Positions 1 through 64,000 of a stretch of 64,000 nucleotides of DNA are shown in pieces. The position numbers were made by a program, and so were the translations under genes. The DNA lies in NCBI GenBank assembly GCA_003518105.1, contig DOZH01000008.1:122128-186127 (forward strand), read 5' to 3'. A model generated the notes under the pieces. It searched no databases. It saw only the letters and a program-made list of their open reading frames with translations, and was not told where the DNA came from. Positions within the stretch are counted from its first letter, which is position 1, and each line of letters starts with the position of its first letter. The DNA is from Candidatus Uhrbacteria bacterium (GTDB taxonomy: Bacteria > Patescibacteriota > Patescibacteriia > UBA9934).

Positions 1-320
1 CGTCGACGAGACTCGGCGCAAAGCTCAGCCAGTAACAGCAAGGCTTGAACACCAGGCACTCGATTACGTAACAACTGATCCGTTAACGCAGCCGAGGCGA
101 ACCGCAAGCCAACGCCGTCTGGCAAATTGAGGTCGAAGTTGTTGAGCAATTCTTTAAACGACGAGTCTCTTCGCGCCGCTAGCAGAAACTCCGGATTCGG
201 CGTGCAGACCAAATGCGCCGTCGAGACCCCAGCTTGGTTAAGCCGAGCAGCAAATAACCCTCGAGTTTGTGCGGCATCAACACTATCAATGCGCACGCCA
301 AACAAATTTACCGAATTCAT
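1..320 (-). CDS. WecB/TagA/CpsF-family (GT26) glycosyltransferase, N-terminal part; the gene continues beyond the window start
   Basis: Minus-strand translation from the ATG at 320-318 gives MNSVNLFGVRIDSV...LVCTPNPEFLLAARRD...LPDGVGL, matching the conserved TagA/WecG N-terminus. Its start forms an ATGA overlap with the stop of the upstream ORF. Confidence 0.6.
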   Translation of the reverse strand, partial: MNSVNLFGVRIDSVDAAQTRGLFAARLNQAGVSTAHLVCTPNPEFLLAARRDSSFKELLNNFDLNLPDGVGLRFASAALTDQLLRNRVPGVQALLLLAELCAESRR

Positions 321-757
321 AATTTACGCCACAAAATCACACACATTGCACCCAGCAAATCAAAAAATAAATCAGCTAAAGTATCCGCGACGCTTGTCTG
401 AGCTAATCCCCATTGTTGCCTGACGGTTGCCAACTGGTCCAATAAAAACTCGCCCCATTCCCAACCAATACCAACCAAAGCTACAAAACCAAGAACACAC
501 AGCGTATAAAAAACCAACTGCGGCCATTTCTTCTTACTCACCAAGTTAACGTTAATAACATTGTTATCCCACAACGCCAATGCCAGCACAGCCATCGCTA
601 CCCCACCACCAAAGTGCATAGGCACGTCATAGTACGGATACCAGGAATACAGGGCAATCATGCCGAGAATGTGAAAAAAGATAACCCAGGCGATAGCTGT
701 AGCTGCTTGTTTATAAGTTGTCATATTGCCCAATTCTAGCAGCAAAAAAGCGAGCAA
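317..757 (-). CDS. hypothetical polytopic membrane protein (146 aa)
   Basis: ORF track entry with several hydrophobic helices. It is translationally coupled to the TagA-like gene downstream by a 4-nt overlap. Confidence 0.5.
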   Translation of the reverse strand: MLAFLLLELGNMTTYKQAATAIAWVIFFHILGMIALYSWYPYYDVPMHFGGGVAMAVLALALWDNNVINVNLVSKKKWPQLVFYTLCVLGFVALVGIGWEWGEFLLDQLATVRQQWGLAQTSVADTLADLFFDLLGAMCVILWRKL

Positions 758-764
758 GCAAGGC

Positions 765-805
765 TTGACGAGGCTTTGTTAGCACTCTATACTTAGGACT
801 GCTAA
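765..805 (+). promoter_or_regulatory. sigma70-like promoter (TTGACG, 17-nt spacer, TATACT) overlapping a CIRCE-like inverted repeat (putative HrcA operator) upstream of clpB
   Basis: TTGACG lies at 765-770 and TATACT at 788-793. TTAGCACTC at 779-787, a 9-nt spacer, then GACTGCTAA at 797-805 match the CIRCE consensus TTAGCACTC-N9-GAGTGCTAA with one mismatch. Confidence 0.5.
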
Positions 806-835
806 GGGTGTTCTCGTTTATTTTAGCCATTTTCT

Positions 836-3490
836 ATGATGCCTAACAACTTCACCAGTAAATCTAATCAGGCCATGCAGGCTGCTCAAATGATCGCAGC
901 GGATAACGGTCAGCACGGCATCGAGCCAATTCACCTCCTGGCCGCCTTATTGGCCGACGACGACGGCATGGTCATGACTATCCTAGCCAAGCTCGACGCC
1001 CCAATCGCCGCTATTCAAAACGACGTCGTACGGATGCTGGAGACCATCCCCCGTCACGCCAGCGTGGAGCAACCAATTCCGGGGCAGATTTTTTTGACGC
1101 CGCCGTTGGCTCACGTCTTAGAAAGCGCCATCACTCTTGCCAAACAATTTGGCGATGAGTACATCTCCACGGAGCATCTCCTCTTGGCTTTGCTGACCGA
1201 AAAGATGACCGGTGGCTTGCTGCATAACCATAGCCTGAAGGCGGAGGACATTCTGCGCACACTCAAGGAAATTCGCGGCAACGACAAGGTGAATACCCCA
1301 GACCCAGAAAAGAAAACGCAGTCAATCGAGAAGTTCAGTATTAACATGACGGAACTGGCACGTCAGGGTAAATTGGACCCGGTCATTGGCCGCGATGAAG
1401 AAATTCGTCGCGTCATGCAGGTCCTGTCCCGCCGCACAAAAAATAATCCTGTACTCATTGGTGAAGCAGGTGTTGGTAAAACAGCGATTATTGAAGGCCT
1501 AGCCCAACGCGTGATTGCCGGCGACGTGCCAGAGTCGCTTAAAGAAAAAGAAATCGTCAGCCTCGACTTGGGTGCCATGGTTGCTGGTACCAAGTTCCGT
1601 GGCGAGTTCGAGGAACGCCTCAAATCTGTCGTCAACGAAATTAATGCCAGCAACGGTAAGATTATTTTGTTCATAGATGAGCTGCATATGTTGGTTGGCG
1701 CAGGTCATGGCGAGGACGCGCCGATGGACGCTAGCAACTTGCTCAAACCAGCCTTGGCTCGTGGCGAAATTCGCGTTGTCGGTGCCACTACCACTAAGGA
1801 ATACCAAAAGCACATTGAGAAGGATCAAGCTCTAGAACGACGCTTTCAGCCGATCATGGTGAATGAACCAAGTGTGGACGACACCATTGCTATTCTCCGT
1901 GGCATCAAGGAACGCTACGAAATTCACCACGGTGTACGTATTTCGGACAACGCCATCGTGGCTGCTGCCGAGCTCTCCACTCGTTACATCACCGACCGTC
2001 AGTTGCCAGACAAAGCTGTCGACCTCATTGATGAAGCAGCCTCTGCCCTGCGCTTACAAATTGACTCCATGCCAGAGGAATTGGACCGCTTGAAGCGTGA
2101 CGAAATGCGTTTACAAATTGAACGTCAAGCCCTCTTAAAGGAAGAGGACAAAGCCTCCAAAGCACGCTTAAAAGAAATTGAGCGTCAAATTGCGGACTTA
2201 AAGGAACAATCCGGCGCCCTGGAAATTGCCTGGAACTCGGAGAAGCAGTTGATTGAAGGTATTCGCGCCGCCAAAAACGACATGGACAAGCTCATCAATG
2301 AGGCAGAGTTTGAAGAACGTCGCGGCAATTTGCAGCGCGTGGCAGAAATTCGATACGGGCAAATTCCTAACAAACGCGAAGCTCTAAAAAAGACGGAAGC
2401 TGACTTAAAAGTCTTACAGCAGCAGCGTGGTTTGTTGAAAGAAGTTGTCGGCGAGGAAGACATCGCCGCCGTGGTTGGCCGCTGGACGCACATTCCGGTC
2501 TCAAAAATGTTGGAGGGTGAATTAACCAAGCTGGCTCGCATGGAAGACGCCCTCAAAAAGCGCGTTATCGGACAAGAAGAAGCTATTCACGCCGTCAGCA
2601 ATGCGCTCCGTCGTTCTCGCGCTGGCATTAGCGAAGAAAATCGCCCGATTGGCAGCTTCATCTTCATGGGCCCAACCGGCGTCGGTAAAACTGAACTCGC
2701 CAAAGCACTCGCCGAGTTCATGTTCAACGACGAGAAAGCCCTCGTCCGCCTGGACATGAGCGAATACATGGAGCGTCACAGTATGAGTAAAATGGTTGGT
2801 TCTCCACCAGGTTATGTTGGCTACGACGAAGCTGGCCAGTTAACTGAGAAAATCCGCAAACACCCTTACTCCGTGGTGCTGTTCGACGAAATTGAAAAGG
2901 CCCACCCCGACGTTTTCAACCTCCTCTTGCAAATCCTAGACGATGGTCACATCACGGACGCCAAGGGTCGCAAAGTCAACTTCAAGAACACGGTGATCAT
3001 CATGACGAGCAACATTGGTTCCGACGCTATTTTAAGCAATCAACAGCGCTCCAGCCTTGGCTTCCACGACGGCACCGTCACCGCGGATGACTCGACCAAA
3101 GGCAAAGTTCTCGAGTTATTGAAGGAACACTTCCGCCCAGAGTTTTTAAACCGTATTGACGAGACGATTGTCTTCCAGGCGCTGACACAGGAGCAAATTG
3201 CGGAGGTGGTCGAGCTGCAACTCGCCATCGTCGGCAAGCGCCTGATAACCGAGCGTGGTATTGGCCTCAAGGTGACGGAAAAGGCCAAAAAGCTTCTGGC
3301 CTTGCGCGGTTACGACCCGCAGTACGGCGCCCGTCCGTTAAAGCGTGTCATTCAGTCCATGATCCTCGATCCGCTAGCCATGAAAATCATCACTGGCGAT
3401 ATCCGTGACAGCGCCGCCCTCACCATCGACGCCAACAAGAAGGAAGAGATTGAGATTAGAAGCAAAGAATTAGTGGGTAGTAGAAAGTAG
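836..3490 (+). CDS. clpB: ATP-dependent chaperone ClpB (884 aa)
   Basis: Clp N-domain, two AAA+ modules with GEAGVGKT and GPTGVGKT Walker A motifs, and a long coiled-coil middle domain. Confidence 0.95.
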
Positions 3491-3521
3491 ATTGTAGAAG
3501 GTAGATTAACAAAATTAATTC

Positions 3522-3553
3522 AAAAAAAATCTGGCTCGAGCCAGATTTTTTTT
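3522..3553. terminator. bidirectional rho-independent terminator between the convergent clpB and ppa genes
   Basis: A8 tract, the perfect palindrome CTGGCTCGAGCCAG, then a T8 tract. Confidence 0.7.
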
Positions 3554-3598
3554 AGTTCGCGTTCTACTTTCTACAGTCTACAATCTACTTTCTTTTCT

Positions 3599-4105
3599 TT
3601 ACTTCTTAAAATTCTCCATCGCTGCCACGATAATTGCTTTAGCGGCAGCGGCGTCTTGCCAGTCCTCGATCTTGGTCATCTTCTTCTCCAGAATTTTATA
3701 GCTCTCAAAGAAGAAAGAAATTTCGTCCTTCAAGTGCTGAGTCACGTCGGCCAAGTCGTTAATGTGCTTGAAGCGCACGTCGTCCTTAGCCACAGCCAAG
3801 ATCTTCTCGTCCTGGCCCTTGTCGTCACTCATGACGAGGACGCCGATTGGGCGAACGTCAACAGCCACGCCTGGAAAAAGTGGATTGCTGACCATGACCA
3901 AAACGTCCAACGGATCGCCATCGCCACCCAAAGTTTCTGGAAAGAAACCGTAATCACAAGGGTAAAACATGGGTGAAAAAAGCACGCGGTCGAGCTTGAT
4001 GATGCCTTGCTCGTGGTCAAATTCGTACTTGTTCTGACTGCCGCGTGGCACCTCAATCACGGCTTGGCAGACGTCTGGGGCTTTGCTTCCAATGCTCAAA
4101 TTCAT
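3599..4105 (-). CDS. ppa: inorganic pyrophosphatase (168 aa)
   Basis: The motifs EIPRGS..KYE, DGDPLDVLV and the overall family-I PPase architecture. Confidence 0.9.
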   Translation of the reverse strand: MNLSIGSKAPDVCQAVIEVPRGSQNKYEFDHEQGIIKLDRVLFSPMFYPCDYGFFPETLGGDGDPLDVLVMVSNPLFPGVAVDVRPIGVLVMSDDKGQDEKILAVAKDDVRFKHINDLADVTQHLKDEISFFFESYKILEKKMTKIEDWQDAAAAKAIIVAAMENFKK

Positions 4106-4193
4106 AGGTCGATTATTAAAGTCGATGTCCGCATGATAAGGCCGATTTTACCCTCTGTCAAAGGTTTTTGGGCCTGTGGTATAATAAAGCCCT

Positions 4194-5555
4194 ATGAAAC
4201 GACTTCTTACCACCCTCGCCCTTAGCACGCTGGTTCTAACACCACTCAGTTCGGTGCTAGCTTTTGACCCTAATTATATAATTTCCGACGACGAACTAAC
4301 TAATCCCTTTGCCCTCGACCGTAACCAAATCCAGGCTTACCTAGACCGCGGCTACCTCGGAACCTATCGCACAGAAGATAATACCGGTGTCGTCCGTTAT
4401 GCCGCCGACATTATTTTGCGCGCAGCCCAAAGTGCTGGCGTCAGCCCGAAGTTCTTACTTGTGCTCTTACAAAAAGAACAAAGTTTAGTGGAGGACGACG
4501 CTCCGACTGACAATCAGCTCGATTGGGCTACCGGCTACGCTGTGTGCGACGACTGCTCTAAAGACGATGGCACCATTCAACGTTGGCGCGGTTTCGGTAA
4601 GCAGGTCAATTCCGCAGCGCTCCAGTTCAGCGAGGGCTACCTGGCGGATATTGCCGCCAATGGCAGCACACAAGGAAAATACGGACCAGATATTAAGGTG
4701 AAAATAGACAGCACAACCGTCACGCCAGTCAACGCCGCCACCGCCGCGCTTTATGCTTACACCCCGCACATTCACGGCAACGAAAATTTCGCCAGCATTT
4801 GGGACCGTTGGTTCGGTGCCAACTACCCTTCCGGTTCACTCTTGCAAGCAGCTGGCGAGGCTAACGTCTATTTGATTCAGAACGGTTACAAGCGGCTAAT
4901 CACGAGCTATAGCGCACTTACTTCACGTTTTAATGCGAACCTAATTGTGCAGGTTAGCAAGACCATTCTCAACAATCACCCTGATGGTTCCCCGATCAGC
5001 TTCCCTAACTATTCACTGTTAGAGGACGAGGAGAGTAACGTCTACCTACTGGTGGACGACAGTCTCCGTAAAATTGATAGTAATGAAACTTTTAAATCGA
5101 TCGGCTTTTCAAGCGACGAAATTGTGGGTATCACCAACGCTGAACGTGACGCCTACACCATGGGTAACAATATTACTAACGCCACGGTCGACCCAACCGG
5201 CAAGCTCTACCAATTAAAGTCGAACAAGGCTGTGTACTATGTTCGCGATGGTATCCGCCAGGTGATTGTGGACCCAGCTATTCTCACCGCCCGCTTCCCC
5301 AACGAGCAACCAACGCCAGTTGACTCAGTAGTTATCGAGCAATACAAAGAAGGCAAAGCGCTACTCTTGCCCGACGGTAACCTAGTCAAAGGCGTGCTCG
5401 ATCCCACAGTCTATGTCATCACTGACGGTATGCGTCGCGCTATTGATTCCGAGGCCACCTTCCACAGCTTTGGTTGGTCTTTCAGTCATGTATTGACCAT
5501 TAACGACGAAGCCCTCGCCCTGCACCCCCTCGGCGCAGATCTAACTTCGGAATAA
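4194..5555 (+). CDS. secreted hypothetical protein (453 aa) with an N-terminal signal peptide
   Basis: ORF track entry. The N-terminus MKRLLTTLALSTLVLTPLSSVLA is hydrophobic. No family was recognised. Confidence 0.55.
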   Translation: MKRLLTTLALSTLVLTPLSSVLAFDPNYIISDDELTNPFALDRNQIQAYLDRGYLGTYRTEDNTGVVRYAADIILRAAQSAGVSPKFLLVLLQKEQSLVEDDAPTDNQLDWATGYAVCDDCSKDDGTIQRWRGFGKQVNSAALQFSEGYLADIAANGSTQGKYGPDIKVKIDSTTVTPVNAATAALYAYTPHIHGNENFASIWDRWFGANYPSGSLLQAAGEANVYLIQNGYKRLITSYSALTSRFNANLIVQVSKTILNNHPDGSPISFPNYSLLEDEESNVYLLVDDSLRKIDSNETFKSIGFSSDEIVGITNAERDAYTMGNNITNATVDPTGKLYQLKSNKAVYYVRDGIRQVIVDPAILTARFPNEQPTPVDSVVIEQYKEGKALLLPDGNLVKGVLDPTVYVITDGMRRAIDSEATFHSFGWSFSHVLTINDEALALHPLGADLTSE

Positions 5556-5556
5556 T

Positions 5557-6348
5557 ATGATTGTTTTCGCAGCGCATGTTCCTAATTCTCCACTACTATT
5601 ACCGTCTATCAGCGGTGACCGGATTGGAGCAGTCAAAAAAACCTGCGCTGCCATGGACCAGTTGGCCGATGAGTTGTACGCCACCAAGCCAGATACCATC
5701 GTGCTAATTAGCGATCAACCCACGCGTTACAGCGAGGCCTTCTCCATTTCCGTCAGTGATCCTTATGCTGCAGACCTAGCGAACGTGGGCGACTTGAGCT
5801 ACAAACAAACTTATCATCCTGATTTCGGTTTAATCGACGCCTTGCAGCGCGCCTTACGCAAGTTCGACGAAGCCGTAACCCTAACAACTGACCCACATCT
5901 CAACTTCGCCGCCGCTATCCCGCTTGACTTACTCACCGAACACTTACCAAACATCCGCGTCGTACCAATCAGCCCGTGCGACCTGGACCCCAAGGCTCAC
6001 TTTACCTTTGGCCAATCCCTCAAACACACGCTCGTTGAGAGCAAAAAACGCATCGCCGTTATTTCCGCGGGTGACCTGGCTCATACTTTAACAGACTTTG
6101 CTCCAGGCGGCCTTCACACAAGCGGCGCCGAATACGACGACGCCTTATTGACGCTACTCGAACAGCACAACGTGGTCGGCCTCTTGCAAATTGAGGAAAA
6201 GCTTCGTCACGAGGCTCAAGAGTCAGCCTATTTCAAACTACTCATTCTACTTGGCGTTCTCGACGGCATGCCTGTATTAACCAATTTGTTAAGTTACGAG
6301 TACCCTTTCGGGGTTGGCCTGGCTGTGGTAAATTTCATTTTAGAGTAG
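5557..6348 (+). CDS. LigB/YgiD-type class III extradiol dioxygenase-like protein (263 aa)
   Basis: FAAHVPNSP near the N-terminus and SAGDLAHTL later resemble the His-containing motifs of YgiD/DODA/MEMO-like proteins. This is a weak, by-eye call. Confidence 0.4.
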   Translation: MIVFAAHVPNSPLLLPSISGDRIGAVKKTCAAMDQLADELYATKPDTIVLISDQPTRYSEAFSISVSDPYAADLANVGDLSYKQTYHPDFGLIDALQRALRKFDEAVTLTTDPHLNFAAAIPLDLLTEHLPNIRVVPISPCDLDPKAHFTFGQSLKHTLVESKKRIAVISAGDLAHTLTDFAPGGLHTSGAEYDDALLTLLEQHNVVGLLQIEEKLRHEAQESAYFKLLILLGVLDGMPVLTNLLSYEYPFGVGLAVVNFILE

Positions 6349-6352
6349 GTAG

Positions 6353-8212
6353 TTGGTAGTTATGTTCCTCCGAGTTTACCCCATTTTACGATTGCCGCGG
6401 CGATTCGGCGTCTTTGATTATGAGTTACCGGAGGGACTGAGCGTCTCGCCCGGTGACTTGGTGCACGTGCCATTTCATAATCGGGTTATCCTGGCGGTAG
6501 CGGTGGCTTTGACCGAGGTGACAGAGGTGCGGAGCAAACTAGCCCAAGCAATAGACGTCGCCTTCCCGCGGGCCTTAGCCAAGGCCGACATTGACCGCTT
6601 AGTGAATCTGGCCCAAACAATTGCGCAGTCACCTTCCACTATTTTTTTATCTTCATTCGGGGTACTGAAAAATGAGCAATCCGCGCCACGTCTAGTGTCG
6701 CAAAATAACATGCAACTTTCACTACCAAGAGACCTGGTGGAGCAGTTACAGCAAATCGTTAAATTAATAAAGCCAAGTGCGGCAGGACCCGACGAACTAT
6801 GGTCCCCAAGCCTTGGCGATGTACCTCAGACTGATATTGTCTGCCAATTGGGCACCGAAGCCTCGTTCGCCCTAGCCAAACTTCTTCGTCAAAGAACAAA
6901 AGGACAGATGCTCATCATCATGCCCCGCGAACGGGATGTCGAGCTGCTTGGTCGGCTGATCGATCTTGGGAAGAGCACAGCCACACTCCACGGCCACACC
7001 AAACCGTACGAGCGTGAAAAGATTATTCATGCCTGGCGGACTGGCCGGCTGCAAACTTTAATTGGAACGTTGCAGGCCACACTTATTCCAGCGCATAAAA
7101 TCGACACTGTTCTCCTCATGAGCACTGGCACGGATGACCATTTCTCCGACCGTCGTAACCCCAGGCTCGATAACAGACTGTGCGCCGAGGCTCAGGCCCG
7201 GCAGCACGGTGCATTGTTTGTGACCACGGATTATCTGCCGCGTCCTGAGGAGATTGCTTTAACCACTACCCCGCTACCCTGCTACGCCCCTACCCCGCTT
7301 GATCTCAGCGTCGTCGATTTACGTAAACCAGACGAGCAAACGGCCACGCAATTACTGAGCGAAACGCTGCTAGCTGAGGTAAATAATGCTTTACAAAGCC
7401 AAAAAAAGGTGCTACTTTTCTATAACCGCAAAGGCGTTGCCAAGCGAGTTGTTTGCTCTAGCTGCAGCGCCATGGTGGTTTGCCCAACTTGCGGCAACGT
7501 TCCGTCCATTCGGCCGCCAATGGCCAACTGCTTACGCTGCGGCCACATCTGGCCCATTCCTGAAAAGTGTGGGGCCTGCCAAGTAGGCCACCTTAGCCTC
7601 AAAGGCATTGGCAACGCTCACTTGGAAAAGGCCCTGGTCGCCCTGTTCCCCACTTACACCGTGGGCCGCGTGGAGAAGAACCACACGGAAGGACGGCAGG
7701 CGCAAATTCAGTTGGTGACCGAGTATTTCTTTTCCAGCTTGGTCGAGCCGTTCGCGCGTAAAGAATATGGGCTGGTGGCCGACCTGGCTGCGGATCTTTC
7801 GCTCAACCCCGAGAATTTTCGGGCGGAAGAGGAGACAGCGCGCAAACTGCATCGACTAGCAAGTTTCGGCAAACAGCAAAACGCCACAGTCGTCGTCCAA
7901 ACCTGGCTACCGGATCTCATCGACGCGATGAAGAACGCCGCAGTCTGGCTAGAGAACGAAACGGCCACCCGGCAAAATTACGGCTTACCACCGTTCGCTG
8001 CCCAGGTGACGGTTCGCCACATTGATTCTGCTGCCTTAATTGCCGTGACTAACCAGACCTTCGTCGACGTACCTGAAAAGCTTGAAGCGATCGGGCGAAT
8101 TCCGTACAATAAGCTGGACGAAATTATTGCCACTTTAGCCACCCTGCCCGATACCGCTGTAATTTCTATTGATCGCACCTATGTCAGCCCTAACAGTCCT
8201 CTGCAATCCTAA
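6353..8212 (+). CDS. priA: primosomal protein N' (PriA)-like, with degenerate helicase motifs
   Basis: PriA-like N-terminal DNA-binding region (FDYELPEGLSVSPGDLVHVPF) and a Cys-rich zinc ribbon (CSSCS..CPTCG..CLRCG..CGAC). No canonical Walker A or DExH motif was found; STGTDDHF sits where DEEH is expected. Confidence 0.6.
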   Translation: MVVMFLRVYPILRLPRRFGVFDYELPEGLSVSPGDLVHVPFHNRVILAVAVALTEVTEVRSKLAQAIDVAFPRALAKADIDRLVNLAQTIAQSPSTIFLSSFGVLKNEQSAPRLVSQNNMQLSLPRDLVEQLQQIVKLIKPSAAGPDELWSPSLGDVPQTDIVCQLGTEASFALAKLLRQRTKGQMLIIMPRERDVELLGRLIDLGKSTATLHGHTKPYEREKIIHAWRTGRLQTLIGTLQATLIPAHKIDTVLLMSTGTDDHFSDRRNPRLDNRLCAEAQARQHGALFVTTDYLPRPEEIALTTTPLPCYAPTPLDLSVVDLRKPDEQTATQLLSETLLAEVNNALQSQKKVLLFYNRKGVAKRVVCSSCSAMVVCPTCGNVPSIRPPMANCLRCGHIWPIPEKCGACQVGHLSLKGIGNAHLEKALVALFPTYTVGRVEKNHTEGRQAQIQLVTEYFFSSLVEPFARKEYGLVADLAADLSLNPENFRAEEETARKLHRLASFGKQQNATVVVQTWLPDLIDAMKNAAVWLENETATRQNYGLPPFAAQVTVRHIDSAALIAVTNQTFVDVPEKLEAIGRIPYNKLDEIIATLATLPDTAVISIDRTYVSPNSPLQS

Positions 8213-8660
8213 TCCTGAACTCCGTGTACTCTCCGAAGCTTTAAGCGACGAGGATATTTTGCTGCCGCATACCCAAAAATTGATTGACGACATGATTGTC
8301 ACCATGCAGGTAGAAGACGGCGTTGGTTTGGCGGCTCCACAAGTTGGCGCTCACCTGCGTATTATTATTGCTGAGACGCCCCACGGCAACGAGGCTTTTA
8401 TTAACCCAGTCATCACCTCGCGCTCAGTGCGCCTGGTGCCAAGCACCGAAGGCTGCCTCTCTGTGCCCGGTATGTCAGGCACCGTTAAGCGTAATTCCAG
8501 CGTAAAGGTGACGGCCAAGAACAGACTAGGCGAAACGGTCGACATTAAAGCTAACGGCTTGCTGGCGATTATCTTCCAGCACGAGATTGACCACTTGGAC
8601 GGTATTCTGTTCATTGATCGCGCGGACAAGGTTTATACCGATGCTAAGTCGCGCTTATAA
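8181..8660 (+). CDS. def: peptide deformylase
   Basis: The motifs GLAAPQVG, EGCLSVPG and QHEIDHLDG. The ORF-track frame begins at 8169; 8181 (MSALTVL) is the more plausible start. Confidence 0.9.
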   Translation: MSALTVLCNPNPELRVLSEALSDEDILLPHTQKLIDDMIVTMQVEDGVGLAAPQVGAHLRIIIAETPHGNEAFINPVITSRSVRLVPSTEGCLSVPGMSGTVKRNSSVKVTAKNRLGETVDIKANGLLAIIFQHEIDHLDGILFIDRADKVYTDAKSRL

Positions 8661-9573
8661 TGTGAAAATAATTTTCTTCGGTACGCCGCAATTCTCTGCA
8701 GACTTTTTGCAAGGACTCATGAATGAGTCGGAGTTTGAGGTGGTTGGCGTGGTTTGTCAGCCGGACGAACCACTCGGCCGTAAAAAGATTTTGACCGCAC
8801 CACCCACTAAACAGCTAGCTCTGTCTCACAATATCCCAGTCTTCCAACCAACCAAGCTCAAGGACGAAGCCTTTATTGAATCTCTGCGCCAACTTAACGC
8901 CGACGCTTTTGTAGTCGTTTCCTACGGTCGCATTATCCCGCAAATCGTGCTCGACTTGCCCAAGCTCGGCGTAATCAACGTCCACCCGTCACTATTGCCA
9001 AAATATCGCGGCCCATCCCCCATGCAATCCGCAATCGCAGCTGGTGAGACGGAAACTGGTATTTCGATAATGAAACTCGACGCTCTCATGGACCACGGGC
9101 CAATCTTGGCGCAAACGAAGTTATCAATTACTCCACAGACCACCAGCGAATCGCTGATGGCCGAAGTAGTCGCTACTGGCGTGCCTCTATTAATTGAAAC
9201 TCTCAAAAAGTTTACTCTCGGCGAAATTACCCCAACCGAACAAGATCACGCTAGCGCCACTATCTGTTCCCTGCTTTCTCGCGCCGACGGTATCATCGAC
9301 TGGTCGCAACCAGCCGAAGTTATCTACGCTCATGTTCGCGGCTTGAATCCCTGGCCTGGGACGTCGACTCATGATTTAAAAATTTTCTCGGTCAAAATTA
9401 CAGCACAAGAATTGCCACCGGGCCAGGTCTTGATTCAGGGCAACCGGCTGTTTATCGGCACCGGTTCCTCCGCTTTGGAAATTATCGAAATCCAGCCCAC
9501 CGCTGGTAAACGCATGCCTACCGCCGCTTTCATTGCTGGGCACCGTGAGTTGAGTGGTACGAGTCTCCTGTAA
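8641..9573 (+). CDS. fmt: methionyl-tRNA formyltransferase
   Basis: N-terminal formyltransferase fold (KIIFFGTPQFS, VVCQPDEPLGRKK) and the HPSLLPKYRG motif. This is the classic def-fmt pair. The ATG at 8641 was preferred over the extended frame from 8587. Confidence 0.9.
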   Translation: MLSRAYNVKIIFFGTPQFSADFLQGLMNESEFEVVGVVCQPDEPLGRKKILTAPPTKQLALSHNIPVFQPTKLKDEAFIESLRQLNADAFVVVSYGRIIPQIVLDLPKLGVINVHPSLLPKYRGPSPMQSAIAAGETETGISIMKLDALMDHGPILAQTKLSITPQTTSESLMAEVVATGVPLLIETLKKFTLGEITPTEQDHASATICSLLSRADGIIDWSQPAEVIYAHVRGLNPWPGTSTHDLKIFSVKITAQELPPGQVLIQGNRLFIGTGSSALEIIEIQPTAGKRMPTAAFIAGHRELSGTSLL

Positions 9574-9631
9574 ACTTTTTAGTGAGCCTGTCAGGTGCGA
9601 GCGATGAGCCTTGGCAGGTGAACGAGTCAAT

Positions 9632-11389
9632 CTAAGGCAAAAATCCGCCAGCCTGGATACTCCACAATTTTTTATACGTCCCTTCGTGTTTAATTAATTC
9701 AGCGTGCGTGCCGGCGTCGATCACGTCGCCTTTTTCGATGACCACAATGCGGTCCATCTGCATAATCGTCGATAATCTGTGCGCGATAACGATGACAGTT
9801 TTACTCTTCATGAGCTCACTCAGGGCGTCTTGAATAAGAGCCTCGCTTTCGGAGTCCAAACTGCTTGTGGCCTCGTCGAGCACGAGAATGGGCGAGTTTT
9901 TAAGAATAGCCCTGGCGATAGCCACACGTTGACGTTCACCGCCGGAAAGCTTCACCCCCCGTTCACCGACTTTGGTGCTGTAGCCCAGTGGTAACTCCGC
10001 AATGAACTCGTGACAGTGCGCCTTCTTGCTGGCAGCAATCACCTCCTTATCGCTAGCCTCACGCCGGCCGTAACGGATGTTCTCCATGATGGTGCGGTGG
10101 AAGAGCAATGAGTCCTGCGGCACGAGCGAAACGAGCGAGCGCAAACTGTCCTGCGTCACTTTGCTGATATCCTGCCCGTCGATGGTAATACTACCCTTAG
10201 TGACATCAAAGAAGCGCATGAGTAGTTTGATAACAGTACTCTTTCCTGCTCCGCTCGGTCCAACAAAAGCAATTTTCTCACGAGCTTTTATATCAAGGTT
10301 CATATCCTCCATGATTGGACGATCGAGATTGTATCCGAAGGAGACGTTTTTAAAACTGATTTCACCTTTTTTGACTAAGAGTTTTTTAGCTCCACGCTTA
10401 TCCGTAATCTCAAAAGGCAATTCGAGGACGTCCACCATTTCCTTGGCGTCGGCAAAACCGTCGTAGAGATCACGAATGACCCGTCCGAAGTCGTACAGCC
10501 GCATGAACAAGGCCACAAGTGCCGTCTGAATGAGGGCAAAGTCGCCTAGCGTCATCTTTCCTTGCACATACAGGTTAATAGCCACATACATGGCCACGCC
10601 TTGTAACGCGAACATGAAGCCAGCTTGCACGCCGTCATTCACGCTACCCAAATTCCAGGTGAAGCTCACCATTTTACGCCAACGTGAATTTACTTCCCAG
10701 AACCTGGCGGCTTCGAACTTTTTTCCGACGAACTGCTGAATAGTTGTCGCATTACTCACGGCGTCGGCCAGCTTACCGCCTGATTCCGTGTCGAGCTCAG
10801 CGCGCACCAAGTCGTATTTAAGCTTCCAGCGAGCCACGATAATGTTGACGACCACGAACAAAACTGCCCAGCCGCTCAGAATTGCGGCAAACAATGGGCT
10901 ACGTAAATAGAAGATGACGATAGTACCAATAATGCTAATAAAAATCTGGACCAGCTTCCAGATGATTTGGTCCATGATGCGCTCGAAGGCGCGGCCGAAA
11001 CGATGGATTTTTTTGACCAGTGAACCGGCAAAGTTGTCGGTGAAAAAACGGTAGGAGTGATCGAGGAGGTGCTCGAAGGCCGTTTGCTCGAGGTCAATGA
11101 TGACGCGCGGCTGAATAAAGTTGTTAGTGACGTCGGCACAACGCTGCAAAAGCCACAGGCCAAAGTTAACGCCAACTATCCAAACCAGCACGCTAATCAA
11201 GGTCGACGCCAGGTCGGCACCAGTCTGACCTGTGGTGAACGCGTCAAAAAATTGCTTGTTGAGCAAGGCTGGCACCAAGTTAAGCAAGTTGAGGGCCACC
11301 AAAACAATAAGTAGAAACGCGAGCGCAACCGGATAACGCCTCACGTGTCGCCAGTAAACTTTTATTGTTGGGCCAATGGATAACGACAT
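9632..11389 (-). CDS. ABC exporter with fused permease and ATPase (MsbA/multidrug type, 585 aa)
   Basis: Six-helix transmembrane domain followed by an NBD with Walker A (GPSGAGKST), the signature LSGGERQR, and Walker B (ILVLDE). Confidence 0.9.
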   Translation of the reverse strand: MSLSIGPTIKVYWRHVRRYPVALAFLLIVLVALNLLNLVPALLNKQFFDAFTTGQTGADLASTLISVLVWIVGVNFGLWLLQRCADVTNNFIQPRVIIDLEQTAFEHLLDHSYRFFTDNFAGSLVKKIHRFGRAFERIMDQIIWKLVQIFISIIGTIVIFYLRSPLFAAILSGWAVLFVVVNIIVARWKLKYDLVRAELDTESGGKLADAVSNATTIQQFVGKKFEAARFWEVNSRWRKMVSFTWNLGSVNDGVQAGFMFALQGVAMYVAINLYVQGKMTLGDFALIQTALVALFMRLYDFGRVIRDLYDGFADAKEMVDVLELPFEITDKRGAKKLLVKKGEISFKNVSFGYNLDRPIMEDMNLDIKAREKIAFVGPSGAGKSTVIKLLMRFFDVTKGSITIDGQDISKVTQDSLRSLVSLVPQDSLLFHRTIMENIRYGRREASDKEVIAASKKAHCHEFIAELPLGYSTKVGERGVKLSGGERQRVAIARAILKNSPILVLDEATSSLDSESEALIQDALSELMKSKTVIVIAHRLSTIMQMDRIVVIEKGDVIDAGTHAELIKHEGTYKKLWSIQAGGFLP

Positions 11390-11405
11390 GGCCAGATTAT
11401 ACCAC

Positions 11406-11444
11406 AGGTGAATACCCCTGGTTTATACCCCAGGTGTATTCACC
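11406..11444. other. imperfect 15-16 bp inverted repeat in the intergenic region between two minus-strand genes
   Basis: AGGTGAATACCCCTGG, a TTTATA loop region, then CCAGGTGTATTCACC. Confidence 0.4.
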
Positions 11445-11452
11445 AATCCCTT

Positions 11453-12934
11453 CTACAATCCCTTCAACACCCGATAAATCTCCACCATCGCCCAAGTGTC
11501 GAGCGCGCAGTAGTCGAGCAAATCGCGTTTAATCTTCTCCTTATCACTGGCCGACGTCGACGCTAAGATGAGCTTCTCCCAACGCTCACTCGCCTGGTCG
11601 CCCTTGCTGATGTTCATCACACTGTAATTGAGCTCGGGAACGAGTACTGGCAAAACTTTTTTAATACTTGCACTCCCCTTAAAAGCCGGGTCGACGTAAT
11701 AGCCATCAGAAAAAATCGTCATCAAGTCGAACATCTTGTCATTAATTTCTTTCAAGAACGAGGCGTGCTCAGGATGCAGTTCAGCTAGCTTATCGTTACG
11801 CTGCTTCTCATAACTACTATACCAACTGATTACCGTCCCGTTAGGATCGAGGTCGAGCTTCATCCTTTCAATAAGTGGCAAGGTCAAATCACCCTCGGGC
11901 TCGGTGATGAGAAACTCACGATGCTCAATCTCCCCATCTGCTCCCATGATGTGGAGCGAGTATTGGAAAGGAATTTGCTCATACGCTCCAAAGCCGTCGA
12001 ACATGGGAATGGCACTCGAGTAGCCCTCGTAATCAAAGAACTGCAAAGGGAACACCAAGCCGCCGAGCGCCTCTTTAATGGCCCCATAGTCGATGATGGC
12101 CTTCCCGAGCACATAAGACTCATACTGCAACTTTTGCGCCGCATTCAAGTCTTCTGGATTGTGAATGTCCGTCAACGCCAACTCCCCCCGGTCCACCCAA
12201 TCAATCAACTTCTTCTTGCTCATGCCAATCCGGTTGAAATTGTGCACTGAATACTCGGGCACTTCAGGATTGGAATACGCAAAAGTGGAGCAGTGATTAC
12301 TCCTCCCCTCGTACACGCAAGCGCAACCCTTTTCCTCCGGCAACGTCAAACACTCCTTCATCTGCATCATCTCCCCCTTTACCTGCTCTTCCGCCGCCGT
12401 CACTTCACCCGTCAAATCAGATTCGATGAATAACTCACAATTCACCACCTTGCCATTTTTACGATATTCACGATTCAAATGAATGACGCCGGTCTTAACT
12501 ACTTTCACCCCACACGCCTCAATGACAATTTTCTGAAAAGCCAAGTCGTTGACGTGGTGATGCGGCACTTTACGCTTCACCTCATTCGTCGCTTTCACCT
12601 CCCATAACTCCCAACCGCCGAGCTCTACATTAAAACACAAAATATCCGCCCGTAAGTAAAATACGTCCTCCTGGAACGTCGCCTGAAAAATAGTCTTCTT
12701 CTCCTCCATGACCTTCTTAGTATCAATCACCGCTTGGCCATGATGTGATTCGACGAGCACGCCTTCTGGATAAAGGAGTCTACAAGCCGCCTCTGCCAAG
12801 TTACCATCCTCGATAATCTTCTTCTCAAAGTCGCTAAACTCCACATCTACAAATAACTCGGGCTTATGCTTACGCAGCCACAGGTTCTTGCGACAAAATG
12901 TATATTCCAGGTAATCGGTTTTGGTGATGAGCAT
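11453..12934 (-). CDS. PD-(D/E)XK nuclease-superfamily protein (DUF2779-like, 493 aa)
   Basis: A D..ELWEVK motif (ADILCFNVELGGWELWEVKATN) typical of RecB-like PD-(D/E)XK nucleases. Length and N-terminus resemble the DUF2779 family. This is a by-eye call. Confidence 0.45.
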   Translation of the reverse strand: MLITKTDYLEYTFCRKNLWLRKHKPELFVDVEFSDFEKKIIEDGNLAEAACRLLYPEGVLVESHHGQAVIDTKKVMEEKKTIFQATFQEDVFYLRADILCFNVELGGWELWEVKATNEVKRKVPHHHVNDLAFQKIVIEACGVKVVKTGVIHLNREYRKNGKVVNCELFIESDLTGEVTAAEEQVKGEMMQMKECLTLPEEKGCACVYEGRSNHCSTFAYSNPEVPEYSVHNFNRIGMSKKKLIDWVDRGELALTDIHNPEDLNAAQKLQYESYVLGKAIIDYGAIKEALGGLVFPLQFFDYEGYSSAIPMFDGFGAYEQIPFQYSLHIMGADGEIEHREFLITEPEGDLTLPLIERMKLDLDPNGTVISWYSSYEKQRNDKLAELHPEHASFLKEINDKMFDLMTIFSDGYYVDPAFKGSASIKKVLPVLVPELNYSVMNISKGDQASERWEKLILASTSASDKEKIKRDLLDYCALDTWAMVEIYRVLKGL

Positions 12935-12936
12935 AG

Positions 12937-13317
12937 CTATAGAGTTTTAAGGTATTCAACAATTCTTGCGCGATCCTCATTAGCTTTATCTCCCTTAAAG
13001 TATATTTCTATATATAAAAAGGTTAGAGAAGTTTCGTGATAGGCGTAAATAACTCGTATCGCATGATTTCGCAGGCTTCGACATGATAATCGTGATTTAA
13101 TAATTGTGACTTCATTCGCCTTCTGTAGTATCGAGAAATTATTGCCAGTTCCTAATGGATACTGCTCCAACAAGATTTGGAGTCTGCCTAGATCTTCAAC
13201 CAAGCTTGGGTATTTCTTATTTAGTCTTTTAAACTCTCGAGAAAACTCTGGCAGTTCTCTAAAGTTGGTCATATTCCCCAACCGAAGTTTCCACCGGTCG
13301 ATAAAAGACGAACTCAT
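12937..13317 (-). CDS. RelE/ParE-superfamily-like toxin candidate
   Basis: The C-terminal pattern RVIYAYHE..LTFLYIEIYFKGD resembles RelE/HigB toxins. An alternative ATG at 13272 (MTNFRELPEF) would overlap the upstream gene by only 14 nt. Confidence 0.45.
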   Translation of the reverse strand: MSSSFIDRWKLRLGNMTNFRELPEFSREFKRLNKKYPSLVEDLGRLQILLEQYPLGTGNNFSILQKANEVTIIKSRLSCRSLRNHAIRVIYAYHETSLTFLYIEIYFKGDKANEDRARIVEYLKTL

Positions 13318-14143
13318 AATCTAACACCTGCCTATCCTTAGCAATAAACCACGGCGTATCCTTATGCGATAAAGCCGAAATCTGCGCTGCTGTCATGTCT
13401 GACAATCTATTGAGCTCCCAATCAATATGAGCTATCTCCATGCCAGATAATTCCGTCAAGCTAATAGCTTCATTCGGGTTAACTAAATACTTAGTTTGGT
13501 CGTATTTATAAAACTTACTCTTAATAGTTTCGAGCTTACCCGATTCCTCCAACTCCTGAATTATCTTAGCAAAGATAACTGGCGTCGGCCCATGCGTATT
13601 TTTAATATAACGAGCACCAATCAGCTGCTCGTCATACTTTTCGTAATAATCGAAGTCAATAAAATACAAAATTTTGTAAAGAGTAGTTTGGCCGACATTC
13701 GGTTTACCCCCAATTTTCAACAAAATATACAACAAAACTTGTTTGAACTTCTCGACTCTCTCCTGCGGCACCGAAATTCTATCCTCAGCAACAACTACAG
13801 GCTTAGTTTCATTCTTATTCGACTTGGTTTGCATTACCTCATGGCAGACAACCTTACCAGCTCTAATATCCTCAAACGAAATATCAAAAATCTGACTCAA
13901 TACTTCCGCCTCCCCGAAAGTGAGCTCTCTTTTTCCCTGTTCAAAGGCAATATAACTCGAGCGCGAAATCTCGAGTCTCTCCGCCACCTCCAATTGTGAC
14001 CAGCCTCGCTCTAACCGCAGCTTTTTGATAAGTGGACAATATAGTTTAGACATAACTAAAGTGTAGCTTTTTAATGTCGTAATGTCAAACAGTTCAATGT
14101 GTGGATAATTGACACTATCATCAAATCTCACTCCTTTAAGCAA
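13259..14143 (-). CDS. HTH-XRE plus DUF4065/Panacea (SocA-like) domain protein, putative antitoxin
   Basis: N-terminal XRE helix-turn-helix (LRLERGWSQLEVAERLEISRSSYIAFEQG), then a central region (GKPNVGQTTLYKILYFIDFDYYEKYDEQLIGARYIKNTHGPTP) matching the Panacea/DUF4065 signature. Confidence 0.55.
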   Translation of the reverse strand: MLKGVRFDDSVNYPHIELFDITTLKSYTLVMSKLYCPLIKKLRLERGWSQLEVAERLEISRSSYIAFEQGKRELTFGEAEVLSQIFDISFEDIRAGKVVCHEVMQTKSNKNETKPVVVAEDRISVPQERVEKFKQVLLYILLKIGGKPNVGQTTLYKILYFIDFDYYEKYDEQLIGARYIKNTHGPTPVIFAKIIQELEESGKLETIKSKFYKYDQTKYLVNPNEAISLTELSGMEIAHIDWELNRLSDMTAAQISALSHKDTPWFIAKDRQVLDYEFVFYRPVETSVGEYDQL

Positions 14144-14145
14144 TC

Positions 14146-14604
14146 CTACAACTCCACATATTCCTCTGTACTTGTGTCCTCCTGATTATACGCCAAGTCG
14201 TCACTATCAGCGTCGACGTTGGGCGAGGCGGCCTGGTTCACCTGGCCAGTGCTGACTGCCGTCTGTAACGCCTTTGTAGCCCACAGCCGAAAATGCGTAG
14301 CCACAGCCGGCTTGGTGCGATAGCCCACGGAGATAATCGCATCAAGATTGTAGAACTGCGTATTGTACTTTTTCCCATCCTTTGCAGTTATCCGGTATTT
14401 CCGGATAACTGTATTCTGGCTAAGCTCAGCAGTTTTGAATATATTCTGCAAATGCTCATTCACCGTCCGCACATCCACCCCGAACAAACCCGCCATCATC
14501 TTCTGACTCAACCACACACTCCCCAGCTCCACGCGTACCTGAATGCGGCCTGCGCCATGAGGAGAGGTGTAGAGGATCTTTGGTGTTGTTGATAACTTTG
14601 ACAA
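14146..14604 (-). CDS. RhuM-family protein, N-terminal-domain-only fragment (152 aa), apparent TTG start; possibly a gene remnant
   Basis: It aligns by eye to the N-terminal 120 residues of the full-length RhuM paralog at 23804-24820 (VWL.Q.QMA.LF, YNLD.IISVGYR, FR.WAT). It then diverges and stops, with only 2 nt before the next gene. Confidence 0.5.
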   Translation of the reverse strand: MSKLSTTPKILYTSPHGAGRIQVRVELGSVWLSQKMMAGLFGVDVRTVNEHLQNIFKTAELSQNTVIRKYRITAKDGKKYNTQFYNLDAIISVGYRTKPAVATHFRLWATKALQTAVSTGQVNQAASPNVDADSDDLAYNQEDTSTEEYVEL

Positions 14605-14705
14605 AAAGCAAAATTTCTGGAATAATTTAGTTGGAAGTGCCTCATATCCGAACTGTAGCGTTTATCGCTGCGTTCCCGAAAGGGATAGGATATGAGGCTT
14701 TTGTT

Positions 14706-15338
14706 TTATAACGAAGGCCAGGTTTGTACAAAAATTTCTCTGTGAGCTATTAGCCGACGGAACTCGTCTGATCTCGACTGCCCGCTCTGAACAGAACGAC
14801 AAGTAATACTGGCCGTATAATCTGCTAATTGCAATAAGTTATTACTTTGCGACCTTTGCATCTTAACTTTTCTAATAACTGATTCTCCAGTATTTCCTTT
14901 AACTTTTTGTCGCAGATAACGAGCTAACTGTTGCTGAAAATCATCTCCACTACTTTCATCGATCACCACAATAGCCTCAGAAATTCTTCCCTTGGCATTT
15001 TCAAATACTAAACCACAGACGTACTTATAGAATGAGCTCTTGTTCTTGAATCCTTCTCCGTATAATTTGTCCTTATTGATAACAATTCCGTAATAGAAGA
15101 ATCCATAAGGCCCTACCGCCTCTAAAAATGCCTTGCGTACCCTCGCTGAATTACGCTTAAAGTGAAATTCCTGACCAGCTCTCCACCCGAGTTCACGTTT
15201 CAATAACTCTATCCTCTGATCACAAGCTGTAGCCTCGTCGCTATCCCAAAATGCCACCAAAGAAATACCAAAATATTTGCTCGACCCAGCGGCCAGCTTC
15301 AGACCAGTATCTCCAGATTCATCAATAAAAACCAACAT
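14706..15338 (-). CDS. DUF3800 domain protein (210 aa)
   Basis: N-terminal LVFIDESGD and C-terminal LLQLADY are the hallmark ends of DUF3800. Confidence 0.55.
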   Translation of the reverse strand: MLVFIDESGDTGLKLAAGSSKYFGISLVAFWDSDEATACDQRIELLKRELGWRAGQEFHFKRNSARVRKAFLEAVGPYGFFYYGIVINKDKLYGEGFKNKSSFYKYVCGLVFENAKGRISEAIVVIDESSGDDFQQQLARYLRQKVKGNTGESVIRKVKMQRSQSNNLLQLADYTASITCRSVQSGQSRSDEFRRLIAHREIFVQTWPSL

Positions 15339-15445
15339 GAGAGCTTATCAATAACTTTTCTATTATATCAAGACAGGGTGACGTTCGACTATAATTCCAA
15401 ACAACTCCTCCCATCTGCCTTTGACTCAACCACGAAACTTAACAG

Positions 15446-16135
15446 TTATCTCAACTCAACCGGTGCCAAACCATTCAAAGCCTTATGAGGGAAATAGTTC
15501 CAAGCATTCGTTACTAGCTCTATAGCGTCACCCAAGTCAATCTTCCGACCACCATCATCAAATATAGCTAGAATATCAGTCATGTCGTCTGTCTCTTCCT
15601 CATTATAAATCATGTCTTTAATCTCCTGTAGTGTATGGCCACCTTCAACCAATTCAAGCATATCAAGTAGGTCATGCTCAATCAAAACACGCTGCTTAAT
15701 AATTTGCTTTTGTGATAATTTACGACTTGAACTCTTTACCTGCAACGGCGACTTAACTACCGGTGGTATATCAAGTTTCGCCATGACAAATTCATGCAAT
15801 CCAATCAACATATCTTCACACTCCTTGGCTCGCTTAGCAGCTCTAGCTAGCACAACCTCACCGGTATATTCTTCAAGAAAAGCACAAGTCACAAAACCTT
15901 CCTTTTCTCCGCAATCCTCTGCTTGATCTAGTAATTGCTGCACCTCTTCGTCATCCTTGAATAATACTCGATGCTTCTTAATTAGATTAAATGTTAAAGG
16001 ATTGAGGTCAATTTCCACAGTTATAAAAACTCTGCTAACAGCGTCTCCCCATATTCGTGTTTCGGTAATCAACCTTACCTGAGAATATGGCTTATCGCCC
16101 CACATTTCATCTTTTTGCTGTTGTGTTAGTGTCAT
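15446..16135 (-). CDS. hypothetical protein (229 aa), acidic, no recognised domain
   Basis: ORF track entry. It sits on the same strand within the AT-rich island. Confidence 0.45.
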   Translation of the reverse strand: MTLTQQQKDEMWGDKPYSQVRLITETRIWGDAVSRVFITVEIDLNPLTFNLIKKHRVLFKDDEEVQQLLDQAEDCGEKEGFVTCAFLEEYTGEVVLARAAKRAKECEDMLIGLHEFVMAKLDIPPVVKSPLQVKSSSRKLSQKQIIKQRVLIEHDLLDMLELVEGGHTLQEIKDMIYNEEETDDMTDILAIFDDGGRKIDLGDAIELVTNAWNYFPHKALNGLAPVELR

Positions 16136-16220
16136 ATTTAACTTAAATAAATTCTTAATCTATTCCTCAGATAAAGCATCAAATCTCTTCAACTCCTCGT
16201 TAAATGCCGCCCTCATCTCC

Positions 16221-16610
16221 TTAATTAATAGTCATCGGTGCGTCTTGATCAACCTTAACATGCCCATTTTCTAAACACCAACTATAACACTGCAAAATCG
16301 CTCTAGCTAATCGTCGAATTCTATCATTACCACACAGCATCTTACGTGGTAAAAAATAACTAATAAAATCAGCAAAAAATACTCCATCCAAAAACTCAGC
16401 ACTAAAATACTCTGTGAATCTCTCCCCTTTAAACTCACTCCTTTCAAATGTCTCCAACTCTTCATCTTCCAAGAAATCGGTGCAGTAACCGTCACAATAA
16501 TCCTCAAACAATCCCACGGCATCTTGATGACAAGCTAAAACCGCCAGACTTGAAACTTTAGCCCGTGCTTCTAGATATTCCAGCAAAACATCATGAATTG
16601 TTTTATCCAT
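16221..16610 (-). CDS. hypothetical protein (129 aa)
   Basis: ORF track entry. It is Cys-containing and acidic, with no recognised domain. Confidence 0.4.
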   Translation of the reverse strand: MDKTIHDVLLEYLEARAKVSSLAVLACHQDAVGLFEDYCDGYCTDFLEDEELETFERSEFKGERFTEYFSAEFLDGVFFADFISYFLPRKMLCGNDRIRRLARAILQCYSWCLENGHVKVDQDAPMTIN

Positions 16611-16617
16611 AAATTAG

Positions 16618-17070
16618 TTAATTAACTTCTTTAGTTTCTCGATTCCATTGCTCAATATCAATTTTCCCAGTGTGCCGCTTCTCCTCCCCCTGTATAATAT
16701 AGTTAATTATTTGAGGTATCTCTCCATTTATTGTTAAATGCAAAACCAAACCTATTCCTCCCGGCAGTAATGGATTAGCATGTTTATAGATTAAACGACC
16801 GGAATGCCCAACTATAAAATCGCCAGATATAAGACTAACTGAACCTAAGTCTAAATTCAATAGAGGGGTGTGAAGAGCAGTTCTTCCTTCGTTAACTAGA
16901 AAAAAAGTTAGAGTAACTTGATTTATTGTCCTGGTATCGGTTGCTTTTAATTTAAGTGATGGTTTAGGTAATTGATAATATGAGAATGCCAGCTGACCGA
17001 TAAAAACCGCTACGCCGACCAACAGTGGAGCCAATAAAAATTCTGCAATCCACTCCATAGCACCAAACAT
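16618..17070 (-). CDS. hypothetical membrane-anchored protein (150 aa)
   Basis: One N-terminal transmembrane helix (LLAPLLVGVAVFIGQLAF). It is separated from the upstream gene by 7 nt and from the downstream gene by 7 nt. Confidence 0.4.
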   Translation of the reverse strand: MFGAMEWIAEFLLAPLLVGVAVFIGQLAFSYYQLPKPSLKLKATDTRTINQVTLTFFLVNEGRTALHTPLLNLDLGSVSLISGDFIVGHSGRLIYKHANPLLPGGIGLVLHLTINGEIPQIINYIIQGEEKRHTGKIDIEQWNRETKEVN

Positions 17071-17076
17071 AAAATC

Positions 17077-18942
17077 TTAAACCAACCCCATCATCTCCCC
17101 AAACGCCTGGGACAGCTTCCACTTCTTCGTGGTATCGACAGCGCGGTGTAAGCCAATAAAACGGGTATCCTTGAATTTAGTTAGCTCCTCTACCGTATCC
17201 TCATGCAAATCAGCATCCAAGCAGACAATTGCCGTCCTATCGCCATCAGTCACCCTCCACACCACGTTACGAGTGAACTCCGGCAACTGCTCCTTCTGCA
17301 TGGTCAGCATAAAGCCCTGCTTCACCAAAGTCTCATACAACAAATCCGTCTCTTTACCCTCCGGTGTAAACATCAACTGCTGCTTAGCTCGCGCCAAATG
17401 TTCTTCAAACGCCTGTACGTTCTCTTCGTCCGTCTTCTCAGGATCCGACTCAAAATTATTCTCTGGGAAGACGCTAGTCGTCAACTTGAATACCTTAAAC
17501 CCAATATCAACCTCTGGCTTCTCAGCCTTAATCCTCTCCCCGGCCCTTTTAGCCCGTTCAATCGTAATACTGGAAATCTTTTTATACCCCGCTTTATACG
17601 CCTCACTATCCTCAGCGATCGCCTCAGGGATCTGCACCAAAATAAACTGCCTATTCCCACCATCTTCTTTATTCAATTCCATCACCGCCTGTGCTGTCGT
17701 ACCCGAACCTCCGAAGAAATCTACAACAAGATCTGATACATCAACGTTAGCGAGAGTTAATAATCTTGTAATTAACCTTACTGGTTTCGGGCCATCAAAA
17801 TTAACGCTATCATTAAATAGTTGCTTCACCTCTTTCGCTCCCTCCTGGCTATGGCCGACATCTTTATAAAATAATATTGAGGTTGGCGTCATTCCTTCTC
17901 TAACCTCCGACAAAAATCTTTTTATGGAAGGTACACTATTTCCGTCCTTGCCGAACCAAATTCGATTGTCTTCGAGTCTCTCAAAAAATGCATTTTTTGA
18001 GAGACTCCAGCAGCGCGCTGCTGGAGGCTCTACAACTCTTCCCGAGGGAGTAGTTATAGGATAGTCATTGTTAGCGCTATAAGTTTTTACCGACATGTCA
18101 CTAGCCTTCCATGCGCCACGAGGATCATTATCTAGATTCTGATAACGATCATTGGCTTCTTGAGAACGCTCTAATTTTCCTACCGTAAAGTCGGGAATAC
18201 TTTTTGCGTACATCAATACATAATCGTGGCTGTTAGAAATGTACTTGGCATCATTTTTCGGAGCATAAGCCCTCTCCCAAATCAATTGACTAACAAAATT
18301 TTCCATTCCAAACACCTCATCCATCAACTTCCTCAAATTATGCACTTCATTATCATCAATGCTGACAAAAATCACCCCGTCGTTTTTGAGTATCATCTGC
18401 GCCAAGAGTAAACGTGGCATCATCATGTTGAGCCAGTTGGTGTGATAGCGTCCGGCGCTTTCCGAGTTAGTGTCCACCTTTACGCCATCGCGGAACACGC
18501 CATTCTTCTCCCAATAAGCCTGCTTGCCTTCGGAGTAGTCGTCGGAGTAAACAAAATCATGGCCAGTGTTATAAGGAGGATCGATATAAATACACTTCAC
18601 CTTATTGTAATAGGCTTTGGATAGCAATTTAAGCACTTCCAAGTTCTCCCCCTCGATGATAACGTTCTTGGTCTCGTCGAAGTTCACACTACGCTCAAAG
18701 TCTGGCGCTAGACGGGCCTTACTACTCGTAAAGGCGTTCTTCTTAGCCTGCATCTTCCCTGGCCATTTGAACTCAAACTTTTCGCCTAACGACAAATCGT
18801 AGTTATGCGCCAAGGCATGGATCTCATCAATGCTGATTAGTCCCTCATCCGTAAACAAATCTGGATACAGCTTTTTAATTACTGCCAATCTTTCTTCACG
18901 CCAATCAGGTGAGGTAATATTTTTAGTGATTTCGTTATTCAT
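17077..18942 (-). CDS. mod: Type III restriction-modification methyltransferase (Mod), N6-adenine, beta class
   Basis: Motif IV DPPY (IYIDPPYNTG) precedes a C-terminal motif I FFGGSGTTAQA. The size is about 620 aa, and it sits next to a Res-like helicase-nuclease. Confidence 0.85.
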   Translation of the reverse strand: MNNEITKNITSPDWREERLAVIKKLYPDLFTDEGLISIDEIHALAHNYDLSLGEKFEFKWPGKMQAKKNAFTSSKARLAPDFERSVNFDETKNVIIEGENLEVLKLLSKAYYNKVKCIYIDPPYNTGHDFVYSDDYSEGKQAYWEKNGVFRDGVKVDTNSESAGRYHTNWLNMMMPRLLLAQMILKNDGVIFVSIDDNEVHNLRKLMDEVFGMENFVSQLIWERAYAPKNDAKYISNSHDYVLMYAKSIPDFTVGKLERSQEANDRYQNLDNDPRGAWKASDMSVKTYSANNDYPITTPSGRVVEPPAARCWSLSKNAFFERLEDNRIWFGKDGNSVPSIKRFLSEVREGMTPTSILFYKDVGHSQEGAKEVKQLFNDSVNFDGPKPVRLITRLLTLANVDVSDLVVDFFGGSGTTAQAVMELNKEDGGNRQFILVQIPEAIAEDSEAYKAGYKKISSITIERAKRAGERIKAEKPEVDIGFKVFKLTTSVFPENNFESDPEKTDEENVQAFEEHLARAKQQLMFTPEGKETDLLYETLVKQGFMLTMQKEQLPEFTRNVVWRVTDGDRTAIVCLDADLHEDTVEELTKFKDTRFIGLHRAVDTTKKWKLSQAFGEMMGLV

Positions 18943-18951
18943 ATAGGCCTA

Positions 18952-21642
18952 TTAATCCGCCAAAATATTACTAGCTTTCATTTCTTCGACTCTCGAGACA
19001 TCAACCAACGGCGGGAAAGTTTCAGTCACGTAGTAATCTTCTAAACCTATCGCCTTAAAGTGAGCAATCGCACAAGCAATCTTTGCTCGCTCATCTTCGT
19101 CAAGACGAGGCTGACCCGCGTCAAAGCCCTTAGTCTCAACCACAAAGCTGTATTTAGTCGAAACTTCGTCATCTAGCGTTTTCTTCTCAATTACCAATGC
19201 CCAGTCTGGATTATAGTCACCTGCTGGCGTTTTAATTTTATACCACTCTGGCAATTTGATAAAACACCGCACTCTATTCTCATTATCTATCTCCTGACCA
19301 AACCTCTCTTCAATTCTGCTATCAAACACCACATGATCATAAACTCCGTGCTGGACCGGCAGAACGTCTTGTCTCGTCTCAAACATTTCTTTGAATTCGG
19401 ACTTATCCCAAGACTCATTCAGCGCCTCATAACTCACACAACGCACCATAGTTTGCTTAACAATCTTCTTAGCCGCAAGAGTCGCTTTCGCCAAAAAAGC
19501 TACTGGATTCTTGGCCACTTTCTTCTTATCTTTCATGCCGGCCAAAATCTGCTGCACTGCACTTTCAGACAAGGTCGACTCATCAGCAAGTTCTGAGACT
19601 AGATTAATCTTGCTAGCTGACATCCCACCAACTTCTATTGCGCTCTCACCAATATATTCACTGGCAATCGAAGTTTCTCCAGCTTTACCTACAGTAAAAT
19701 TAATTCTACCTAACTTAGTCTGTAACATTGGCTTAGGTACAGACATCTTATCCAGTTCACGGATACACTCGCTAATCAAAAGATTTTCATCAAAATGAAC
19801 AGTAAACTTAGTCTTACGCGAAATCACCTCCCATAAACGATCAAAATCACTGCTCTCAAAAACCGCTTCATTACGCTTAACCGTGGTCGCTACCTTGCGA
19901 GCGTCCACAATTTTCAAGTCTTTAGCCACATCTCCATATTCAACTGCCAATTCGGCTTGATATTGTGCCACAAAGCCCTCATAACTTTGATTAGGAATAA
20001 CCGTCAACACGTTGACCGGCAAACCTTCTTCTAGTTTTTCCGGGTCCCTTACTCGATTACCAGTCTGGTCGACACAAATACGCAAACCACGTCCAATCTC
20101 TTGGCGTTTCTGAATGGCACTTTGCGTCTCATTCAAAGTACAAATGTTAAAAATATTTGGGTTGTCCCAACCTACACCCAATGCCGAGTGCGAAAAAATA
20201 AACTCTAAAGGCTCAGCAAAACTAAGCAATCGCTCCTTATCACGCATGATCAAATCGAACACTTCGGCATTCTTACTCATAGCTGACTCACTATCCGTCC
20301 ACTCACCCTTACCAGTCTTGGCGAAATAACCATTGTGAACTGTAGTTGTATTCATTGGGTACACTCCGTATTTCTTTTTATACTCATCACTATAAGCCTC
20401 AACAAATAAACGCCTAATCAAACCATTCTCATCCTGGTAATTAGCGACCCGATCAATAAAGAACAATGATAGAACTTTGATTCCTTGCTCTTGCAATTTT
20501 TCCTTCTTTTTAAAGTGCTGAACTACCGTCAAGCGAATCTGTTCTCTAAACACTGCCTCTTTATCCTCCCCGCGGCTGGCGCCCATCTTGAGTTCTTCAC
20601 CATTGGTAAAACGAACTCGAGCTATTTCGTCATTCATGTCTTTCCAAATTCTCTCCACTACCCAACCATCATAAACCAAATTATTGGTCTTTACCGCCAA
20701 ATCCGTATCCTTACCTACTTTAATATTTTTCAACTTAAACTCTCCTCCCGCTAATCTCACCATTACCTCGAGCGTAGCAGCTGGTTGCTTGCCAGCTACA
20801 AAATCAACACTCTTGATCGCAATATTCGCCGAGCTCTCCGTATTCTGCTCATGTACGGATAATACCTCAACCTGCTTAACCAATTTCTTACTATACGCAT
20901 CAAACGGCGTCAGTTGATAAATCAAATTCTTAAGCACTTTATGCGTTGCCGAATAGCGTAACTTCAATATCGGCTTCAAGCCGTTCGCAATCTGCTCAGT
21001 CGCCTTGTCAGTGTCCATGCCCTTCTGGGGTTCATCGAGAATAATCACAGGCTGCACCTGTCCGATCAAATCGATTAGCCGTTCACCACCGTTGCTGTCT
21101 CGCAACTGATTGATAATCTTGTTCTCTCCCACAAAAGCCTGGGTATTCATGACCATGATCTGCAAATCACCCGACTGGGCATAACCGCGAACCATCGCCG
21201 GCTTCTTACTGTCATAAGCGAAAGCCCGGTAATTTACCCCATACAACGCTTTAAAATGCTCGCTAGCGCTCCGTAAGGTGGATAACACACCTTCCTTAAT
21301 AGCAATAGACGGCACGAGGATAATAAACTTGGACAAACCGTAAACTTTGTTCAGCTCAAAAATGGTTCGCAAATAAACATAAGTCTTACCAGTACCAGTC
21401 TCCATCTCGATTGAAAAATCCATGTCAGTCATGGCCTTAACCTCAATAATCCCGTTATTCTCAGCAATCCTATCCCTATTAGCCCAAATCTCCTCATCAC
21501 TAAGCCCAACCTTGTTGGCACAAACGCCTTCGAACAATCTCTCCTCAGGCCTAATATACGGCGCACCAGCAAATAGCCCCGTCACCGCCGCAATGGCATC
21601 GAGTTGGTACTGGAGGTTGGGTTCAAAGTGGAGTTTCAGCAT
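18952..21642 (-). CDS. res: Type III restriction enzyme Res subunit (SF2 helicase-nuclease, 896 aa)
   Basis: Walker A METGTGKTY and a DEPQ box (VIILDEPQKG), plus a C-terminal nuclease-like region. It lies 9 nt upstream of mod. Confidence 0.8.
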   Translation of the reverse strand: MLKLHFEPNLQYQLDAIAAVTGLFAGAPYIRPEERLFEGVCANKVGLSDEEIWANRDRIAENNGIIEVKAMTDMDFSIEMETGTGKTYVYLRTIFELNKVYGLSKFIILVPSIAIKEGVLSTLRSASEHFKALYGVNYRAFAYDSKKPAMVRGYAQSGDLQIMVMNTQAFVGENKIINQLRDSNGGERLIDLIGQVQPVIILDEPQKGMDTDKATEQIANGLKPILKLRYSATHKVLKNLIYQLTPFDAYSKKLVKQVEVLSVHEQNTESSANIAIKSVDFVAGKQPAATLEVMVRLAGGEFKLKNIKVGKDTDLAVKTNNLVYDGWVVERIWKDMNDEIARVRFTNGEELKMGASRGEDKEAVFREQIRLTVVQHFKKKEKLQEQGIKVLSLFFIDRVANYQDENGLIRRLFVEAYSDEYKKKYGVYPMNTTTVHNGYFAKTGKGEWTDSESAMSKNAEVFDLIMRDKERLLSFAEPLEFIFSHSALGVGWDNPNIFNICTLNETQSAIQKRQEIGRGLRICVDQTGNRVRDPEKLEEGLPVNVLTVIPNQSYEGFVAQYQAELAVEYGDVAKDLKIVDARKVATTVKRNEAVFESSDFDRLWEVISRKTKFTVHFDENLLISECIRELDKMSVPKPMLQTKLGRINFTVGKAGETSIASEYIGESAIEVGGMSASKINLVSELADESTLSESAVQQILAGMKDKKKVAKNPVAFLAKATLAAKKIVKQTMVRCVSYEALNESWDKSEFKEMFETRQDVLPVQHGVYDHVVFDSRIEERFGQEIDNENRVRCFIKLPEWYKIKTPAGDYNPDWALVIEKKTLDDEVSTKYSFVVETKGFDAGQPRLDEDERAKIACAIAHFKAIGLEDYYVTETFPPLVDVSRVEEMKASNILAD

Positions 21643-21705
21643 AGGTAGGAGGTTACTGCGAGGTATTCTAGCACATATTCAAGCAACTAGGCTGTGTAAG
21701 ATTAA

Positions 21706-22455
21706 TTAGATGAATATTTTTTTATTAAACAAATGATTCAGTATTTTTACCCCCTGGTCATATGGAATATGCGGGATCATTATTCTCCCCTCCTTAGTTA
21801 TAACAGTCTCACCAAATACTTCATCTGTGTTTTTGTTAGTAATATTATATATAAATACCCACCCACCAATCACTAATACATAGCCAATATTTTGATACTT
21901 CACCCCCGCTGACGGGACTCTGATTTCTCTCGGCTCACCAACAATCTCGCTCGGTAGATTTTGGTTATGGTAGCGGGAGAGCATGCATGGAAAGCTACCC
22001 AATTCACCGGCATTACCAGAATTGAGCATCTCTCTAATCGCCTCTTCATATTTGCCAAGCTTCACTTTAGCGAAAAAAGGTAAATTTGAAATACTTGCTC
22101 TCCATAATAATGAGAGACAAAAGAGCTTAAATTTTGTATAATCTAACCCGTTGATCACCGTATATTCTAACCCATCCTCCTTCCGAAAATAATTAACTTG
22201 AACCGGAGGAATTACTTCGTCGCAAAAGACAGTTTTCGCATAAGTTTCATATTGGTTAATGACTTCATTATCGCATTTTGCACAAAGTATATCGGCCTCA
22301 TGTAAACCACTTTGAACGAATTTTGACCTATAGTTCTGTAATGATAAATTAACAAGTCGATGCTTGTCATCGTACATTTGTGTATATAAAAAATCTGACC
22401 AAATGTGAGACTTTTTTAAGAGCACGGTCTCTTTTAAACATAATCGACATTGCAT
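21706..22455 (-). CDS. Cys-rich putative zinc-binding protein, possibly HNH-like (249 aa)
   Basis: CRLC..KSHIW then CAKCDNE gives a C-x2-C ... H ... C-x2-C-D-N spacing reminiscent of HNH/zinc-ribbon nucleases. This is a weak call. Confidence 0.35.
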   Translation of the reverse strand: MQCRLCLKETVLLKKSHIWSDFLYTQMYDDKHRLVNLSLQNYRSKFVQSGLHEADILCAKCDNEVINQYETYAKTVFCDEVIPPVQVNYFRKEDGLEYTVINGLDYTKFKLFCLSLLWRASISNLPFFAKVKLGKYEEAIREMLNSGNAGELGSFPCMLSRYHNQNLPSEIVGEPREIRVPSAGVKYQNIGYVLVIGGWVFIYNITNKNTDEVFGETVITKEGRIMIPHIPYDQGVKILNHLFNKKIFI

Positions 22456-22470
22456 AATGCGACGCCTTAT

Positions 22471-23415
22471 TTAAAGACTTTGCTCGACCTCTTTAACATG
22501 CCTGGCAAAAACTCGTTTAAACGATGAAATATTCTTCAATAACCAATTGAAATAATCGATACGTCTATCCAAATCCTCCATAGAAAACTCATGGGAGATG
22601 ATAACCCTGGCAGCCTTAGCATGCTCGAGTCTTTGCCAATCTAGCTCCATGCCGATTTCCTTTTCTATCGCTGTTTTACGCTCTAACAAACCATCAAATA
22701 GTGGCTTATTATTAGAAATAAAAAGCTCGCAACTCATGATCTTTTTCTGCGAGCGAATAACCATCGTCACATGGGCCTTACTACTACCAATAGATACGTC
22801 CATATACGCCTGCGCGCGAGGTGACTGGAAGCGTATATCCTTATAATGCTCAACACCATACTCATGCAAAGCCGTCCAAAACTCAAGTTGACGAAGATTA
22901 CCTTCGCTTGGTTCACCTCTCCCAGAAGCATTCTTAATTGTCTTTGCCCATTCATTTGGACGACAAATAACATCAAATTTTGGTGCTGGCTTAGAGTCAC
23001 CAATTTGCCAAAGCTCGAGCTTTACAGCAAAAAAGTTCACTTCATCAGTAGTATGTTCATTAAGCCAGTCAATTGCTTGACGATGTTCCTCTCTAACCTC
23101 CTTAAAGATCCAAATTATATATCCTGCCCCATGTCCTGAGGCATACGTAATAAGCTTGCCAAGATGATCGTGGTCGGTGGTTTCAAGTTGATTTTCAATA
23201 ATAGCCTTGATGCCTGTTCCCTCTTCTTCTACAAGAATATCAACGTTAAAGTCACCTACGTTAGCCTCTGTTTGAATCAATAAAAGATCTAGTCCTAGCT
23301 CTTCTCCTAAAGCAGCTAGGTTGTCGGTCTCGGCTAGCCATCTTGTGAACTCTGGTTCAAATGGCCATACCCTCCGTAAATCAGTTTTAATAATATTTCC
23401 AAGATCAATTGTCAT
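22471..23415 (-). CDS. PD-(D/E)XK nuclease-like protein (DUF4268-like), about 314 aa from the internal ATG
   Basis: VGDFNVDILVEEEGTGIKAIIENQLETTDHDHLGKL contains a D..E.Q/K-type nuclease core. The start at 23415 avoids overlap with the upstream MazG gene; the ORF-track frame extends to 23487. Confidence 0.45.
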   Translation of the reverse strand: MTIDLGNIIKTDLRRVWPFEPEFTRWLAETDNLAALGEELGLDLLLIQTEANVGDFNVDILVEEEGTGIKAIIENQLETTDHDHLGKLITYASGHGAGYIIWIFKEVREEHRQAIDWLNEHTTDEVNFFAVKLELWQIGDSKPAPKFDVICRPNEWAKTIKNASGRGEPSEGNLRQLEFWTALHEYGVEHYKDIRFQSPRAQAYMDVSIGSSKAHVTMVIRSQKKIMSCELFISNNKPLFDGLLERKTAIEKEIGMELDWQRLEHAKAARVIISHEFSMEDLDRRIDYFNWLLKNISSFKRVFARHVKEVEQSL

Positions 23416-23425
23416 ATATAGAAAT

Positions 23426-23776
23426 TTATAATTCAGTATATTTAACCGCACTCCCCTTACTCTTCTCCACCGGATACTTCTCCCCATTCTTCACCAGCTT
23501 ACGCTCAAACGCCTGGCCGATGTCGATGCCGAGGTCGTGGGACATTAAGAGGACCCAGTACAGAACGTCGGCGAGTTCGTCGGCTACGTCTGACTGGTGG
23601 GTAATGAGATACTCGGTTAGAGCCTCGCCATTACGCCATTGGAAGTGTTCCAGTACCTCTGTCGCCTCCAGCTGGAGCGAGATGGCGCAATCCTTGGGAT
23701 TATGGAACTGCGCCCAGTTGCGAGCGTCACGGAACTTCACTACTTGGTCAGTCAGGTTGGCGATGGAGTCGGACAT
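23426..23776 (-). CDS. MazG-like nucleotide pyrophosphohydrolase (small all-alpha NTP-PPase, 116 aa)
   Basis: FRDARNWAQFHNPKD..EATEVLEHFQW..ELADVLYWVLLM..KNGEKYP matches the MazG/HisE-type NTP pyrophosphatase signature. Confidence 0.75.
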   Translation of the reverse strand: MSDSIANLTDQVVKFRDARNWAQFHNPKDCAISLQLEATEVLEHFQWRNGEALTEYLITHQSDVADELADVLYWVLLMSHDLGIDIGQAFERKLVKNGEKYPVEKSKGSAVKYTEL

Positions 23777-23803
23777 ATTATAGTTTACTAACTTTTTAGT
23801 ACT

Positions 23804-24820
23804 TTAGCCCACCTTATGCTCAACTATTCTCTGAACCTCCTTAATACTCTCTAAATACGCCTCCTCTACGGGCGAAAGTGTCTTAGCTTGATACTTACGG
23901 TATTCACTCGTCGCTTTGTCTACAGCTCGTTCGTGACTAATGGAGCCAGCGTCTTTCAGTGCACCTTTACCAAAATTCTCAGCAAATTTGTCTAGCTCGG
24001 CAATCCAGTCTACCATCCGCATTTTTTCATGTTCCTGTGCCTTAATTTCTGCTAAATCAAAGAAGGCGGAGACTAAACGGTTTAAACGAAAAAGTTCATC
24101 TTTAGTTAAATAATTTTTCGCAATTCTCACCTCCGCCAGCACCGGCATGGCCCCAGCAAAAGTCGTTAGGCCCATAAAATCCTTGGCAGCATCTGCACGT
24201 TCGTGAATAGTTTCGGCAGCCGTGTGTTGATTAGTTGCGTAGTGCAATTTATTTTGTACAACTTTAAAAAACGCTACCGACTCAGAACTCTGCGGGTTAT
24301 AATCTATGCTCGTAGCGTATAAATCGAGCACCTGACGGTAGAGGGCCTTCTCGCTCGAACGAATATCCCGAATACGCTCAAGCAGCTCTTTCCAATATTG
24401 TCCGCCACCATTGCCCTTGAGCCGTTCGTCGTCCATGGTGAAGCCCTTCACAATATACTCTCGCAAACGTGCCGTGGCCCACATGCGGAATTGTGTGCCT
24501 TGAACAGATTTTACGCGGTAGCCAACGGAGATAATAACGTCCAGGTTGTAAAGTTTGACCTCTGATGTCTGGGTTTTCCCCTCAATTGCACCGTGTTTAG
24601 TGGTTCGTCGGGAATTCCGACATACCACTTTTTCATCTAGTTCTTCTTCTTTAAAGATGTTTAAGATATGTTCGGCGACCGTGGATCGTCCTTTGTCAAA
24701 AAGTTCAGCCATCTGGTCTTGAGTAAGCCACACCGTCTCATTTTCAAGTCGTACCTCAAGCCTTGGGGCGCCGTTACCCCCTTCGTAGATAATTATTTCG
24801 TTGTTAGGTTTATTGACCAT
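23804..24820 (-). CDS. RhuM-family protein (full length, 338 aa)
   Basis: TVWLTQDQMAELF...YNLDVIISVGYRVKS..GTQFRMWAT plus the long helical C-terminal region typical of the Virulence_RhuM family. Confidence 0.75.
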   Translation of the reverse strand: MVNKPNNEIIIYEGGNGAPRLEVRLENETVWLTQDQMAELFDKGRSTVAEHILNIFKEEELDEKVVCRNSRRTTKHGAIEGKTQTSEVKLYNLDVIISVGYRVKSVQGTQFRMWATARLREYIVKGFTMDDERLKGNGGGQYWKELLERIRDIRSSEKALYRQVLDLYATSIDYNPQSSESVAFFKVVQNKLHYATNQHTAAETIHERADAAKDFMGLTTFAGAMPVLAEVRIAKNYLTKDELFRLNRLVSAFFDLAEIKAQEHEKMRMVDWIAELDKFAENFGKGALKDAGSISHERAVDKATSEYRKYQAKTLSPVEEAYLESIKEVQRIVEHKVG

Positions 24821-24824
24821 ATCA

Positions 24825-25649
24825 TTATTTTACGAGCTTCTTACCGGTAGACTTCACCTGTCGCTCCACCTTTTTCAAGTCTTCCTCTGCTGGTAAATTC
24901 TCCGGCTGAATGCCACTTTTCAGCAGTACCTCGCGGACGTTCTGATTATTCTTGATATGCTCCTCGGCTATTGGTTGCTCACCATATAACGCTCGTTCTT
25001 TCTTCACATTAAAACTAGTAATCTCGTTCGCCAAATCTTTCGCCTTAATCGTTACCGCTGGCAAAAAGTCGGCCAATGGACGTTTAGCGGGAATACCGAG
25101 CTTAGCCTTCATCTCTTGAGTACTATGACCACCAAATAATACATTATCGCCTTTGCTCTTAATTCGCGCTAAGCCAATATTATCAACCCCACGCTCAAAC
25201 AAAACGCCGGACAACTCTCTATCAGATTCGGTGAGCTTGTTACGAGCCTGTAATCGCTCCAAATCCGCCAAACGCTTGACGATGAGCTCCTGATTCCTCG
25301 TTTGTACCGCAAAGTAAGTCTGAGCAAAAGCAATCTCGTCTTTGCGAGGATCGCCATTCTGAGCAATGAGATAGCAAGCGTAACGGGTAAGCATAATATC
25401 TGCTACTTCCCGAGTTCCGCCATTCGGCATTGGGGATGATTTCGTGACGTCACGAAAATGATCATTCATTGGCTGTTTTGCCGTCTCACAAGCAATCCTC
25501 GCCTTTTTCAAGGCATTTTCGAAGTTCTCCCAACGTCCATAACCAAGCAAAGTCTGTAACTCACGCGCATACCAAAACTCAACCCCGTTCTCTTCGTGCA
25601 CACAATCCTCAAAATTCTTATGTAATGCAGTGATAACTTGGGGCTCCAT
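24825..25649 (-). CDS. dinD: DNA-damage-inducible protein D (DinD) homolog
   Basis: Collinear similarity to E. coli DinD (FWYARELQTLLGY..W.NF, LTRYACYLIAQNGDP, FAQTYFAVQTR, GSTELAANLFR-like segments). Confidence 0.8.
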   Translation of the reverse strand: MEPQVITALHKNFEDCVHEENGVEFWYARELQTLLGYGRWENFENALKKARIACETAKQPMNDHFRDVTKSSPMPNGGTREVADIMLTRYACYLIAQNGDPRKDEIAFAQTYFAVQTRNQELIVKRLADLERLQARNKLTESDRELSGVLFERGVDNIGLARIKSKGDNVLFGGHSTQEMKAKLGIPAKRPLADFLPAVTIKAKDLANEITSFNVKKERALYGEQPIAEEHIKNNQNVREVLLKSGIQPENLPAEEDLKKVERQVKSTGKKLVK

Positions 25650-25686
25650 ATTTGGTATAGTTAGATGAACCTCAATCTTACCACGT

Positions 25687-27273
25687 CTATCTCTGTCTAC
25701 TTGTTACAGCTGTGACTAACTTCGGCAACCTCACCATCTCCTTCTCCCCATCTTGCGCCAACTTCGCATGAAGTCCCTCCCAGTCAAAAAACGGTAAAAC
25801 GAAAATCATATACCCCAAGCCAATCGGGTGATTCAGGTACGGCGAGAAGACGTGGGTGATGAAGAGCGCGACCACGCCAGCGTAGAGGCCAATAGTCAGC
25901 CAGCGGTGGCCGTGGTTGTGGTAGGTGAAGTAGAAGGCGCGGCTGACGACCACGAGGTACCAGACGAAGGCGATGAGGCCGAGCAAGCCCATCTTGAGCC
26001 AAATGTCCTGATAGCCCCATTCAAAGCGATAGGTGGTGTACTCGCCAGTTGGGTTAGTGGCGCGGATGCGAGGGTCGTCCGTAATGAAGGTGACGTTGTG
26101 ACCAAAGCCGCGGCCGAGCATCGGACTCGCCACAATCTCCTGGTACATCGGGTAAAGCAAGTTCCAGCGGCTACTGACGGCTAACTCGCGGTCGTCGGTC
26201 TTGGTAGTCTTATAGAAAGCTGCCTCCTTAAAGTTGGGATGCGGAGGAATTGGGCTGACAATTACGGCCCAGAACAAGACAGCTCCCAAGGTCATAACTA
26301 GGCCGACCCGACCGGCGTTCAAAATATGCTTGCCGATGGTTTTCGGCGCATCAAGTAGCACAAACAAGGCCACAATGCCAGCTCCAGCTAAGGCACCTAG
26401 GACAAAGCTGCGGGACAAGCTGACGACGAAAGCGGCGGTACAGAGAATTAGGGTCACCTTGGCGGCCAGCGGCATGCGTTCGCTCTTCCACACCGTAAAC
26501 TTAGCGGCGACCAGGGCGAAGATCATGACCATCGGGAAGAAATGCGCTGGTTGGAACACGCGGAAGTACCACGGGCTAGTATTCGACAAGAAGTTACCCA
26601 CAAACCAGCTTGGTCCAGTTAGCAAGGTAACTTCAGCAATGCGGGCGTCACGCACAAATTCGTAGACACTAGTAAGTACGCCCCCTGGAAGATGAGTAAA
26701 GAGAAACAAGATGAAGAGGGTGTTAACGCAAATAAAGATAGTGCTGGCAAAGAAAACCTGGAGCAGTTCTCGTTTTTTATTGCTGTCCCAAACAATCGAC
26801 AACATTGGCAAGAGATAAGCGATGGTGACGTAGCTGTTAGCGTCGTCGAAAACCTGAGCCACATTATTCTGCAGGAAGCCGATGGCGGTACCAAGAACAA
26901 CGGCCACGAGGAGCAGCAACCACGGCGTATCGCGGAGTACCATGAACTTCGGCCACGTCTTCGTCTTAAGCGAAGTCACAAGCCAAGCCAACATGACAGC
27001 AGCGAAGATGACCATTCTGATGGACAAGCTGAAACCGCCGACACTGGCGTCGATGAGGTGACCGTGTCCTCCCACCATAATCTCCGCAAAAGCAATCAAC
27101 AGCCCATTTATCGGATTCTTGTACGCCATGACGGCCGTCACCACAAAGATGAGGCCGAGGACGATCAGCGATGGGATTTGCTGATGTTGGACGGGAATGG
27201 CGACGAGGGTCGTCAAGGTCAACGCTGCTAAGGCTATCCAGGAAGTCTTACCTACAAATTGCTTGCTAAACAT
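25687..27273 (-). CDS. O-antigen ligase/polymerase-like membrane protein (Wzy_C family, 528 aa)
   Basis: At least 10 transmembrane helices, the characteristic LSLSRSFVLGALAG loop motif, and a large periplasmic loop. Confidence 0.65.
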   Translation of the reverse strand: MFSKQFVGKTSWIALAALTLTTLVAIPVQHQQIPSLIVLGLIFVVTAVMAYKNPINGLLIAFAEIMVGGHGHLIDASVGGFSLSIRMVIFAAVMLAWLVTSLKTKTWPKFMVLRDTPWLLLLVAVVLGTAIGFLQNNVAQVFDDANSYVTIAYLLPMLSIVWDSNKKRELLQVFFASTIFICVNTLFILFLFTHLPGGVLTSVYEFVRDARIAEVTLLTGPSWFVGNFLSNTSPWYFRVFQPAHFFPMVMIFALVAAKFTVWKSERMPLAAKVTLILCTAAFVVSLSRSFVLGALAGAGIVALFVLLDAPKTIGKHILNAGRVGLVMTLGAVLFWAVIVSPIPPHPNFKEAAFYKTTKTDDRELAVSSRWNLLYPMYQEIVASPMLGRGFGHNVTFITDDPRIRATNPTGEYTTYRFEWGYQDIWLKMGLLGLIAFVWYLVVVSRAFYFTYHNHGHRWLTIGLYAGVVALFITHVFSPYLNHPIGLGYMIFVLPFFDWEGLHAKLAQDGEKEMVRLPKLVTAVTSRQR

Positions 27274-27282
27274 AATATTAGG

Positions 27283-28158
27283 CTAACCTCGTTTAATTAC
27301 TGCGGCACCGTACGCTAGAACGATGAACACCGGGGCGAGAATCCATAACACCAGCGCCGCGCCAACACCGTGATGCTTGGCAAAATACTTGCGCATACTC
27401 TCCCGCACCCACTTCTGCTTTCTGATAGTCGCTAATTGGTCGAACGTATGCCCCTTGTGGTGGACGATTTCTACATCGGCGTAATGGCGAGTGATAAAGC
27501 CGGCATCATGAGCCATCTTGCAATAGTCCACCTCCTCGAACCAAATGAAGTAACGCTCGTCAAACAGGCCAATGGCGTCGATAACACTCCGACGTATCAT
27601 CATGAACGCGCCCATGATCGAGTCCACATCTTGCGTCTGCAAAGGGTCGACGTCCCGCATCATGTAGTCATCAATACTCCGTACCCGACGCACAAAATGC
27701 GGCACCTTGAGCATGATAAGCAGCTGGTCGATTAGCTTAGGGAAACGACGAATGCTGTCCTGCAGTTCACCATTCGGATAACGGATGATGCAACTGCCAA
27801 TCCCCACCTCAGTATCCCTGTCCATATGCGCAACCATCTTAGCGATGGCGTCAGGCGGCACGACAGTATCGGGATTCAAGAGGAGGACGTAGCGCCCGGT
27901 GGCCAACTTCATTCCTTGATTCACCGCCGCCGCGAACCCTCGGTTCATTTCGTTCGACCTATAGGTTGCATCGGTCAAATATTCTTTAACGAGTTTTTCT
28001 GTAGCTGCATTCCCCGCGTTATCAACCACGATGATCTCGTCCCGGACGAGGCTTGTCCCGGACGAGGCTTGTCCGGGACGTGTCAATGATTTCAAACACG
28101 CCGTCAAAACCGCCGGAGCTTCTTTATAAGTCAGAATTACTATCGAGACGTCGGTCAT
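27283..28158 (-). CDS. family 2 glycosyltransferase (GT2)
   Basis: SIVILTYKEAP...EIIVVDNAGN then DxD/QxxRW-type downstream motifs. It contains the 16-bp tandem repeat at 28039-28080. Confidence 0.8.
   Translation of the reverse strand: MTDVSIVILTYKEAPAVLTACLKSLTRPGQASSGTSLVRDEIIVVDNAGNAATEKLVKEYLTDATYRSNEMNRGFAAAVNQGMKLATGRYVLLLNPDTVVPPDAIAKMVAHMDRDTEVGIGSCIIRYPNGELQDSIRRFPKLIDQLLIMLKVPHFVRRVRSIDDYMMRDVDPLQTQDVDSIMGAFMMIRRSVIDAIGLFDERYFIWFEEVDYCKMAHDAGFITRHYADVEIVHHKGHTFDQLATIRKQKWVRESMRKYFAKHHGVGAALVLWILAPVFIVLAYGAAVIKRG
28039..28080. repeat. perfect 16-bp tandem duplication (GTCCCGGACGAGGCTT x2, plus a near-copy) inside the GT2 coding sequence
   Basis: Read directly: 28039-28054 and 28055-28070 are identical, followed by GTCCGGGACG. 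A unit length of 16 is not a multiple of 3, and the ORF is in frame only with the present copy number. Confidence 0.9.
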
Positions 28159-28868
28159 ACAAGATGATGTTTTTTAACAATTATCTGTCGTGCCGCTTCA
28201 TACTTACTGACACGGGCCGGCTTCCACGGCAACCAACGCCATGGTAGTTGGTACACGAACGATGGCAGCCAACTCGAGCCGATGCGTGATGGCCCGTCGA
28301 TGGTGACGTCGAACCACACGCCGGGTACTAATATGCCCTCAAAGCCACGTTCTAGCATGGTGAGCCACACGTCCCAGTCCTGAAAGCGTTTAATAGTCTC
28401 GTCAAAGCCCGGAAATATACTGTGTTTTACCAAACAAGTAGTATGCACAAAGTTGACCCGCTTTAAACGACTAGCGCTAAACGGCAGGCCACGGAAGACC
28501 TTCCAACCAAAACGGAAACCGGTGTAAGCGTAACCAACATTTTTTGGCGCTGACTCGAGCGCGGCAAAACATTTGGTGAGCATGCCTTTTTTAAGGACGA
28601 CGTCCGCGTCCGCAAACATGAGGTACTTACCGGTCGCCGCATAGAGTCCTCGATTTCTGGCCGGATTAGAGCCTTTGTTCTCCTGGTGGATGACCGTCAC
28701 TCTATCCTCATATTTTTTGAGCACCTCAGCCGTGTTATCCGTACTCCCATCGTCGACCACAATCACCTCAATGCCGACTCCCGCTTGCGCCAAAATAGAA
28801 TCCAAGCAAGCTGGCAAAGTTGCCGCATGCTGGTAGGTTGGCACAATGACGGAAATGAGTGGCTTCAT
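28155..28868 (-). CDS. family 2 glycosyltransferase (GT2, 237 aa)
   Basis: ISVIVPTYQHAATLPACLDSIL..VIVVDDGSTD. It has a 4-nt start/stop overlap with the neighbouring GT2. Confidence 0.8.
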   Translation of the reverse strand: MKPLISVIVPTYQHAATLPACLDSILAQAGVGIEVIVVDDGSTDNTAEVLKKYEDRVTVIHQENKGSNPARNRGLYAATGKYLMFADADVVLKKGMLTKCFAALESAPKNVGYAYTGFRFGWKVFRGLPFSASRLKRVNFVHTTCLVKHSIFPGFDETIKRFQDWDVWLTMLERGFEGILVPGVWFDVTIDGPSRIGSSWLPSFVYQLPWRWLPWKPARVSKYEAARQIIVKKHHLV

Positions 28869-28869
28869 A

Positions 28870-29916
28870 CTAGCTCAGTAATTCATCTAACTTCGACATC
28901 TGCGCCAACCTCGTGAACTCAGCGAGCACTCGTTCCCTTCCCTTCTTTCCTTGCTGCGCGCCGAGTTCTCGATCGTTTACGTAGCCTTCGATGACTTTCG
29001 TTAACATCTCCACCGAGCCATCAATCAGCGTCCCCGTCCCTTCATCGATAACCGCCTCATCAACTCCCGGTGTGTTATTAGCAATCACGGGCAGTCCAAA
29101 CAACCCAGCCTCCAAATACACAATCCCAAACCCTTCTCTGTCCGTCACTGTCTTCTTAGCTGGCATGACAAACACATCAGCGTCATTATAAAATCGTACG
29201 AGGTCAGCGTTCTCAATGATACTGTGCACAGTTACACGGTTACGCAGCTCGAGCTCGTCTATCTTCTCTTCGATGACACTTTTAAATGGTCCGTCACCTA
29301 CAATATCATACCTAACCGCAGGCAAGTTCTTGATCGCTTCCAACACCAACAAATGACCCTTTCGTTCCACCAATCTAGCCACCGTCAACAGCCGCAGCCC
29401 AGTTCTAGCCTCACCTACCGCCGAGTCCGAGCCTCGATTATCATTCCCCTCATCGATTACCTCTGCACTCTTCACCATCTCATCGGCAATACATGGATAA
29501 ACAACTAGCGGCTCAACCCCTGGCACAAACTCCGTCACCTCGCTGGCCAAGGCTTGTGAGTTCGTCACCACCTTCTTGGCGAGTCGCAATATTCTCTTCG
29601 TTAACTCCCTCCGCACTATTCCCTGCCGAGCCAGGTCGAAATCGAGTCCGTGCAGAAAGATGACGTACGGCTTACCGCCAAGTAACTTTGCCGCCAACGC
29701 TGCGGTACCAAACGGCAACACATGATGGATCCACAACTGATCGTAATCTGCACGACCTTGCCAGTACAGAGAAAAGAGTTCGTTATAACTTGGCATGACG
29801 TCAAACGCCGTGACTTCGACGTTGCCCGGGAAAGTCTGCTTGATAGCCTCAATATAGCGCGCGACTCCGCCCTTGAATCCTGGAGCCTCAATTGTCGGCA
29901 AGAGAATACGGGCCAT
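28870..29916 (-). CDS. family 4 (GT1-fold) glycosyltransferase
   Basis: C-terminal EGFGIVYLEAGLFGLPVI motif. The start at 29916 (MARILLP) abuts the flippase stop at 29918; the ORF-track frame extends to 30012. Confidence 0.75.
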   Translation of the reverse strand: MARILLPTIEAPGFKGGVARYIEAIKQTFPGNVEVTAFDVMPSYNELFSLYWQGRADYDQLWIHHVLPFGTAALAAKLLGGKPYVIFLHGLDFDLARQGIVRRELTKRILRLAKKVVTNSQALASEVTEFVPGVEPLVVYPCIADEMVKSAEVIDEGNDNRGSDSAVGEARTGLRLLTVARLVERKGHLLVLEAIKNLPAVRYDIVGDGPFKSVIEEKIDELELRNRVTVHSIIENADLVRFYNDADVFVMPAKKTVTDREGFGIVYLEAGLFGLPVIANNTPGVDEAVIDEGTGTLIDGSVEMLTKVIEGYVNDRELGAQQGKKGRERVLAEFTRLAQMSKLDELLS

Positions 29917-29917
29917 A

Positions 29918-31348
29918 TTAGCGTCGACGAAGAATCTGGCGGAAGGAATGGAGGTGCTCCACGGTGAAAGCTCGGCTAGCAAAGATACAAATAACGTAGA
30001 CGAGGCCACCAATTATCATCGACGCTACAAAAGGAACGTGGGATTTGATGACGAAAACGACGAGTGCCATGAACAGACCAGATAAATAAAAGCCCCCGAC
30101 ACTCTTAATCAGCTCGATAAACTTGAGTGAGGCAATGGGGGCGGCAAAATACCAGCCAACGGAAAACATGACGACAAAGGAGATTATGGCGGCTACACAG
30201 GCGCCAGCAATGCCGAGGATTGGAATAAGGATGAGATTGGCCACTACGTTGATGACCATGACGCTGCCCATGATGGCAGTTTTGATATGTTGGCGACGAG
30301 TGGCGTTGAGCAGCGACCCGATCGGGAAGTCGAGGAAAATTGGTAAGAGCACGAAGATGAGAATCGACAAGGGAATGGCGGCACTCGCGTAGTCATGGTT
30401 AAAATAACTAATAATTTCTGGAGCTAACGACCAAATACCAAAAACGATCGGGGCCGCCAAAAGCGAGACATACCACTCAGCGTCAAGAAAAATCTTTTTT
30501 AGTTGAGCGGGATTATCCGCGGCTGCACTCATGGTTGGATACAGAGCACCAATAAAGGCCAGCGGCAAAAACTGAAAAGCGTAAGTCAACTTATAAGCCA
30601 CACCGTAAACCCCCACCGCTGCTTGACCGAGAATAGCGTTCAAGACGAAGCTATCAAAATAGGAGTAGATTTTGACGAAAACGGCGGCCAGAAAGAACGG
30701 AAAAGCCATGCGGAGGAGGACCGTGTCGAAAGAAACTTTGGGAAGAAGCGACCTGCAGCCGAGGCGGCGAGCCACCTGGTAGGCGGAAAAGAAGAGGTTG
30801 AAGGTGCTGCCGAGGGTGAGGGCCAGAACTAGTGTCGGCAAGGTGGCGGTGTGGGTGATGATGAGAACAAGGCCGAGGACCGTGGACAATAACTGACCAG
30901 AGAAAATACCGAGTGACTCGTAGGCCAGATTTTGCAGGCCGCGCAAGACGCTGTAGAAAGTCAGCGACAAGGTGTCCGCAATCATAATGCCGAGCGCTAA
31001 AAGCACAAGCATCTGCACCTGCTCAGTGTAGCCGACAACAGCCGGAAGAATGAAAGCGATAGTAATGGAGCACGGAATAGTGAAGAGCTTGAAACCCAGA
31101 ATGCTGCGCAGCCACCTGGTTGCCTCACTTGGTGTGCGGGCTACTTCACGCGTCAACACGGAGGTGAGGCCGATATCGTCCAGCACGCCAATAGTCGTCA
31201 CCATGCCGAGAGCCAAGAAGTACGCGCCATTGCCGCTACTCCCCAGATAATTCGCTAAAATAGCAAAATAGGCAAAAGCTATGCACTTCTGCCCAATACT
31301 CGCCGCTGTCAAAAACAGGGTATTTTTAGCTAGTTTACTGGTGGTCAT
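29918..31348 (-). CDS. oligosaccharide flippase (Wzx/MOP superfamily, 476 aa)
   Basis: Fourteen predicted transmembrane helices and a polysaccharide-biosynthesis-protein-type N-terminus (LAKNTLFLTAASIGQKCIAFAYFAILA). Confidence 0.7.
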   Translation of the reverse strand: MTTSKLAKNTLFLTAASIGQKCIAFAYFAILANYLGSSGNGAYFLALGMVTTIGVLDDIGLTSVLTREVARTPSEATRWLRSILGFKLFTIPCSITIAFILPAVVGYTEQVQMLVLLALGIMIADTLSLTFYSVLRGLQNLAYESLGIFSGQLLSTVLGLVLIITHTATLPTLVLALTLGSTFNLFFSAYQVARRLGCRSLLPKVSFDTVLLRMAFPFFLAAVFVKIYSYFDSFVLNAILGQAAVGVYGVAYKLTYAFQFLPLAFIGALYPTMSAAADNPAQLKKIFLDAEWYVSLLAAPIVFGIWSLAPEIISYFNHDYASAAIPLSILIFVLLPIFLDFPIGSLLNATRRQHIKTAIMGSVMVINVVANLILIPILGIAGACVAAIISFVVMFSVGWYFAAPIASLKFIELIKSVGGFYLSGLFMALVVFVIKSHVPFVASMIIGGLVYVICIFASRAFTVEHLHSFRQILRRR

Positions 31349-31431
31349 GTGGCTTAATAGTACCCCGAATTAGCGATGTTTACAAACAAAAATCCCCCAC
31401 TTGCGTGAGAGATCCTTGCTGGATAAGCGAA

Positions 31432-31827
31432 TTAACGCTTGCGCCACTGTGGTGAACGGCGAGCACCATGCTTACCGAACTTCTTGCGCTCCTTCTTGCG
31501 AGGGTCGCGGGTCAAGAGGCTCTGAGCCTTCAAGGTTGCCTTGAGGGCTTCGTCCATCATGACGAGGGCGCGAGCAATACCGAGCTTTACGGCGTCGGAC
31601 TGACCGGTTGGACCACCACCGACGGTCTTGACGGTGACGTCCATGCTGGTCAAGTTACCCGTTTCCTTGAGTGGGCGCTCAACAGAGGCCTGCAAAGTTG
31701 GGGTGGTGAAGAACTCCTGATATGGTTTACCGTTGACGGTGATCTTACCGCTACCAGCTGGGTACAAGCGCACCTGAGCTACTGCAGTCTTACGACGACC
31801 GACGGATTGGAAATACTTTTCAGCCAT
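31432..31827 (-). CDS. rpsI: 30S ribosomal protein S9
   Basis: GRRKTAVA N-terminal motif and ARRSPQWRKR C-terminus. Confidence 0.95.
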   Translation of the reverse strand: MAEKYFQSVGRRKTAVAQVRLYPAGSGKITVNGKPYQEFFTTPTLQASVERPLKETGNLTSMDVTVKTVGGGPTGQSDAVKLGIARALVMMDEALKATLKAQSLLTRDPRKKERKKFGKHGARRSPQWRKR

Positions 31828-31828
31828 A

Positions 31829-32197
31829 TTAGGAAATTGACAACCGCTTCATGCGGTTCGTGCGGTGCTTGTTCTTTGGCAACATACGGGACACGGCAGC
31901 GCGGAGGACGGATGCTGGATCCTTTTCCCACATCACACGCATCGTGGTCTCGTGAATACCGCCTGGGTGACCACTGTGATGGAAGTACTTCTTATCTTCG
32001 TACTTTTTGCCCGTCACCTTGATTCCGGCGCAGTTGGTCACGACGACCAGGTTGCCAGCGTCCACGTTTGGCTGGTAAACAGCACTGGTCTTACCCATGA
32101 GGTTCATGGCAATTTGTGTTGCCAAGCGACCGAGGATTTTGCCAGTAGCGTCGAAGGCCACCGTCTTACGGACTGGATTGATTATTGTGTTTGCCAT
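31829..32197 (-). CDS. rplM: 50S ribosomal protein L13
   Basis: ILGRLAT..GHPGG...MLPKN motifs, and adjacent to rpsI. Confidence 0.95.
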   Translation of the reverse strand: MANTIINPVRKTVAFDATGKILGRLATQIAMNLMGKTSAVYQPNVDAGNLVVVTNCAGIKVTGKKYEDKKYFHHSGHPGGIHETTMRVMWEKDPASVLRAAVSRMLPKNKHRTNRMKRLSIS

Positions 32198-32199
32198 AT

Positions 32200-32550
32200 T
32201 TAGACGAATTCGATGAGCGCCAAGTCAGCTGCATCACCCTTACGAGCACCGAGTTTGGTGATTCGTGTATAACCGCCGGTGCGAGTTAGGAAACGAGGAC
32301 CAAGAACTTCGAGCAACTTCTTCACTGGCTGTTCAGTCGTGAAGTAGCCGAGCAAGGCGCGGCGAGTAGCTAGGTCGTTCTTGCGGGCCATGGTGACCAA
32401 CTTCTCCACCGCTGGACGAGCATACTTAGCACGAGCGATGGTCGTTTCAATCTTTTCATAAGTGATAAGACTGGTGACCAAGTCGCGTAACATTGCTTTG
32501 CGGCCAGAGGTATGGCGACTAAATGTTTTCTTATTTTTACGATGTCGCAT
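32200..32550 (-). CDS. rplQ: 50S ribosomal protein L17
   Basis: MRHRKNKKTFSRHTSGRKAM...TT..RAK and the usual position after rpoA. Confidence 0.95.
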   Translation of the reverse strand: MRHRKNKKTFSRHTSGRKAMLRDLVTSLITYEKIETTIARAKYARPAVEKLVTMARKNDLATRRALLGYFTTEQPVKKLLEVLGPRFLTRTGGYTRITKLGARKGDAADLALIEFV

Positions 32551-32555
32551 ACGTG

Positions 32556-33299
32556 TTAGCCTTCGGCCGAAGCATCAGATGCTTTCGCGATCTGCTCGGT
32601 GAGTGAGGCGTGGCTAAGCTGGCTTTGAATCCAGGTGAAGTGATTGAGAAGAATTTTGGTGGCGTGTTCCACGGCTTCTTGGGCCGTCACTGTACCATCA
32701 GTAATGATGTTCATGATGACCTTGTCGTAGTTGGTGATTTCACCAACTCGGGTGTTTTCAATGCGGATACCACACTGACGAACTGGGCTGAACATGGCGT
32801 CAACGCCGATCATACCAATTTCCGTGTTAGGTACTTCGCGCTCTTCGGTTGGCATGTAACCGCGGCCCCGGGAGACCACAATGTCCATTTCGAAATTAAT
32901 ACTGTCAGTCAAGGTACAAAGGACCAAATCCGGATTCATGATTTCCACGTCAGCGTTGGCTGAAATGTCAGCCGCTGTGATGACGCCAGGCTTGTTAGCT
33001 GTTACTTTCAAGGTTACCGGCTCTTCCGAGTGGACCTTCAAGCGCAACTGCTTCAAGTTCAACATGATTTCCAAACCGTCTTCTTTGACACCAGTGATGG
33101 CGGCAAACTCATGCTGCACACCCTTGATCTTCATGGCCGTAACTGCGGCACCAGGCAAAGACGAGAGCAATACGCGGCGGAGTGCATTACCAACTGTCGT
33201 ACCGTAACCGTGATGGAGAGGCTCGATAGTGAGAATAGCTTCGTGCTCGTGTTCCCCTGCAGTGAAGTACATCTTTGACGGTAGAAGAATGTTCTCCAT
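32556..33299 (-). CDS. rpoA: DNA-directed RNA polymerase alpha subunit, N-terminal domain only (247 aa)
   Basis: Alpha-NTD motifs (GYGTTVGNALRRVLLSSLPGAA, VEDGLEI). The protein ends about 80 residues short of where an alpha-CTD would lie. Confidence 0.9.
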   Translation of the reverse strand: MENILLPSKMYFTAGEHEHEAILTIEPLHHGYGTTVGNALRRVLLSSLPGAAVTAMKIKGVQHEFAAITGVKEDGLEIMLNLKQLRLKVHSEEPVTLKVTANKPGVITAADISANADVEIMNPDLVLCTLTDSINFEMDIVVSRGRGYMPTEEREVPNTEIGMIGVDAMFSPVRQCGIRIENTRVGEITNYDKVIMNIITDGTVTAQEAVEHATKILLNHFTWIQSQLSHASLTEQIAKASDASAEG

Positions 33300-33311
33300 A
33301 GGATAATGGGA

Positions 33312-33935
33312 TTAGCGCATCGAGTAAAACTCGACGATTAGCTTAGGATCAAACACTTCCTTAAGGTCCTCGCCTGCCGGAATGCTGACCACTTTGCCCA
33401 CATTGTTTTCCATATGGAGCCAACCAGGAACGGTGGTGGTCTTCAAACGATCACTCAAGTCGCTGAATACTTTCTTTTCCTTCTTGTTCTCGCGGAGGCC
33501 GACGACGTCACCGACACGGACCTGATATGAAGGAATGTTGACCTTGATACCGTTGACCGTGAACATGCCGTGGCTAACCATCTGACGAGCCTGTGGACGA
33601 GTCTTGGCAAAGCCGAGACGGAAGGCTGTGTTGTCCAAGCGGAGCTCGAGCAAACGGCACAACTGTTCACCGGTGTTACCTTCCATCTTCTCCGCTTTAG
33701 CGAAGTAGTTACGGAACTGACGCTCCATCATGCCGTACAAACGCTTGGCCTTTTGCTTCTCACGCAACTGCTGGCCGTAGACCGACAAGCGTGATGGGCG
33801 ACCCATGTTCTTCTTGCCGTGCACACCAGGTGGGTATGGACGCTTCTGCATGAGTTTTAAGATGCTGGAACTCGTGGAAAGTGGGACGCCTTCACGACGA
33901 CTCATTTTGCCGAGCTTATTTAATGTTTTTCCCAT
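33312..33935 (-). CDS. rpsD: 30S ribosomal protein S4
   Basis: KLGKMSRREG..., GNTGEQL, and the S4 RNA-binding domain. Confidence 0.95.
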   Translation of the reverse strand: MGKTLNKLGKMSRREGVPLSTSSSILKLMQKRPYPPGVHGKKNMGRPSRLSVYGQQLREKQKAKRLYGMMERQFRNYFAKAEKMEGNTGEQLCRLLELRLDNTAFRLGFAKTRPQARQMVSHGMFTVNGIKVNIPSYQVRVGDVVGLRENKKEKKVFSDLSDRLKTTTVPGWLHMENNVGKVVSIPAGEDLKEVFDPKLIVEFYSMR

Positions 33936-33938
33936 AGA

Positions 33939-34379
33939 TTACATGCGACGTGCTCGACGTGGACGGCAGCCGTTGTGGGCTACTGGCGTCAAGTCGTTGA
34001 TCGAGAGAACGTTGAAACCGTTGCCGTTCAAAGCGCGCAAGGCTCCGTCACGGCCGTTGCCGATACCGCTGACGAAAACGTGAATGTCTTTGAGTCCGTA
34101 CACTGCGCTAGCCTCGGCAATCTTTTTGACGATGACACTGGCGGCGTATGGGGTGGCCTTCTTCGGACCTTTGAAACCACAGTTACCGGCGCTTGACCAG
34201 GTGACAGTGTTACCGTTTGGATCCGTCAAAGTTACGATAGTGTTGTTAAAGCTGGCTTGGATGTAAGCGCGGCCCTGGGGAATGGTGCGCATCACGCGCT
34301 TCTTACCCTTAGCTGTGCGGAGCGTCTTGTCGGCCTTTCCTTTGGCTACTGGAGCCTCTTTGATAATTTCTTCAGTCAT
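33939..34379 (-). CDS. rpsK: 30S ribosomal protein S11
   Basis: AYIQASFNNTIVTLTD...GFKG and a C-terminus ending ...RPRRARR. Confidence 0.95.
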   Translation of the reverse strand: MTEEIIKEAPVAKGKADKTLRTAKGKKRVMRTIPQGRAYIQASFNNTIVTLTDPNGNTVTWSSAGNCGFKGPKKATPYAASVIVKKIAEASAVYGLKDIHVFVSGIGNGRDGALRALNGNGFNVLSINDLTPVAHNGCRPRRARRM

Positions 34380-34387
34380 AGCAGGGC

Positions 34388-34774
34388 TTAGGTCTTGGTT
34401 AACATGCGGCGACCACTTCCGGCCGTCTTACGAACGTTGCCACGTACTGTACGTGAGTTCGACTTGGTACGTTGACCACGAACCGGCAAACCCTTGGTGT
34501 GACGGGAACCGCGGTAAGAACCAATGTCCTTCAGGCGCTTGATGTGGCCCATGACTTCGCGACGCAATTCACCTTCAACGCGGAATTCCTTTTCCACAAT
34601 CGTGCGGATGGCGTTTTCCTCATCTGGGGTCAAATCCTTAACGCGAGTTTCTGGACTTACCTTCGAGCGGGTAAGAATGTCAGCTGCACGGGTCTCACCT
34701 ACTCCAAAAATGTATTGGAGGGCAATGACGATGCGCTTGTTGTTTGGGAGTGTTACTCCAGCAATACGTGCCAT
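34388..34774 (-). CDS. rpsM: 30S ribosomal protein S13
   Basis: [10 protein letters not shown]...YIFGVG N-terminus. Confidence 0.95.
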
Positions 34775-34777
34775 AGA

Positions 34778-34894
34778 CTAACCTTGACGTTGTTTATGCT
34801 TCGGACTCTTGGGACAAATGACGTGAACTCGACCTTGGCGGCGAACCACCTGGCAGTCGCGACACATCGGCTTCACTGATGCACGAACTTTCAT
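34778..34894 (-). CDS. rpmJ: 50S ribosomal protein L36 (38 aa). It is absent from the ORF track because of its size.
   Basis: Manual translation gives [38 protein letters not shown], a C4 zinc ribbon. The start is at 34892-34894 and the TAG stop at 34778-34780. Confidence 0.85.
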
Positions 34895-34994
34895 ACGCAA
34901 ATTAATTGACGAACTAGTTCTTAACTGTGTCTTACGACAAAATCATCCGGCAAACGGGGGATGATTTTGACGAAGGATGTCATGCCTTTACCGC

Positions 34995-35210
34995 CTAGAA
35001 ACGGAAAGTGATGCGTCCTTTTGTGAGATCATACGGACTGATCTCAACTTTGACATCGTCACCTGGCAGGATACGAATGCGATTTTGGCGCATCTTACCC
35101 GACAAGTGAGCGAGAATCTCTTGGTCGTTCTCGAGGGTTACTCGGAACGAGCCTGCAGGTAGGGCCTCCATGACCTCTCCCCGCATCTCAATAAACTGCT
35201 TTTCTACCAT
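34995..35210 (-). CDS. infA: translation initiation factor IF-1
   Basis: S1-like OB fold with [28 protein letters not shown]. Confidence 0.9.
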
Positions 35211-35307
35211 AGTGTAGCGGGACTATAGCAAATCTTCGCTATCTTTGCAAGAAAAGCTTGGTTTCTTGAGTTGGCGCAATGGTACTTCATGTAATGTTTA
35301 GTGTCAA

Positions 35308-36153
35308 TTATTTAGCCTTTTTAGACTTGAAGATGTTTCTTAGATCTTTTATATTGTCCCATACGGACTTTACTGGGCGTAGTTCGTTGGCTGGCTCCGC
35401 AGTTTTTGCAGCTCTAAGCTCTAATGGTAAAGCTGGTGGTCGAGCCCCTTCTTTATTCACAACCAAACGCTTGAAATCTGCAAAAGTATTAATTTTGATT
35501 ATATTTGGAAAGCCCTCCATACCTGCTCTACCCTGCATTTTAGTGTTCAGAGCCCAGTAATCCTTAAAAGCCTGGTAACGATCTTCTGGCGTCATTTGCT
35601 CATTTTCAACCTCCGCCATCAACCGACGTTTTTCCAAATTCTGTGCGTCCCTCTCTCGCCTATCAGGACTAAGACTTGGTCTTGACATAGCCCTCAACTC
35701 ATCCTCCTCAACTAATTCAGATTCTGGCACTGGCTCAGGCTCACCTCGCAATTGACGCAATTTCTGGCTTGCCCTCGCTCTATCTCTTGTCACTAGAGCC
35801 TTATCTGCCCTCGAAGTTTTCCTCAGGCTCTCATTGTGAAGTTTGTCAGCGTCTGCCCACAAGTTGAATTCCATTAAACTCAATTCCTTATCAACAGATG
35901 GCAAATGAGGCGATACTTCCAAGCCACCACCTCCAGCTAAAGCCGCCTGTCTGTATACGACGTAGGCATCGTAGCGCTCCTCCAGTGGCGATGCCTCATT
36001 CAAAATCTTATTTGCTGCCTCCATCTTCACTGCCTTCCACTTTTGCTCATTTTCTCGCCGACTTGCCCTCGCCTCTTTCTCCGCTGGTGACAATTCATGA
36101 TACGTTCCTGGAAGCTCACCTCGCTGAGTCTTGCTCATTACATCATTAGCCAT
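35308..36153 (-). CDS. hypothetical highly charged, probably disordered or coiled-coil protein (281 aa)
   Basis: ORF track entry, rich in E/R/K/A. It shares an ER[YF]QA[FY] motif with 36518-37198. Confidence 0.45.
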   Translation of the reverse strand: MANDVMSKTQRGELPGTYHELSPAEKEARASRRENEQKWKAVKMEAANKILNEASPLEERYDAYVVYRQAALAGGGGLEVSPHLPSVDKELSLMEFNLWADADKLHNESLRKTSRADKALVTRDRARASQKLRQLRGEPEPVPESELVEEDELRAMSRPSLSPDRRERDAQNLEKRRLMAEVENEQMTPEDRYQAFKDYWALNTKMQGRAGMEGFPNIIKINTFADFKRLVVNKEGARPPALPLELRAAKTAEPANELRPVKSVWDNIKDLRNIFKSKKAK

Positions 36154-36170
36154 ATTCGATAATTAATATC

Positions 36171-36509
36171 TTATTCTCCCCCACCAAACATCTTCGCCCA
36201 CCAACCCCTAATACCCTTACTTACTCTCTTTTCTTCAACAGCTGGCGAGAACGTCGGCAAATCTCCGGTGTCAAATGTATCCTCAGCCCTGTGCGCCTCA
36301 CCTGGTGGAGCCTGATCGATACCCTGCCGGATAACTCTCGCCTTAGCTGCTTCTAATCTCGCCATAGCTATCTCTGCGTATGGTTGTTTGGTGGGCTTTT
36401 TATCGGGAATCACCTCAAACTCTCCTCTATAGCCAGGCAGATCTGCCCTACCCTTATTCACCCGTTCAGTAGACACTCTCTCTCGCTGCGACAAAATATC
36501 ATCTTCCAT
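36171..36509 (-). CDS. hypothetical protein (112 aa) ending in the motif GIRGWWAKMFGGGE
   Basis: ORF track entry. Its C-terminal motif is shared with the next gene. Confidence 0.4.
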   Translation of the reverse strand: MEDDILSQRERVSTERVNKGRADLPGYRGEFEVIPDKKPTKQPYAEIAMARLEAAKARVIRQGIDQAPPGEAHRAEDTFDTGDLPTFSPAVEEKRVSKGIRGWWAKMFGGGE

Positions 36510-36517
36510 AAGTCTTA

Positions 36518-37198
36518 TTATTTACTCTCTCCCCTGCCAAACATCTTCCTAAACCAACCCTTAATCCCTTCAATTAATCCTTTACCCGGCTTACGTTCAC
36601 CATTACCACTATAACTTTTCTCACTGCTATAGCTTTCTGACGAAATGCTAGATGATCTCTTAGCTGCATTAGCTAACTTGCCGATTTCTTTCTTCTTAAC
36701 GACTATTTTCTCTGCCTTGTTCTGCACCAGAGGTCTTTCAGTTTCATCATCTTCAAATGACTCAATCTCTCCACCTATATTCTCGTCATCTACAGCTTCC
36801 AATTCAGCATAGGCCTCCATTACTCCTTGACCGACAAAATCACGATCTTGATCAATTGCGTCAGCTATTCTTTCTTGTTCATAAGCTGCTTGATCCTGCT
36901 TTATCTGTTCGATAGTCTTTTGCAACTGCTCGGATTCCTGCCAAGCTTCTACACCCTCCTCGTCATACGCTTGGAACCTTTCTCTAGTAACCCAATCCTT
37001 TTTCTTCTTACCGCGTAATTTATCTAATTTTAAAGCAGCCTCAAAACGCTGCTCAAACGTCGAAGTCGCATAATCATGTGCTTGGTCCTCAGCATCATCG
37101 AGGTTATCCTGTAATTCTTGAGCTCTTTGTTCTCTTTCGGATCGAACTCTTTTTAAAGAATCAATCGGATGCAACATCGAATTAAGCATATCCCCCAT
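36518..37198 (-). CDS. hypothetical acidic protein (226 aa) ending GIKGWFRKMFGRGESK
   Basis: ORF track entry with a paralogous C-terminal motif. Confidence 0.45.
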   Translation of the reverse strand: MGDMLNSMLHPIDSLKRVRSEREQRAQELQDNLDDAEDQAHDYATSTFEQRFEAALKLDKLRGKKKKDWVTRERFQAYDEEGVEAWQESEQLQKTIEQIKQDQAAYEQERIADAIDQDRDFVGQGVMEAYAELEAVDDENIGGEIESFEDDETERPLVQNKAEKIVVKKKEIGKLANAAKRSSSISSESYSSEKSYSGNGERKPGKGLIEGIKGWFRKMFGRGESK

Positions 37199-37209
37199 TA
37201 TATCACACC

Positions 37210-38988
37210 CTACGCTCCCAACACCGCTTTAATTCTTCTCACACCCGCTGACACCGCTTCCTCCTTAACAATCTTAAAACCGCCGAGTTCACCAGTGTGC
37301 TCAACGTGCGGGCCGCCGCAAATTTCTTTGCTGTAATCACCTACAAAGTAAACCTTAATCTTACCGCCGACGCTGGCGTACTTATCTTCAAACAAGCCGA
37401 TGGCACCGCGAGCCTTGGCTTCTTCCACGCTCAACAACTCAAACTTTACTGGCATATCCTTCTTAATCTGTTCGTTGACGATAGCCTCAACCTGGGCGAT
37501 TTGTTCAGGCGTCATCTTCTCACCATGGCTAAAATCGAACCTCATGCGTTCGGCCGTAATATTGCTCCCCTTCTGGCCGACGTGGTCACCTAGGACGTCG
37601 CGTAACGCTTGCTGCAACAAATGGGTCGCTGTATGCAACCGCGTAGTTTCCACCGAATGGTCGGCCAACCCACCAGCAAACTTCTGTTCAGCACCACTAC
37701 GAGATAAATCTTGATGTTTCTTAAACTCACCTGCAAAAACTTCACGGTCCACCTGTTGACCTTGCTCGGCCGCCAACTCCTGCGTCACCTCCAGTGGGAA
37801 ACCAAATGACTGGTATAAGTTGAAGGCATCTTCACCTGAGATACTCTTTGTCTTATCCCAAACTTTTTGAAACTCACGAAGTCCTTGCGCCAGCGTCTTT
37901 TCGAATTTCTTCGCCTCGTCGTCGATAGCCGTGGCAATCGCGGCTTTCTTTTCGACGAGCATTGGATATGATTCGCCAAGTGAGCTGACTACTTCATCGA
38001 TAACCGCAGCAATCATTTTGCTGCTTTCAATATTGAGCTTACGACCATGCCTAATTGCCCGACGAACCAAACGGCGCAAAATGTAACCCTGATCTTTATT
38101 AGCTGGCAGTACACCGTCCATCACCATGATCGACGCAGCTCGAATATGGTCCGCAATAATGCGCATCGACTTCATGGTCTCAGCGTCCGCGGCATATGCC
38201 TTACTAGACAGTTCTTCCAACTTCTTTAGAATATCAACGAACAATTCGGTTTGATAAACATTTGACCTGTGTTGCAAGGCCACAATCGTCCGCTCCAGGC
38301 CCATGCCAGTGTCCACGCTGCCTTTGGCGAAAGGTAAGAGTGTGCCGTCCTCCTGCTTATTGAACTGCATGAAAACGTTGTTCCAAATTTCCATCCAGCG
38401 TTTATCCGTTGGGTCGTAGACGGCAGGTGGCTCTTCCGCACTCGTCCAATAGAAGATTTCTGTGTCAGGGCCGCACGGTCCGGTTTTTCCGGCTGGTCCC
38501 CACCAGTTGTCCTCTTTGCCGAGTTTAGCGATGCGTTCTGGGGCGATGCCGAGACCTAGCCACTTGTCGTAAGCCTCTTGGTCAAACGGGGCGTTGGCGT
38601 CGCCTTCAAAAACGGTGAACGATAGATGCGAGAGTGGAATGTTCAACCACTCCGCCGAGGTTAGAAACTCATAACTCCAACTGATGGATTCTTGCTTGAA
38701 ATAATCGGCTAGCGACCAGTTGCCGAGCATGGTGAAAAAGGTGAGGTGCGTGTTATCGCCCACGTCGTCAATATCACCAGTGCGAATACAGCGCTGAAAG
38801 TCCACCAGGCGTTTGCCAGCTGGATGCGGTTCACCAAGTAAATACGGCACCAAGGGATGCATACCAGCAGTAGTAAACAAAACTGTTGGGTCATTCACCG
38901 GGACCACGGAGGCTGATTGAATTTCGGCGTGCCCCTTACTCTTAAAGAAATCTAGGTATTTTTGACGCAATTGATTGGCGGTAATCAT
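37210..38988 (-). CDS. alaS: alanyl-tRNA synthetase, short form (592 aa) lacking the C-terminal C-Ala domain
   Basis: Class II catalytic core (FTTAGMHP, GDIDDVGDNTHLTFFTMLGNWS) and editing-domain motifs (HTATHLL, CGGPHV). Confidence 0.9.
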   Translation of the reverse strand: MITANQLRQKYLDFFKSKGHAEIQSASVVPVNDPTVLFTTAGMHPLVPYLLGEPHPAGKRLVDFQRCIRTGDIDDVGDNTHLTFFTMLGNWSLADYFKQESISWSYEFLTSAEWLNIPLSHLSFTVFEGDANAPFDQEAYDKWLGLGIAPERIAKLGKEDNWWGPAGKTGPCGPDTEIFYWTSAEEPPAVYDPTDKRWMEIWNNVFMQFNKQEDGTLLPFAKGSVDTGMGLERTIVALQHRSNVYQTELFVDILKKLEELSSKAYAADAETMKSMRIIADHIRAASIMVMDGVLPANKDQGYILRRLVRRAIRHGRKLNIESSKMIAAVIDEVVSSLGESYPMLVEKKAAIATAIDDEAKKFEKTLAQGLREFQKVWDKTKSISGEDAFNLYQSFGFPLEVTQELAAEQGQQVDREVFAGEFKKHQDLSRSGAEQKFAGGLADHSVETTRLHTATHLLQQALRDVLGDHVGQKGSNITAERMRFDFSHGEKMTPEQIAQVEAIVNEQIKKDMPVKFELLSVEEAKARGAIGLFEDKYASVGGKIKVYFVGDYSKEICGGPHVEHTGELGGFKIVKEEAVSAGVRRIKAVLGA

Positions 38989-39014
38989 AGTGCACCGATT
39001 GTAGCTGAGCCAGG

Positions 39015-39048
39015 AAAAAAAGTCGACGCCCCCAGCTACGGGAGCGTC
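39015..39048 (-). terminator. rho-independent terminator of the upstream minus-strand gene, abutting its stop codon
   Basis: On the minus strand, a 9-bp stem GACGCUCCC/GGGGGCGUC with a 6-nt loop, followed by U7. Confidence 0.5.
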
Positions 39049-39555
39049 TCACGGGTCTAGCGGCTTGACGGGCAAATGCAGTTCAGGAATCGGCTCTGGG
39101 TGCGGGGCTGGCTGGCCAGTTGCCAAACGTTCCAGATACTCTTTTTCCTCCAAAATCCACGGAGGATGATCGCCTGGCAGCAGAACCTGAGCGGGCGGTC
39201 CCAAATAGCCCAACTCTTTTCCATCGTCGAGCTGATGAACAGGCGAGTTATCGTCGTTGTGCTCAACAAAGACTCGTGATGGCGGCGCACCATTTGAAAA
39301 AGTTTCTGCTGTCATGCGAGGCAATGCACGACGCTCGACTGGCAGACGAGAAATAATTTCAATTGGCGGCCGAGGCTCCACGTAGTTATCCGTGAGTTCC
39401 TCAAGCTCGTCTTGCTGCCTTACCGGTGTGGGCAACCTAGAAATTCGCGGTACGGCACGGTTGAGACGCCACAAGCGATAACCCTCTGCTCCCAGCGCCA
39501 ACCACATCATGATGGCCGGCCCGAGGCAGCAGCAATCAACGTAATAGTGGGACAT
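39049..39555 (-). CDS. hypothetical Pro-rich protein with an N-terminal hydrophobic segment (168 aa)
   Basis: ORF track entry. Confidence 0.4.
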   Translation of the reverse strand: MSHYYVDCCCLGPAIMMWLALGAEGYRLWRLNRAVPRISRLPTPVRQQDELEELTDNYVEPRPPIEIISRLPVERRALPRMTAETFSNGAPPSRVFVEHNDDNSPVHQLDDGKELGYLGPPAQVLLPGDHPPWILEEKEYLERLATGQPAPHPEPIPELHLPVKPLDP

Positions 39556-39599
39556 AGCCCCTCCAGGAGTGGCTACAAACTAGCAGATTATAGGAGCCT

Positions 39600-40265
39600 T
39601 TACAATCCTTGGTCCCAAGTGACCTGGCCGTCGCCGGTAATATCGACCGTGGCACCTTCATACTCTGGCAAGGCTCCGAGCAACACGTCAACATACGCTT
39701 TAACCACAGCAAACCGCTCACGCAGCGCAAACTGCTCGTCTTTACCATAAGGCTGACGTTCCGCCGCCACGCCATAAGCATCTAGGCCGAGAGCCTGGCC
39801 AATATAGAGCGCTCGTGGCAGATGGAACGTTTGGCTAGAAACTATAGCCGACGTCACACCAAAAATATTACGCGCCCGGTACATCGTGTCGTAAGTATCA
39901 AAACCAGCATGGTCCAAAAATATATCTTGCGGAGCCACACCAAGCGTCAACAAATAGCGGCGCATCGCATTCACTTCATCATAGTCTGGGCTACCGTGAT
40001 CGCCAGAAACAATAATCTTCGGCGCCTTTCCCGCCGCATACAACTCGTCAGCCATAAGCAAACGATCTTTCAAAACATCGGAAGGTTGACCGCTTGGCAA
40101 AACGCTGGCGCCGGGTACGATGATGACTTGTGCGACTGGCACAGTGTCGACGGTCAAAATTCGACTAGCCAATGAACCAATAGCTGCCTGTGCACTAAAA
40201 AACAAGGCGATAGCTAAACCAACCACTATCACCACGCCACCCCAAATTAATCTAGCTAATCTCAT
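39600..40265 (-). CDS. SanA/YdcF (DUF218) family protein
   Basis: N-terminal transmembrane anchor, then the IIVPGASV...DRL...KIIVSGDHG...E...MRRYL pattern typical of the DUF218/ElyC/SanA family. Confidence 0.65.
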   Translation of the reverse strand: MRLARLIWGGVVIVVGLAIALFFSAQAAIGSLASRILTVDTVPVAQVIIVPGASVLPSGQPSDVLKDRLLMADELYAAGKAPKIIVSGDHGSPDYDEVNAMRRYLLTLGVAPQDIFLDHAGFDTYDTMYRARNIFGVTSAIVSSQTFHLPRALYIGQALGLDAYGVAAERQPYGKDEQFALRERFAVVKAYVDVLLGALPEYEGATVDITGDGQVTWDQGL

Positions 40266-41872
40266 AAGCCGGTGCTCATCTCAGTTGGCCGAGCCGACTT
40301 CAGAAGCTTACGCTTAAGTCCATAAATAACCGCGAGCATTTCAGGACTCCCGACGGCAAAAGCTACCAGGCAGTAAACCAGCAAACCAGCGCCACCTGCA
40401 ATCGCCGTCTGCAAAGCCACGTTTCCTAAAGTATCAAGCTCCCAAACTGCCGAAAAAGCATACTTGACCAACTGCATCGCCGCAGCCGCTGTCCCACCTG
40501 CCAATAATAACAAGGCTGCCGACCAAGCAATTTTGCGTTCGTCGAGGTTCCCGAGGCGACGATGCAGCAACACCCACAGCACGGTGGCTTGAAAAATTGC
40601 CGTCAAAGTAAAACTCAAACCCAGTCCGGTCACGCCCATGCTAGAAGTAAAGAACCAAGCTCCAACTCCATTCAACAAAGCCGAACCGAGGCCGACAACA
40701 AATGGCGTAACGGTGTCCTCATGAGCAAAATAAGCACGAACAAGAACGTAAACAAGTGACTGAGCCAAAAAGCTGATAGCAAAAAACCCGAGGATGTTAG
40801 CCGTCGTGATGGTCGCCGCCCAATCGAAGCTGGCCGAGCCGTAGAGAATACGGACAATTTGGGCGCGCAATAATAATGTAACCGCCGTAATCGGAATAAT
40901 AAAAAACATTACCTGACGCACCGTATCCGAAAATGAGCGGCGGAAAGATTCCTTATCATTCTTATTAGCAAAGTCACAGAAAGTTGGGTAGGCAGCAATG
41001 GCATAGGACACCGCGAAGACACCAATCGGAAAATAGTTTAGAGCATAAGAAATGTTAAGTAGCGTCGCCGAACCAGCCACCAAGGACGACGCCAGAATAT
41101 CCATCACCAAGAAGTTAACTTGGTTAATGGCCAAACCCATTACGCGCGGCCCCATCTGTTTGAGCGAATGCCAAACGTCCGACTCCTTCCAGAATTTAAC
41201 AAAAGCAAACCTATAGCCCAAGCCAAAGACGCCGACCAACTGAATGGCCGCGTGCAACAAAGCCCCAAAAACAGTGCCGTATGCCAGGCCAAGCGGACCA
41301 AAAATTGGCACAAAGAAAATAGCGCCAAATATGATACCCAAGTTGTTGACGATCGGCGCCAATGAATAAAGGAAGAAGCGTTTGGCTCCCTGCAAGACGG
41401 ATCCAAAGACCATGGAAATACTGAAGAAAGCCTGACCAATAAACATGATCCGCATCATCTTCACCATCAGCGCCCGCGTTTCCGGTGGAAAGTTAATGCC
41501 AAGCGGGATAGCTAAAAGCGGCGCAAATATTTCCCCAAGAATAGCTAAGCCAAGAAAACCAATCACTAACGTCACCAACATGGCATTAGTGTACTTCCAC
41601 GCTTTCTCCTCGTTATGTGCAAAGTAGTAACGTGAGAAAATTGTGATGAAGCTAGCGGACAAGGCACCAATGACGAACAGTTGCAGGATTATATCGGGAA
41701 TACGCAACGCCTGGTAGTAAGCGTCGGTAATCTGATCGTGGCCATAAAAAAGGTGCAGCAGAATACGATCACGCACAAAACCAGCCACGCGCGAAGCAAT
41801 CGAGAAAACACCGACAATTATGGCTGCACTAGCAATCGTCGGCGAGGCACTGTTAAAGAGTTTTTTAATCAT
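40262..41872 (-). CDS. murJ: lipid II flippase MurJ (536 aa)
   Basis: MurJ/MviN N-terminus (SRVAGFVRDRILLHLFG..TDAYYQALRIPDI) and about 14 transmembrane helices. Confidence 0.9.
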   Translation of the reverse strand: MIKKLFNSASPTIASAAIIVGVFSIASRVAGFVRDRILLHLFYGHDQITDAYYQALRIPDIILQLFVIGALSASFITIFSRYYFAHNEEKAWKYTNAMLVTLVIGFLGLAILGEIFAPLLAIPLGINFPPETRALMVKMMRIMFIGQAFFSISMVFGSVLQGAKRFFLYSLAPIVNNLGIIFGAIFFVPIFGPLGLAYGTVFGALLHAAIQLVGVFGLGYRFAFVKFWKESDVWHSLKQMGPRVMGLAINQVNFLVMDILASSLVAGSATLLNISYALNYFPIGVFAVSYAIAAYPTFCDFANKNDKESFRRSFSDTVRQVMFFIIPITAVTLLLRAQIVRILYGSASFDWAATITTANILGFFAISFLAQSLVYVLVRAYFAHEDTVTPFVVGLGSALLNGVGAWFFTSSMGVTGLGLSFTLTAIFQATVLWVLLHRRLGNLDERKIAWSAALLLLAGGTAAAAMQLVKYAFSAVWELDTLGNVALQTAIAGGAGLLVYCLVAFAVGSPEMLAVIYGLKRKLLKSARPTEMSTGL

Positions 41873-42825
41873 AGTTCGCTCTCAACTGAAGCACGGCTGG
41901 CTTTACGACGAACCACAATAACGCTCAACAAGATGCCAATGGCCAGCAAACCGAGCACAATTAGCAAAACTTGCACGGCGGGATTGGTCAGTTGCCAGAA
42001 TGATTCAGTCGAATCATCGGCGGTTGGCTCTGCAGCTATAACGTTGTCAAAAATGCCATATGCTTTATCGGGCCACACCGTGCCGTCTGGAGCGTTCGAC
42101 GAAATTGTGTTCACAGCCGTAGTCGTCGCATTAGCAACAGGCGAGTTCGTGGTTGAGCTAGCCAATGGAATAGAGCTGGGGCTAGCAGCATCGGGAGCAG
42201 TCACCGTGGCCACCGAAGTCTTAGCCGGGGCAACTGCCACCGTCTTAGCAGGAATAGTTGGAGCTGGTGTTGGGGCTGGGGGTGGCGTCACTATAGCTGG
42301 CTTCGGGGTATTGTCGACGCTATCGCAAACATCACCAATACCGTCGTAATCAAGGTCCGCTTGGTCGGCGTTAGCATTATCACGACAGTTGTCCGAAGCG
42401 TCGAGAATACCGTCTTTGTCCGCATCGAGAATCGCCGTATACAGCACCGTCATGGCTGAATCATTGTTCGAGTTTTGATCGGCTGGATTAGAGCCAGCTA
42501 GCACGGCGTAAATATTGAACGAGCTATCAGGTACTAAAAAGTCAACAAAAACTTCCTCTGGCGCACCATCAGCTCGCAATGACACAGGTTGTGTCGCACC
42601 AATAATTTTCGAACCATTATAAAAAACTACGCTAGCCTGCACGTCCACATCCCCAATATTGCGTACTCGAGCATAAATGCGAACTGTATCGCCACTATAA
42701 AATTTGGCGGTGGAAAAAGTAATTGAACCGTTGTCGATCGCAAGGTCGGCCGTAGCTGCCTGCGCCAAACATGGCAGCCATAAACTCACCCCAACAATTA
42801 CTCCTAATAGCCAATTATTTTTCAT
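41869..42825 (-). CDS. cell-surface protein: signal peptide, CARDB-like Ig domain, thrombospondin type-3-like Asp-rich calcium-binding repeats, Pro/Thr/Ala-rich stalk, C-terminal transmembrane anchor
   Basis: RNIGDVDVQASVVFYNG is CARDB-like. DKDGILDASDNCRDNANADQADLDYDGIGDVCD is TSP3-like. The C-terminus is LLIVLGLLAIGILLSVIVVRRKASR. There is a 4-nt overlap with the murJ stop. Confidence 0.55.
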   Translation of the reverse strand: MKNNWLLGVIVGVSLWLPCLAQAATADLAIDNGSITFSTAKFYSGDTVRIYARVRNIGDVDVQASVVFYNGSKIIGATQPVSLRADGAPEEVFVDFLVPDSSFNIYAVLAGSNPADQNSNNDSAMTVLYTAILDADKDGILDASDNCRDNANADQADLDYDGIGDVCDSVDNTPKPAIVTPPPAPTPAPTIPAKTVAVAPAKTSVATVTAPDAASPSSIPLASSTTNSPVANATTTAVNTISSNAPDGTVWPDKAYGIFDNVIAAEPTADDSTESFWQLTNPAVQVLLIVLGLLAIGILLSVIVVRRKASRASVESEL

Positions 42826-42837
42826 ATAACTCTCATT

Positions 42838-43422
42838 CTAACCCGCCCTCGTATCTCGTAACTTCCCATGCACCACTCCGCTAATCCAATACTCGCGAGC
42901 AATGTCTGGGTGAATATGCAAGCGCAAACGGTAGCTTGGATGCACGCGGACGGTGACGTTGGTGAGTAACGCTGGTTGCTCACCAATAATTTCTATTTCC
43001 ACAATCTTACCGTTCTGGAGACGCAGACTGACGGCTTCCGTTTCCGAACAGTGTAAGTGCGCTTGTGGAATAATCACACTCGCCTCCGCCTCAACCTCCC
43101 CAGCCGGACCAACCAGACGACAAGTAGCGGCCTGACTGACCTCGCCGGAGCGGGCGATTGGCGCGTTGAGACCAAGCAAGGCAGCCTCAGTCGGCGTCAA
43201 CTCAACCTGTGTAAACTTACGGTGTGGGCCAAGAACACGGAGCGTAACTGAGCGTTTGAGCTTGCCGAATACTTGGAGCGACTCAGCATAAGCAAACTGC
43301 CCACTCTGCGCCAAAGCGTGAGTAATAGTGGCGGCCTGGCCAACGCCAAACAACTTAGCCTGATGCTCCTCAGACAAATGAATGTGGGAGGGAATGATTT
43401 CGATCGGGATAGGACGAGACAT
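42838..43422 (-). CDS. PduL/EutD-type phosphate acyltransferase-like protein (194 aa)
   Basis: Two internal repeats carrying IPS/QAH[IL]H..SE-type motifs (IPIEIIPSHIHLSEEHQAKLFG; VIIPQAHLHCSETEAVSL), as in PduL. Confidence 0.55.
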   Translation of the reverse strand: MSRPIPIEIIPSHIHLSEEHQAKLFGVGQAATITHALAQSGQFAYAESLQVFGKLKRSVTLRVLGPHRKFTQVELTPTEAALLGLNAPIARSGEVSQAATCRLVGPAGEVEAEASVIIPQAHLHCSETEAVSLRLQNGKIVEIEIIGEQPALLTNVTVRVHPSYRLRLHIHPDIAREYWISGVVHGKLRDTRAG

Positions 43423-43440
43423 GAGAGTATTGTATCACAA

Positions 43441-44163
43441 TCATCTAACACGTTTCACCTTGTCGTAAGCTTGGCCATATGACGGCCGCTTAATCGAGCC
43501 AAAAAGCATAATATAAGGCTCCGCCAAACCATTCACCAGCAAAAAACGCAAGCGCCCAATCTTCTCTTGCCGACGCATGGTAATGCCGACTTTCACACTA
43601 TTCAGCACACCAAACTTGTAACCAGCATCCCGTACACGCAAGCCGTAGTCATGGTCTTCCGCAAACGTCACCGCCGGATCAAAACCCCCAATCTCATTAT
43701 GCACCTTCCGCCACACCATCATCATCGTGCCGATCGGGTGTGGATGACGCGCGCCCCACAGCCGCACGTAGCTATTATAAAATTTAAACGACGCCTGGTC
43801 GAGCATAGTGCCACCTTTAACGGCCACATCACAAGTCACCAAATCGAGCTTGCTAACGATGAACTCGTCCACCGCCTTCGCCAACCAGTCACGCCCCTCA
43901 ATAAGCGCATCCGCATCCAGAAACAAAATAATTTCCGCCGTCGACGCTTTAACGCCAGCATTACGGCCAACCGCGGCAATACCGCCGTGCACCACCTTCA
44001 CACCCTCAAACCCCAAGGCTATCTCCCGCGTGCCGTCCGTACTCCCAGCGTCAGCCACCACAATCTCGTCCGGTATTCTCGTTTGCCCCAAAAGAGCCAC
44101 CAACAACGCCGGCAAATACTTCACTTCATTTTTAGTAGGAATGACGACGGCGACGTGTAGCAT
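43441..44163 (-). CDS. family 2 glycosyltransferase (dolichyl/polyprenyl-phosphate sugar transferase-like)
   Basis: VVIPTKNEVKYLPALL..EIVVADAGSTDGT..FLDADA. The start at 44163 (MLHVAVV) was preferred over the ORF-track 44232. Confidence 0.75.
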   Translation of the reverse strand: MLHVAVVIPTKNEVKYLPALLVALLGQTRIPDEIVVADAGSTDGTREIALGFEGVKVVHGGIAAVGRNAGVKASTAEIILFLDADALIEGRDWLAKAVDEFIVSKLDLVTCDVAVKGGTMLDQASFKFYNSYVRLWGARHPHPIGTMMMVWRKVHNEIGGFDPAVTFAEDHDYGLRVRDAGYKFGVLNSVKVGITMRRQEKIGRLRFLLVNGLAEPYIMLFGSIKRPSYGQAYDKVKRVR

Positions 44164-44245
44164 AGTTGGGAGTATTATAGCAAACTTATAACTCTTTGAC
44201 ACATTCGGCCTCACATGCGAACATTCCGCCACCCAGGAGCCTCAC

Positions 44246-44818
44246 ATGACCGTTTTCCTTCTTCCCTTCCTCGCTCTCTTCACCACCAGTGCCGCAGCTG
44301 GCACTTCCGCCCAGATCAACGTCAAGGCCGCCGGCAGCGCCAAGCTCGTCGACAAGATTGACCTCGGCGTGTTCGCCAACGCCATGCTCTTGCCCGGCAC
44401 CACGGCCTACTACTGCGCCTACGCTGGCCCAGGCTTTCAACTCACCCCTTGGTGGTGGACCAGCCCCCGTGGTGGCGTCATCCTCAACTGGCCGAGCACC
44501 GGCCAGGCCTCGCCCATCGCGTCACTCTGGAACTACGTCACATTCTACGGCGGCGACCTCTCGCTCTTCCTCGAGACGGAAGTGTACGCCCGGCCCGGCG
44601 GTGGCGTCGACTACTTCGGCTTCTATCAGCTGGACTACCACTTCAAGGCCCTGAGCCTCGGCTTGCTCGGCGAGCAACTCAACACCGGCGTCACCGCTGG
44701 CCCAGTGGTCACCTACGCCTTCAACGAGCATCTCTCCTCCGGCGTCGAGTACCACTTCAACCCCGTGGACCTCGCCAACCAGACCATCCGCTTCAACCTC
44801 TCACTCAAGTTCAACTGA
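44246..44818 (+). CDS. GC-rich orphan secreted protein (190 aa, beta-strand-rich)
   Basis: AGGAG lies 6 nt upstream of the ATG, and a signal peptide is present. Codons end overwhelmingly in C/G, unlike the neighbours, so every other frame is also open here. Confidence 0.55.
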   Translation: MTVFLLPFLALFTTSAAAGTSAQINVKAAGSAKLVDKIDLGVFANAMLLPGTTAYYCAYAGPGFQLTPWWWTSPRGGVILNWPSTGQASPIASLWNYVTFYGGDLSLFLETEVYARPGGGVDYFGFYQLDYHFKALSLGLLGEQLNTGVTAGPVVTYAFNEHLSSGVEYHFNPVDLANQTIRFNLSLKFN

Positions 44819-44947
44819 CACCTCATCACCTCGTACTCTCCCCTCGCCGCCCTGAAGCCCTCGTGCTTCACGGGCGGCTTCTTCATTTCACTACCAAACA
44901 TATGCTTCGCACTGACAGTGCCTAACAACGCCAACAAAAATTAAATA

Positions 44948-45535
44948 TTAATGATGTTTCAACTGTTTTCTGCGGATAATTATAAAAAGACTAAACATTG
45001 AGTTCGCTAAGACCCAAGTAACTGGGTATAAAAGTGTGAGAATATTAAATTGCTGTAAGGCGGCAATGCTCAAACCATGACGAATAGCGGTCAATTCCCA
45101 AGTAAATAAACCTTCCTCATAAGGCTTATTCCATGATTTACGAATAGTAGGAGCAAAGCCCATTAAGTCAGTTGTCACCAACAGGATGATCGACCAGACC
45201 GGCTGTTTTACTACCAACCATAAGAATAATGCTACGAAACCAACGAGCAAGAATATTATATCAAGAAGTGTGATATGTTTTTCTCCATATTTTATCGATA
45301 AGAAAAAAATGAAGGCACAAATAGCACTCACTACAAAAGTGATCCAAGCACCCACGCCAGCCCCTCCATAAACTTGCAAACCCCAAGTAATAAAGCTCGC
45401 CACCGTCCAAATTAAGAAGGTGAAAGCATGAGGTTTAATTTTATGAGATAATATTCCCTTAACATAAATACCATAGCCCCCAAAAGTGAGAGCTACAGCT
45501 ACAATGCTGACAATAATCTTATAGGTTGGAATCAT
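44948..45535 (-). CDS. hypothetical integral membrane protein (195 aa, about 6 transmembrane helices), AT-rich
   Basis: ORF track entry. Confidence 0.5.
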   Translation of the reverse strand: MIPTYKIIVSIVAVALTFGGYGIYVKGILSHKIKPHAFTFLIWTVASFITWGLQVYGGAGVGAWITFVVSAICAFIFFLSIKYGEKHITLLDIIFLLVGFVALFLWLVVKQPVWSIILLVTTDLMGFAPTIRKSWNKPYEEGLFTWELTAIRHGLSIAALQQFNILTLLYPVTWVLANSMFSLFIIIRRKQLKHH

Positions 45536-45563
45536 AATTCTTTAGTAGTATACACAATCTAAC

Positions 45564-45588
45564 AAAAAAGGCTCGGTCAAGCCGAGTC
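45564..45588 (-). terminator. rho-independent terminator downstream of tRNA-Arg
   Basis: On the minus strand, the stem CUCGGC/GCCGAG with a UUGA loop, followed by CCUUUUUU. Confidence 0.5.
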
Positions 45589-45593
45589 TCTCT

Positions 45594-45670
45594 TGGTGTA
45601 TCTGAGCGGATTCGAACCGCTGACCTTCTCCTTCGGAGGGAGACACTCTATCCAGCTGAGCTACAGATAC
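45594..45670 (-). tRNA. tRNA-Arg (anticodon CCG), 77 nt including an encoded CCA
   Basis: Manual cloverleaf: acceptor stem GTATCTG/CAGATAC, D arm GCTC-AGCTGGATA-GAGT, anticodon loop CTCCGAA, T arm AGCGG-TTCGAAT-CCGCT, then A and CCA. Confidence 0.9.
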
Positions 45671-46105
45671 CTACTTTTTTGTTAACACATACATCGCAAT
45701 CCCCGATGCCACTGAAACATTCAGCGACTGCTTCTTACCCATCGGAATAACCACCAAGCCATCGAGTAATTGCCGAGTCTCAGCGTCGATTCCCGCCACT
45801 TCATTGCCAAGAACGAGAGCAATGCGAGCCTCGTCGATGAGGGCAATGTCCACGGCCTCCTCCCCCGTCTCCAAACCGAGCACAGTGTAACCCGCTTGTC
45901 GGCACTCGTCGATGGCGGCGGTGACGTCGGTCTTAGCCCAGTCAACCAAAAGCTCAGCGCCCAGGGCCACTTTAGCAATTTCCTTGCGGGGTGGCGTCTC
46001 CGTAAAGCCCGTTAAATATAGCTTTTCCACGTTAAAAGCGGCCGCATTGCGAAAGATACTGCCAACGTTGTGGAGACTGCGAATGTCGTGAGCAATGATA
46101 ATCAT
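45671..46105 (-). CDS. SpoU/TrmH-family RNA 2'-O-methyltransferase (small, TrmL-like, 144 aa)
   Basis: SPOUT fold motifs (LVLGNEVAGID, IPMGKKQSLNVSVASGIAMY). Its stop abuts the tRNA-Arg 5' end. Confidence 0.75.
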   Translation of the reverse strand: MIIIAHDIRSLHNVGSIFRNAAAFNVEKLYLTGFTETPPRKEIAKVALGAELLVDWAKTDVTAAIDECRQAGYTVLGLETGEEAVDIALIDEARIALVLGNEVAGIDAETRQLLDGLVVIPMGKKQSLNVSVASGIAMYVLTKK

Positions 46106-46188
46106 AGCCCGAGGAGCATACTAGGATTAGCCAAAAACGACAATTCGTGTAATACTCGCGCCAAATTAACCGGTAATCTCAATTCAAT

Positions 46189-47358
46189 ATGAGTCAGTTC
46201 CCAACCTTGCGCACCAACCTCTGCCCAAGTCCTGATTTGTGCGGCAGCTGCGGCTGGTCCCACATCCCTTACGAAAAGCAACTCCAACAGAAACTTTCCG
46301 ACATCAACGGCAGCTTTGCTATTAAAAAGTTGCGCTACACGGTGGAAGAAATTATCGCCGCGGGCAAGACCGAGCACTACCGTAACCGCATGGATTTCGT
46401 CATCGACTTCCAAGGCAAGATGGGTCTCCGCGAAAAAGGTAAATGGTGGAGCGTCATTGATGACCACACTTGTTTCTTGGGCGACGTGAAGATTGAAGAG
46501 CTTTTCAAAATCACCCGCGACTGGACCAAGACTGCTGGTCTCACCTTCTTTGACCGCAAAGCTCATACCGGTTTGCTCCGTTACGCCGTCATCCGTGCCA
46601 CAAGTATTGGCGAGAGCATGATCACCGTGGTGACGAGCGCGCCAAAAGATGAAATTGAAAGATCTAGTGTCGTAAAAGCACTGCAAGATTTAGCCGAAGT
46701 CTCGAAAGCTACCACCGTTGTCTGGTCCATCAACCATACTATTACGGACGTCAGCTTCGGTGACGAACTCATTACTATCACTGGTGACGGCGTCATCAAC
46801 GAGAACATTGGCGGCGTAAAGTACCGTATCTCCCCGAACGCTTTCTTCCAAACCAACTCCCACATGGCCGCCGTCCTCTTGGACACCGTCCGCGAGTTTG
46901 CTGGCGACTTAACTGGCAAGACCTTAATGGACCTTTACTGCGGCACTGGTTTCTTCGCGGTTGCCATGGCCGGTCATGCTAAAAAGACCATCGGCGTCGA
47001 GCTCAACCCCGACGCTATTCGTGATGCCAAAGTCAACGCGGAAATCAACAAGGTGGACGTCACCTTCCACGACGTCGCCACCGAAAAGTTCGACTGGATG
47101 TCCCTCGGCGCCGACGTGGTCATTCTCGACCCACCACGCAGCGGTATGCACGACAAAGCCCTCGCTGACGTCATTGCCGCCAAGCCAGAACGCATAGTCT
47201 ATGTGTCCTGCAACTACAAGAACTTCGCCCGCGAATTACAGCAATTGCAGCTCCACTATTCCATCGAATCCATGCGCGCCGTGGACATGTTCCCCCACAC
47301 ACCCCATGTTGAGCTCATCACTTCCCTCCTCCGCCGTCCACCCGCAGTCCAAGCCTAA
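46189..47358 (+). CDS. RlmD/TrmA-family RNA (uracil-5)-methyltransferase with an N-terminal Fe-S Cys cluster
   Basis: CPSPDLCGSCGWSH then a class I SAM fold (DLYCGTGFFAVAMA) and a C-terminal catalytic Cys region. Confidence 0.8.
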   Translation: MSQFPTLRTNLCPSPDLCGSCGWSHIPYEKQLQQKLSDINGSFAIKKLRYTVEEIIAAGKTEHYRNRMDFVIDFQGKMGLREKGKWWSVIDDHTCFLGDVKIEELFKITRDWTKTAGLTFFDRKAHTGLLRYAVIRATSIGESMITVVTSAPKDEIERSSVVKALQDLAEVSKATTVVWSINHTITDVSFGDELITITGDGVINENIGGVKYRISPNAFFQTNSHMAAVLLDTVREFAGDLTGKTLMDLYCGTGFFAVAMAGHAKKTIGVELNPDAIRDAKVNAEINKVDVTFHDVATEKFDWMSLGADVVILDPPRSGMHDKALADVIAAKPERIVYVSCNYKNFARELQQLQLHYSIESMRAVDMFPHTPHVELITSLLRRPPAVQA

Positions 47359-47439
47359 CATTGCCAAAGCGGCCTGTTTCTGCTAGTATCATCTCTTATT
47401 TAATCGGCACTGAGTTATCTCGGTGACTACCTCAACTCT

Positions 47440-48297
47440 ATGAAAAAGTCCGGATTCGTCAGTATTATCGGAAGGAGCAACGTCGGCAAGTCAACCTTAC
47501 TTAACAGCTTGGTCGGCAGCAAAATCTCCATCACCACCCCAAAACCACAAACCACCCGTCGCCCAATTCAAGGCGTCATTACCACCAACCAGGGCCAGGC
47601 CGTCATTGTCGACACCCCAGGCTTCATGCAAAAAGCTCGTGACCCACTTACCCAAAAGTTAACCGGTTGGATTAAAGACGCCCTGCGCGACGTCGAACTA
47701 GTCATTTACGTGGTCGACCCAACTCGTCAAATTGGTGACGAAGAAAAGGCGGCTCAGCGTATGATTGAGCACGTCACTGTGCCTAAACTCTTGGTCATCA
47801 ACAAGATGGACGACCCAACCTACCGTTACAACGTCGACTTCTACCGCGACTTAGCTAAAAAGTTTGATGCCTACGTGGAAGTTTCGGCTTTAACCGGCAA
47901 GGACGTCAACCTCATTAAGCGCTGGATCTTCGACAATCTTCCTGAAGGCGAGGCTCACTACCCAGACTTCCAGCTCACCAACCAGAGCAACAAAGAATGG
48001 TTGAGTGAACTGATCCGCGAAAAACTCTTCCTCCGTTTGCGCGAAGAACTTCCATATTCAACGCACGTCGAGGTTGAGGATATCAATGAACGCCAGAACG
48101 GCATCGTCTACGTCAAAGCCACCGTCTTTACCTCCGCTGCTCGTTACAAGCCGATGATCATCGGCGTTGGCGCTCGTGGCATTAAAGAAATCGGCCAATC
48201 CACTCGCCGCGAACTCGAAGCGATTACGGACAAGAAGTATTATTTGGACCTGAACGTGGAGGTCGACGCCAGTTGGTTGAACCGCTTGGAGATCTAA
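47440..48297 (+). CDS. era: GTPase Era
   Basis: GRSNVGKST, DTPG, NKMD and a C-terminal KH domain. Confidence 0.95.
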   Translation: MKKSGFVSIIGRSNVGKSTLLNSLVGSKISITTPKPQTTRRPIQGVITTNQGQAVIVDTPGFMQKARDPLTQKLTGWIKDALRDVELVIYVVDPTRQIGDEEKAAQRMIEHVTVPKLLVINKMDDPTYRYNVDFYRDLAKKFDAYVEVSALTGKDVNLIKRWIFDNLPEGEAHYPDFQLTNQSNKEWLSELIREKLFLRLREELPYSTHVEVEDINERQNGIVYVKATVFTSAARYKPMIIGVGARGIKEIGQSTRRELEAITDKKYYLDLNVEVDASWLNRLEI

Positions 48298-48304
48298 AAT
48301 CACA

Positions 48305-49084
48305 TCACCGAACAAAAACATCTCCTGGAGGCGCGCCAGCCCTCCGGGAGTTGTTTTTTATTTCTTCGATAGTCTTACGCACCTTACGAGCAACGGTAAA
48401 ATGTGTTGTACTCGCCGCTTTCTCACCTTTAGTGTTATCGAGCTTAAGCTTGGCGTCAGCTTGCGTGATACGGAACAGATTAGCAGCTAATTCCGTCGAC
48501 CCAGCTCGGTCTAAAATATCATCACGTCCCAAGCCCTTCTTGGTTTTTATCTCATCGGCGGTGAGCCCGTACAAGCCGAGGTAGCCAGCGTTATTAAATT
48601 TACCGAAGTCTTCTACCCCAGCTTTCCTGGCCGTATCGAACAACTGTTTATTATAATTTGTCACTTGCTGCCGAGTGTAAAGCCGCTTCGTATCATCGTC
48701 CATGTTCTCAAACAATTCCTGTTTGCGAGTTTGGACGGCGAAGTAAGTTTGAGCGAAGGCGATAGCTGGTTTACGTGAATCACAGTTTTGTGCGATCAAG
48801 TAACAAGCAAAGCGGGAAAGATGATAATCCCTCAACGTTCTCTTCGTTTTAGAGCCAATGTCGACCATTTTGTCGGCGCCGACAAAATGGTCATTTACTG
48901 CCTGATTTGTTGAAACACAAGTAATCCTAGCTCGATCTATTGCTAGATTGAATTTACGCCATTCAATATAATCAAACAAAGGCATTAACTCTCTCGCCTC
49001 CCAATACTCATAACCAAACTCGTCGACCTTTTTGATTGACTCAAAATCCTTATGTAACGATACGGGAACGAGACCTGAATCCAT
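48305..49084 (-). CDS. dinD: DinD homolog, second paralog (259 aa)
   Basis: YWEARELMPLFDY..W.KF, LSRFACYLIAQNCD, FAQTYFAVQTRKQE and GSTELAANLFRITQ match E. coli DinD and the paralog at 24825-25649. Confidence 0.8.
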   Translation of the reverse strand: MDSGLVPVSLHKDFESIKKVDEFGYEYWEARELMPLFDYIEWRKFNLAIDRARITCVSTNQAVNDHFVGADKMVDIGSKTKRTLRDYHLSRFACYLIAQNCDSRKPAIAFAQTYFAVQTRKQELFENMDDDTKRLYTRQQVTNYNKQLFDTARKAGVEDFGKFNNAGYLGLYGLTADEIKTKKGLGRDDILDRAGSTELAANLFRITQADAKLKLDNTKGEKAASTTHFTVARKVRKTIEEIKNNSRRAGAPPGDVFVR

Positions 49085-49167
49085 AAGCTAAATAATGATT
49101 TGAGTTAGAAGTTTATTATAGCAAAAAGAGTCCGCCCGAGCGAACTCTTTCCATAGCTCCTTGAAAA

Positions 49168-49422
49168 TTAATCCTTTCTAACGATGCCGACTACAGCGCC
49201 AAAAACAGCTCCGAGAATAGTACCAATTGACATCGCACCAACAGAAACGTAGCTAACAAGTTGGTCGCCGTAACCAGATACGCCGAACTTAGCAATGAGG
49301 GCCATGATGGCGCCGAGCACGATGCCGCCGACCAAACCACACAAAGCGCCCAAGAAAGCGTGAATGACCATGCGGTAGAATGGATCACTGAATGTACACA
49401 ACTTCATATCACACATCTTCAT
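49168..49422 (-). CDS. small glycine-zipper membrane protein (84 aa or shorter)
   Basis: ORF track entry with GxxxG-rich helices. A terminator-like hairpin (49120-49148) follows it. Confidence 0.4.
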   Translation of the reverse strand: MKMCDMKLCTFSDPFYRMVIHAFLGALCGLVGGIVLGAIMALIAKFGVSGYGDQLVSYVSVGAMSIGTILGAVFGAVVGIVRKD

Positions 49423-49431
49423 AGGAAAACT

Positions 49432-50331
49432 TTAATAAGTTATAGAGGTTATTGTATACCCTGCCAAGGATTTTACCAGACTTAACGTAGAAAGCATAGT
49501 AAAACCAAGAGACAGTGGCTTGATTGAGACTTTAAGAATCAAGGGATTCTCAGGATTGGCTAAGATTACATAATTTGCTAAATCACTATTTGCCGTCACA
49601 GCGCGCACCACGGTCGAAGTGCCGTTAATATTCAACGTGTAATTACTCCAGTTCTCGTCGGCGGATAATTTAGTAATGTCGCTGTTCGTGGCCGCGGCAT
49701 TGCTAGCCACCTTGCCCTCGAGCTTAGCTAAAGCAGCGGTGACGTTACTGCTGAAGTTTTGCAGTTTTTCGAGCGTGCTGTCAAAAAGGCCGAGAGCAAT
49801 GTGTGAGGTGCGTGTGGTCGTTAGTTCGTCGTACTGGGCCCGCGACAACCAGAGAACGCTGTTCTGATCGCCCGTCACGTCGTAATCCTGCGCCGGCCAA
49901 TAAGCTGGTAGCAGAATACGCTCGGCGTTTCCAAGGCCATCTGTTTTGACCGATCCGGTGGTGTCGACATCGATGTAGACTGGGTCTGGAATTTTAGCAA
50001 TCTGACCAACTGGAACGTTGGCCGCTGCCGCCCGAGCTGCGACAGATTCCGCCGTTTCTTCGCGCGACTTAAGCGTCCACGACAGCTTCGCCGACTCCCC
50101 CGCTGTCCACTTATCGATAGTCACATTCCTCTGGCCATAGACTGGGTCTTGCGGCGTACTCACCCCAAACCAGTTTTGGGCAATGGTCAGGGTAGATCCA
50201 GCATGGAGTTTGGCTACGACGGCCGTGGTATCGTCAACTGGTTCTTGCTGCCAGGGCAAGCAGCCACTACCCATCGTAATAATCGATAATCCGAGGAGGA
50301 CAGCGTAACTAGCGCGGCGAATAATCTGCAT
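49432..50331 (-). CDS. hypothetical secreted protein or lipoprotein (299 aa)
   Basis: Signal peptide with ...ITMGSGC. Confidence 0.5.
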   Translation of the reverse strand: MQIIRRASYAVLLGLSIITMGSGCLPWQQEPVDDTTAVVAKLHAGSTLTIAQNWFGVSTPQDPVYGQRNVTIDKWTAGESAKLSWTLKSREETAESVAARAAAANVPVGQIAKIPDPVYIDVDTTGSVKTDGLGNAERILLPAYWPAQDYDVTGDQNSVLWLSRAQYDELTTTRTSHIALGLFDSTLEKLQNFSSNVTAALAKLEGKVASNAAATNSDITKLSADENWSNYTLNINGTSTVVRAVTANSDLANYVILANPENPLILKVSIKPLSLGFTMLSTLSLVKSLAGYTITSITY

Positions 50332-50332
50332 A

Positions 50333-50593
50333 TTATTTACTCAAAGCCCAAGCTTTGAGCGTGTCATAGTCAGCACTGCCGCAGATGTTCTTCTTGCTTT
50401 CTGTATTGTAGAAAAAAGGCACGCCACCGCATTCGCCAGTATCACACTTCTCAAGCAGCGCCGCGTTAGTCTCATTATTCCACACCTCGTACTTCTCTAC
50501 TGTCACACCAAGCTCCGCCTCCAACTGCGCCACTAATGGCTTCATAGTAATACAATGTGGGCAACTATCACCGTAAAATTCTTGCAAGGCCAT
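50333..50593 (-). CDS. glutaredoxin/NrdH-like thioredoxin-fold protein (86 aa)
   Basis: CPHC active-site motif near the N-terminus and a small thioredoxin fold. Confidence 0.6.
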   Translation of the reverse strand: MALQEFYGDSCPHCITMKPLVAQLEAELGVTVEKYEVWNNETNAALLEKCDTGECGGVPFFYNTESKKNICGSADYDTLKAWALSK

Positions 50594-50637
50594 ACGCTAG
50601 CTTATTTTTGGATTATTCGTCATACTTGTACCAATCT

Positions 50638-51267
50638 ATGAACAATCGTACCACAATTGGCTTAGCAGTAATAATCGTCGTTCTCGCAGTCGTCATTCTG
50701 GCTGGTCACCGCTTGGGCTATTTTTGGGCCGGTGGCGACGGAGTGATCACGCCCGAGACCACCGAACTAATCGACGTCTTTGCAGCCACCACAGATAGCC
50801 ACCAAGCCGACACCCCACTTCTCACCTGGTTGCCCGGTGAAATTATCACCACGCCGGCTGATCAATTTTTTGCACTCCGCACTAACGGGCCAACCAATGC
50901 GCCAGTTTTTAATCTGGACGTCAACTCACAATTAAAAATTGTAAAAACTGATGGCGACAATATTACGGTTAATCTGATTACTGGTAGACTAGTTATTGAC
51001 GGTAGAGTAACGGTCGCCGTACGCGATACTTCGATTGCAGTCGACGGGATTACGACGATCGTCAATTACAGCTGGCTCGATACGATGGACGTGAGCGTGT
51101 TGGCAGGTTCAGCTAATATTCACCAGGGGCAATACTCGACCGTGGTCAAAGAGAATCACGCCGTGAGCCTGGATACTCTAGCACCGTTTGAGGAGATTAA
51201 GCCGACAATTTTTAGTATTGATGCTGATACGGTAAAAACTTTTTACGATTGGGCGTTGGGGAGATAA
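50638..51267 (+). CDS. hypothetical membrane-anchored, beta-rich protein (209 aa)
   Basis: ATG at 50638 (MNNRTTIGLAVIIVVLAVVIL). The ORF-track frame begins at 50557 but would overlap the convergent gene. Confidence 0.5.
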   Translation: MNNRTTIGLAVIIVVLAVVILAGHRLGYFWAGGDGVITPETTELIDVFAATTDSHQADTPLLTWLPGEIITTPADQFFALRTNGPTNAPVFNLDVNSQLKIVKTDGDNITVNLITGRLVIDGRVTVAVRDTSIAVDGITTIVNYSWLDTMDVSVLAGSANIHQGQYSTVVKENHAVSLDTLAPFEEIKPTIFSIDADTVKTFYDWALGR

Positions 51268-51473
51268 AGTGGGCCAGAGCCTTGTAGAAGCGAGCGACTG
51301 TCGCATCTCGTGTGACGACGCGATGGCCGACCCGAGAAATGCTTGACTTGCGCTATTGGTTCCGTCAAGCAAGTCATCCTTTAAGCATTTCTGGGCTGAG
51401 GCCTTGAGCTAGGAACAGGAGATGCGGCGGTTGCGAGCGACGAGCCTTGGCCTGTACGAGTGAAGCTAGCGAT

Positions 51474-52841
51474 TTATAACTCGAACGTCTGCGTAATGCG
51501 CGGGATGGTGACGTCGGTAATACCCTGGGTTTTGAGGTAGTCGGCAAAGCGGGTTTTGATGTCGTGCTCACCGTGTGTCAAGAACAGTTTGGGGATAGCG
51601 CCGTGCAGTGGGTGGATAAATTTAGTTAGCTTGGTGCGGTCGCCGTGGGCTGAGAAGGCTTCGATGTTATGGATCGAGGCTTTGACGGTAATTTTTTTGT
51701 GGTAGATGTCGACCTCTTTGGCGCCGTCCTGAATTTGCCGGCCGAGGGTGAAGGCGGCTTGATAGCCAACAATCAGCACAGCAGCTTTTTCGTCGCCCAA
51801 ATAGCGCAGTAGGTGATGCAGAATACGGCCGCCCGACATCATGCCATTGCCTGCGATGATAATTTTTGGCCGGTGATCCACGTTGATAGCCTGCGATTCC
51901 TGTTGCGTCAACGTTTCATGCAAATTGGGGAAAGCAAAAAAGTCACCGTCATTGCTAGCTGGATGATCAAACACAAGATAAGATTTGCAGTCGCGATAAA
52001 TTTCCGTCGCCCGAATAGCGAGCGGACTGTCGAGATAAATTGGGACAGCGGGAATTTTCTGTTCACCCAGGAGAATGTCGAGTTCGTACAATAATTCCTG
52101 AGTACGCTCGATGGAAAAGGCTGGGATTAAGAGCGTGCCGCCGCGACCAATAACAGTGTTGACGACCTCGGCCAACTTGTCACTGCGCGTGCCCATATCG
52201 TCGTGAACTTTGTCGCCGTAGGTGGCCTCACAAATTAAGATATCAGCATGATCAAGCGGTTCTGTATCGGGCAGAATTGGCGTGTCGTCGTTGCCCAAGT
52301 CACCGCTAAACACGAGGCGTTCGGGTTTACCAGAAGCTGTTTCGTGGCCATCAATATCGAGCGAAATGTAAGAAGACCCAAGAATGTGGCCAGCGTCATG
52401 GAACATGGCGACGACGCCCGGCAAAACCTCCACCTGCTCGCCGTAGCTGACGCCTTTCATGTGGGCCAAGCAAGCCACCACGTCCGCCTCCTCGTACGGC
52501 AAACCGTGGCCACATTTGGCGGCTTGGTCACGCATGACGCTTAAGGAATCCTCGAGGACTATGTGGGTGAGACTCTTGGTGGGCGTGGTGGCGTAGATGA
52601 TACCGTCAAAACCATCGCGGACCAGCTTAGGCAAACGTCCAGTGTGGTCAAAATGAGCGTGCGTGACCAAAGCGACGGTGATAGCCGACGCGTCAAAGGG
52701 AAAGTCATCAAGGTTGGTGGTCGCGCAGGCTGACTCACCCTGCACTGCGCCACAGTCAATGAGTATTCTGCCCTTGCTTGTTTGCAGCAAAAAACAAGAA
52801 CCAGTCACTTGTTCAGTGGCGCCGTAAAAGGTGAGTTGCAT
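51474..52841 (-). CDS. MBL-fold beta-CASP ribonuclease (CPSF/RNase J-like, 455 aa)
   Basis: HAHFDHTG metallo-beta-lactamase motif, beta-CASP region, and a C-terminal RNA-metabolising MBL domain. Confidence 0.7.
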   Translation of the reverse strand: MQLTFYGATEQVTGSCFLLQTSKGRILIDCGAVQGESACATTNLDDFPFDASAITVALVTHAHFDHTGRLPKLVRDGFDGIIYATTPTKSLTHIVLEDSLSVMRDQAAKCGHGLPYEEADVVACLAHMKGVSYGEQVEVLPGVVAMFHDAGHILGSSYISLDIDGHETASGKPERLVFSGDLGNDDTPILPDTEPLDHADILICEATYGDKVHDDMGTRSDKLAEVVNTVIGRGGTLLIPAFSIERTQELLYELDILLGEQKIPAVPIYLDSPLAIRATEIYRDCKSYLVFDHPASNDGDFFAFPNLHETLTQQESQAINVDHRPKIIIAGNGMMSGGRILHHLLRYLGDEKAAVLIVGYQAAFTLGRQIQDGAKEVDIYHKKITVKASIHNIEAFSAHGDRTKLTKFIHPLHGAIPKLFLTHGEHDIKTRFADYLKTQGITDVTIPRITQTFEL

Positions 52842-52850
52842 ACAATTCGA

Positions 52851-53105
52851 TTATTCTTGGGGCACACGAGCCACGTATTCATCAAACCGACTCTTCAAGT
52901 GCGTCTCCTGACCTTCTGTATTCTGATCAAGGTCGAGGCCGCCAATGTCGATATTATCGTTAATAACGCTCTCAACTAGCGAATCATAACCTTCTTTATC
53001 TAAAACCATATCCAACTCGCCACGCTCCACAATTTGCTCAAACAATTCATCTTCGGTCATACGAGTGAAATCAATTATCGTGGCTACAGTGTACCACCTT
53101 GCCAT
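52851..53105 (-). CDS. small acidic hypothetical protein (84 aa)
   Basis: ORF track entry only. Confidence 0.3.
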   Translation of the reverse strand: MARWYTVATIIDFTRMTEDELFEQIVERGELDMVLDKEGYDSLVESVINDNIDIGGLDLDQNTEGQETHLKSRFDEYVARVPQE

Positions 53106-53136
53106 AAGTAAGAAAATCCGCTATCATTTCGCCCTT

Positions 53137-54171
53137 ATGGCAGCTCTAAATTGGTCAGAACTTCCCCGCCCGATTATCGCCCTCTCACCGATGGCGGATA
53201 TGACCGACTCGGCTTTTTGTCGTGTGGTTCAGGAAGTGACTGACGCCGGGCAACCAACGCCATCACCTCTAGTAATGTTTAGAGAAATGGTCTCTGCCGA
53301 AGCAGTCGTCCGCGGTAACGATAAGACGCTCGGCATGACCGCCATTCATGAGGCAGAGCGCCCACTCGTCCAACAAATCTTTGGTAGCGATCCAGTAACA
53401 ATGGCCAAGGCCGCCAGCATGATTGAAGCTGAGCACCACCCTGAAGGTTTTGACATCAACATGGGCTGCCCGGTTTATAAAATCGTGCACAACTTTAACG
53501 GCGCTGCGCTCATGCAGAATGCAGAACTCGCCGGCAATATCGTTCGTGCCATGAAGGCCGCCATTACCGTGCCACTATCGGTCAAAATCCGCCTGGGCTG
53601 GAGCGAGCCGACTGAGTGCGTCGCTTTTGCCCAAGCCCTCGAAGCCGCCGGTGCTAACCTCATTACCGTTCATGGCCGCACCAAACTCCAGGGCTACAGT
53701 GGCGTAGCTGATTGGCGCCAGGTCGGTGAAGTAAAAAAAGCTGTTAGCATTCCCGTCCTCGTCAACGGCGACGTTCACACGGCGGAGAAAGTCGTCGAGG
53801 CTCTCAAACAAAGTAATGCCGACGGTGTGCTGATTGCCCGTGGGGCGCTCGGCAACCCCTGGATTTTTGCCCAGATTAATGAGGTGCTGGCCGGTTTGCC
53901 CGTCACGCCGATCACGATTGGCGAGCGTCTGCGCGTTGTCCGTCGCCATCTAAATCTTCACCTGGAGCAATACGGCGAAGCGTCCGTCCCCACCTTCCGC
54001 AAGCATTTGTCCTGGTATTTCAAAGGCTTACCTCATATGAAGGATTATAAGGAGGGTATGATGAAGGCCTCGACCAGAGTTGAACTCGAGACTATACTTG
54101 ACTCATTCCTGGCGGCGCATAACACTACCGACACTACCAGCTACCGACCAGACGTCATTACCAAGAAATAA
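53137..54171 (+). CDS. dus: tRNA-dihydrouridine synthase
   Basis: LSPMADMTDSAFC N-terminus, a TIM-barrel FMN site, and the catalytic Cys region. ATG at 53137. Confidence 0.85.
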   Translation: MAALNWSELPRPIIALSPMADMTDSAFCRVVQEVTDAGQPTPSPLVMFREMVSAEAVVRGNDKTLGMTAIHEAERPLVQQIFGSDPVTMAKAASMIEAEHHPEGFDINMGCPVYKIVHNFNGAALMQNAELAGNIVRAMKAAITVPLSVKIRLGWSEPTECVAFAQALEAAGANLITVHGRTKLQGYSGVADWRQVGEVKKAVSIPVLVNGDVHTAEKVVEALKQSNADGVLIARGALGNPWIFAQINEVLAGLPVTPITIGERLRVVRRHLNLHLEQYGEASVPTFRKHLSWYFKGLPHMKDYKEGMMKASTRVELETILDSFLAAHNTTDTTSYRPDVITKK

Positions 54172-54177
54172 CCAGTT

Positions 54178-55122
54178 ATGAAGCTCGGCATTCTGACATT
54201 TAGTAAGACCAAAAAGGCCCTAGCGGTCGGCACCCTTAGTATTGCCCGCGAAGCTAAAAAGCGTGGCCATGAGGTGACTTTCCTCTATAGCAACAACGTC
54301 GGCCTCGTTTTTGGCAACGGTAAGCGCATTACCTACGAAGGCCAAAGCATCACGCGGGCTGACTTCGACGTTATCCTAGTCCGCCCTGGCTTCACCGGCG
54401 ACCCGAGTATCAACGCCAGTATAATTAAACAATTTCAGCTAGCTGGTTTTTACGTCATCAATAACTACTTAGCTGTTTTCCGCGCCAAGAACAAAATCCG
54501 CACCATGCAAATGCTCGATCACTTTGGCGTGCCAGTGCCAAAAACTCTCGTCGTTGCTAACCCAGCGCAAATTGCCGTGGCTGCCACAGAGTTTACCTTC
54601 CCTGTCATTATTAAAACTATTTTTGGCACACACGGCACTGGCGTTTTCATTGCTGAGAGCATGCGTTCCCTCTCCCCTATCGTCGACTATTTAACCAAAA
54701 AAGAACGTGGCCCCATTAAGTTGCAGGAATATATTGCGGAGGCTAAAGGTAAGGACATTCGCGCGTTTGTCTGCGGCAAACGAATTGTCGCGGCCATGGA
54801 ACGTGTGGCCAAAGAAGGAGAGTTCCGGGCTAACTTTCACAAGGGCGGCAGCGTTGGCAGTGTGGAATTAACCAAGCTCGAGCAACAACTCGCCATCAAA
54901 GCCTCACAAATCCTCGGTCTCGATATCTCTGGCGTCGACATTCTCCGCACCAACACCGGACCCAAAATCATCGAAGTCAACAGCAACCCCGGCCTCGAAG
55001 GCATCAGCAAAGCCACCAACATCCCGGTTGCCGAAAAAGTCGTAGACTTCATTGAGCACCGCCTGGCGTCCGTGGGCCTGAAGCAGGCTAAGCCGTTACC
55101 GAAGCGGAGGATGATGGAGTAA
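54178..55122 (+). CDS. RimK-family ATP-grasp ligase (314 aa)
   Basis: ATP-grasp motifs (PVIIKTIFGTHGTGVF, EYI...KDIRAFVCG, IIEVNSNPGLEG). The C-terminal tail SVGLKQAKPLPKRRMME is duplicated at 57438-57493. Confidence 0.8.
   Translation: MKLGILTFSKTKKALAVGTLSIAREAKKRGHEVTFLYSNNVGLVFGNGKRITYEGQSITRADFDVILVRPGFTGDPSINASIIKQFQLAGFYVINNYLAVFRAKNKIRTMQMLDHFGVPVPKTLVVANPAQIAVAATEFTFPVIIKTIFGTHGTGVFIAESMRSLSPIVDYLTKKERGPIKLQEYIAEAKGKDIRAFVCGKRIVAAMERVAKEGEFRANFHKGGSVGSVELTKLEQQLAIKASQILGLDISGVDILRTNTGPKIIEVNSNPGLEGISKATNIPVAEKVVDFIEHRLASVGLKQAKPLPKRRMME
55066..55121 (+). repeat. direct repeat copy 1 (56 nt). Copy 2 lies at 57438-57493 and differs only at six synonymous positions.
   Basis: Both copies encode ASVGLKQAKPLPKRRMME in frame. 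The final 23 nt are identical. Confidence 0.85.
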
Positions 55123-55134
55123 TTAACGATTAAT

Positions 55135-57402
55135 TTAATTTTCAAACCAGGGCACCCTACTAGTGCCCTTTTTTGTTGTATATAAATAGACTGTCGCTAG
55201 CGACGGGAAGAGTGACTGCTGCTGAGGATCAGCAAAAGCAATATAGATTGAGTCTGCAAATGTGTTTTCAAGATACGGCTTCTCTAACATTCGCATGACA
55301 TAATATTGTTGAGCGCCTCGCACAACATCTTCGTTGACGCATCGTTTAGCTGCTTGTGCCTCCAGTTGTTTGGCGATGTCGACTTCACCCCACCAGTCAC
55401 TTGGTTTTTCATCTAATACTCGCTGCACTAATTCATGATTCATGCCCCATGTTTTCCAGAGTTCACTCAAGCGGATTGTTGCAAAACCATGTGTCGCTAA
55501 TAGTTCTGTAATTTCCTTGATATAGAAATCATAGTCTTGAGAGGCATAACCATTACTCTTAGCATGTTCGTCTGAGAGGACAAAAGTCATTTCAATTCCA
55601 GGTGCGTAAACGCGGCGAATACCTGCAATATAACTCAAGAGATTATTTAACATCTCATGATCTGCCGCATCAACGTGCCTTTTTGAGGAAGCACCCCAAA
55701 AACTAAAGCAGCTTATTGGTTTGCTAAGTTTTTGTGTCTTTTCGATATTATCGCGTAATAAGTCTTCAAGAAACGGCAAATCTCTTCGGTATTTATTTAA
55801 CGTCATTGCCGCTATTATCAGATCAACTTCAATTAAGATTATTTTTTTCGGCTGAGTAAGCTCATCTATATTATCTTTAACGATAAGACGATCTGTGGCA
55901 TTAGCTAGTTTGTTATAACCATATTCAATAAATTTCTCTAGACAGTATTCTCCCTCACGAGTTTTTATTTGATACTGTCGAAGCAATGATTTATCAAGCT
56001 GGCCAGTCGCACGAGCAGCAGCCACTTCCGCAACATCCCCTTCCTCCACTCTAAAATCAGTACCGACATTCATGCCAGCCCCGTTAGCGAAGGGTGCTTT
56101 ATCACGCCAGGCAATATAGTCTGGTAGAAAATTATCCGCTACTTTCCGCAATATATATTTAGTGATTAAATGAGAGTTGTCGTATTTAATTTTCAATCCA
56201 CCATCAATCTGCAGAGCCAAGTCGACAACCTCACGATCAAAAAATGGACTGCGAACTTCTACCGTGTGTTTCATGCTCATTCTGTCTAATCGTTGCAAGT
56301 GACCAGCATGAAGTGATTTTAACAGCATTAGGCAGCCTTCGTTAACTAAATACTGTGGCAGTTTGGCAAATTCATTATAGCCAGCGAACAGCTCGTCTGA
56401 TCCATCACCTACCAAAACAACTTTTAACCCAAGTTGATGCGCAGCCTGGGCACATAGGTCCAAGGCAAAAGACTGCCTAATAATTTGCGGTTCGTAAGTT
56501 TCTAGATGATAAATTACGCTATCCAGTTCAGCGGCGTAGTCGACGTCAGGATTAACGAGGTGATATTTATAACCACGTTCTTGGCAGAGACGTAACGCGA
56601 ATTGGTAATCCAGTGAGTCGGGGTAACCTAAAATTATCGCCGTAATATTAGAATGATACTTCGTAGCAATAGCCATCACTAAACTGCTATCAACTCCGCC
56701 TGATAATAAGACGCCAAGTGGCAGGTCTGTCTGTACACGTTTCTTCACTGCCTGGACTAGTGAATCTTCTAGTCGTCTAATTACAACCTGCTCGTCGCTC
56801 AAGGTATTACTAAATTTTAAAACGAAGTACTCGGTAAGTTTTCCGTTGAGGTAATAATGACCTGGTGGAAATTCGTGAATAGTCTCAATGTCTTCGAAGG
56901 AGGCTAGCTGTTTCATTTCTGAAGCAAAATAAAGCTGTCCCGTCGAATCGGTCGCGTAGTATAGTGGTTTGACGCCTAACGGATCGCGAGCAGCAAAAGT
57001 ATCTCCCGTTTTTGCATTATAAATAACAAAAGCAAACATTTCAGAATCTAGATGTTTGACTATCTCGACTCCATATTCCTCATAAAGGTGGGCTAGTACT
57101 TCAGTATCTGAGCTCGTGCGGAAAATATGCCCTTTGAGCTGCAGCTCGTCTTGAAGTTTTTGATAATTAAAAATTTCTCCATTTTGAACGGCGAAAATAG
57201 TATTATCCTCGTTTGCTTGTGGTTGTTTACCTAGTGCTCGGGCGACAATTGGCAAGCGGTTAGCACCTATCACCGCAGAAGGTAGGTATTTTAACTCATA
57301 CGTACTACTTCCGCGATGAGTAATTTTTTCGAGAGCCTGGTGGGCTCGTTCTTTTGGATTGTTGGTACCGAAGATACCGATAATTCCACACATATATACC
57401 AT
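55135..57402 (-). CDS. asparagine synthetase B-family amidotransferase (class II Ntn GATase plus PP-loop synthetase) with a C-terminal extension of about 290 aa of unknown function; AT-rich
   Basis: MCGIIGIFG N-terminal nucleophile, the SGGVDSS PP-loop, then more than 280 extra residues with no recognised motif. Confidence 0.75.
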   Translation of the reverse strand: MVYMCGIIGIFGTNNPKERAHQALEKITHRGSSTYELKYLPSAVIGANRLPIVARALGKQPQANEDNTIFAVQNGEIFNYQKLQDELQLKGHIFRTSSDTEVLAHLYEEYGVEIVKHLDSEMFAFVIYNAKTGDTFAARDPLGVKPLYYATDSTGQLYFASEMKQLASFEDIETIHEFPPGHYYLNGKLTEYFVLKFSNTLSDEQVVIRRLEDSLVQAVKKRVQTDLPLGVLLSGGVDSSLVMAIATKYHSNITAIILGYPDSLDYQFALRLCQERGYKYHLVNPDVDYAAELDSVIYHLETYEPQIIRQSFALDLCAQAAHQLGLKVVLVGDGSDELFAGYNEFAKLPQYLVNEGCLMLLKSLHAGHLQRLDRMSMKHTVEVRSPFFDREVVDLALQIDGGLKIKYDNSHLITKYILRKVADNFLPDYIAWRDKAPFANGAGMNVGTDFRVEEGDVAEVAAARATGQLDKSLLRQYQIKTREGEYCLEKFIEYGYNKLANATDRLIVKDNIDELTQPKKIILIEVDLIIAAMTLNKYRRDLPFLEDLLRDNIEKTQKLSKPISCFSFWGASSKRHVDAADHEMLNNLLSYIAGIRRVYAPGIEMTFVLSDEHAKSNGYASQDYDFYIKEITELLATHGFATIRLSELWKTWGMNHELVQRVLDEKPSDWWGEVDIAKQLEAQAAKRCVNEDVVRGAQQYYVMRMLEKPYLENTFADSIYIAFADPQQQSLFPSLATVYLYTTKKGTSRVPWFEN
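55150..55174 (+). terminator. rho-independent terminator for the RimK-like gene, lying inside the 3' end of the convergent AsnB-like CDS
   Basis: GGGCAC, a CCTACTA loop, GTGCCC, then T6. Confidence 0.6.
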
Positions 57403-57428
57403 TAATTATAACAGATAATGCAATTTAC

Positions 57429-57917
57429 ATGTATAGCGCCTCCGTCGGCCTCAAACAGGCCAAGCCGCTGCCGAAGCGGAGGATGATGGAGTACTCACAA
57501 TACATAAAAATCAGCCAGGAGGTTGATTCTTTGATAGTATTTGACAGAAATACTTTACTACAGTACAGTACTTGTTGTATGATGACTTTAATAGCTACAC
57601 AACGCGAACAAGAGCTCTGGAATGCAATTTTGAGTTTGCAGACCCCGTTGGAGTGCCAAAAATTTTTTGGTGATTTGCTGACAGCAGATGAGGTTGCTGA
57701 TTTTGCGAAGCGTTGGCAAGTGGCACGTATGCTTTATGCTGGTACCTCGTATGTTGTTATTCAAAAAGAAACCGCGCTGTCGAGCAGAACCATTGCGCGT
57801 ATTTCAAATTGGCTCAAAGAAGGAACCGGCGGCTATCGTTTGCTCTTAAAGCGCACCGATAATGTTAATTACCATCATACCGTTCTTGCGTCTCCTCGAC
57901 GTCGAACGGCTCATTGA
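57429..57917 (+). CDS. TrpR/YerC-YecD-family DNA-binding protein (162 aa in the ORF-track frame; the true start is uncertain)
   Basis: ELWNAILSLQTPLECQKFFGDLLTADEVADFAKRWQVARML..GTSY..I...T..SSRTIARISNWLKEG matches the YerC/TrpR-like signature. Confidence 0.6.
   Translation: MYSASVGLKQAKPLPKRRMMEYSQYIKISQEVDSLIVFDRNTLLQYSTCCMMTLIATQREQELWNAILSLQTPLECQKFFGDLLTADEVADFAKRWQVARMLYAGTSYVVIQKETALSSRTIARISNWLKEGTGGYRLLLKRTDNVNYHHTVLASPRRRTAH
57438..57493 (+). repeat. direct repeat copy 2, paired with copy 1 at 55066-55121
   Basis: It forms the in-frame 5' end of the ORF 57429-57917. Confidence 0.85.
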
Positions 57918-58080
57918 AGTTGCAAGATCTGCTCAATGATTCGCTCCGCATCGATGAGATGCTAGAGCGATTTTTTAATTTAAATATCATCGCCGGCTTC
58001 ATTTGTGCTTGATGAAGTATCGAGCTCAAGCAGGAACCGGAGAGATCATTCTCTGATTCTATTCACCTCAGGAGGTTCTC

Positions 58081-58722
58081 GTGGAAAAGATCATGCCCTA
58101 CCGTTCGCTTGTTCATGTACTTATTCTCGAGTGCGGAGAGCCTCTCGTCGTTTGCAATGAGGCGCGCGAGATTCTCTGGCAGTACGAGAAGGATGACATG
58201 AAGCCGTATCTTGGAGATCTAATGCTACTTCGTAAAGGAGCCCTGCAACGTCTTCGCAAGGCAGCTCGTCTCCTTAAAAAACTGCATCCAGAAGCACGAC
58301 TCTCCGTCGCCTACGCATACCGCCTTCGCCTCATTCAGGAACGATACTTCTGGAATCAGTTCAAGAAGTTTCGTGAGCAGTATTTGAATGAGTCCGAACT
58401 CGAGATTCGTGAACGTGCGCATATGTTCTGTGCGTCACCTGACGTCGCGGGACATCCGACGGGTGGTGCAGTTGACGTCACCATCTCCGGATTCGACATG
58501 GGATCCGCCATTGCAGATTTCAACAGCCCTTTGATTCGAACGTTCCATCCGGATTTGACGGCTGAACAGCGCGCGAATCGAGAACTGCTTCGTTGGATCA
58601 TGATGAAGGTTGGATTTGCTCCGTTCGATGGCGAATGGTGGCACTTCTCGTTCGGTGACCGTGAATGGGCTGCATACTATGGGAAACCGTGCGCGATCTA
58701 CAGTCAGATCGACTATCACTAA
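58081..58722 (+). CDS. VanX/DdpX-type D-Ala-D-Ala dipeptidase (peptidase M15D)
   Basis: SPDVAGHPTGGAVDV and EWWHF zinc-site motifs. Confidence 0.75.
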   Translation: MEKIMPYRSLVHVLILECGEPLVVCNEAREILWQYEKDDMKPYLGDLMLLRKGALQRLRKAARLLKKLHPEARLSVAYAYRLRLIQERYFWNQFKKFREQYLNESELEIRERAHMFCASPDVAGHPTGGAVDVTISGFDMGSAIADFNSPLIRTFHPDLTAEQRANRELLRWIMMKVGFAPFDGEWWHFSFGDREWAAYYGKPCAIYSQIDYH

Positions 58723-58803
58723 ACACGTACGTCCTCACTCTGCCGCATCTCTTCCCTCTTTGGGAATTGAGATGCGGCGCCCCTTATTCATGCTTCAAAC
58801 TTT

Positions 58804-59436
58804 ATGAACTTCTCCATCCCAAAATATCTCGCATTAGACATTGATAACACGCTTATTTTTGGCGCTGAGGCCGATGTATTTTACGGACGATACAAACGTG
58901 CATTAGAGACAGCATTTGCTCAAGAAATGAAGATTTCCATTGAACAAGCGCAAACGTGTCTCAACGCTTATCGAACAGCGTATGACGGACAAGGCGAGTT
59001 GGCGTTCGAAACATTTGGTATCTCTCAAACATGTGTTTACGATGCCTTTTGTACAGTGAATCCTGCTGGTACTTTGCCCATGATGAAGACGACGATTGCA
59101 ACAATAACTCGTCTCCTAAAATACACAAAACTCATAGCGATCACAGATGGACCCGTAGAACAGATTGATCGTATATTTACTGCGACAGGAATTCGACGAG
59201 AATGGTTTACAGAAATTATTGGCTGGGAGCGTGGAAAGGGGAAACCAAAGAACGGGTCATCGCGTATTTATGCAGACGTCATTGCGCGATACGGCATAGC
59301 ACCAGAAGAATTCATGATGGTTGGCGATGTTTATTCCATTGACGTTGAACCAGCGAGACAGATTGGAGCGAGGTCTGTGCATATTGGAAATTCGCCTGAA
59401 TCAATTGCAGACATTTCACTTCTTTCATTCACTTAA
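58804..59436 (+). CDS. HAD-superfamily hydrolase
   Basis: N-terminal LDIDNTL (DxDxT) and a C-terminal VGD Asp motif. Confidence 0.7.
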   Translation: MNFSIPKYLALDIDNTLIFGAEADVFYGRYKRALETAFAQEMKISIEQAQTCLNAYRTAYDGQGELAFETFGISQTCVYDAFCTVNPAGTLPMMKTTIATITRLLKYTKLIAITDGPVEQIDRIFTATGIRREWFTEIIGWERGKGKPKNGSSRIYADVIARYGIAPEEFMMVGDVYSIDVEPARQIGARSVHIGNSPESIADISLLSFT

Positions 59437-59445
59437 AACTTATTT

Positions 59446-60393
59446 ATGATCAACAAACCAACATCAGTGTGGATTGATACAGATCCGGGAAATGACGACA
59501 TGATGGCAATTCTGCTTCTTGCGCAAAATTCTTTAGTGAATATCCTTGGAGTATCGACAGTATTTGGCAATACGTCACTTCCAAAAGTAACAAGAAATGC
59601 TAAGTTTATTTTGGATTTGGCAAAACGAAATGACATTCCTCTTTTTGCAGGAGCAGAACAGCCATTGATTCGCGATCAGATTTGTGCGGACATTCATGGC
59701 GAAAGTGGGCTTGATGGCGTGACGCTAGTTGAAGAAGACTTAATGGTCGCTGATAAAGCGCAAGAGGCAATCATAAAAGCTCTTGAAGACGCGGAAGAAC
59801 CCATCACCATTCTGGCGCTTGGTCCGCTGACGAATATCGCGAAACTCTTTACTACTCGTCCTGATCTCATCAGCCGTGTTCAACGACTCGTCATAATGGG
59901 TGGAGCAATTACAGTTCCTGGAAACAAGAATCGTGTTGCGGAGTTTAATGTATTTTGTGATCCGGAAGCCGCGGAGAGCGTTTTTAATACTATCATTCCG
60001 AAGACGCTCATTCCGCTCGACCCCTGTACTAGCGTCGTCCTCACCGACCGAGACATTGCGTCACTTCCTAACAGAACTGTCGGCACGACGCTCAAACGTA
60101 TACTCAAGCCCTACATTGAAAACATTTGCATCTTTGAAGGCGTTCAGGGCGCCTTAATGTACGACCCCATCGCCGCTTATTACCTTCTCAATCCCGCCGC
60201 CTTCACTACAGTTCCCATGGACGTTCGCGTTGAAACCTCATCCAAAGGACTCACTTACGGTATGACCGTCGCCGAACGCCGTATCATTGCAGAACGTGTT
60301 TTCAATATGGATGTCGTCACAGAAGTGGATGCGAAACAGTTTATTTCAGCATTTCTTGCAGCTATAAAAGAAATGGATAAATGTGACGAGTAA
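59446..60393 (+). CDS. nucleoside hydrolase (IunH family)
   Basis: VWIDTDPGNDDMMAIL (DxDxxxDD) N-terminal calcium-site motif. Confidence 0.85.
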   Translation: MINKPTSVWIDTDPGNDDMMAILLLAQNSLVNILGVSTVFGNTSLPKVTRNAKFILDLAKRNDIPLFAGAEQPLIRDQICADIHGESGLDGVTLVEEDLMVADKAQEAIIKALEDAEEPITILALGPLTNIAKLFTTRPDLISRVQRLVIMGGAITVPGNKNRVAEFNVFCDPEAAESVFNTIIPKTLIPLDPCTSVVLTDRDIASLPNRTVGTTLKRILKPYIENICIFEGVQGALMYDPIAAYYLLNPAAFTTVPMDVRVETSSKGLTYGMTVAERRIIAERVFNMDVVTEVDAKQFISAFLAAIKEMDKCDE

Positions 60394-60593
60394 GCTTTTA
60401 CGAATGATGCGACGTGTATAGCGCCTCGTTCTCGCGAGTGAACTCGCTCCACTTCGACGCGATCCAAACTCTGCTAGATAATTCTTGAATAGTGTATGGC
60501 GGCACGCGTGTGGCGAGCGAGCTCGCCGCGCGAGGCCGCGATCCACGCCCGCAACGTGCTCCGCACGTTGGTCGACTTTGCCGACGAACCAAC

Positions 60594-60620
60594 AAAAAAC
60601 CAGCCAGAGGCTGATTTTTT
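60594..60620. terminator. bidirectional terminator (A6, stem-loop, T6) immediately 3' of tRNA-Gln
   Basis: AAAAAA CCAGCC AGA GGCTGA TTTTTT. On the minus strand the stem is UCAGCC/GGCUGG followed by U6. Confidence 0.55.
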
Positions 60621-60622
60621 GT

Positions 60623-60696
60623 TGGTTCCGGGACGTGGATTCGAACCACGGTACCCTCCTCCAGAGGGAGGTGTCCTGCCGCTAGACGATCCCGGA
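60623..60696 (-). tRNA. tRNA-Gln (anticodon CTG), 74 nt with an encoded CCA
   Basis: Manual cloverleaf: acceptor stem TCCGGGA/TCCCGGA, D arm GTCT-AGCGGCA-GGAC, anticodon stem-loop CCTCC-CTCTGGA-GGAGG, T arm CGTGG-TTCGAAT-CCACG, then A and CCA. Confidence 0.85.
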
Positions 60697-61038
60697 AGAA
60701 TCATTAATAACGCTAGGAAGATACCATTTCAGCAGACTTGCGTCAATTTCCAGCACACATCCCCCCACCTGCCATCTTCTCGCGAAAAACCGACCATGCG
60801 TTAAAACAATTATTTCTACAAAACAAATCAAACCAGTAGCTATTATGAACCATATACTATATCAGCGCCTGTCCTTAGCTCTAATTCGACCTCAACTCCA
60901 TGGGCTTTTTTATTGCTAAAGTTAGCTCTATTTTCTACTTATCAACTTGACAAAAGGCCATTTTTTTGCTATTGTTAACAGCGAGTCGCTGCCTTTCGCA
61001 GCCAAGTCGATACACCACCCACCCTCCGGAGACGCCCC

Positions 61039-61194
61039 ATGTTGCAACAGTTCCTCACCGACAATCTCCACCTCGCCGGCTTTGGCGAGTGCCTCCTCGA
61101 GCTCGCCCTTGGCGTGCCCCTCGTCTACCTCGTCCTGGCCAAGCCCGTGGCGTTTTTCTCCCCCAGGGAGAAAGACTACACCAACCTCGAGTGA
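61039..61194 (+). CDS. candidate small ORF (51 codons, hydrophobic core) preceded by GGAGA; its coding status is uncertain
   Basis: GGAGA lies 6 nt upstream of the ATG. The product is MLQQFLTDNLHLAGFGECLLELALGVPLVYLVLAKPVAFFSPREKDYTNLE. The stretch is GC-rich and all three forward frames are open. Confidence 0.3.
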   Translation: MLQQFLTDNLHLAGFGECLLELALGVPLVYLVLAKPVAFFSPREKDYTNLE

Positions 61195-61273
61195 CCCCCC
61201 TTCCCGCCAGGCTAGCCTGGCCCCTCATCTCGTGCACCCGCACAGTAGCCCACGCGATGCCCCTCTGGCGTCG

Positions 61274-61306
61274 ACAGAAGCTACTCGTGTCGGGTGCTTC
61301 TGTTTT
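61274..61306 (+). terminator. rho-independent terminator-like hairpin 69 nt upstream of ribH
   Basis: CAGAAGC, a 14-nt loop, GCTTCTG, then TTTTT. Confidence 0.45.
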
Positions 61307-61374
61307 TACGGGATTACCGGTGAGGGTCGGCCCAAAACTTGCCTTTTTAATTAGTTCGGGTATTGTAAACAAAT

Positions 61375-61833
61375 ATGGACCATAATACTTTTGCAGTTCA
61401 AGACGGCAGCACGGCCAAGATCGCCATCGTCAAAGCCCGCTTTAACCAGGAAATTACCCAAGGATTATTACGTGGAGCCTTGGAAGTTTTAGAAGCCTCC
61501 GGGGTGCGTGAGGACCGAATTAAAACCGTGGAAGTACCCGGCTCATTCGAAATCATTCACGCCGCCAACATGCTGGCCAAAGAGAATGAATACGACGCCA
61601 TTATTTGCCTGGGCTGCATTGTCCGCGGCTCCACCAAGCATGACGAGTACTTAGCCCAGGCCGTTTACGGTGCCATGAAGGACATCATGTTAAAACACAG
61701 TCTGCCCGTCATTACCGCCGTCCTGACCGTGAACGATCAACAGCAAGCCATTGACCGCTCAGGTGTCGGCCCGATGAACCGCGGTGCCGAGGCTGCCCAC
61801 GTCGCTTTAGAAATGATTAACCTACCACTATGA
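61375..61833 (+). CDS. ribH: 6,7-dimethyl-8-ribityllumazine synthase
   Basis: Flavodoxin-like fold with VPGSFE, CLGCIVRG..T.H and a conserved C-terminal helix. Confidence 0.9.
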   Translation: MDHNTFAVQDGSTAKIAIVKARFNQEITQGLLRGALEVLEASGVREDRIKTVEVPGSFEIIHAANMLAKENEYDAIICLGCIVRGSTKHDEYLAQAVYGAMKDIMLKHSLPVITAVLTVNDQQQAIDRSGVGPMNRGAEAAHVALEMINLPL

Positions 61834-62183
61834 TAGTCCGCGGAACCGTCGTCTCTGGCCTAGGTATTGCTGGCGCGCTCTTTGGCGTCCCAACGGCTAA
61901 TCTAAAACTCGAGGAACCCATGGACTTGCCACCCGGCGTTTACTTAGGACGTACCAGCTTTGGTGGCACAGCTTACCCTAGCGTAATCTGTTACGGTGCT
62001 GACGGCGGCGACAAGTTCGAGGTCCATTTATTAAATGCCAAGCTAGATCTTTTGCACGAGACTTTAAGCGTGGAAGTGGGCGACAAGGTAAACGACTTGG
62101 TGAATGAGCCCAACCAGCGATTGTTATACGCTAAAGTTTTAGCCGACGTGGAGAAGGCTAAGACGATGCTCGGGATTCGCTAG
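61830..62183 (+). CDS. stand-alone riboflavin kinase (flavokinase-domain protein, 117 aa)
   Basis: GRGIG..LGVPTANL...PGVYLG...YPSV..G..........EVHLL resembles the C-terminal domain of RibF. It has a 4-nt overlap with ribH. Confidence 0.6.
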   Translation: MIVRGTVVSGLGIAGALFGVPTANLKLEEPMDLPPGVYLGRTSFGGTAYPSVICYGADGGDKFEVHLLNAKLDLLHETLSVEVGDKVNDLVNEPNQRLLYAKVLADVEKAKTMLGIR

Positions 62184-63740
62184 TTATTCAACAACATTTC
62201 CACCAAAAGCGTCCGTGAACATCGCCACCGTTTCCTCTTCCTTATCTGGCACCGGTACGACTTCCGTTACAATCATCGGGCGTTGCATCATTACGCTAGC
62301 AATCGCGTCCTCGAGCAAACGTAAGTTCTTGCCATCTTTCAAGGCGTCGGCGTGAAAAGCGTAGGGGAAGGTGATTGTCAGCTTGGCGCCGTTGATGGCA
62401 CTTGGTTTGCCGGTGCGGAGGCCCATTGGTAGCGCAATGTTACGATCTGCCACATAGTCGCAGCAACGCTCCCATTTGTCCTGAATCTCGGCGAGGGTAA
62501 AAGTTATTAGTGCGGCGCCGTCGATATTATCGGCGGCGTTTGAAGTTGGTGGTGGGACGTCGGCGATGACGATCTTGGCCACGGCTGCTGGGCGAGGAGT
62601 GACGAGGCTGGCGACGTTGCCAGTGGCGGCTCTTGGCATGATCGGTGGAGCGACTGGCGCCGGCGATGGCGCGGGTGGAACATTCGAGGTGCTAGCAAGG
62701 CCGGAACCGAGCACGAACTCGACAATCGCCAATTCAAGCGGCAACTGTGGTAAAGTCGATAATGAGTGACGACCACGAGCGGTGAGCAGTAAGTCGAGCA
62801 AACACCGAGCTCCAGCCGCTTCGAACACTGCCTTACTACCAGCCATCGAGCTCAGCAGATCCTCGCGGATAGCTTCTATTAGCTCATCGGTTAAGTGTTT
62901 GACCGAGCCGCCGTCGGTGACAAATGAGCTGATTTTGGTGAGCGCCGCCTGCACGTCCTGTTTGGCGATGAAATCGATGAGTTCACTTACGAGAGCGATC
63001 GTCGTAACTGGTAAAATCATGGAGGCAAGAGCGACTGTGATGTGCTTATCGTTGAGGGACAACACCTGCCCGAGCAAACTCTCCGCGTCGCGCAAACAAC
63101 CTTCCGAAATTTTCGCAATCACGCGCAACACTTCTTCGTCCACCTCAATGCCCTCTTTTTTAGTTATCGCTAACAAACGGACAATCATCTCCGGCGCCGC
63201 GATTTTATGAAAGTCAAAGTGCTGACAACGGCTAATAATCGTGGCAGGAATTTTGTGCAGTTCCGTGGTGGCGAGAATGAAAATGACGTGAGCTGGCGGC
63301 TCTTCAAGCGTCTTCAACAGAGCGTTAAAGGCGGACGTGGAAAGCATGTGAACTTCGTCGATAATAAAAACCTTATACTTTCCTTGTTGCGGCACAAAGC
63401 GCACGTTCTCAATGACGTTCTCGCGGACGTTGTCCACGCCGGTGTTGCTGGCCGCGTCGATCTCCACCGTGTCGAGAAAGCGCCCTTCAGCAAAAGCCAA
63501 ACAGTGGTCGCAAGTACCGCAGGGTTCGCTCTCCCCTGCTTGACGTTTTAAGCAGTTAACAGCCTTGGCCAGCAAGCGGGCGATGGTGGTTTTACCAATG
63601 CCACGCGGACCAGAAAACAAGTAGGCGTGAGCCAACGTGCCACTGGCTATTTGGTTTTGGATAGTCTTAACAACGTGTTCCTGCTCAGCAACGTCAGCAA
63701 ACTTGGCCGGACGATATTTGCGGTAAAGTGTCTCGCTCAT
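62184..63740 (-). CDS. dnaX: DNA polymerase III gamma/tau subunit
   Basis: AAA+ clamp-loader motifs (GPRGIGKTT, FIIDEVHML, SRC-like) and the Zn module C..C..C..C (CLKRQAGESEPCGTCDHC). Confidence 0.9.
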   Translation of the reverse strand: MSETLYRKYRPAKFADVAEQEHVVKTIQNQIASGTLAHAYLFSGPRGIGKTTIARLLAKAVNCLKRQAGESEPCGTCDHCLAFAEGRFLDTVEIDAASNTGVDNVRENVIENVRFVPQQGKYKVFIIDEVHMLSTSAFNALLKTLEEPPAHVIFILATTELHKIPATIISRCQHFDFHKIAAPEMIVRLLAITKKEGIEVDEEVLRVIAKISEGCLRDAESLLGQVLSLNDKHITVALASMILPVTTIALVSELIDFIAKQDVQAALTKISSFVTDGGSVKHLTDELIEAIREDLLSSMAGSKAVFEAAGARCLLDLLLTARGRHSLSTLPQLPLELAIVEFVLGSGLASTSNVPPAPSPAPVAPPIMPRAATGNVASLVTPRPAAVAKIVIADVPPPTSNAADNIDGAALITFTLAEIQDKWERCCDYVADRNIALPMGLRTGKPSAINGAKLTITFPYAFHADALKDGKNLRLLEDAIASVMMQRPMIVTEVVPVPDKEEETVAMFTDAFGGNVVE

Positions 63741-63767
63741 AGACCCCTATCCTACTGCAAAAGGGGG

Positions 63768-64000
63768 CTACAGGCCAGTGGGTGGAATGGGGACAACTGG
63801 CTGCACCTGTTTTGGCACGCCGACGCCGGAACGGAGGGCAATTTCGCGTTCAACAATCTTCTTATCACGGCCGTACAGTAAGCGAGAAATTTCGCGCAAG
63901 GCTTGGCCGACTTTTGGCTTACCCTCTTGCTTGTTGTCGACGCGGAGAGTGAACGGCTTGCCTTGGGCGTTGTCGATGATGATTTTACAGTTCCAGGTTA
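63768..64000 (-). CDS. 3' end of an unidentified gene; C-terminal 77 codons in the window
   Basis: The open frame runs to a TAG at 63768-63770 (…GQALREISRLLYGRDKKIVEREIALRSGVGVPKQVQPVVPIPPTGL). No family was recognised. Confidence 0.35.
   Translation of the reverse strand, partial: TWNCKIIIDNAQGKPFTLRVDNKQEGKPKVGQALREISRLLYGRDKKIVEREIALRSGVGVPKQVQPVVPIPPTGL

Follow-up and report, generated by a model that had tools for sequence, protein, structure and literature searches.

How did a tightly packed run of genes related to defence and toxins come to lie between two conserved genes of a groundwater Candidatus Uhrbacteria (CPR/Patescibacteria) genome, and does it represent one acquired block or several? 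In the 64,000-nucleotide stretch of DNA analysed here (the window), positions 12935–25686 very probably correspond to a composite chromosomal defence island at a variable hotspot with two core genes, DUF2779 and g528, as its neighbours. The island is a set of independent modules built in layers, not one acquisition, and on the minus strand these would be transcribed in the order DinD and RhuM, MazG-like, DUF4268, g249, res, mod, g150, g129, g229, DUF3800 with a convergent small RNA (sRNA) gene, short RhuM, HTH–Panacea and the RelE-fold toxin.

An AT-rich site with variable cargo

The island spans 12,752 bp at a GC content of 0.425, compared to 0.51 in its flanks; in 1-kb windows, GC is 0.37–0.46 from 13 to 25 kb and about 0.51 on both sides. 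Median gene GC is 0.406 inside and 0.510 elsewhere (Mann–Whitney p = 4 × 10−6), and median GC3 is 0.370 compared to 0.567 (p = 1.5 × 10−4), the exceptions to this AT-richness being the MazG-like gene (GC 0.536) and short RhuM (0.510). Composition is not uniform, and the impression of a preliminary description, formed by eye, that most of these genes are more AT-rich than core genes is borne out by both measures. Codon usage separates the island in part: GC3 differs clearly, but a synonymous-codon likelihood distinguishes island from rest only marginally (p = 0.054).

On one side, the island is flanked by DUF2779 (11453–12934, minus strand; Pfam DUF2779, 127.5 bits), of the Cas4-like nuclease family, which has 94%, 94% and 84% identity in the relatives L008, L030 and L009, respectively, and dN/dS of 0.04–0.07. 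On the other lies g528 (25687–27273, minus strand), in which no Pfam domain was found; it has 81–86% amino acid identity in L009 and L030 and is the first gene on the side of a polysaccharide cluster, with GT2, GT4 and flippase genes as neighbours. In L009 these two genes abut, 19 bp apart, and the site is empty, which is compatible both with a site that was never filled and with a clean deletion. Nucleotide homology to this relative stops at 12935 and at about 25772; the stop codon of g528 lies at 25687. The extent first proposed (12937–25649) was thus right to within a few bases. The same site holds 9.66 kb at GC 0.40 in L008 and 6.68 kb at GC 0.415 in L030; each of the two carries cargo of its own (Fic, NYN, a Schlafen-type helicase, a PIN-like gene, Panacea, an IS1595 transposase and GT2), and most of the island cargo has a homologue at this site in none of the relatives compared. 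An empty site in one relative and other cargo in two confirm the accessory status of the region; the block is not conserved synteny, and L009 defines its insertion bounds.

These comparisons largely refute the reading of the region as ordinary core sequence passed on vertically, in which low GC would stem from gene-specific constraint and not from acquisition. DinD, the MazG-like gene and short RhuM are indeed vertical and under purifying selection, and the marginal codon-likelihood test also fits this reading; yet the site is empty or otherwise filled in the relatives, most cargo is missing from it in all of them and GC3 is 0.37 against 0.57, making it very unlikely. Also to be weighed, for sequence from a metagenome assembly, is a chimera of assembly or binning in which AT-rich foreign DNA was joined to an Uhrbacteria contig, and two Logan contigs do end within mod, at 18003. 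However, both junctions are identical in independent ENA, JGI (394-kb contig) and Logan assemblies, backbone genes within the island are orthologous to genes of the sister species, and the 18003 break falls in a 34-bp perfect palindrome inside mod (17974–18007). As this palindrome is longer than the Logan k-mer size of 31, the break would be an assembly artefact, and we consider a chimera exceedingly improbable.

Protein-coding ORFs in 12937–25649 lie on the minus strand without exception, as first described, but this does not extend to all genes, since one plus-strand gene, for the DUF3800-IX RNA, lies among them. Nor is the orientation specific to the island: the minus-strand run reaches from 9632 to 31348.

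Layering on an older backbone

In the comparison with sister species, dN/dS is 0.04–0.10 for the MazG-like gene, 0.06 for DinD and 0.17–0.32 for short RhuM, with dS similar to that of the flanks. These three genes very probably go back to an ancestor shared by three sister species, with purifying selection retaining them, and the blocks 14605–23415 (GC 0.416) and 12937–14143 (GC 0.391) would be later, lineage-specific gains. The single block of the preliminary description thus stands as an accessory region but not as a unit, consisting of an old backbone plus later AT-rich additions.

We found no integrase, recombinase, terminase, capsid or tail gene among the island's domain matches and, at the island, no flanking direct repeats, att repeat or adjacent tRNA. 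It is only from this lack of an integrase, att repeat and tRNA that we infer a turnover of cargo by homologous recombination, which would follow DNA uptake and use the conserved flanks and backbone. The IS1595 transposase, located in the L008 island, counts against turnover by recombination only. The identical Res protein was not found in a different context and therefore gives no direct indication that it was transferred recently.

A decayed prophage or integrative element, which would have entered by a single site-specific integration and then shed its integrase and structural genes, could also bring such genes together. Bro-N/DinD, RhuM and MazG are often prophage-carried, g249, DUF4268, DUF3800 and the MazG-like gene match PHROG families, and a structural homologue of g249 lies on a Myoviridae contig. 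Against this origin stand the absence of all the mobility and structural genes, direct repeats and tRNA listed above, and close relatives of g229, g150 and g249 are missing from viral contigs, those of g249 also from GenBank phages. GC is moreover heterogeneous, and three species share a common backbone with different inserts, which argues for several events; a prophage remnant is accordingly unlikely.

A composite island of this kind is an ordinary feature. Chromosomal defence islands and hotspots between core genes are known from Escherichia coli and Pseudomonas pangenomes. Like these and the genomic islands of groundwater Patescibacteria (PMC12455944), the Uhrbacteria island is a variable AT-rich region between core genes that differs in defence cargo by genome, has an empty allele and lacks own mobility genes within the window. 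It differs in its host, an ultra-small CPR bacterium, in being layered on an old backbone (DinD, MazG-like and short RhuM) and in that roughly one-third of its genes are orphan or CPR-restricted. That genomic islands are common in Patescibacteria is already known: hundreds have been described in 125 genomes, and the genes transferred are enriched in defence genes (PMC12455944). The preliminary view of such islands as a rarity in reduced genomes is at odds with that survey and with further insertions in the window itself. Unnoticed until now within the island is an sRNA gene paired with the nuclease-like DUF3800 gene.

Candidate defence modules

Pfam, PADLOC and NCBIfam confirm the defence and toxin genes listed at first sight, with PADLOC matches outside the Type III restriction–modification (R-M) pair being mostly to 'candidate' (PDC) families. 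Each module may either protect against phage or stabilise the island; for g249, g150, g129, g229 and DUF3800 with its RNA, a role in defence is suggested through guilt by association.

DinD (24825–25649, minus strand), with an N-terminal Bro-N domain (Pfam Bro-N), matches the NCBIfam equivalog at 327.5 bits (cutoff 242) and the PADLOC candidate PDC-S13 (E = 1.3 × 10−108), and belongs to the old backbone with 86% amino acid identity to its L008 counterpart. Starting 4 nt downstream is a full-length RhuM (23804–24820, minus strand; Pfam Virulence_RhuM, 339.6 bits; PADLOC PDC-S05, E = 1.8 × 10−145), whose amino acid sequence is only 44–47% identical to the RhuM proteins of L008 and L030 (dS saturated). 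Positions 5–129 of the 468-aa PDC-S05 model PDLC04871 align to DinD and 127–438 to RhuM, implying that fused DinD–RhuM forms exist; the two genes are a candidate anti-phage pair. In E. coli, a RhuM-domain PDC-S05 gene conferred roughly 1000-fold protection (bioRxiv 10.1101/2024.09.26.614923).

Also of the old backbone is the MazG-like nucleotide pyrophosphohydrolase (23426–23776, minus strand; Pfam MazG-like, 67.4 bits), with host-like GC, 82–83% amino acid identity to L008 and L030 and, against these two, a dN/dS of 0.07–0.10. It is followed by a 314-aa DUF4268 protein (22471–23415, minus strand; Pfam DUF4268, 86.6 bits; PDC-S11, E = 2.3 × 10−112), in which the PDC-S11 match begins at residue 25 of the longer ORF and which also matches phrog_27742; the domain is present in the validated MdgA/MdgB proteins (PMC12366544). 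Short RhuM (14146–14604, minus strand) encodes a 152-aa protein of the RhuM N-terminal domain (PDC-S05 short models, E = 2 × 10−42). Initially taken for a RhuM fragment, it is a maintained gene that is not decaying, with orthologues in L008 and L030, purifying selection and host-like GC and GC3 (0.51 and 0.62).

Res (18952–21642, minus strand; PADLOC REase_III, E = 3 × 10−202; Pfam ResIII and RE_endonuc) and Mod (17077–18942, minus strand; PADLOC MTase_III, E = 3.5 × 10−179, full length) make up what is, judged by its motifs, a complete Type III R-M pair. Res has GTGKT, DEPQ, SAT, QEIGR and a C-terminal D...ExK intact, and Mod has DPPY at residue 121 and FFGGSG at about 410. As in EcoP15I-type systems, the genes are adjacent, Mod is a beta-class N6-adenine methyltransferase (DPPY and FxGxG) and Res combines SF2 helicase motifs with a C-terminal PD-(D/E)xK nuclease. 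Unlike in those systems, the order is res then mod, with the orphans g150 and g129 tightly coupled after mod.

These two are among four orphan genes. g150 (16618–17070, minus strand), 7 nt downstream of mod, has an N-terminal hydrophobic helix, no match in Pfam, PADLOC, NCBIfam or PHROGs and, in a set of 1.84 billion representatives, a single further relative at 41% identity. The acidic g129 (16221–16610, minus strand), 8 nt further downstream, has no match in the same four resources and no homologue in related loci. g249 (21706–22455, minus strand) combines a CxxC...SHI...CxxCDN (HNH-like) N-terminus with a DYTKFKLF...LWRASIS core, has just 9 relatives in a set of 5.8 billion proteins and matches phrog_19960, a family with no assigned function. 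Its predicted model (pLDDT 76) has no match in the PDB and one full-length structural match, an uncharacterised Myoviridae protein (E = 1 × 10−12, TM 0.69). g229 (15446–16135, minus strand) belongs to a two-domain family with no Pfam domain, whose domains are found in both orders and whose 35 relatives are all CPR. In other CPR genomes this family lies in R-M or toxin neighbourhoods, such as N6/N4 MTase with MvaI/BcnI and PIF1, and Fic with C5 MTase and HinP1I.

A Panacea gene paired with a RelE-like fold

At the DUF2779 end, an HTH–Panacea antitoxin gene, PanA (13259–14143, minus strand; Pfam SocA_Panacea, 62.9 bits, and HTH_3, 48.1 bits), probably starts at the ATG at 14053, giving 264 aa; a minus-strand promoter-like site lies just before it (14088–14060), and PanA homologue partner genes are 227–267 aa. 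Its stop is overlapped by 14 nt by a PanT-like gene (12937–13272, minus strand; 111 aa from Met16), from a family of 31 members without a Pfam domain. The preliminary guess that this gene is RelE-like finds support in a confident model (pLDDT 92.5), for which the roughly 37 top PDB matches are all RelE/ParE-superfamily toxins (in Foldseek, HigB2, RelE, YoeB and YafQ lead, with TM up to 0.75), and in conserved pairing: an overlapping Panacea gene precedes 4 of 4 homologues tested, which lie in unrelated contexts. The predicted structure thus supports a RelE/HigB-fold toxin candidate. The pair resembles the type II PanA–PanT systems, for which HTH-PanA forms, ParE-domain PanTs and 41 unannotated PanT clusters are described (PMC8832971), in that a small toxin-like gene is preceded and overlapped by an HTH–Panacea gene, a pairing conserved across unrelated genomes. 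It differs in its toxin family, which lacks a Pfam domain and can be recognised as RelE/HigB-like only from the predicted fold.

A convergent structured RNA beside DUF3800

The 210-aa DUF3800 protein (14706–15338, minus strand; Pfam DUF3800, 51.3 bits; weak PADLOC PDC-M04A match, E = 1.9 × 10−6) belongs to a family with an RNase H-like fold in the literature, and its DE and QxxD motifs, as defined in PMC7736814, are intact (IDESGD and QLAD). Missed in the first gene list was a DUF3800-IX sRNA gene on the plus strand (14598–14708; Rfam RF02968, 62.4 bits compared to a gathering score of 36.8), which converges on DUF3800 at its stop codon (14706–14708). It consists of a promoter-like site (14598–14626; TTGACA-17-AATAAT with TG, at 11/12 the top promoter match in the 13-kb region), a structured RNA (14639–14702; minimum free energy −33.5 kcal/mol, z = −5.8) and a U-tract to about 14708. 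The −35 and −10 elements are conserved, as is the convergent layout, found in 15 of 15 relatives, where the sRNA 3′ end lies −12 to +14 nt from the DUF3800 stop codon. In the alignment, 96.9% of cells are paired, the covariation score is 0.515 compared to 0.246, with none of 500 shuffles as high, and one U.G pair is invariant.

Like the DUF3800 RNA motifs of Weinberg et al. (2017, PMC5737381; RF02968), this is a structured RNA beside a DUF3800 gene, above the Rfam threshold and with a terminator-like U-tract at its end. New with respect to that motif are the invariable convergence, an own conserved sigma-70-type promoter, a conserved GGAA(U/G)UGC leader that falls outside the Rfam model and the two-part cassette.

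The tight linkage of the sRNA to a potentially harmful protein gene recalls RNA-containing toxin–antitoxin systems. Type I systems such as txpA/RatA and bsrG/SR4 of Bacillus subtilis have 3′-overlapping antisense RNAs, and the island sRNA shares their convergent 3′ overlap, but it is paired with a 210-aa RNase H-like enzyme and not with a small membrane peptide. Type III systems (ToxIN) have a structured, protein-binding RNA arranged as tandem repeats that precede the protein gene on its own strand; by analogy the island sRNA may be of this structured, protein-binding type, but it occurs in one copy and is encoded on the opposite strand. It would bind or otherwise control the nuclease-like DUF3800 protein. 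With type VII retrons (reverse transcriptase and DUF3800 effector; PMC7736814), the island shares a DUF3800 with DE and QxxD motifs, a structured non-coding nucleic acid and a defence context, but it has no reverse transcriptase and its RNA motif is unlike retron ncRNA. RNA and DUF3800 form a self-contained two-part cassette, which in another genome is also found between hsdM and hsdS.

A defence island at a hotspot between two core genes

Using the flanking DUF2779 protein to scan genomes that each represent a species, we obtained relatives at graded distances. In one sister-species locus (L009, 84% identity), only 19 bp separate DUF2779 from g528, the core gene on the other side, and nucleotide homology with the window stops at positions 12935 and about 25772. 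Together, these homology breaks and the 19-bp spacing define an insertion of 12,752 bp, which essentially reproduces the boundaries drawn in the preliminary description. The same site holds 12.75 kb in the window, 9.66 kb in a second sister-species locus (L008, GC 0.40) and 6.68 kb in a third (L030, GC 0.415), with a DUF2779 protein that is 94% identical to that of the window in both L008 and L030. The window carries a Type III restriction–modification (R-M) system, two genes of the PADLOC candidate family PDC-S05, one each of PDC-S11 and PDC-S13, a DUF3800 gene and a PanA–PanT pair; L008 carries Fic, DinD, RhuM, MazG, GT2, an IS1595 transposase, a PIN-like gene, Panacea and a short RhuM; and L030 carries Fic, NYN, MazG, a second Fic, a Schlafen-type helicase, a short RhuM and a full RhuM.

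At the 1-kb scale, sliding-window GC drops from about 0.51 to 0.37–0.46 between 13 and 25 kb, and the island as a whole has a GC of 0.425, compared to 0.51 in the surrounding sequence. The median GC of its ORFs is 0.406 (0.510 for the remainder of the window, p=4e-6) and their GC3 0.370 (0.567, p=1.5e-4), so that the AT-richness relative to core genes that had been noted from the sequence holds when computed; the difference in synonymous-codon likelihood between island and other ORFs is marginal (p=0.054). All protein-coding ORFs in the interval do lie on the minus strand, as had been described, but the minus-strand run spans 9632 to 31348 and thus exceeds the island, so strand bias is no hallmark of it.

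With deviant composition, presence or absence between conserved flanks and a defence-rich cargo that differs from genome to genome, the region is a defence island of the chromosome, located at a hotspot flanked by core genes, a well-known kind of feature. The original reading as an accessory island of defence and toxin genes is therefore right in outline, given the empty site in L009 and the alternative cargo in L008 and L030.

Insertions also occur at adjacent junctions. The junction between DUF2779 and the ABC exporter holds 7.4 kb in L030 (11495-18864, encoding two proteins of ~1200 residues with an NAGPA domain) and 2.1 kb in a further relative, L014 (1182-3311), and that between the ABC exporter and fmt holds 1.5 kb in L009 (13314-14839). 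Across 23 distant Uhrbacteria loci, defence-type genes recur beside DUF2779. Matches to methyltransferases, RhuM, MADS and PDC families, which are not per-gene counts, are commoner upstream than downstream of it, which is suggestive of an excess of defence genes on the upstream side. One metagenome-assembled genome (MaH-04nov19-6) has two DUF2779 paralogs on separate contigs, 75% and 71% identical to the window protein.

The Candidate Phyla Radiation (CPR)/Patescibacteria make up a large part of bacterial diversity; to our knowledge, most of them are without CRISPR and few of their defences have been characterised. The locus offers a well-delimited case of how immunity is laid out in a genome of roughly 1 Mb: one allele of the site is empty, two others are filled differently and later genes have joined a conserved backbone. 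It also provides a set of candidates: a Panacea-linked RelE-fold toxin, DinD and RhuM, a DUF4268 protein and four orphans. As a genomic feature the island is unsurprising; its DUF3800–small RNA (sRNA) cassette and its orphans most deserve further study. Genomic islands, R-M islands and a surplus of transferred defence genes have already been reported from groundwater Patescibacteria (PMC12455944), so the suggestion that such islands are rare in reduced genomes is unsupported.

The island lacks the hallmarks of an integrative element

We looked for the defining features of an integrative element and found them absent. Domain searches of every island ORF revealed no integrase or recombinase, direct repeats at the island borders are at chance level with no att-like pair, and no tRNA gene adjoins the island, the closest in the window lying at 45.6 and 60.6 kb. 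We therefore reject a prophage, an integrative and conjugative element (ICE) or an integrative island. The only mobility gene seen at the hotspot is the IS1595-family transposase in the sister island of L008 (6118-6906).

Resident genes and later additions

Three species share, in the same order, (DinD–RhuM)–MazG, a short RhuM and DUF2779, with other genes interspersed. Composition is host-like in MazG (GC 0.536) and in the short RhuM (GC 0.51, GC3 0.62), dN/dS is 0.04-0.10 in MazG, 0.06 in DinD and 0.17-0.32 in the short RhuM, and the dS of all three is of the same order as that of the flanks. On these substitution patterns, DinD, MazG and the short RhuM are long-standing residents evolving under purifying selection. 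What had been taken for a RhuM fragment is instead a maintained gene of 152 codons, as its dN/dS and host-like GC indicate. Although its neighbours are conserved, the full-length RhuM shares only 44-51% identity from one species to another and its dS is saturated, which suggests allele replacement or fast diversification. The two AT-rich blocks (14605-23415, GC 0.416, and 12937-14143, GC 0.391) lie within this backbone, and the sister species lack a counterpart to either, which makes them later, lineage-specific additions.

A DUF3800 gene with a convergent small RNA

The inventory of protein genes in the preliminary description stands, but it overlooked a plus-strand gene for a DUF3800-IX RNA (RF02968) at 14639-14702, which matches the full Rfam model (1-67) at 62.4 bits, well above the gathering score of 36.8. 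Upstream of it lies TTGACA-17-AATAAT with a TG (11/12), the best promoter-like site in the 13-kb region. The outer stem of the RNA is followed by UUUUGUUUU, abutting the stop codon of the minus-strand DUF3800 gene (14706-14708), and the predicted fold is a three-way junction (z=-5.8).

This arrangement is invariant. In each of the 15 metagenome relatives of the DUF3800 protein (56-67% identity) the motif lies on the strand opposite to the gene, and its 3' end falls between -12 and +14 nt from the DUF3800 stop codon. In their alignment the TTGAC of the -35 box is nearly invariant, a TATAAT-like -10 box is present and a GGAA(U/G)UGC leader is conserved. Compensatory changes are found in 11 of 21 base pairs, with 96.9% of alignment cells paired, and the covariation score of 0.515 compares with 0.246 for shuffled alignments (none of 500 reach the observed value) and at most 0.186 for slid controls. 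One pair is an invariant U.G and another mostly G.U; because on the other strand both would become A.C mismatches, they support the strand assigned.

The neighbourhoods of these pairs are unrelated: one lies between hsdM and hsdS of a Type I R-M system (L102, 922-4441), one beside RhuM and others amid housekeeping genes, so we rejected a conserved third gene. The orphan g229 was likewise dismissed as a partner, since its homologs are not adjacent to DUF3800. In two metagenome loci (L113, 2501-2645, and L114, 2541-2685) an intact RNA sits beside only the last ~25 codons of DUF3800, with a second, different DUF3800 gene following the RNA in L113 (2776-3426). Unrelated neighbours and retention of the RNA by such remnants mark the unit as a self-contained, two-part cassette.

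DUF3800 proteins are RNase H-like and have been linked to retron type VII and CRISPR loci, and no function is given for the DUF3800 RNA motifs (PMC5737381, PMC7736814, PMC10910872). The island protein keeps the DE and QxxD motifs, and its sequence found no match in the PDB. The pair departs from each of the known systems that it resembles. In Type III toxin–antitoxin (TA) systems (ToxIN-like) the RNA consists of tandem repeats upstream on the same strand, whereas here it is a single copy, downstream and on the opposite strand. The 3' overlap (-12 to +14 nt) fits a Type I TA system, but the toxin there is a small hydrophobic peptide and here we find a soluble enzyme of 210 residues; moreover, pairing of the sRNA in trans with the translation-initiation region of DUF3800 was no better for cognate than for non-cognate combinations (p=0.27), which argues against both Type I membership and an action through base-pairing at the translation start. 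In retron type VII a reverse transcriptase (RT) adjoins or is fused to DUF3800, whereas the island ORFs contain no RT domain, and the PADLOC DUF3800_VII model matches the island protein weakly (E=0.0013).

How the two parts interact can be framed in two ways. We lean, tentatively, towards a structured sRNA that binds and restrains, or directs, a nuclease-like DUF3800 protein: the RNA would have a promoter of its own and be transcribed towards the 3' end of the DUF3800 gene, and the RNase H-like effector would be held in check, or guided, by it. The main alternative is an antisense effect through the overlap of the two transcripts, which is unavoidable with 3' ends so placed. Under the RNA–protein reading that we prefer, the pair would serve as an addiction or anti-phage cassette, and that it forms such an autonomous, uncharacterised module is a possibility that we put forward with some reserve. 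If true, it would account for the location in a defence island, for the copy that has inserted between hsdM and hsdS and for the decayed loci in which the RNA survives. The DUF3800/sRNA pair has been a question since 2017; it now has a defence context, and its invariant architecture makes it directly testable.

A candidate PanA–PanT toxin–antitoxin pair

The putative antitoxin, PanA, combines an N-terminal HTH_3 domain with a Panacea domain (DUF4065, PF13274; 62.9 bits, cutoff 25.7). Its start is probably the ATG at 14053, which gives 264 residues as in homologs and is directly preceded by a minus-strand TTGACA-17-TACACT site. The gene that follows it, g126 (12937-13272, minus strand), belongs to a family of 31 members without a Pfam domain, whose homologs begin at Met16; with that start, g126 has 111 residues and overlaps the PanA stop codon by 14 nt. 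An overlapping Panacea gene lies upstream in all four g126 homologs examined (59-42% identity), in unrelated neighbourhoods.

By sequence, g126 could not be placed in a curated RelE, ParE, HigB or YoeB family. Pfam, NCBIfam, PADLOC and PHROGs gave no usable match, a profile search against PDB sequences was empty and 3 of the 31 family members match ParE_toxin weakly (best E=0.024). Only a fold search resolved it. The AlphaFold model (pLDDT 92.5, pTM 0.85) has the beta-alpha-alpha arrangement followed by an antiparallel sheet of the RelE/ParE fold, and the top ~37 Foldseek matches are HigB2, RelE, YoeB and YafQ (TM 0.5-0.75, probability about 1.0), with E-values of only 1e-3 to 1e-1. Invariant residues of the family are K59, R73, Y76, E89, Y91, K93 and R103. 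The conserved pairing with Panacea and the predicted RelE-type fold lead us to assign g126 and PanA to the PanA–PanT systems, with g126 as a candidate RelE/ParE-fold toxin. PanA forms with an HTH and PanTs with a ParE domain have already been described (PMC8832971).

Restriction–modification and candidate anti-phage genes

Searches with Pfam, PADLOC and NCBIfam bore out the earlier gene list. Mod matches the PADLOC MTase_III model over its whole length (E=3.5e-179) and carries DPPY at residue 121 (motif IV) and FFGGSG around residue 410 (motif I, FxGxG), marking an N6-adenine methyltransferase. Res (PADLOC E=3e-202; Pfam RE_endonuc 105.7 bits) has the SF2 helicase motifs GTGKT, DEPQ, SAT and QEIGR and a C-terminal D...ExK core. 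As all these motifs are present, both proteins look intact, and together with the 9-nt gap between res and mod they conform, as judged from the genes, to a Type III R-M system.

Within mod, a 34-bp perfect palindrome (halves GAGTCTCTCAAAAAATG and CATTTTTTGAGAGACTC) overlaps a 32-bp near-palindrome at residues 304-323 (window 17974-18031), a region that carries no extra residues when compared with the Mod family model. The 8-mer GAGTCTCT occurs five times in the window (1.24 expected). Two Logan contigs stop at 18003, probably a k-mer artefact.

DinD is identified by an NCBIfam equivalog (327 bits), a Bro-N domain and a full-length match to PDC-S13 (E=1.3e-108). The full-length RhuM matches PDC-S05 (E=1.8e-145) and the DUF4268 protein PDC-S11 (E=2.3e-112), both being full-length matches to the family HMM. 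The remaining domain-supported genes of the island encode a MazG-like protein, DUF3800, the RhuM N-terminal protein of 152 residues and the HTH–Panacea protein. In the PADLOC alignment the 468-residue PDC-S05 model spans DinD and then RhuM, which implies that fused forms exist and that the two probably act jointly. A PDC-S05 gene with a RhuM domain has validated anti-phage activity in E. coli B (bioRxiv 10.1101/2024.09.26.614923), and DUF4268 is found in validated defence proteins (PMC12366544). By homology, the PDC-S05, PDC-S11 and PDC-S13 genes of the island are candidates for an anti-phage role.

Orphan genes

Four profile libraries gave nothing informative for g126 or for the four orphans g229 (15446-16135), g129 (16221-16610), g150 (16618-17070) and g249 (21706-22455), all on the minus strand. 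The g229 family comprises ~35 proteins, all from CPR lineages, and the two homologs examined lie beside Type II R-M systems, Fic and PIF1. Its two domains come in the order B-A in the window protein and in the homologs P0035 and P0045, and A-B in 18 others; the C-terminal end of domain A is highly conserved (WNYFPHKxLxGLSPxE), and the g229 profile has no match in the PDB. For g249, whose N-terminus reads CxxC...SHI...CxxCDN, there are 9 relatives among 5.8 billion proteins, and its sole structural match is an uncharacterised Myoviridae protein. g150 has one further relative among 1.84 billion representatives. We found no g229, g150 or g249 on viral contigs and no g249 in GenBank phages. Since mod is followed by g150 and then g129 with gaps of 7-8 nt each, the three genes may be co-transcribed. 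Some of g229, g249, g150 and g129 are possibly new defence genes specific to the CPR.

Source population and other features of the window

Contigs 99.87-100% identical to the window are present in ENA, JGI and Logan assemblies and represent a groundwater population of Candidatus Uhrbacteria, the name that NCBI gives to its proteins. Exact-protein look-ups of both flanks and Res returned this population only (at least 99.87% identical) and no second context, and thus do not bear on the boundaries of the island. One contig that appeared to be a variant (L006) is identical in sequence and differs in its gene calls. The 27 differences from a 99.87%-identical contig (L001) fall into three tight clusters (2938-2944, 8919-9162 and 11090-11108) in the core genes clpB, fmt and ABC, with none in the 10 kb of island compared; these clusters look like short recombination tracts.

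A second small insertion of ~1.2 kb (35313-36516), missing in L009, lies between alaS and the ribosomal cluster, on the infA side of the latter, and holds two genes without Pfam domains (281 and 112 residues). Directly beside tRNA-Arg(CCG) (45594-45670), an orphan gene of 195 codons (44948-45535, GC 0.378), whose product has no match among PDB sequences, may be a small tRNA-associated insertion. A further low-GC patch (GC 0.41-0.46) covers 55135-57402 and its neighbours to about 60.4 kb; it includes a gene for a 755-residue asparagine synthetase B-type amidotransferase (E=7.5e-63 to PDB 1ct9) and is possibly a further accessory surface-polysaccharide region.

Follow-up and report, generated by a model that had tools for sequence, protein, structure and literature searches.

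Panacea antitoxins (PanA) paired with HigB-2/RelE/ParE-like toxins have already been catalogued in the survey of the PanAT toxin-antitoxin (TA) systems (Kurata et al. 2022, PMC8832971; Dataset S1), in which, among the entries listed, the PanT clusters T14, T28 and T59 are HigB-2/RelE/ParE-like by HHpred, the antitoxin gene lies upstream of the gene for a small RelE-fold toxin and overlaps it (A|T order, -1 to -17 nt), and 343 PanAs are reported to have an HTH as their N-terminal domain. The RelE-like cases among those listed come from methanogens, haloarchaea and proteobacteria and have PanAs without an N-terminal domain, and no Patescibacteria appear among the Dataset S1 entries listed or those tested (PMC8832971). 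The same source cites three-component TA systems such as paaR-paaA-parE, which line up genes for a putative DNA-binding protein, an antitoxin and a RelE/ParE-fold toxin, and in which conservation of the pair extends to the third gene. A further point of reference is HigB2-HigA2 of Vibrio cholerae (PDB 5ja8, 5ja9, 5jaa, 8a0x), the system that the toxin described below matches best in both sequence profile and structure. HigA2, like our PanA, carries an HTH, and it binds its operator; however, its fold differs in lacking a Panacea domain, and the identity of our toxin to HigB2 is about 18%. The higBA operons usually have the toxin first, whereas the present pair is antitoxin-first.

Against this background, we analysed a stretch of 64,000 nucleotides (the window) from the genome of a Candidatus Uhrbacteria bacterium, a member of the CPR bacteria. 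It contains a further case of the known PanA/RelE-fold pairing, here in Patescibacteria and with an HTH on the PanA, beside a small RhuM derivative that retains the N-terminal domain only (RhuM-N). The three ORFs are all genuine genes, and the features of the locus are as follows:

11453..12934, minus strand: DUF2779/Cas4-like nuclease gene, the resident right-hand flank (Pfam, PADLOC)
12937..13272, minus strand: RelE/HigB2-fold toxin gene, 111 aa (MTNFRELPEF...), ATG at 13272, from a family without a Pfam model
13259..14053, minus strand: HTH-Panacea antitoxin gene (PanA), 264 aa (Pfam; start from homolog alignment)
14054..14116, minus strand: putative promoter/operator of the TA operon (promoter scan, cross-locus conservation)
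14146..14604, minus strand: RhuM-N, 152 aa, N-terminal (predicted Bro-N-like) domain only, TTG start (Pfam, PADLOC, orthologs)
14149..14238, minus strand: acidic C-terminal tail of RhuM-N (residues 123-152), predicted to be disordered (pLDDT 31-40)
23804..24820, minus strand: full-length RhuM gene elsewhere in the window

We consider it likely that these genes form two independent units lying side by side, namely a horizontally acquired, autonomous TA cassette and an older resident RhuM-N gene.

PanA comprises an N-terminal XRE-type HTH (HTH_3, 48.1 bits), a linker, a Panacea (DUF4065/SocA-like; PF13274) domain covering profile positions 1-112 of 113 (SocA_Panacea, 62.9 bits; cut-off 25.7) and, at the C-terminus, a short conserved extension that ends in ..EYDQL. 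It is not an equivalog of the type VI antitoxin SocA (NCBIfam NF047745; 19.9 bits, with a cut-off of 190). In each of 88 loci holding a toxin relative (Patescibacteria, Brocadia, Nitrospira, Omnitrophota and others), the gene directly upstream is of the HTH-Panacea type, lies on the same strand and ends at most 150 nt away; this toxin family is invariably partnered by an HTH-Panacea antitoxin. The PanAT survey defined its systems by a two-gene architecture with the partner within 100 nt in at least two species (PMC8832971), and here the two genes are adjacent or overlapping in 88/88 loci across many phyla. The original prediction had read this gene as a PanA-type antitoxin combining an XRE HTH with a Panacea domain, and both the domain matches and the conserved pairing bear this out.

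The start of PanA bears directly on its relationship to RhuM-N, which had been proposed to stop 2 nt before the antitoxin gene and to be translationally coupled to it. The alignment of homolog N-termini places the start at ATG 14053, and the tblastn alignments in the 88 loci begin at PanA residues 1-9; the TTG at 14143, 2 nt past the RhuM-N stop, just opens the longest ORF. Thus, the RhuM-N stop (14146) is separated from the PanA ATG by a 92-nt spacer. This spacer holds the element TGTCAA (14114-14109), which forms an inverted repeat with a -35 box TTGACA (14088-14083), followed by the repeat CGACAT (14079-14074) and a -10 box TACACT (14065-14060), the two boxes making up a promoter-like TTGACA-17-TACACT at 14088-14060. 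Since the promoter scan by itself is at chance level (5 sites observed, 4.7 expected in the region), the assignment is drawn solely from conservation across unrelated loci: of 14 homolog loci, 8 have TTGAC[AT]-17-TAnnnT at 6-8 nt ahead of the ATG, and the 80-nt upstream regions of 13 loci align with a mean column identity of 65% and the consensus ATGTCAA..ATACA..TTTGACTTTCTGACAT..TAAnAT. With 6 nt between the end of the -10 box and the PanA ATG, the transcript would be leaderless, and the 14054-14116 region is a candidate operator. The conserved promoter in the gap, together with the start at ATG 14053, contradicts the proposed translational coupling.

RhuM-N itself is homologous over its N-terminal ~120 residues to the RhuM family (PF13310; PADLOC PDC-S05, likewise matching N-terminally). 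It scores 55.3 bits against Pfam Virulence_RhuM (cut-off 33.7) over just positions 2-59 of the 252 in the profile and, as first noted in the original prediction, aligns with the N-terminus of the full-length RhuM of the window (44% identity over 117 aa). The RhuM C-terminal domain (profile ~60-252) is absent, and a 30-residue acidic tail stands in its place. The AF2 model shows a folded region spanning residues 6-122, and a Foldseek search of BFVD with this model recovered Bro-N, Ant and repressor-domain proteins (E 3e-6 to 1e-3, probability 1.0), suggesting a fold of the type seen in phage antirepressor/BRO proteins; Pfam Bro-N gives no match at the sequence level, the structural matches in the PDB are weak winged-helix ones, and the RhuM profile matches no PDB sequence. 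DNA binding by RhuM-N is putative.

The acidic tail recurs in two orthologs, P0033 (147 aa) and P0264 (153 aa), with the pattern ..DDLxYxQE..EEYVEL and the conserved terminal motif DDLAYNQEDTSTEEYVEL. This tailed short form, alike in stop position and tail, is shared by the window and the loci L008/L009 and L091 (a further locus, L010, does not differ from the window over this region and adds no independent information). It is rare: three lineages are known, all recovered by searching the ENA and Logan collections at the protein level, and DNA pattern scans for the tail, with and without the terminal stop codon, returned none from GTDB genomes or JGI metagenomes.

The GC content at third codon positions (GC3) sets the neighbours apart. 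RhuM-N (0.62) is host-like, matching the DUF2779 gene (0.62) and an ABC transporter gene (0.61), whereas the TA cassette is foreign relative to it (toxin 0.33, PanA 0.46, with a GC of 0.33 in the spacer), which implies different residence times. A similar contrast exists in L008 between RhuM-N (0.54) and DUF2779 (0.65) on the one hand and the intervening cargo (0.32-0.34) on the other. When the L008 DNA is compared with the window, homology ends at the RhuM-N stop codon and restarts at the ATG of the DUF2779 gene (Pfam DUF2779, 127.5 bits; an N-terminal PADLOC Cas4 match), and the genes in between are unrelated, those of L008 encoding proteins of 69/81 aa and 175 aa with no relationship to PanA or RelE. 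In the window, the toxin stop lies 2 nt from the DUF2779 ATG, and this gap marks the right junction of the cassette. L008 has a 90-nt DUF2779 5' end repeat; no counterpart was found upstream of RhuM-N in the window. In L091, the order is reversed, with a Panacea-like fragment and a 91-aa ORF preceding RhuM-N, which starts 1 nt past the stop of the pair. Neither the L008 cargo nor the 91-aa ORF matched any family; a HEPN-like identity for the 175-aa protein and a RelE-like one for the 91-aa protein were considered as impressions and set aside as unsupported. A TA-like gene pair adjoins RhuM-N in all three lineages, and a Panacea-like gene is present in two of these pairs. As part of the likely two-unit explanation, different low-GC two-gene cargoes would have entered the slot between RhuM-N and DUF2779 in different lineages, the TA cassette being that of the present one.

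The best-surviving alternative, in our view still an unlikely one, is a three-component system, as the original prediction had also entertained, with RhuM-N as an accessory or regulatory third partner (e.g., a DNA-binding sensor split from its effector) acting in trans with the neighbouring TA pair. It draws on the position of the tailed RhuM-N directly beside a compact two-gene TA-like pair in 3/3 lineages, on the modularity of the RhuM N-terminal domain, which is fused to either the RhuM C-terminal domain or Fic/DOC effectors (PMC3710099) and also occurs alone in phage-like contexts, and on the precedent of three-gene TA architectures with accessory genes (PMC8832971). However, in contrast to the third gene of paaR-paaA-parE, RhuM-N is missing from all other loci with the pair: a RhuM gene lies upstream of it in 0 of 87 loci outside the source genome, and the RhuM-type genes found downstream in three loci are full-length or DOC fusions. 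Further, RhuM-N comes first in the window but last in L091, the pair has its own conserved promoter between RhuM-N and PanA, its composition points to a different residence time, the L008 partner genes are unrelated, and the pattern comes from three lineages, in one of which (L091) the Panacea match is weak (E 0.0047) and lies on a truncated ORF.

A second alternative concerns the toxin, whose ORF overlaps the antitoxin stop codon (13259-13261) by 14 nt, as predicted, with the start at ATG 13272 backed by the alignment of homolog N-termini. The identical NCBI entry is a hypothetical protein of Candidatus Uhrbacteria. It matched none of the models in Pfam, NCBIfam, PADLOC and PHROGs, including curated ones such as PF05016 (ParE_toxin) and the RelE/HigB NCBIfam models, and its assignment as RelE-like comes from structure prediction. 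The AF2 model (pLDDT 92.5) has the topology b-a-a-b-b-b-b-a, i.e., the beta-alpha-alpha unit and antiparallel sheet of the RelE/ParE fold, and in a Foldseek search of the PDB ranks 1-37 are all RelE/ParE-superfamily toxins, led by HigB2, aRelE, YoeB, RelE and YafQ; TM scores reach at most 0.66 (query-normalised) or 0.75 (target-normalised) with probability ~1.0, and the E-values are modest (1e-3 to 1e-1) in a uniform list of matches. At the sequence level, profile A4 of a distant subfamily matches HigB-2 (E=0.01), and PDB sequence searches with the toxin alone or with the family profile A1 gave nothing meaningful. With approximate reference sequences, hhalign of A1 gave a weak 22-column match to E. 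coli RelE (P 0.013) and none to MqsR or RK2 ParE, and the local alignment to RelE, LRxxxxR(I/L)(I/V)Y, falls at toxin R61. The residues invariant among homologs (K59, R73, Y76, Y91, K93 and R103) are basic and aromatic, presumably resembling the RelE catalytic set, and are compatible with an mRNase. The protein might instead poison gyrase, as ParE-type toxins do, or have the RelE fold but no activity: both the mRNase and the gyrase-poison activities are known on this fold (PMC10440598), ParE_toxin is reached weakly (E 0.024) by 3 of 31 relatives, and YoeB/ParE entries occur among the fold matches. With ribosome-dependent mRNases as the best sequence and fold matches and with such invariant residues, we regard this as quite improbable.

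For RhuM-N, the original prediction observed that TTG is the sole start, which we confirmed, and the L008 ortholog has an ATG at exactly that place. A dN/dS of about 0.25, along with a tail constrained more than synonymous sites (pN 0.165 against pS 0.90), indicates purifying selection. The tail aligns to DDERLK..DYFEELL, the linker between the RhuM domains, and the gene therefore looks like a full-length RhuM that lost its C-terminal domain long ago. RhuM-N has no visible Shine-Dalgarno sequence or promoter of its own, and a DUF3800-IX RNA on the opposite strand fills the 100 nt upstream; given these features and the TTG start, it may be weakly expressed in the source genome. That the TA cassette inserted into and recently truncated a full-length RhuM, leaving a decaying pseudogene fragment, is very improbable, because, although the lost C-terminal domain, the poor start signals, the linker-derived tail and the frequency of frameshifted pieces among short database RhuM ORFs (e.g., P0100, in pieces of 144+54+128 aa) would fit it, the same-length orthologs end identically beside other cargo, selection has kept the gene and its tail, its GC3 is host-like while that of the cassette is not, and tblastn (E<=10) finds no C-domain remnant near the locus, returning just the full-length gene at 23.8 kb, while the toxin stop and the DUF2779 start are a mere 2 nt apart. 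The original prediction, which had offered such an insertion as one of its two readings, had itself named conserved orthologs of equal length as grounds against it, and neither of the two readings stands in the form proposed.

We return to the two-unit explanation, under which the locus would operate as follows. In the first unit (12937 to ~14116), a sigma-70-like promoter flanked by TGACA-type repeats would drive PanA and the toxin from a leaderless mRNA, with translation of the toxin coupled to that of PanA via the 14-nt overlap. PanA would bind and neutralise the toxin through its Panacea domain and/or the conserved C-terminal extension, and its HTH would repress its own promoter. Upon loss or triggering of PanA (e.g., by proteolysis or phage infection), the freed toxin would cleave mRNA on the ribosome and thereby arrest growth. 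The second unit (14146-14604) would be the older resident RhuM-N, which lost its C-terminal effector domain long ago and has been kept by purifying selection.

A more speculative extension, to which we assign a low likelihood, is that the tailed RhuM-N is a detached Bro-N-like sensor or regulator acting in trans with interchangeable toxin modules, the RhuM-N/DUF2779 junction being a dedicated cassette-exchange site. If true, RhuM-N would be the split counterpart of RhuM and the RhuM-N-DOC proteins, in which various effectors are joined to the N-terminal domain in cis.

The value of these observations is chiefly in annotation: the small proteins of a very large family, most of them labelled 'hypothetical', can now be called RelE/HigB2-fold toxins on the strength of the predicted structure. 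Clustered at 90% identity, the family makes up at least 6366 clusters, and 456 sites in GTDB species-representative genomes hold a relative. They also extend the PanAT catalogue to the CPR bacteria, which are absent from the entries listed in the original survey, and the conserved promoter/operator of the pair, apparently giving a leaderless transcript, offers a testable operator. Finally, the RhuM-N locus shows that the RhuM N-terminal domain, Bro-N-like in its predicted fold, can be separated from the rest of the protein and persists under selection by itself, joined to a conserved acidic tail.

Three consecutive ORFs make up the core of the locus:

14146-14604, minus strand: first ORF, encoding RhuM-N, a 152-aa protein comprising only the RhuM N-domain and an acidic tail
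13259-14143, minus strand: second ORF, encoding the Panacea-domain antitoxin (PanA), in its longest form
12937-13317, minus strand: third ORF, encoding the toxin, in its longest form

The original prediction was largely right, including its domain calls for these genes, but its proposal that RhuM-N is translationally coupled to an antitoxin gene starting 2 nt beyond its stop codon proved wrong. That spacing arises because a TTG at 14143 opens the longest antitoxin ORF. The true start is the ATG at 14053: the N-termini of homologs align at MSKLYCPLIKKLR.., tblastn matches at other loci begin at residues 1-9 of the 264-aa PanA form, and the 92 nt separating the RhuM-N stop from this ATG are non-coding. 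The toxin ATG (13272) overlaps the PanA gene, whose stop codon is at 13259-13261, by 14 nt. A protein identical to the 111-aa toxin is present in NCBI under Candidatus Uhrbacteria (CPR/Patescibacteria), to which the window genome belongs, and a groundwater contig from ENA (L010) is identical to the window across the locus.

The 92-nt gap contains a putative promoter for PanA, TTGACA-17-TACACT (14088-14060), with 6 nt between its -10 box and the ATG. A promoter scan of this region taken alone is at chance level, and the call draws its weight from the recurrence of the same arrangement across loci: of 14 homolog loci, 8 carry TTGAC[AT]-17-TAnnnT 6-8 nt upstream of the ATG. When the 80 nt preceding the PanA start are aligned for 13 loci whose contexts are unrelated, mean column identity is 65% and the consensus reads ATGTCAA..ATACA..TTTGACTTTCTGACAT..TAAnAT. 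TGTCAA and TTGACA are inverted repeats of each other, lying around and in the -35 box. From this conservation we infer a promoter that would be autoregulated, produce a leaderless transcript and travel with the cassette, which is the opposite of translational coupling to RhuM-N. The RhuM-N and PanA ORFs also lie in different reading frames. The gap also includes a strong Shine-Dalgarno-like AAAGGAG (14137-14131, minus strand) 9 nt before an out-of-frame ATG at 14121, which opens a 16-codon ORF across the PanA promoter/operator (element 14137-14071, minus strand); this may be a genuine small upstream ORF or a chance occurrence. At the homologous locus on contig L003, a tRNA-Ser(tga) gene (3026-3109) lies ~130 nt upstream of the PanA start, consistent with that cassette sitting in a tRNA-adjacent island.

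PanA scores 48.1 bits against Pfam HTH_3 and 62.9 bits against SocA_Panacea (cut-off 25.7), which bears out its HTH-Panacea assignment. The toxin has no match in Pfam, NCBIfam, PADLOC, PHROGs or PDB sequences. A single-sequence search recovered 31 relatives, two of them named RelE in JGI, and a family profile search at least 6366 clusters at 90% identity, nearly all unnamed or hypothetical. Using a conserved motif with tblastn confirmation, we located relatives at 456 sites in GTDB species-representative genomes, mostly of Patescibacteria, with some in Brocadia, Nitrospira, Omnitrophota, Thermodesulfobacteriota and others. With the family alignment as input, AlphaFold2 gave a confident model (pLDDT 92.5) in which a strand is followed by two helices, four strands and a helix, and in a Foldseek search of the PDB ranks 1-37 are exclusively RelE/ParE-superfamily toxins, including V. 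cholerae HigB2, P. horikoshii RelE, YoeB, E. coli RelE, YafQ and M. tuberculosis RelE/RelK (TM-scores up to 0.66 query-normalised and 0.75 target-normalised; probabilities ~1.0; modest E-values of 1e-3 to 1e-1). Independently, the five best PDB matches of a sequence profile of the most divergent subfamily are HigB-2 chains, aligned over the central strands (E=0.01; ..KGKGxxxGxRxIYxxxxxxxxxxLxxIYxK..). The fold and this remote homology therefore support the RelE-like call, which no curated sequence model matches. PanA and the toxin are one unit: in a tblastn survey, all 88 loci have an HTH-Panacea gene on the same strand ending ≤150 nt upstream of the toxin relative, usually with an 11-nt overlap, and five separate look-ups of homolog contexts gave the same answer.

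Base composition separates the toxin-antitoxin pair from RhuM-N; in the PanA/RhuM-N spacer, total GC is 0.33.

GC3 of genes at and around the locus
RhuM-N: 0.62 (tail 0.70)
DUF2779: 0.62
ABC transporter: 0.61
PanA: 0.46
Toxin: 0.33
DUF3800: 0.37

On two contigs with homologous loci (L008 and L009), DNA homology to the window covers RhuM-N, breaks off at the stop codon of that gene and picks up again with the DUF2779 ATG; between them lie two unrelated low-GC3 genes with no family match. In L008 a 90-nt direct repeat of the DUF2779 5' end (566-655 and 1988-2077, 93% identity; also in L009) brackets RhuM-N and the two cargo genes, its left copy being 88% identical to the window DUF2779 start, with a small tandem duplication (GAGTTATTTGA) at the junction. 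The arrangement resembles a scar left when a cassette was inserted or exchanged at the slot between RhuM-N and DUF2779; the window has no such repeat. Read most simply, RhuM-N and DUF2779 are resident genes, and the slot between them took up different small modules.

The RhuM profile has 252 positions, of which RhuM-N matches only 2-59; as predicted, the protein aligns with the N-terminal region of the full-length RhuM 9 kb away (44% identity). Many of the short database ORFs labelled “RhuM” are pieces left by frameshifts: behind P0100, for instance, ORFs of 54 and 128 aa bring the total to a full-length RhuM gene. RhuM-N differs from these. Its orthologs P0033 (147 aa, 61% identity, on three contigs) and P0264 (153 aa) share its end point and tail, DDL(A/T)Y(N/S)QE(D/E)...EEYVEL. 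Against the L008 ortholog dN/dS is 0.25, with non-synonymous divergence of 0.165 in the tail and synonymous sites saturated at 0.90, and the TTG start of RhuM-N lies exactly at the position of the ortholog's ATG. A tblastn search (E≤10) found no RhuM C-domain remnant outside the full-length gene. Given the same-end orthologs, the dN/dS and the lack of a remnant, truncation of a RhuM gene by insertion of the toxin-antitoxin pair fails as stated. The tail can be aligned to the linker between the RhuM domains (DDERLK..DYFEELL), and the gene therefore arose by loss of the C-domain, long ago. In an AF2 model residues 6-122 are folded and the tail is disordered; the fold has only weak winged-helix matches in the PDB and clear ones among viral predicted structures, to Bro-N, Ant-type antirepressor and “repressor domain” proteins (E 3e-6 to 1e-3). 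The last residues are Y-x(1-3)-D-[EQP]-L in the PanA family (window 13262-13282, ..VGEYDQL) and EEYVEL in the RhuM-N tails (14149-14166), which may be a similar short motif (such as a degron or binding peptide) or coincidence.

The other original reading, a three-component module with a recruited RhuM N-domain, likewise does not hold as stated, given the pair's own putative promoter and foreign composition. On contig L091 (3-1019), a single nucleotide separates the GTG start of P0264 from the stop of a preceding 91-aa ORF with no family match. A 4-nt overlap joins that ORF to another, truncated by the contig end, whose C-terminal Panacea match is weak (Pfam E 0.0047; E 0.005 in a pairwise comparison with the window PanA motif LNR..D....Q...LSH). 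RhuM-N may here be associated with a Panacea-type pair for a second time, in opposite gene order. Thus, all three RhuM-N lineages adjoin a toxin-antitoxin-like pair, Panacea-like in two; however, a functional link is quite improbable because gene order and toxins differ between lineages, n is only 3, and these genomes pack defence genes into islands.

The locus lies at the edge of such a low-GC island (window ~13000-25650; GC 0.37-0.46 versus ~0.51 in the flanks), which also holds three unknown genes, DUF4268 and:

14706-15338, minus strand: DUF3800 gene
17077-18942: type III R-M Mod
18952-21642: type III R-M Res
23426-23776: MazG-like gene
23804-24820: full-length RhuM
24825-25649: Bro-N protein, adjoining full-length RhuM

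The MazG-like gene and RhuM-N have host-like GC3 within it. Between the DUF3800 gene and the RhuM-N start, on the strand opposite to both, is a DUF3800-IX RNA (Rfam RF02968; 14639-14702, plus strand; 62.4 bits versus gathering 36.8, E 3e-12, fold z-score -4.8), of a motif class whose function is not established (PMC5737381). Just upstream of it, a near-consensus promoter-like site (14598-14626, plus strand; TTGACA-17-AATAAT with TG, 11/12) overlaps the RhuM-N TTG start codon. Since this RNA occupies the 100 nt upstream of RhuM-N and the promoter-like site covers its start codon, the gene has no visible promoter or Shine-Dalgarno of its own in the window genome.

Fusion of the RhuM N-domain to Fic/DOC effectors has been noted (PMC3710099), and we found it fused to a Fic/DOC domain (HPFVDGNKR motif) on contigs L058 (3969-4976) and L071 (3841-4681, frameshifted), 0.5-0.9 kb downstream of same-family PanA-toxin pairs. 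The gene for P0065, a 133-aa RhuM-N-only protein on 15 contigs (L094-L096 among them), and an ERF-recombinase operon diverge from one another in a phage-like region, suggesting that the domain also works as a stand-alone regulator in phages.

Panacea antitoxins with HigB-2/RelE/ParE-like toxins are already in Dataset S1 (clusters T14, T28 and T59, all predicted), and HTH N-terminal domains occur in 343 PanAs (PMC8832971). The T14, T28 and T59 PanAs in that dataset are without an N-terminal domain, whereas the window PanA has an HTH, and no Patescibacteria were found among the Dataset S1 entries examined (PMC8832971). The pair is an ordinary, probably functional PanA/RelE-fold module; the locus adds to the already-known pairing of Panacea antitoxins with RelE-fold toxins, and the N-only RhuM protein is a modest curiosity.

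Follow-up and report, generated by a model that had tools for sequence, protein, structure and literature searches.

Genes and signals at the rimK locus

The locus was analysed in a window, that is, the whole 64-kb stretch of Uhrbacterium DNA under study; loci of related genomes carry handles such as L001. An intact gene at 54178-55122 on the plus strand encodes a RimK-family ATP-grasp ligase of 314 aa (Pfam RimK, 1.4e-52; TIGR00768, 223.7 bits, exceeding its cut-off). The gene is full length with a conserved tail, and the order MBL-dus-rimK is kept in about 35 Uhrbacteria loci. The functional last 18 rimK codons together with the TA of the stop codon (55066-55121, +) were identified by repeat comparison as the first copy, c1, of a direct repeat.

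Downstream and convergent to rimK lies an asnB-like gene (55135-57393, minus strand; Pfam GATase_7 and Asn_synthase) encoding 752 aa from an MCGIIG start. Its product corresponds to a glutamine-dependent asparagine synthase with a C-terminal extension of about 290 aa (TIGR01536, 341.9 bits, cut-off 267), and orthologues with 78-79% identity occupy the same site in L003 and L166. The gene has a GC content of 0.416; the stretch between the repeat copies has 0.41 as compared to 0.52 for the core genes to the left. An earlier, sequence-only reading had described an AT-rich AsnB-like gene as the only content of this stretch, and this was borne out: the ORF list and Pfam revealed no other ORF between the repeats and no recombinase gene or domain there. 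A hairpin at 55149-55169, found by terminator scan and folding, folds on both strands (z -3.0 and -4.1) and apparently serves as a terminator common to rimK and asnB. Homologous sequence also follows rimK in L003 and L166; this predicted terminator is part of the asnB cassette. Reading of the sequence about 12 nt before the asnB ATG suggested an extended -10 promoter, TGTTATAAT on the minus strand (57405-57413). The element is conserved as TGCTATAAT in L003 and is also kept in L166.

Homology of the cassette to L003 and L166 stops at about 57426. Alignment to these two loci delimits a junction filler, CATGTATAGC plus C (57427-57437), that separates the end of this homology from the second repeat copy, c2 (57438-57493, +). 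The border between filler and c2 is spanned by a 13-mer, TGTATAGCGCCTC (57430-57442), which recurs only at 60415-60427 (+), as a 13-mer search showed. There, TGTATAGC plus GCCTC forms the start of a GC-rich unit A. According to the repeat and to alignment with L001, c2 appears to be an orphaned relic of a rimK 3' end. The former rimK stop codon (57492-57494, +) now reads TAC, with TAA found in c1 and in all relatives. It is followed by a putative relic of the original rimK terminator hairpin (57505-57533, +; fold z -3.4), homologous to the hairpin behind rimK in L001. An AGGAGG motif in this segment was considered as a ribosome-binding site and rejected, as it constitutes loop and stem of the relic hairpin.

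A promoter scan predicted TTGACA-17-TACAGT, with 10/12 matches, as the yerC promoter (57541-57569, +). The region is 94% identical to L001, and an equivalent promoter precedes yerC in L036; its position predicts a near-leaderless mRNA. A YerC/YecD-family TrpR-like gene of 111 aa follows at 57582-57917 (+; TIGR02531, 1.6e-20, residues 9-91). According to comparison among relatives, yerC belongs to an accessory island on the plus strand (57531-60393), which further comprises an M15 peptidase, a HAD hydrolase and a nucleoside hydrolase. The right border of the variable interval is an annotated tRNA-Gln(CTG) gene (60623-60696, minus strand).

Identity and divergence of the repeat copies

The copies c1 and c2 comprise 56 nt each, are identical at 49/56 positions and are spaced by 2372 nt from start to start. 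Both end with an identical 23-nt stretch, CCGAAGCGGAGGATGATGGAGTA, located on the plus strand at 55099-55121 and 57471-57493. Even when 3 mismatches were allowed, this 23-mer had no further occurrence in the 64-kb window, and none was expected from shuffles. Both copies translate into ASVGLKQAKPLPKRRMME. They differ by seven nucleotides within six codons, and every difference is silent. The sequence-only reading had placed the repeat at 55066-57493 and its 23 identical final nucleotides correctly; it was also right that all differences are silent, but it had counted six, all at third positions, where there are seven, one of which alters the first base of a Leu codon (TTA versus CTG). For seven random substitutions, the probability of all being silent is about 1.5e-5.

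The repeat is real and not an assembly artefact. The window was obtained by metagenome assembly, in which chimeric MAG contigs may arise; this would leave room for a chimeric join or a collapsed repeat. However, the 3.8-kb stretch from rimK to yerC was 100% identical across five contigs obtained from different sequencing runs and three assembly pipelines, and the longest exact identity between c1 and c2, 23 nt, is shorter than the assembly k-mers (k127, k141). An artefact, which the sequence-only reading had named as its own possible undoing, is thus dismissed by these contigs. A tandem duplication in place with later divergence inside one genome fares no better, since an unused copy would not diverge by silent changes only. 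The likelihood of either event is close to nil.

Comparison of c1 with c2 gave pS 0.55 (0.545) and pN 0; the whole rimK gene of the window compared to that of L001 or L031 gave pS 0.534 and pN 0.010-0.022. Because these values match and the differences are exclusively silent (P ~1.5e-5), the copies appear to have diverged inside working rimK genes of separate lineages. A dN/dS-type check, which had been proposed earlier, thus found the repeat equal to whole rimK between species, and the earlier claim that one rimK 3'-end copy came from a related donor agrees with this between-species divergence. The differences between c1 and c2 are of exactly the kind that separates rimK orthologues of different species, which argues that the copies were joined by inter-lineage recombination.

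Alternatively, ASVGLKQAKPLPKRRMME could be a functional module under selection in two different proteins, as had been suggested from the sequence, with an N-terminally extended YerC as the real product. A frame of 162 codons (57429-57917) is indeed open from the ATG at 57429 via c2 into yerC, c2 shows no amino-acid change, and the 162-aa product is listed in public gene calls. In this sense c2 is protein-coding, as the earlier reading had it, but merely in a mechanical one: the Trp_repressor/YerC domain begins at residue 61, and the 111-aa form already spans the family model in full (TIGR02531, positions 5-87 of 88). YerC proteins of L036, L171 and L176, with 111-112 aa, start at the position of codon 52 and lack the repeat peptide; the corresponding stretch of L001 is out of frame and closed by stops. 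Moreover, a conserved terminator hairpin and the yerC promoter intervene between c2 and the real start, a second relic found in L166 (see below) contains stops and indels, and divergence within working rimK genes suffices to account for the exclusively silent differences. Judged from these orthologues, YerC in fact starts at codon 52 of the 162-codon ORF, and c2 is no part of the YerC protein. Its position upstream of the relic rimK terminator and of the predicted yerC promoter shows c2 to be non-coding, as far as these predicted signals go. We consider a shared peptide module highly improbable.

Codon usage was compared at the six differing codons. The codons preferred by the rimK body were found at 0/6 in c1 and at 5/6 in c2. 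Furthermore, c1 carries four synonymous changes absent from every relative, and c2 carries no lineage-unique change. Window-unique silent changes were also seen just upstream of c1, at 55026, 55056 and 55065; they hint at a donor tract longer than the duplicated segment, without being significant; a window-unique cluster of third-position G (55026-55083) was likewise not significant after allowing for the post hoc choice of the interval, and comparison with relatives revealed no clear breakpoint within rimK. The direction of the event, with c1 incoming and c2 resident, is suggested by small numbers of sites.

Empty and occupied sites in related genomes

L001, whose RimK is 98% identical, has an empty site with the order rimK, terminator, yerC. 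In L171 and L176 as well, rimK is followed by its terminator and then directly by yerC. The search for an empty site which the sequence-only reading had proposed was thus successful, except that the terminator lies between the two genes. Two contiguous segments of L001, 5084-6957 and 6888-9827, align to window positions 53262-55133 and 57437-60377. As these segments overlap in L001, its positions 6888-6944 match both c1 and c2. Nothing of L001 is missing from the window; instead, 56 nt are duplicated. Homology to the region downstream of rimK in L001 continues 3' of c2, where the relic terminator and the yerC promoter follow in the same order as behind rimK in L001.

In L003 and L166, rimK is followed by the same bidirectional terminator and a convergent asnB, a donor-like arrangement. 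L166 additionally harbors a decayed relic of the rimK tail right after the asnB promoter; it then continues into a tRNA-Gln(+) context of the L002 type and has no yerC island. A search of the L166 rimK tail against its downstream sequence aligned 36/36 positions with one mismatch (97%). The 5' part of this relic is decayed, with stops and indels, and the colinear alignment has a P-value of 0.002. The relics of the window and of L166 start at about the same rimK position, the window having about 10-13 nt of extra filler, a hint that the joints of the two carriers are not the same, and in both carriers the 3' part of the relic matches the rimK tail of the host genome itself. The 23-mer varies among relatives: L001, L002 and L166 differ from it at 2-3 sites, and the identical stretch in L166 is longer. 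No rimK-tail relic was found in 40 other loci; L003 carries the cassette without a second repeat. Derived alleles common to the carriers were no more frequent than homoplasy in any other pair.

The interval from rimK to tRNA-Gln is a hot spot for changes in gene content, and apparently for DNA exchange between species-level lineages. The accessory island follows rimK in L001 and L036 and is absent from L031, L002 and L168, in which tRNA-Gln directly adjoins rimK. From rimK to tRNA-Gln, the window, L166 and L003 were all found to lack a recombinase gene. A large serine recombinase is encoded within the variable interval of L036.

Proposed origin of the asnB insertion

The alignments show an empty site, a donor-like arrangement, a second carrier with a relic, and divergence of the between-species type. 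We propose that c2 is probably the former 3' end of the resident rimK, now a non-coding relic displaced by an asnB cassette from a related Uhrbacterium. The ancestor would have had rimK, its terminator and then yerC, as L001 still does. The incoming DNA would have comprised a rimK end, the bidirectional terminator and the convergent asnB-like gene with its own promoter. A homologous crossover within the rimK tail or upstream of it may have formed one joint; the other would have been illegitimate, at the 5-nt microhomology GCCTC, 56 nt before the resident rimK end. This microhomology is suggested by the recurrence of the 13-mer at the start of unit A. As a consequence of the two joints, rimK would now end in the incoming tail c1, and the resident tail, terminator and yerC would have been shifted 2372 bp downstream. 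An insertion by recombination at the rimK 3' end, as claimed in the sequence-only reading, is upheld by the empty site and the donor-like arrangement.

The event could also have run in the opposite direction. A resident order of rimK, terminator, asnB, promoter, unit A, unit B and tRNA-Gln would then have received a fragment from an L001-like donor, comprising the last 56 nt of that donor's rimK, the terminator and the yerC-to-nucleoside-hydrolase island. The right end of the fragment would have been joined by a homologous crossover within unit A, unit B or tRNA-Gln, and its left end by the illegitimate GCCTC joint, where the resident unit A starts. The 13-mer flanks exactly the segment 57438/43-60414, so that the filler would simply be the resident start of unit A; units A and B with the tRNA offer more than 200 nt at 93% identity as an anchor. 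In addition, the island has a pS of 0.19-0.37 compared to L001, against 0.51-0.79 for core genes, which indicates that the yerC-to-nucleoside-hydrolase island moved recently between lineages. However, c2 with the relic terminator shares only about 79% identity with L001 (80% for c1 along these 56 nt), as opposed to about 90% for the island beyond the relic terminator and 86% for the dus-rimK segment, and the codon choice of the window's own rimK body is matched by c2, not by c1. Furthermore, a relic tail sits at this place in L166 too, where the downstream context differs and the yerC island is lacking; it is unlikely that two independent incoming fragments would both start about 57 nt before a rimK stop codon. 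Altogether, this direction seems unlikely.

Site-specific integration by a tyrosine or serine recombinase acting in trans was also considered; attL and attR would then correspond to c1 and c2, with the 23 identical nucleotides as the core. Direct repeats that share their 3' core and diverge in their 5' parts are present in the window and in L166, the target is restored by the gene end that the element carries, relatives include occupied as well as empty sites, and the variable interval of L036 contains the large serine recombinase. On the other hand, the window, L166 and L003 lack a recombinase gene from rimK to tRNA-Gln, and the segment consists of a single gene with its own promoter and terminator and nothing more. 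The 23-mer varies among relatives, a second repeat is absent from L003, and the filler and unit A microhomology at the right joint point to illegitimate joining. Such an integration is very unlikely. The parallel to tRNA 3'-end integration, drawn in the sequence-only reading, holds for the topology, but there is no integrase between the repeats and one joint is apparently illegitimate. Islands integrated at the 3' ends of tRNA, tmRNA or protein genes resemble the locus in having direct repeats of the target 3' end at both borders, a restored target, occupied and empty sites and, here, a bordering tRNA gene; they differ by their integrase. Single-gene cargo, repeats imperfect beyond 23 nt, the filler at one joint and a carrier without a second repeat (L003) further set the present locus apart.

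The topology of the proposed displacement of the resident rimK end is compatible with two pathways: homology-facilitated illegitimate recombination (HFIR), if the fragment was linear, or Campbell-type integration by a single crossover, if it had been circularised. HFIR is known from natural transformation of Streptococcus pneumoniae, Acinetobacter baylyi and Pseudomonas stutzeri; its joints typically show microhomologies of 3-10 bp, and it usually deletes recipient DNA (reviewed in PMC3240628). In common with HFIR, the locus shows one homologous end (c1 and upstream rimK, homologous to the rimK of every relative) and a probable insert of a few kb, derived from a related donor, for which no mobile-element enzyme is required. 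An illegitimate joint at a short microhomology (the 5 nt GCCTC, deduced from the 13-mer elsewhere in the window) would be consistent with the end of cassette homology at about 57426 and the filler behind it. In contrast to HFIR, 56 nt were duplicated and nothing was deleted with respect to L001. Campbell-type integration, as described for non-replicating plasmids (PMC3240628), yields the same topology, with an insert flanked by a direct duplication and an intact target, and is reversible by recombination between the repeats; however, the homology here amounts to just 56 nt with 87.5% identity (23 nt exact), near the lower limit of the RecA type. A single crossover of a circular intermediate would account for the 56-nt duplication no less well than HFIR. 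The pathway may have included uptake by natural transformation, with competence and RecA dependence as assumptions; natural competence was shown only for Saccharibacteria (PMC10633639).

At Rhs, CDI and T6SS effector loci, C-terminal displacement likewise supplies a conserved gene with a new 3' end from incoming DNA and leaves the old one orphaned downstream; HFIR was proposed as the mechanism for these loci as well (PMC5361080 and references therein). The displaced ends at those loci are different toxins with immunity genes, and variation is the point; here, the encoded peptide does not differ between the two ends, the gene is of a housekeeping type, and a gene of its own in convergent orientation makes up the payload.

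A single ancestral event for both carriers hardly accounts for the undecayed relic of the window and the decayed relic of L166, which start at about the same position, unless the relic was later refreshed or subjected to gene conversion. As a tentative and rather doubtful extension, the asnB cassette might be a portable unit, integrase-free and guided by homology, which is bracketed by a working rimK tail and a relic. If so, related genomes would gain the cassette by double homologous recombination with rimK undamaged, and would lose it precisely through recombination between the repeats. Such a unit would explain why a relic with nearly the same boundary is seen in two of the three carriers in differing downstream contexts, why the 3' parts of the relics match the host tail, and why close relatives have clean empty sites.

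In this groundwater Uhrbacteria (CPR) genome, gene transfer between related species has left a scar that is clear but of an ordinary kind. The event is a new instance of a known process and reveals no new mechanism. Still, the locus provides the states before and after gene gain, together with a donor-like state, for an uncultivated CPR bacterium. The publicly annotated 162-aa 'Trp repressor' should be corrected to a 111-aa YerC-like protein preceded by a gene relic, and a silent-only difference between two nearby copies may be read as a marker of inter-lineage recombination and not of a shared functional peptide. Apparently, species-level lineages of Uhrbacteria exchange DNA by recombination without a mobile-element enzyme.

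A silent-only direct repeat and its second copy

The 3' end of rimK (copy 1, 55066-55121) recurs downstream as copy 2 (57438-57493), giving a 56-nt direct repeat with 49 of 56 positions identical and a start-to-start distance of 2372 nt. The final 23 nt are the same in both copies and have no further match in the 64-kb window, even when three mismatches are allowed. Both copies translate into ASVGLKQAKPLPKRRMME. The sequence-only reading had described this repeat and its exclusively synonymous differences correctly, but had counted six of them, all at third positions; we found seven nucleotide differences in six codons, all silent, one of them at a first position (leucine TTA versus CTG). When seven random substitutions were simulated, the peptide remained unchanged in 30 of 2,000,000 simulations (1.5e-5). 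Between the copies, a single AsnB-like gene and a GC content of 0.41 as compared to 0.52 in the core genes to the left agree with the AT-rich insert proposed earlier. The stretch from rimK to yerC was 100% identical in five contigs that stem from different runs and were assembled by three pipelines; therefore, an assembly artefact was ruled out. The C-terminal tail of RimK (55066-55119) is rich in Lys and Arg, and across Uhrbacteria (rimK ends of loci L001-L039) it nearly always ends in M-x-E (RMME, KMIE, AMKE etc.). Such conservation in kind suggests that the extreme C-terminus of this S6-glutamate-ligase homologue may have a function.

Copy 2 had been regarded as protein-coding, as codons 4-21 of a YerC-like open reading frame, which comprises 162 codons (57429-57917); if translated, the copy 2 region would yield MYSASVGLKQAK... 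The Trp_repressor domain begins at residue 61 of this frame, and the 111-aa product starting at 57582 spans positions 5-87 of 88 in the YerC/YecD model TIGR02531. Downstream of copy 2, the sequence is homologous to that behind the rimK stop of L001, a related locus with the order rimK, terminator, yerC. A diverged spacer, a hairpin terminator (57505-57533, homologous to the post-rimK sequence in L001), the yerC promoter (TTGACA-17-TACAGT, 57541-57569, plus strand), and ATGATG follow each other in order. In L001, stop codons and a wrong frame separate the rimK stop from the yerC ATG, and the YerC proteins of three further relatives (L036, L171, L176) comprise 111-112 aa. From the homology with L001, the domain start, and the protein lengths in relatives we conclude that copy 2 is an orphaned 3' end of rimK that retains its former terminator (the relic), located upstream of the yerC promoter. 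The former rimK stop has become TAC, and the open frame from copy 2 into yerC is incidental. The alternative that one peptide module serves two different proteins was thus rejected, since the corresponding stretch is closed by stops and out of frame in L001, and YerC proteins of L036, L171, and L176 do not begin with this peptide.

We rejected AGGAGG at 57517-57522 as the ribosome-binding site of an upstream YerC start, since this motif belongs to the relic terminator hairpin conserved with L001. In public gene calls (L080-L084), the chance in-frame position of the relic relative to yerC extends the Trp_repressor protein to 162 aa; the supported product has 111 aa from 57582. In the start regions of yerC (57541-57584, plus strand) and asnB (57393-57413, minus strand), the -10 element lies only some 9-12 nt upstream of the ATG, and neither gene has a Shine-Dalgarno sequence; therefore, both mRNAs are probably leaderless or nearly so.

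The variable interval behind rimK

The closest loci belong to metagenome-assembled genomes of Candidatus Uhrbacteria (Patescibacteria/CPR) from groundwater and like habitats. The order beta-CASP metallo-beta-lactamase, dus, rimK is kept in about 35 Uhrbacteria loci, but the content behind rimK varies. The stretch between the rimK stop and tRNA-Gln(CTG) (60623-60696, minus strand) was compared within a genus-level group defined by RimK identity of at least 88%. It is empty in L031 and L168, and empty with the tRNA inverted in L002. In L001, L171, and L176 it contains the island of yerC, M15 peptidase, HAD hydrolase, and nucleoside hydrolase together with two more genes; in L003 asnB, a methyltransferase, and further genes; in L166 asnB, a relic, and tRNA-Gln on the plus strand; and in the window asnB, the relic, and the yerC island. 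The empty site expected by the sequence-only reading is present in L001, L171, and L176, with the yerC island straight after rimK and no asnB. Farther relatives (RimK 81-85% identical) carry other convergent genes behind rimK. The rimK-tRNA-Gln interval is a hot spot for gene-content change.

The tRNA-Gln(CTG) with its hairpin terminator lies on the minus strand in the window, L001, L031, L004, and L008 and on the plus strand in L002, L166, L006, and L011; this small segment has been inverted repeatedly. At its place in L003, ARAGORN predicted an odd 80-nt tRNA-Val (7343-7422). Behind the cassette, L003 (5592-9228) encodes a methyltransferase that resembles the MADS component mad2, along with two small proteins and an ABC-type ATPase of 606 aa, for which PDC-S06, LmuB, and PrrC models gave matches. 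Defence-like genes are among the cargo that this interval can hold. A 451-aa large serine recombinase is encoded at the far end of the post-rimK interval in L036 (11247-12602); at least some hot-spot cargo may therefore come on true integrative elements.

The asnB-like gene (55135-57393, minus strand) starts with MCGIIG and is convergent with rimK, with which it shares a hairpin terminator (55149-55169). Its extended -10 element TGTTATAAT (57413-57405, minus strand) is conserved in L003 and L166. In both, an asnB orthologue with 78-79% identity occupies the same position, and the rimK stop is immediately followed by the same terminator. Homology of the cassette to these loci stops at about 57426, followed by about ten bases of filler, CATGTATAGC, and then by copy 2. 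The AsnB-like protein scored 341.9 bits against TIGR01536 (glutamine-hydrolysing asparagine synthase; curated cut-off 267.1) and has a C-terminal extension of about 290 aa with a weak match to DIT1_PvcA. Its predicted chemistry is that of an asparagine synthase. Thousands of relatives occur in CPR bacteria and DPANN archaea, the majority some 1028 aa long and carrying an NMT1/THI5-like domain (PF09084) between the synthase and the C-terminal domain; the 755-aa form is rare (window, L003, L166, P0005, and few others at 42-45% identity). None of 80 loci with an AsnB-like protein in a metagenome scan, informative for domain architecture only, had rimK as neighbour. Further RimK variants yielded additional loci of the L001 and L031 types and three more kinds of convergent cargo behind rimK, with no new asnB carrier among them. 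PADLOC gave no match for the AsnB-like protein and thus no hint of a defence gene.

The yerC island (57531-60393 versus L001 6981-9846) showed pS values of 0.19-0.37 as compared to 0.51-0.53 for dus and rimK and 0.79 for the metallo-beta-lactamase gene; thus, it was exchanged between lineages more recently than these core genes. In L036 (RimK 71% identical), the island lacks the M15 gene, and its proteins are 75-82% identical. Between the island and tRNA-Gln lies the GC-rich unit B (60489-60592, terminator to 60622, plus strand) with three hairpins and a bidirectional terminator adjoining the tRNA. It is conserved in L001, L003, L036, L011, L008, and L009, the last four with RimK only about 71% identical, and absent from the island-free L031, L002, and L168; the L036 copy adjoins the serine recombinase gene. 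RNAalifold gave 31 pairs, eight with compensatory double changes, the single-sequence z-score was -6.5, and conserved U-G pairs favour the plus strand. A search of the GC-rich units against Rfam returned nothing but tRNA, and unit B is a candidate new small RNA. Unit A (60411-60475), found only in the window and L001, folds no better than shuffles; both units open with GTGTATRGCG. In L001 (11040-11145), an additional truncated start of unit B (11040-11074) constitutes a further scar of recombination within this interval.

Origin of the two copies and direction of the event

Copies 1 and 2 differ with a pS of 0.545 and a pN of 0, the dN/dS check proposed earlier. For the whole rimK gene, window versus L001 gave a pS of 0.534 and a pN of 0.010, and window versus L031 0.534 and 0.022. 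The copies thus differ exactly as rimK orthologues of two species of this genus do; therefore, each diverged within a working rimK, and inter-lineage recombination joined them. Together with the empty site in L001, these values bear out the main earlier proposal, an insertion at the rimK 3' end with a tail copy from a related donor. One ancient insertion with divergence of an unused copy in place was rejected for the window, since silent changes alone would not be expected from it; it may hold for L166.

In L166, found via its AsnB homologue, a second rimK tail comes immediately after the series rimK, terminator, asnB, and promoter. When the own rimK tail was searched against downstream sequence in 44 loci, L166 was the only positive, with none in 40 others. 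Its relic aligned over 36 positions with one mismatch (97%), carries L166-specific codons of its own tail (AAA CGA CGG), and retains TAA. The preceding 27 nt are colinear with the rimK tail with three indels and in-frame stops (P=0.002 versus shuffles), and an L002-type context with promoter and tRNA-Gln on the plus strand follows, not yerC. In both window and L166, the relic agrees with the own rimK tail in its 3' part but not in its 5' part. This could stem from gene conversion, from a crossover within this stretch, or from chance allele identity; L031 and L003 carry the same 23-mer allele as the window. The window and L166 have similar relic boundaries, with additional filler and an undecayed relic in the window. 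One old event with later refresh, spread of cassette plus relic, or independent events may lie behind this. Cassette-linked rimK alleles were rejected as evidence: window and L166 share 15 derived sites and other pairs 13-24, reflecting homoplasy, since silent sites are saturated. Neither sliding identity to four relatives nor the number of lineage-unique sites showed a clear step marking a breakpoint within rimK; a cluster of lineage-unique sites at 55026-55083 is suggestive only.

Both parental configurations would be required whichever segment came in, the two directions differing only in the position of the homologous crossover. We lean towards asnB having come into a rimK-yerC genome because codons, unique changes, identity profile, and the L166 relic all point that way. 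At the six differing codons, copy 2 has the commonest codon of the rimK body in five and copy 1 in none; copy 1 carries four silent changes seen in no relative and copy 2 none. Identity to L001 is about 79% for copy 2 with the relic terminator, 80% for copy 1 over the same 56 nt, 86% for the dus-rimK segment, and about 90% for the island from about 57530. Alternatively, the segment from copy 2 to the nucleoside hydrolase gene may have entered a genome with resident asnB. This would suit the low silent divergence of the island and a 13-mer, TGTATAGCGCCTC, which flanks exactly that segment; however, the same relic lies in a different context in L166, and this direction would require two unlikely coincidences.

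A possible route by illegitimate recombination

No recombinase was found between the repeats, asnB being the sole content there. rimK looks like the homologous border and the other border illegitimate. The 13-mer spans the border between filler and copy 2 (57430-57442), and its one other copy in the window is at the start of unit A (60415-60427). Since it also opens unit A, the joint may have been made at the microhomology GCCTC between a parent with the cassette abutting unit A and a rimK tail. Homology-facilitated illegitimate recombination (HFIR) combines one homologous crossover with one microhomology joint, usually of 3-10 bp; alternatively, linear DNA is circularised and then integrated by a single crossover (PMC3240628). 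The circularised route would yield exactly the flanking duplication observed. Natural competence was demonstrated in another CPR lineage, Saccharibacteria (PMC10633639), and is assumed here for Uhrbacteria.

The proposed parallel to integration at tRNA 3' ends holds in part: the topology resembles that of integrase islands targeting gene 3' ends, but their defining integrase is absent; therefore, we do not file the locus among them. In Rhs, CDI, and T6SS effector loci C-terminal ends are displaced alike, and HFIR was proposed there too (PMC5361080), whereas here the peptide encoded by the displaced end is unchanged and a separate gene forms the payload. The arrangement is best filed as a natural HFIR or Campbell-type product between related genomes, a mechanistically ordinary recombination scar and a new instance of a known process.
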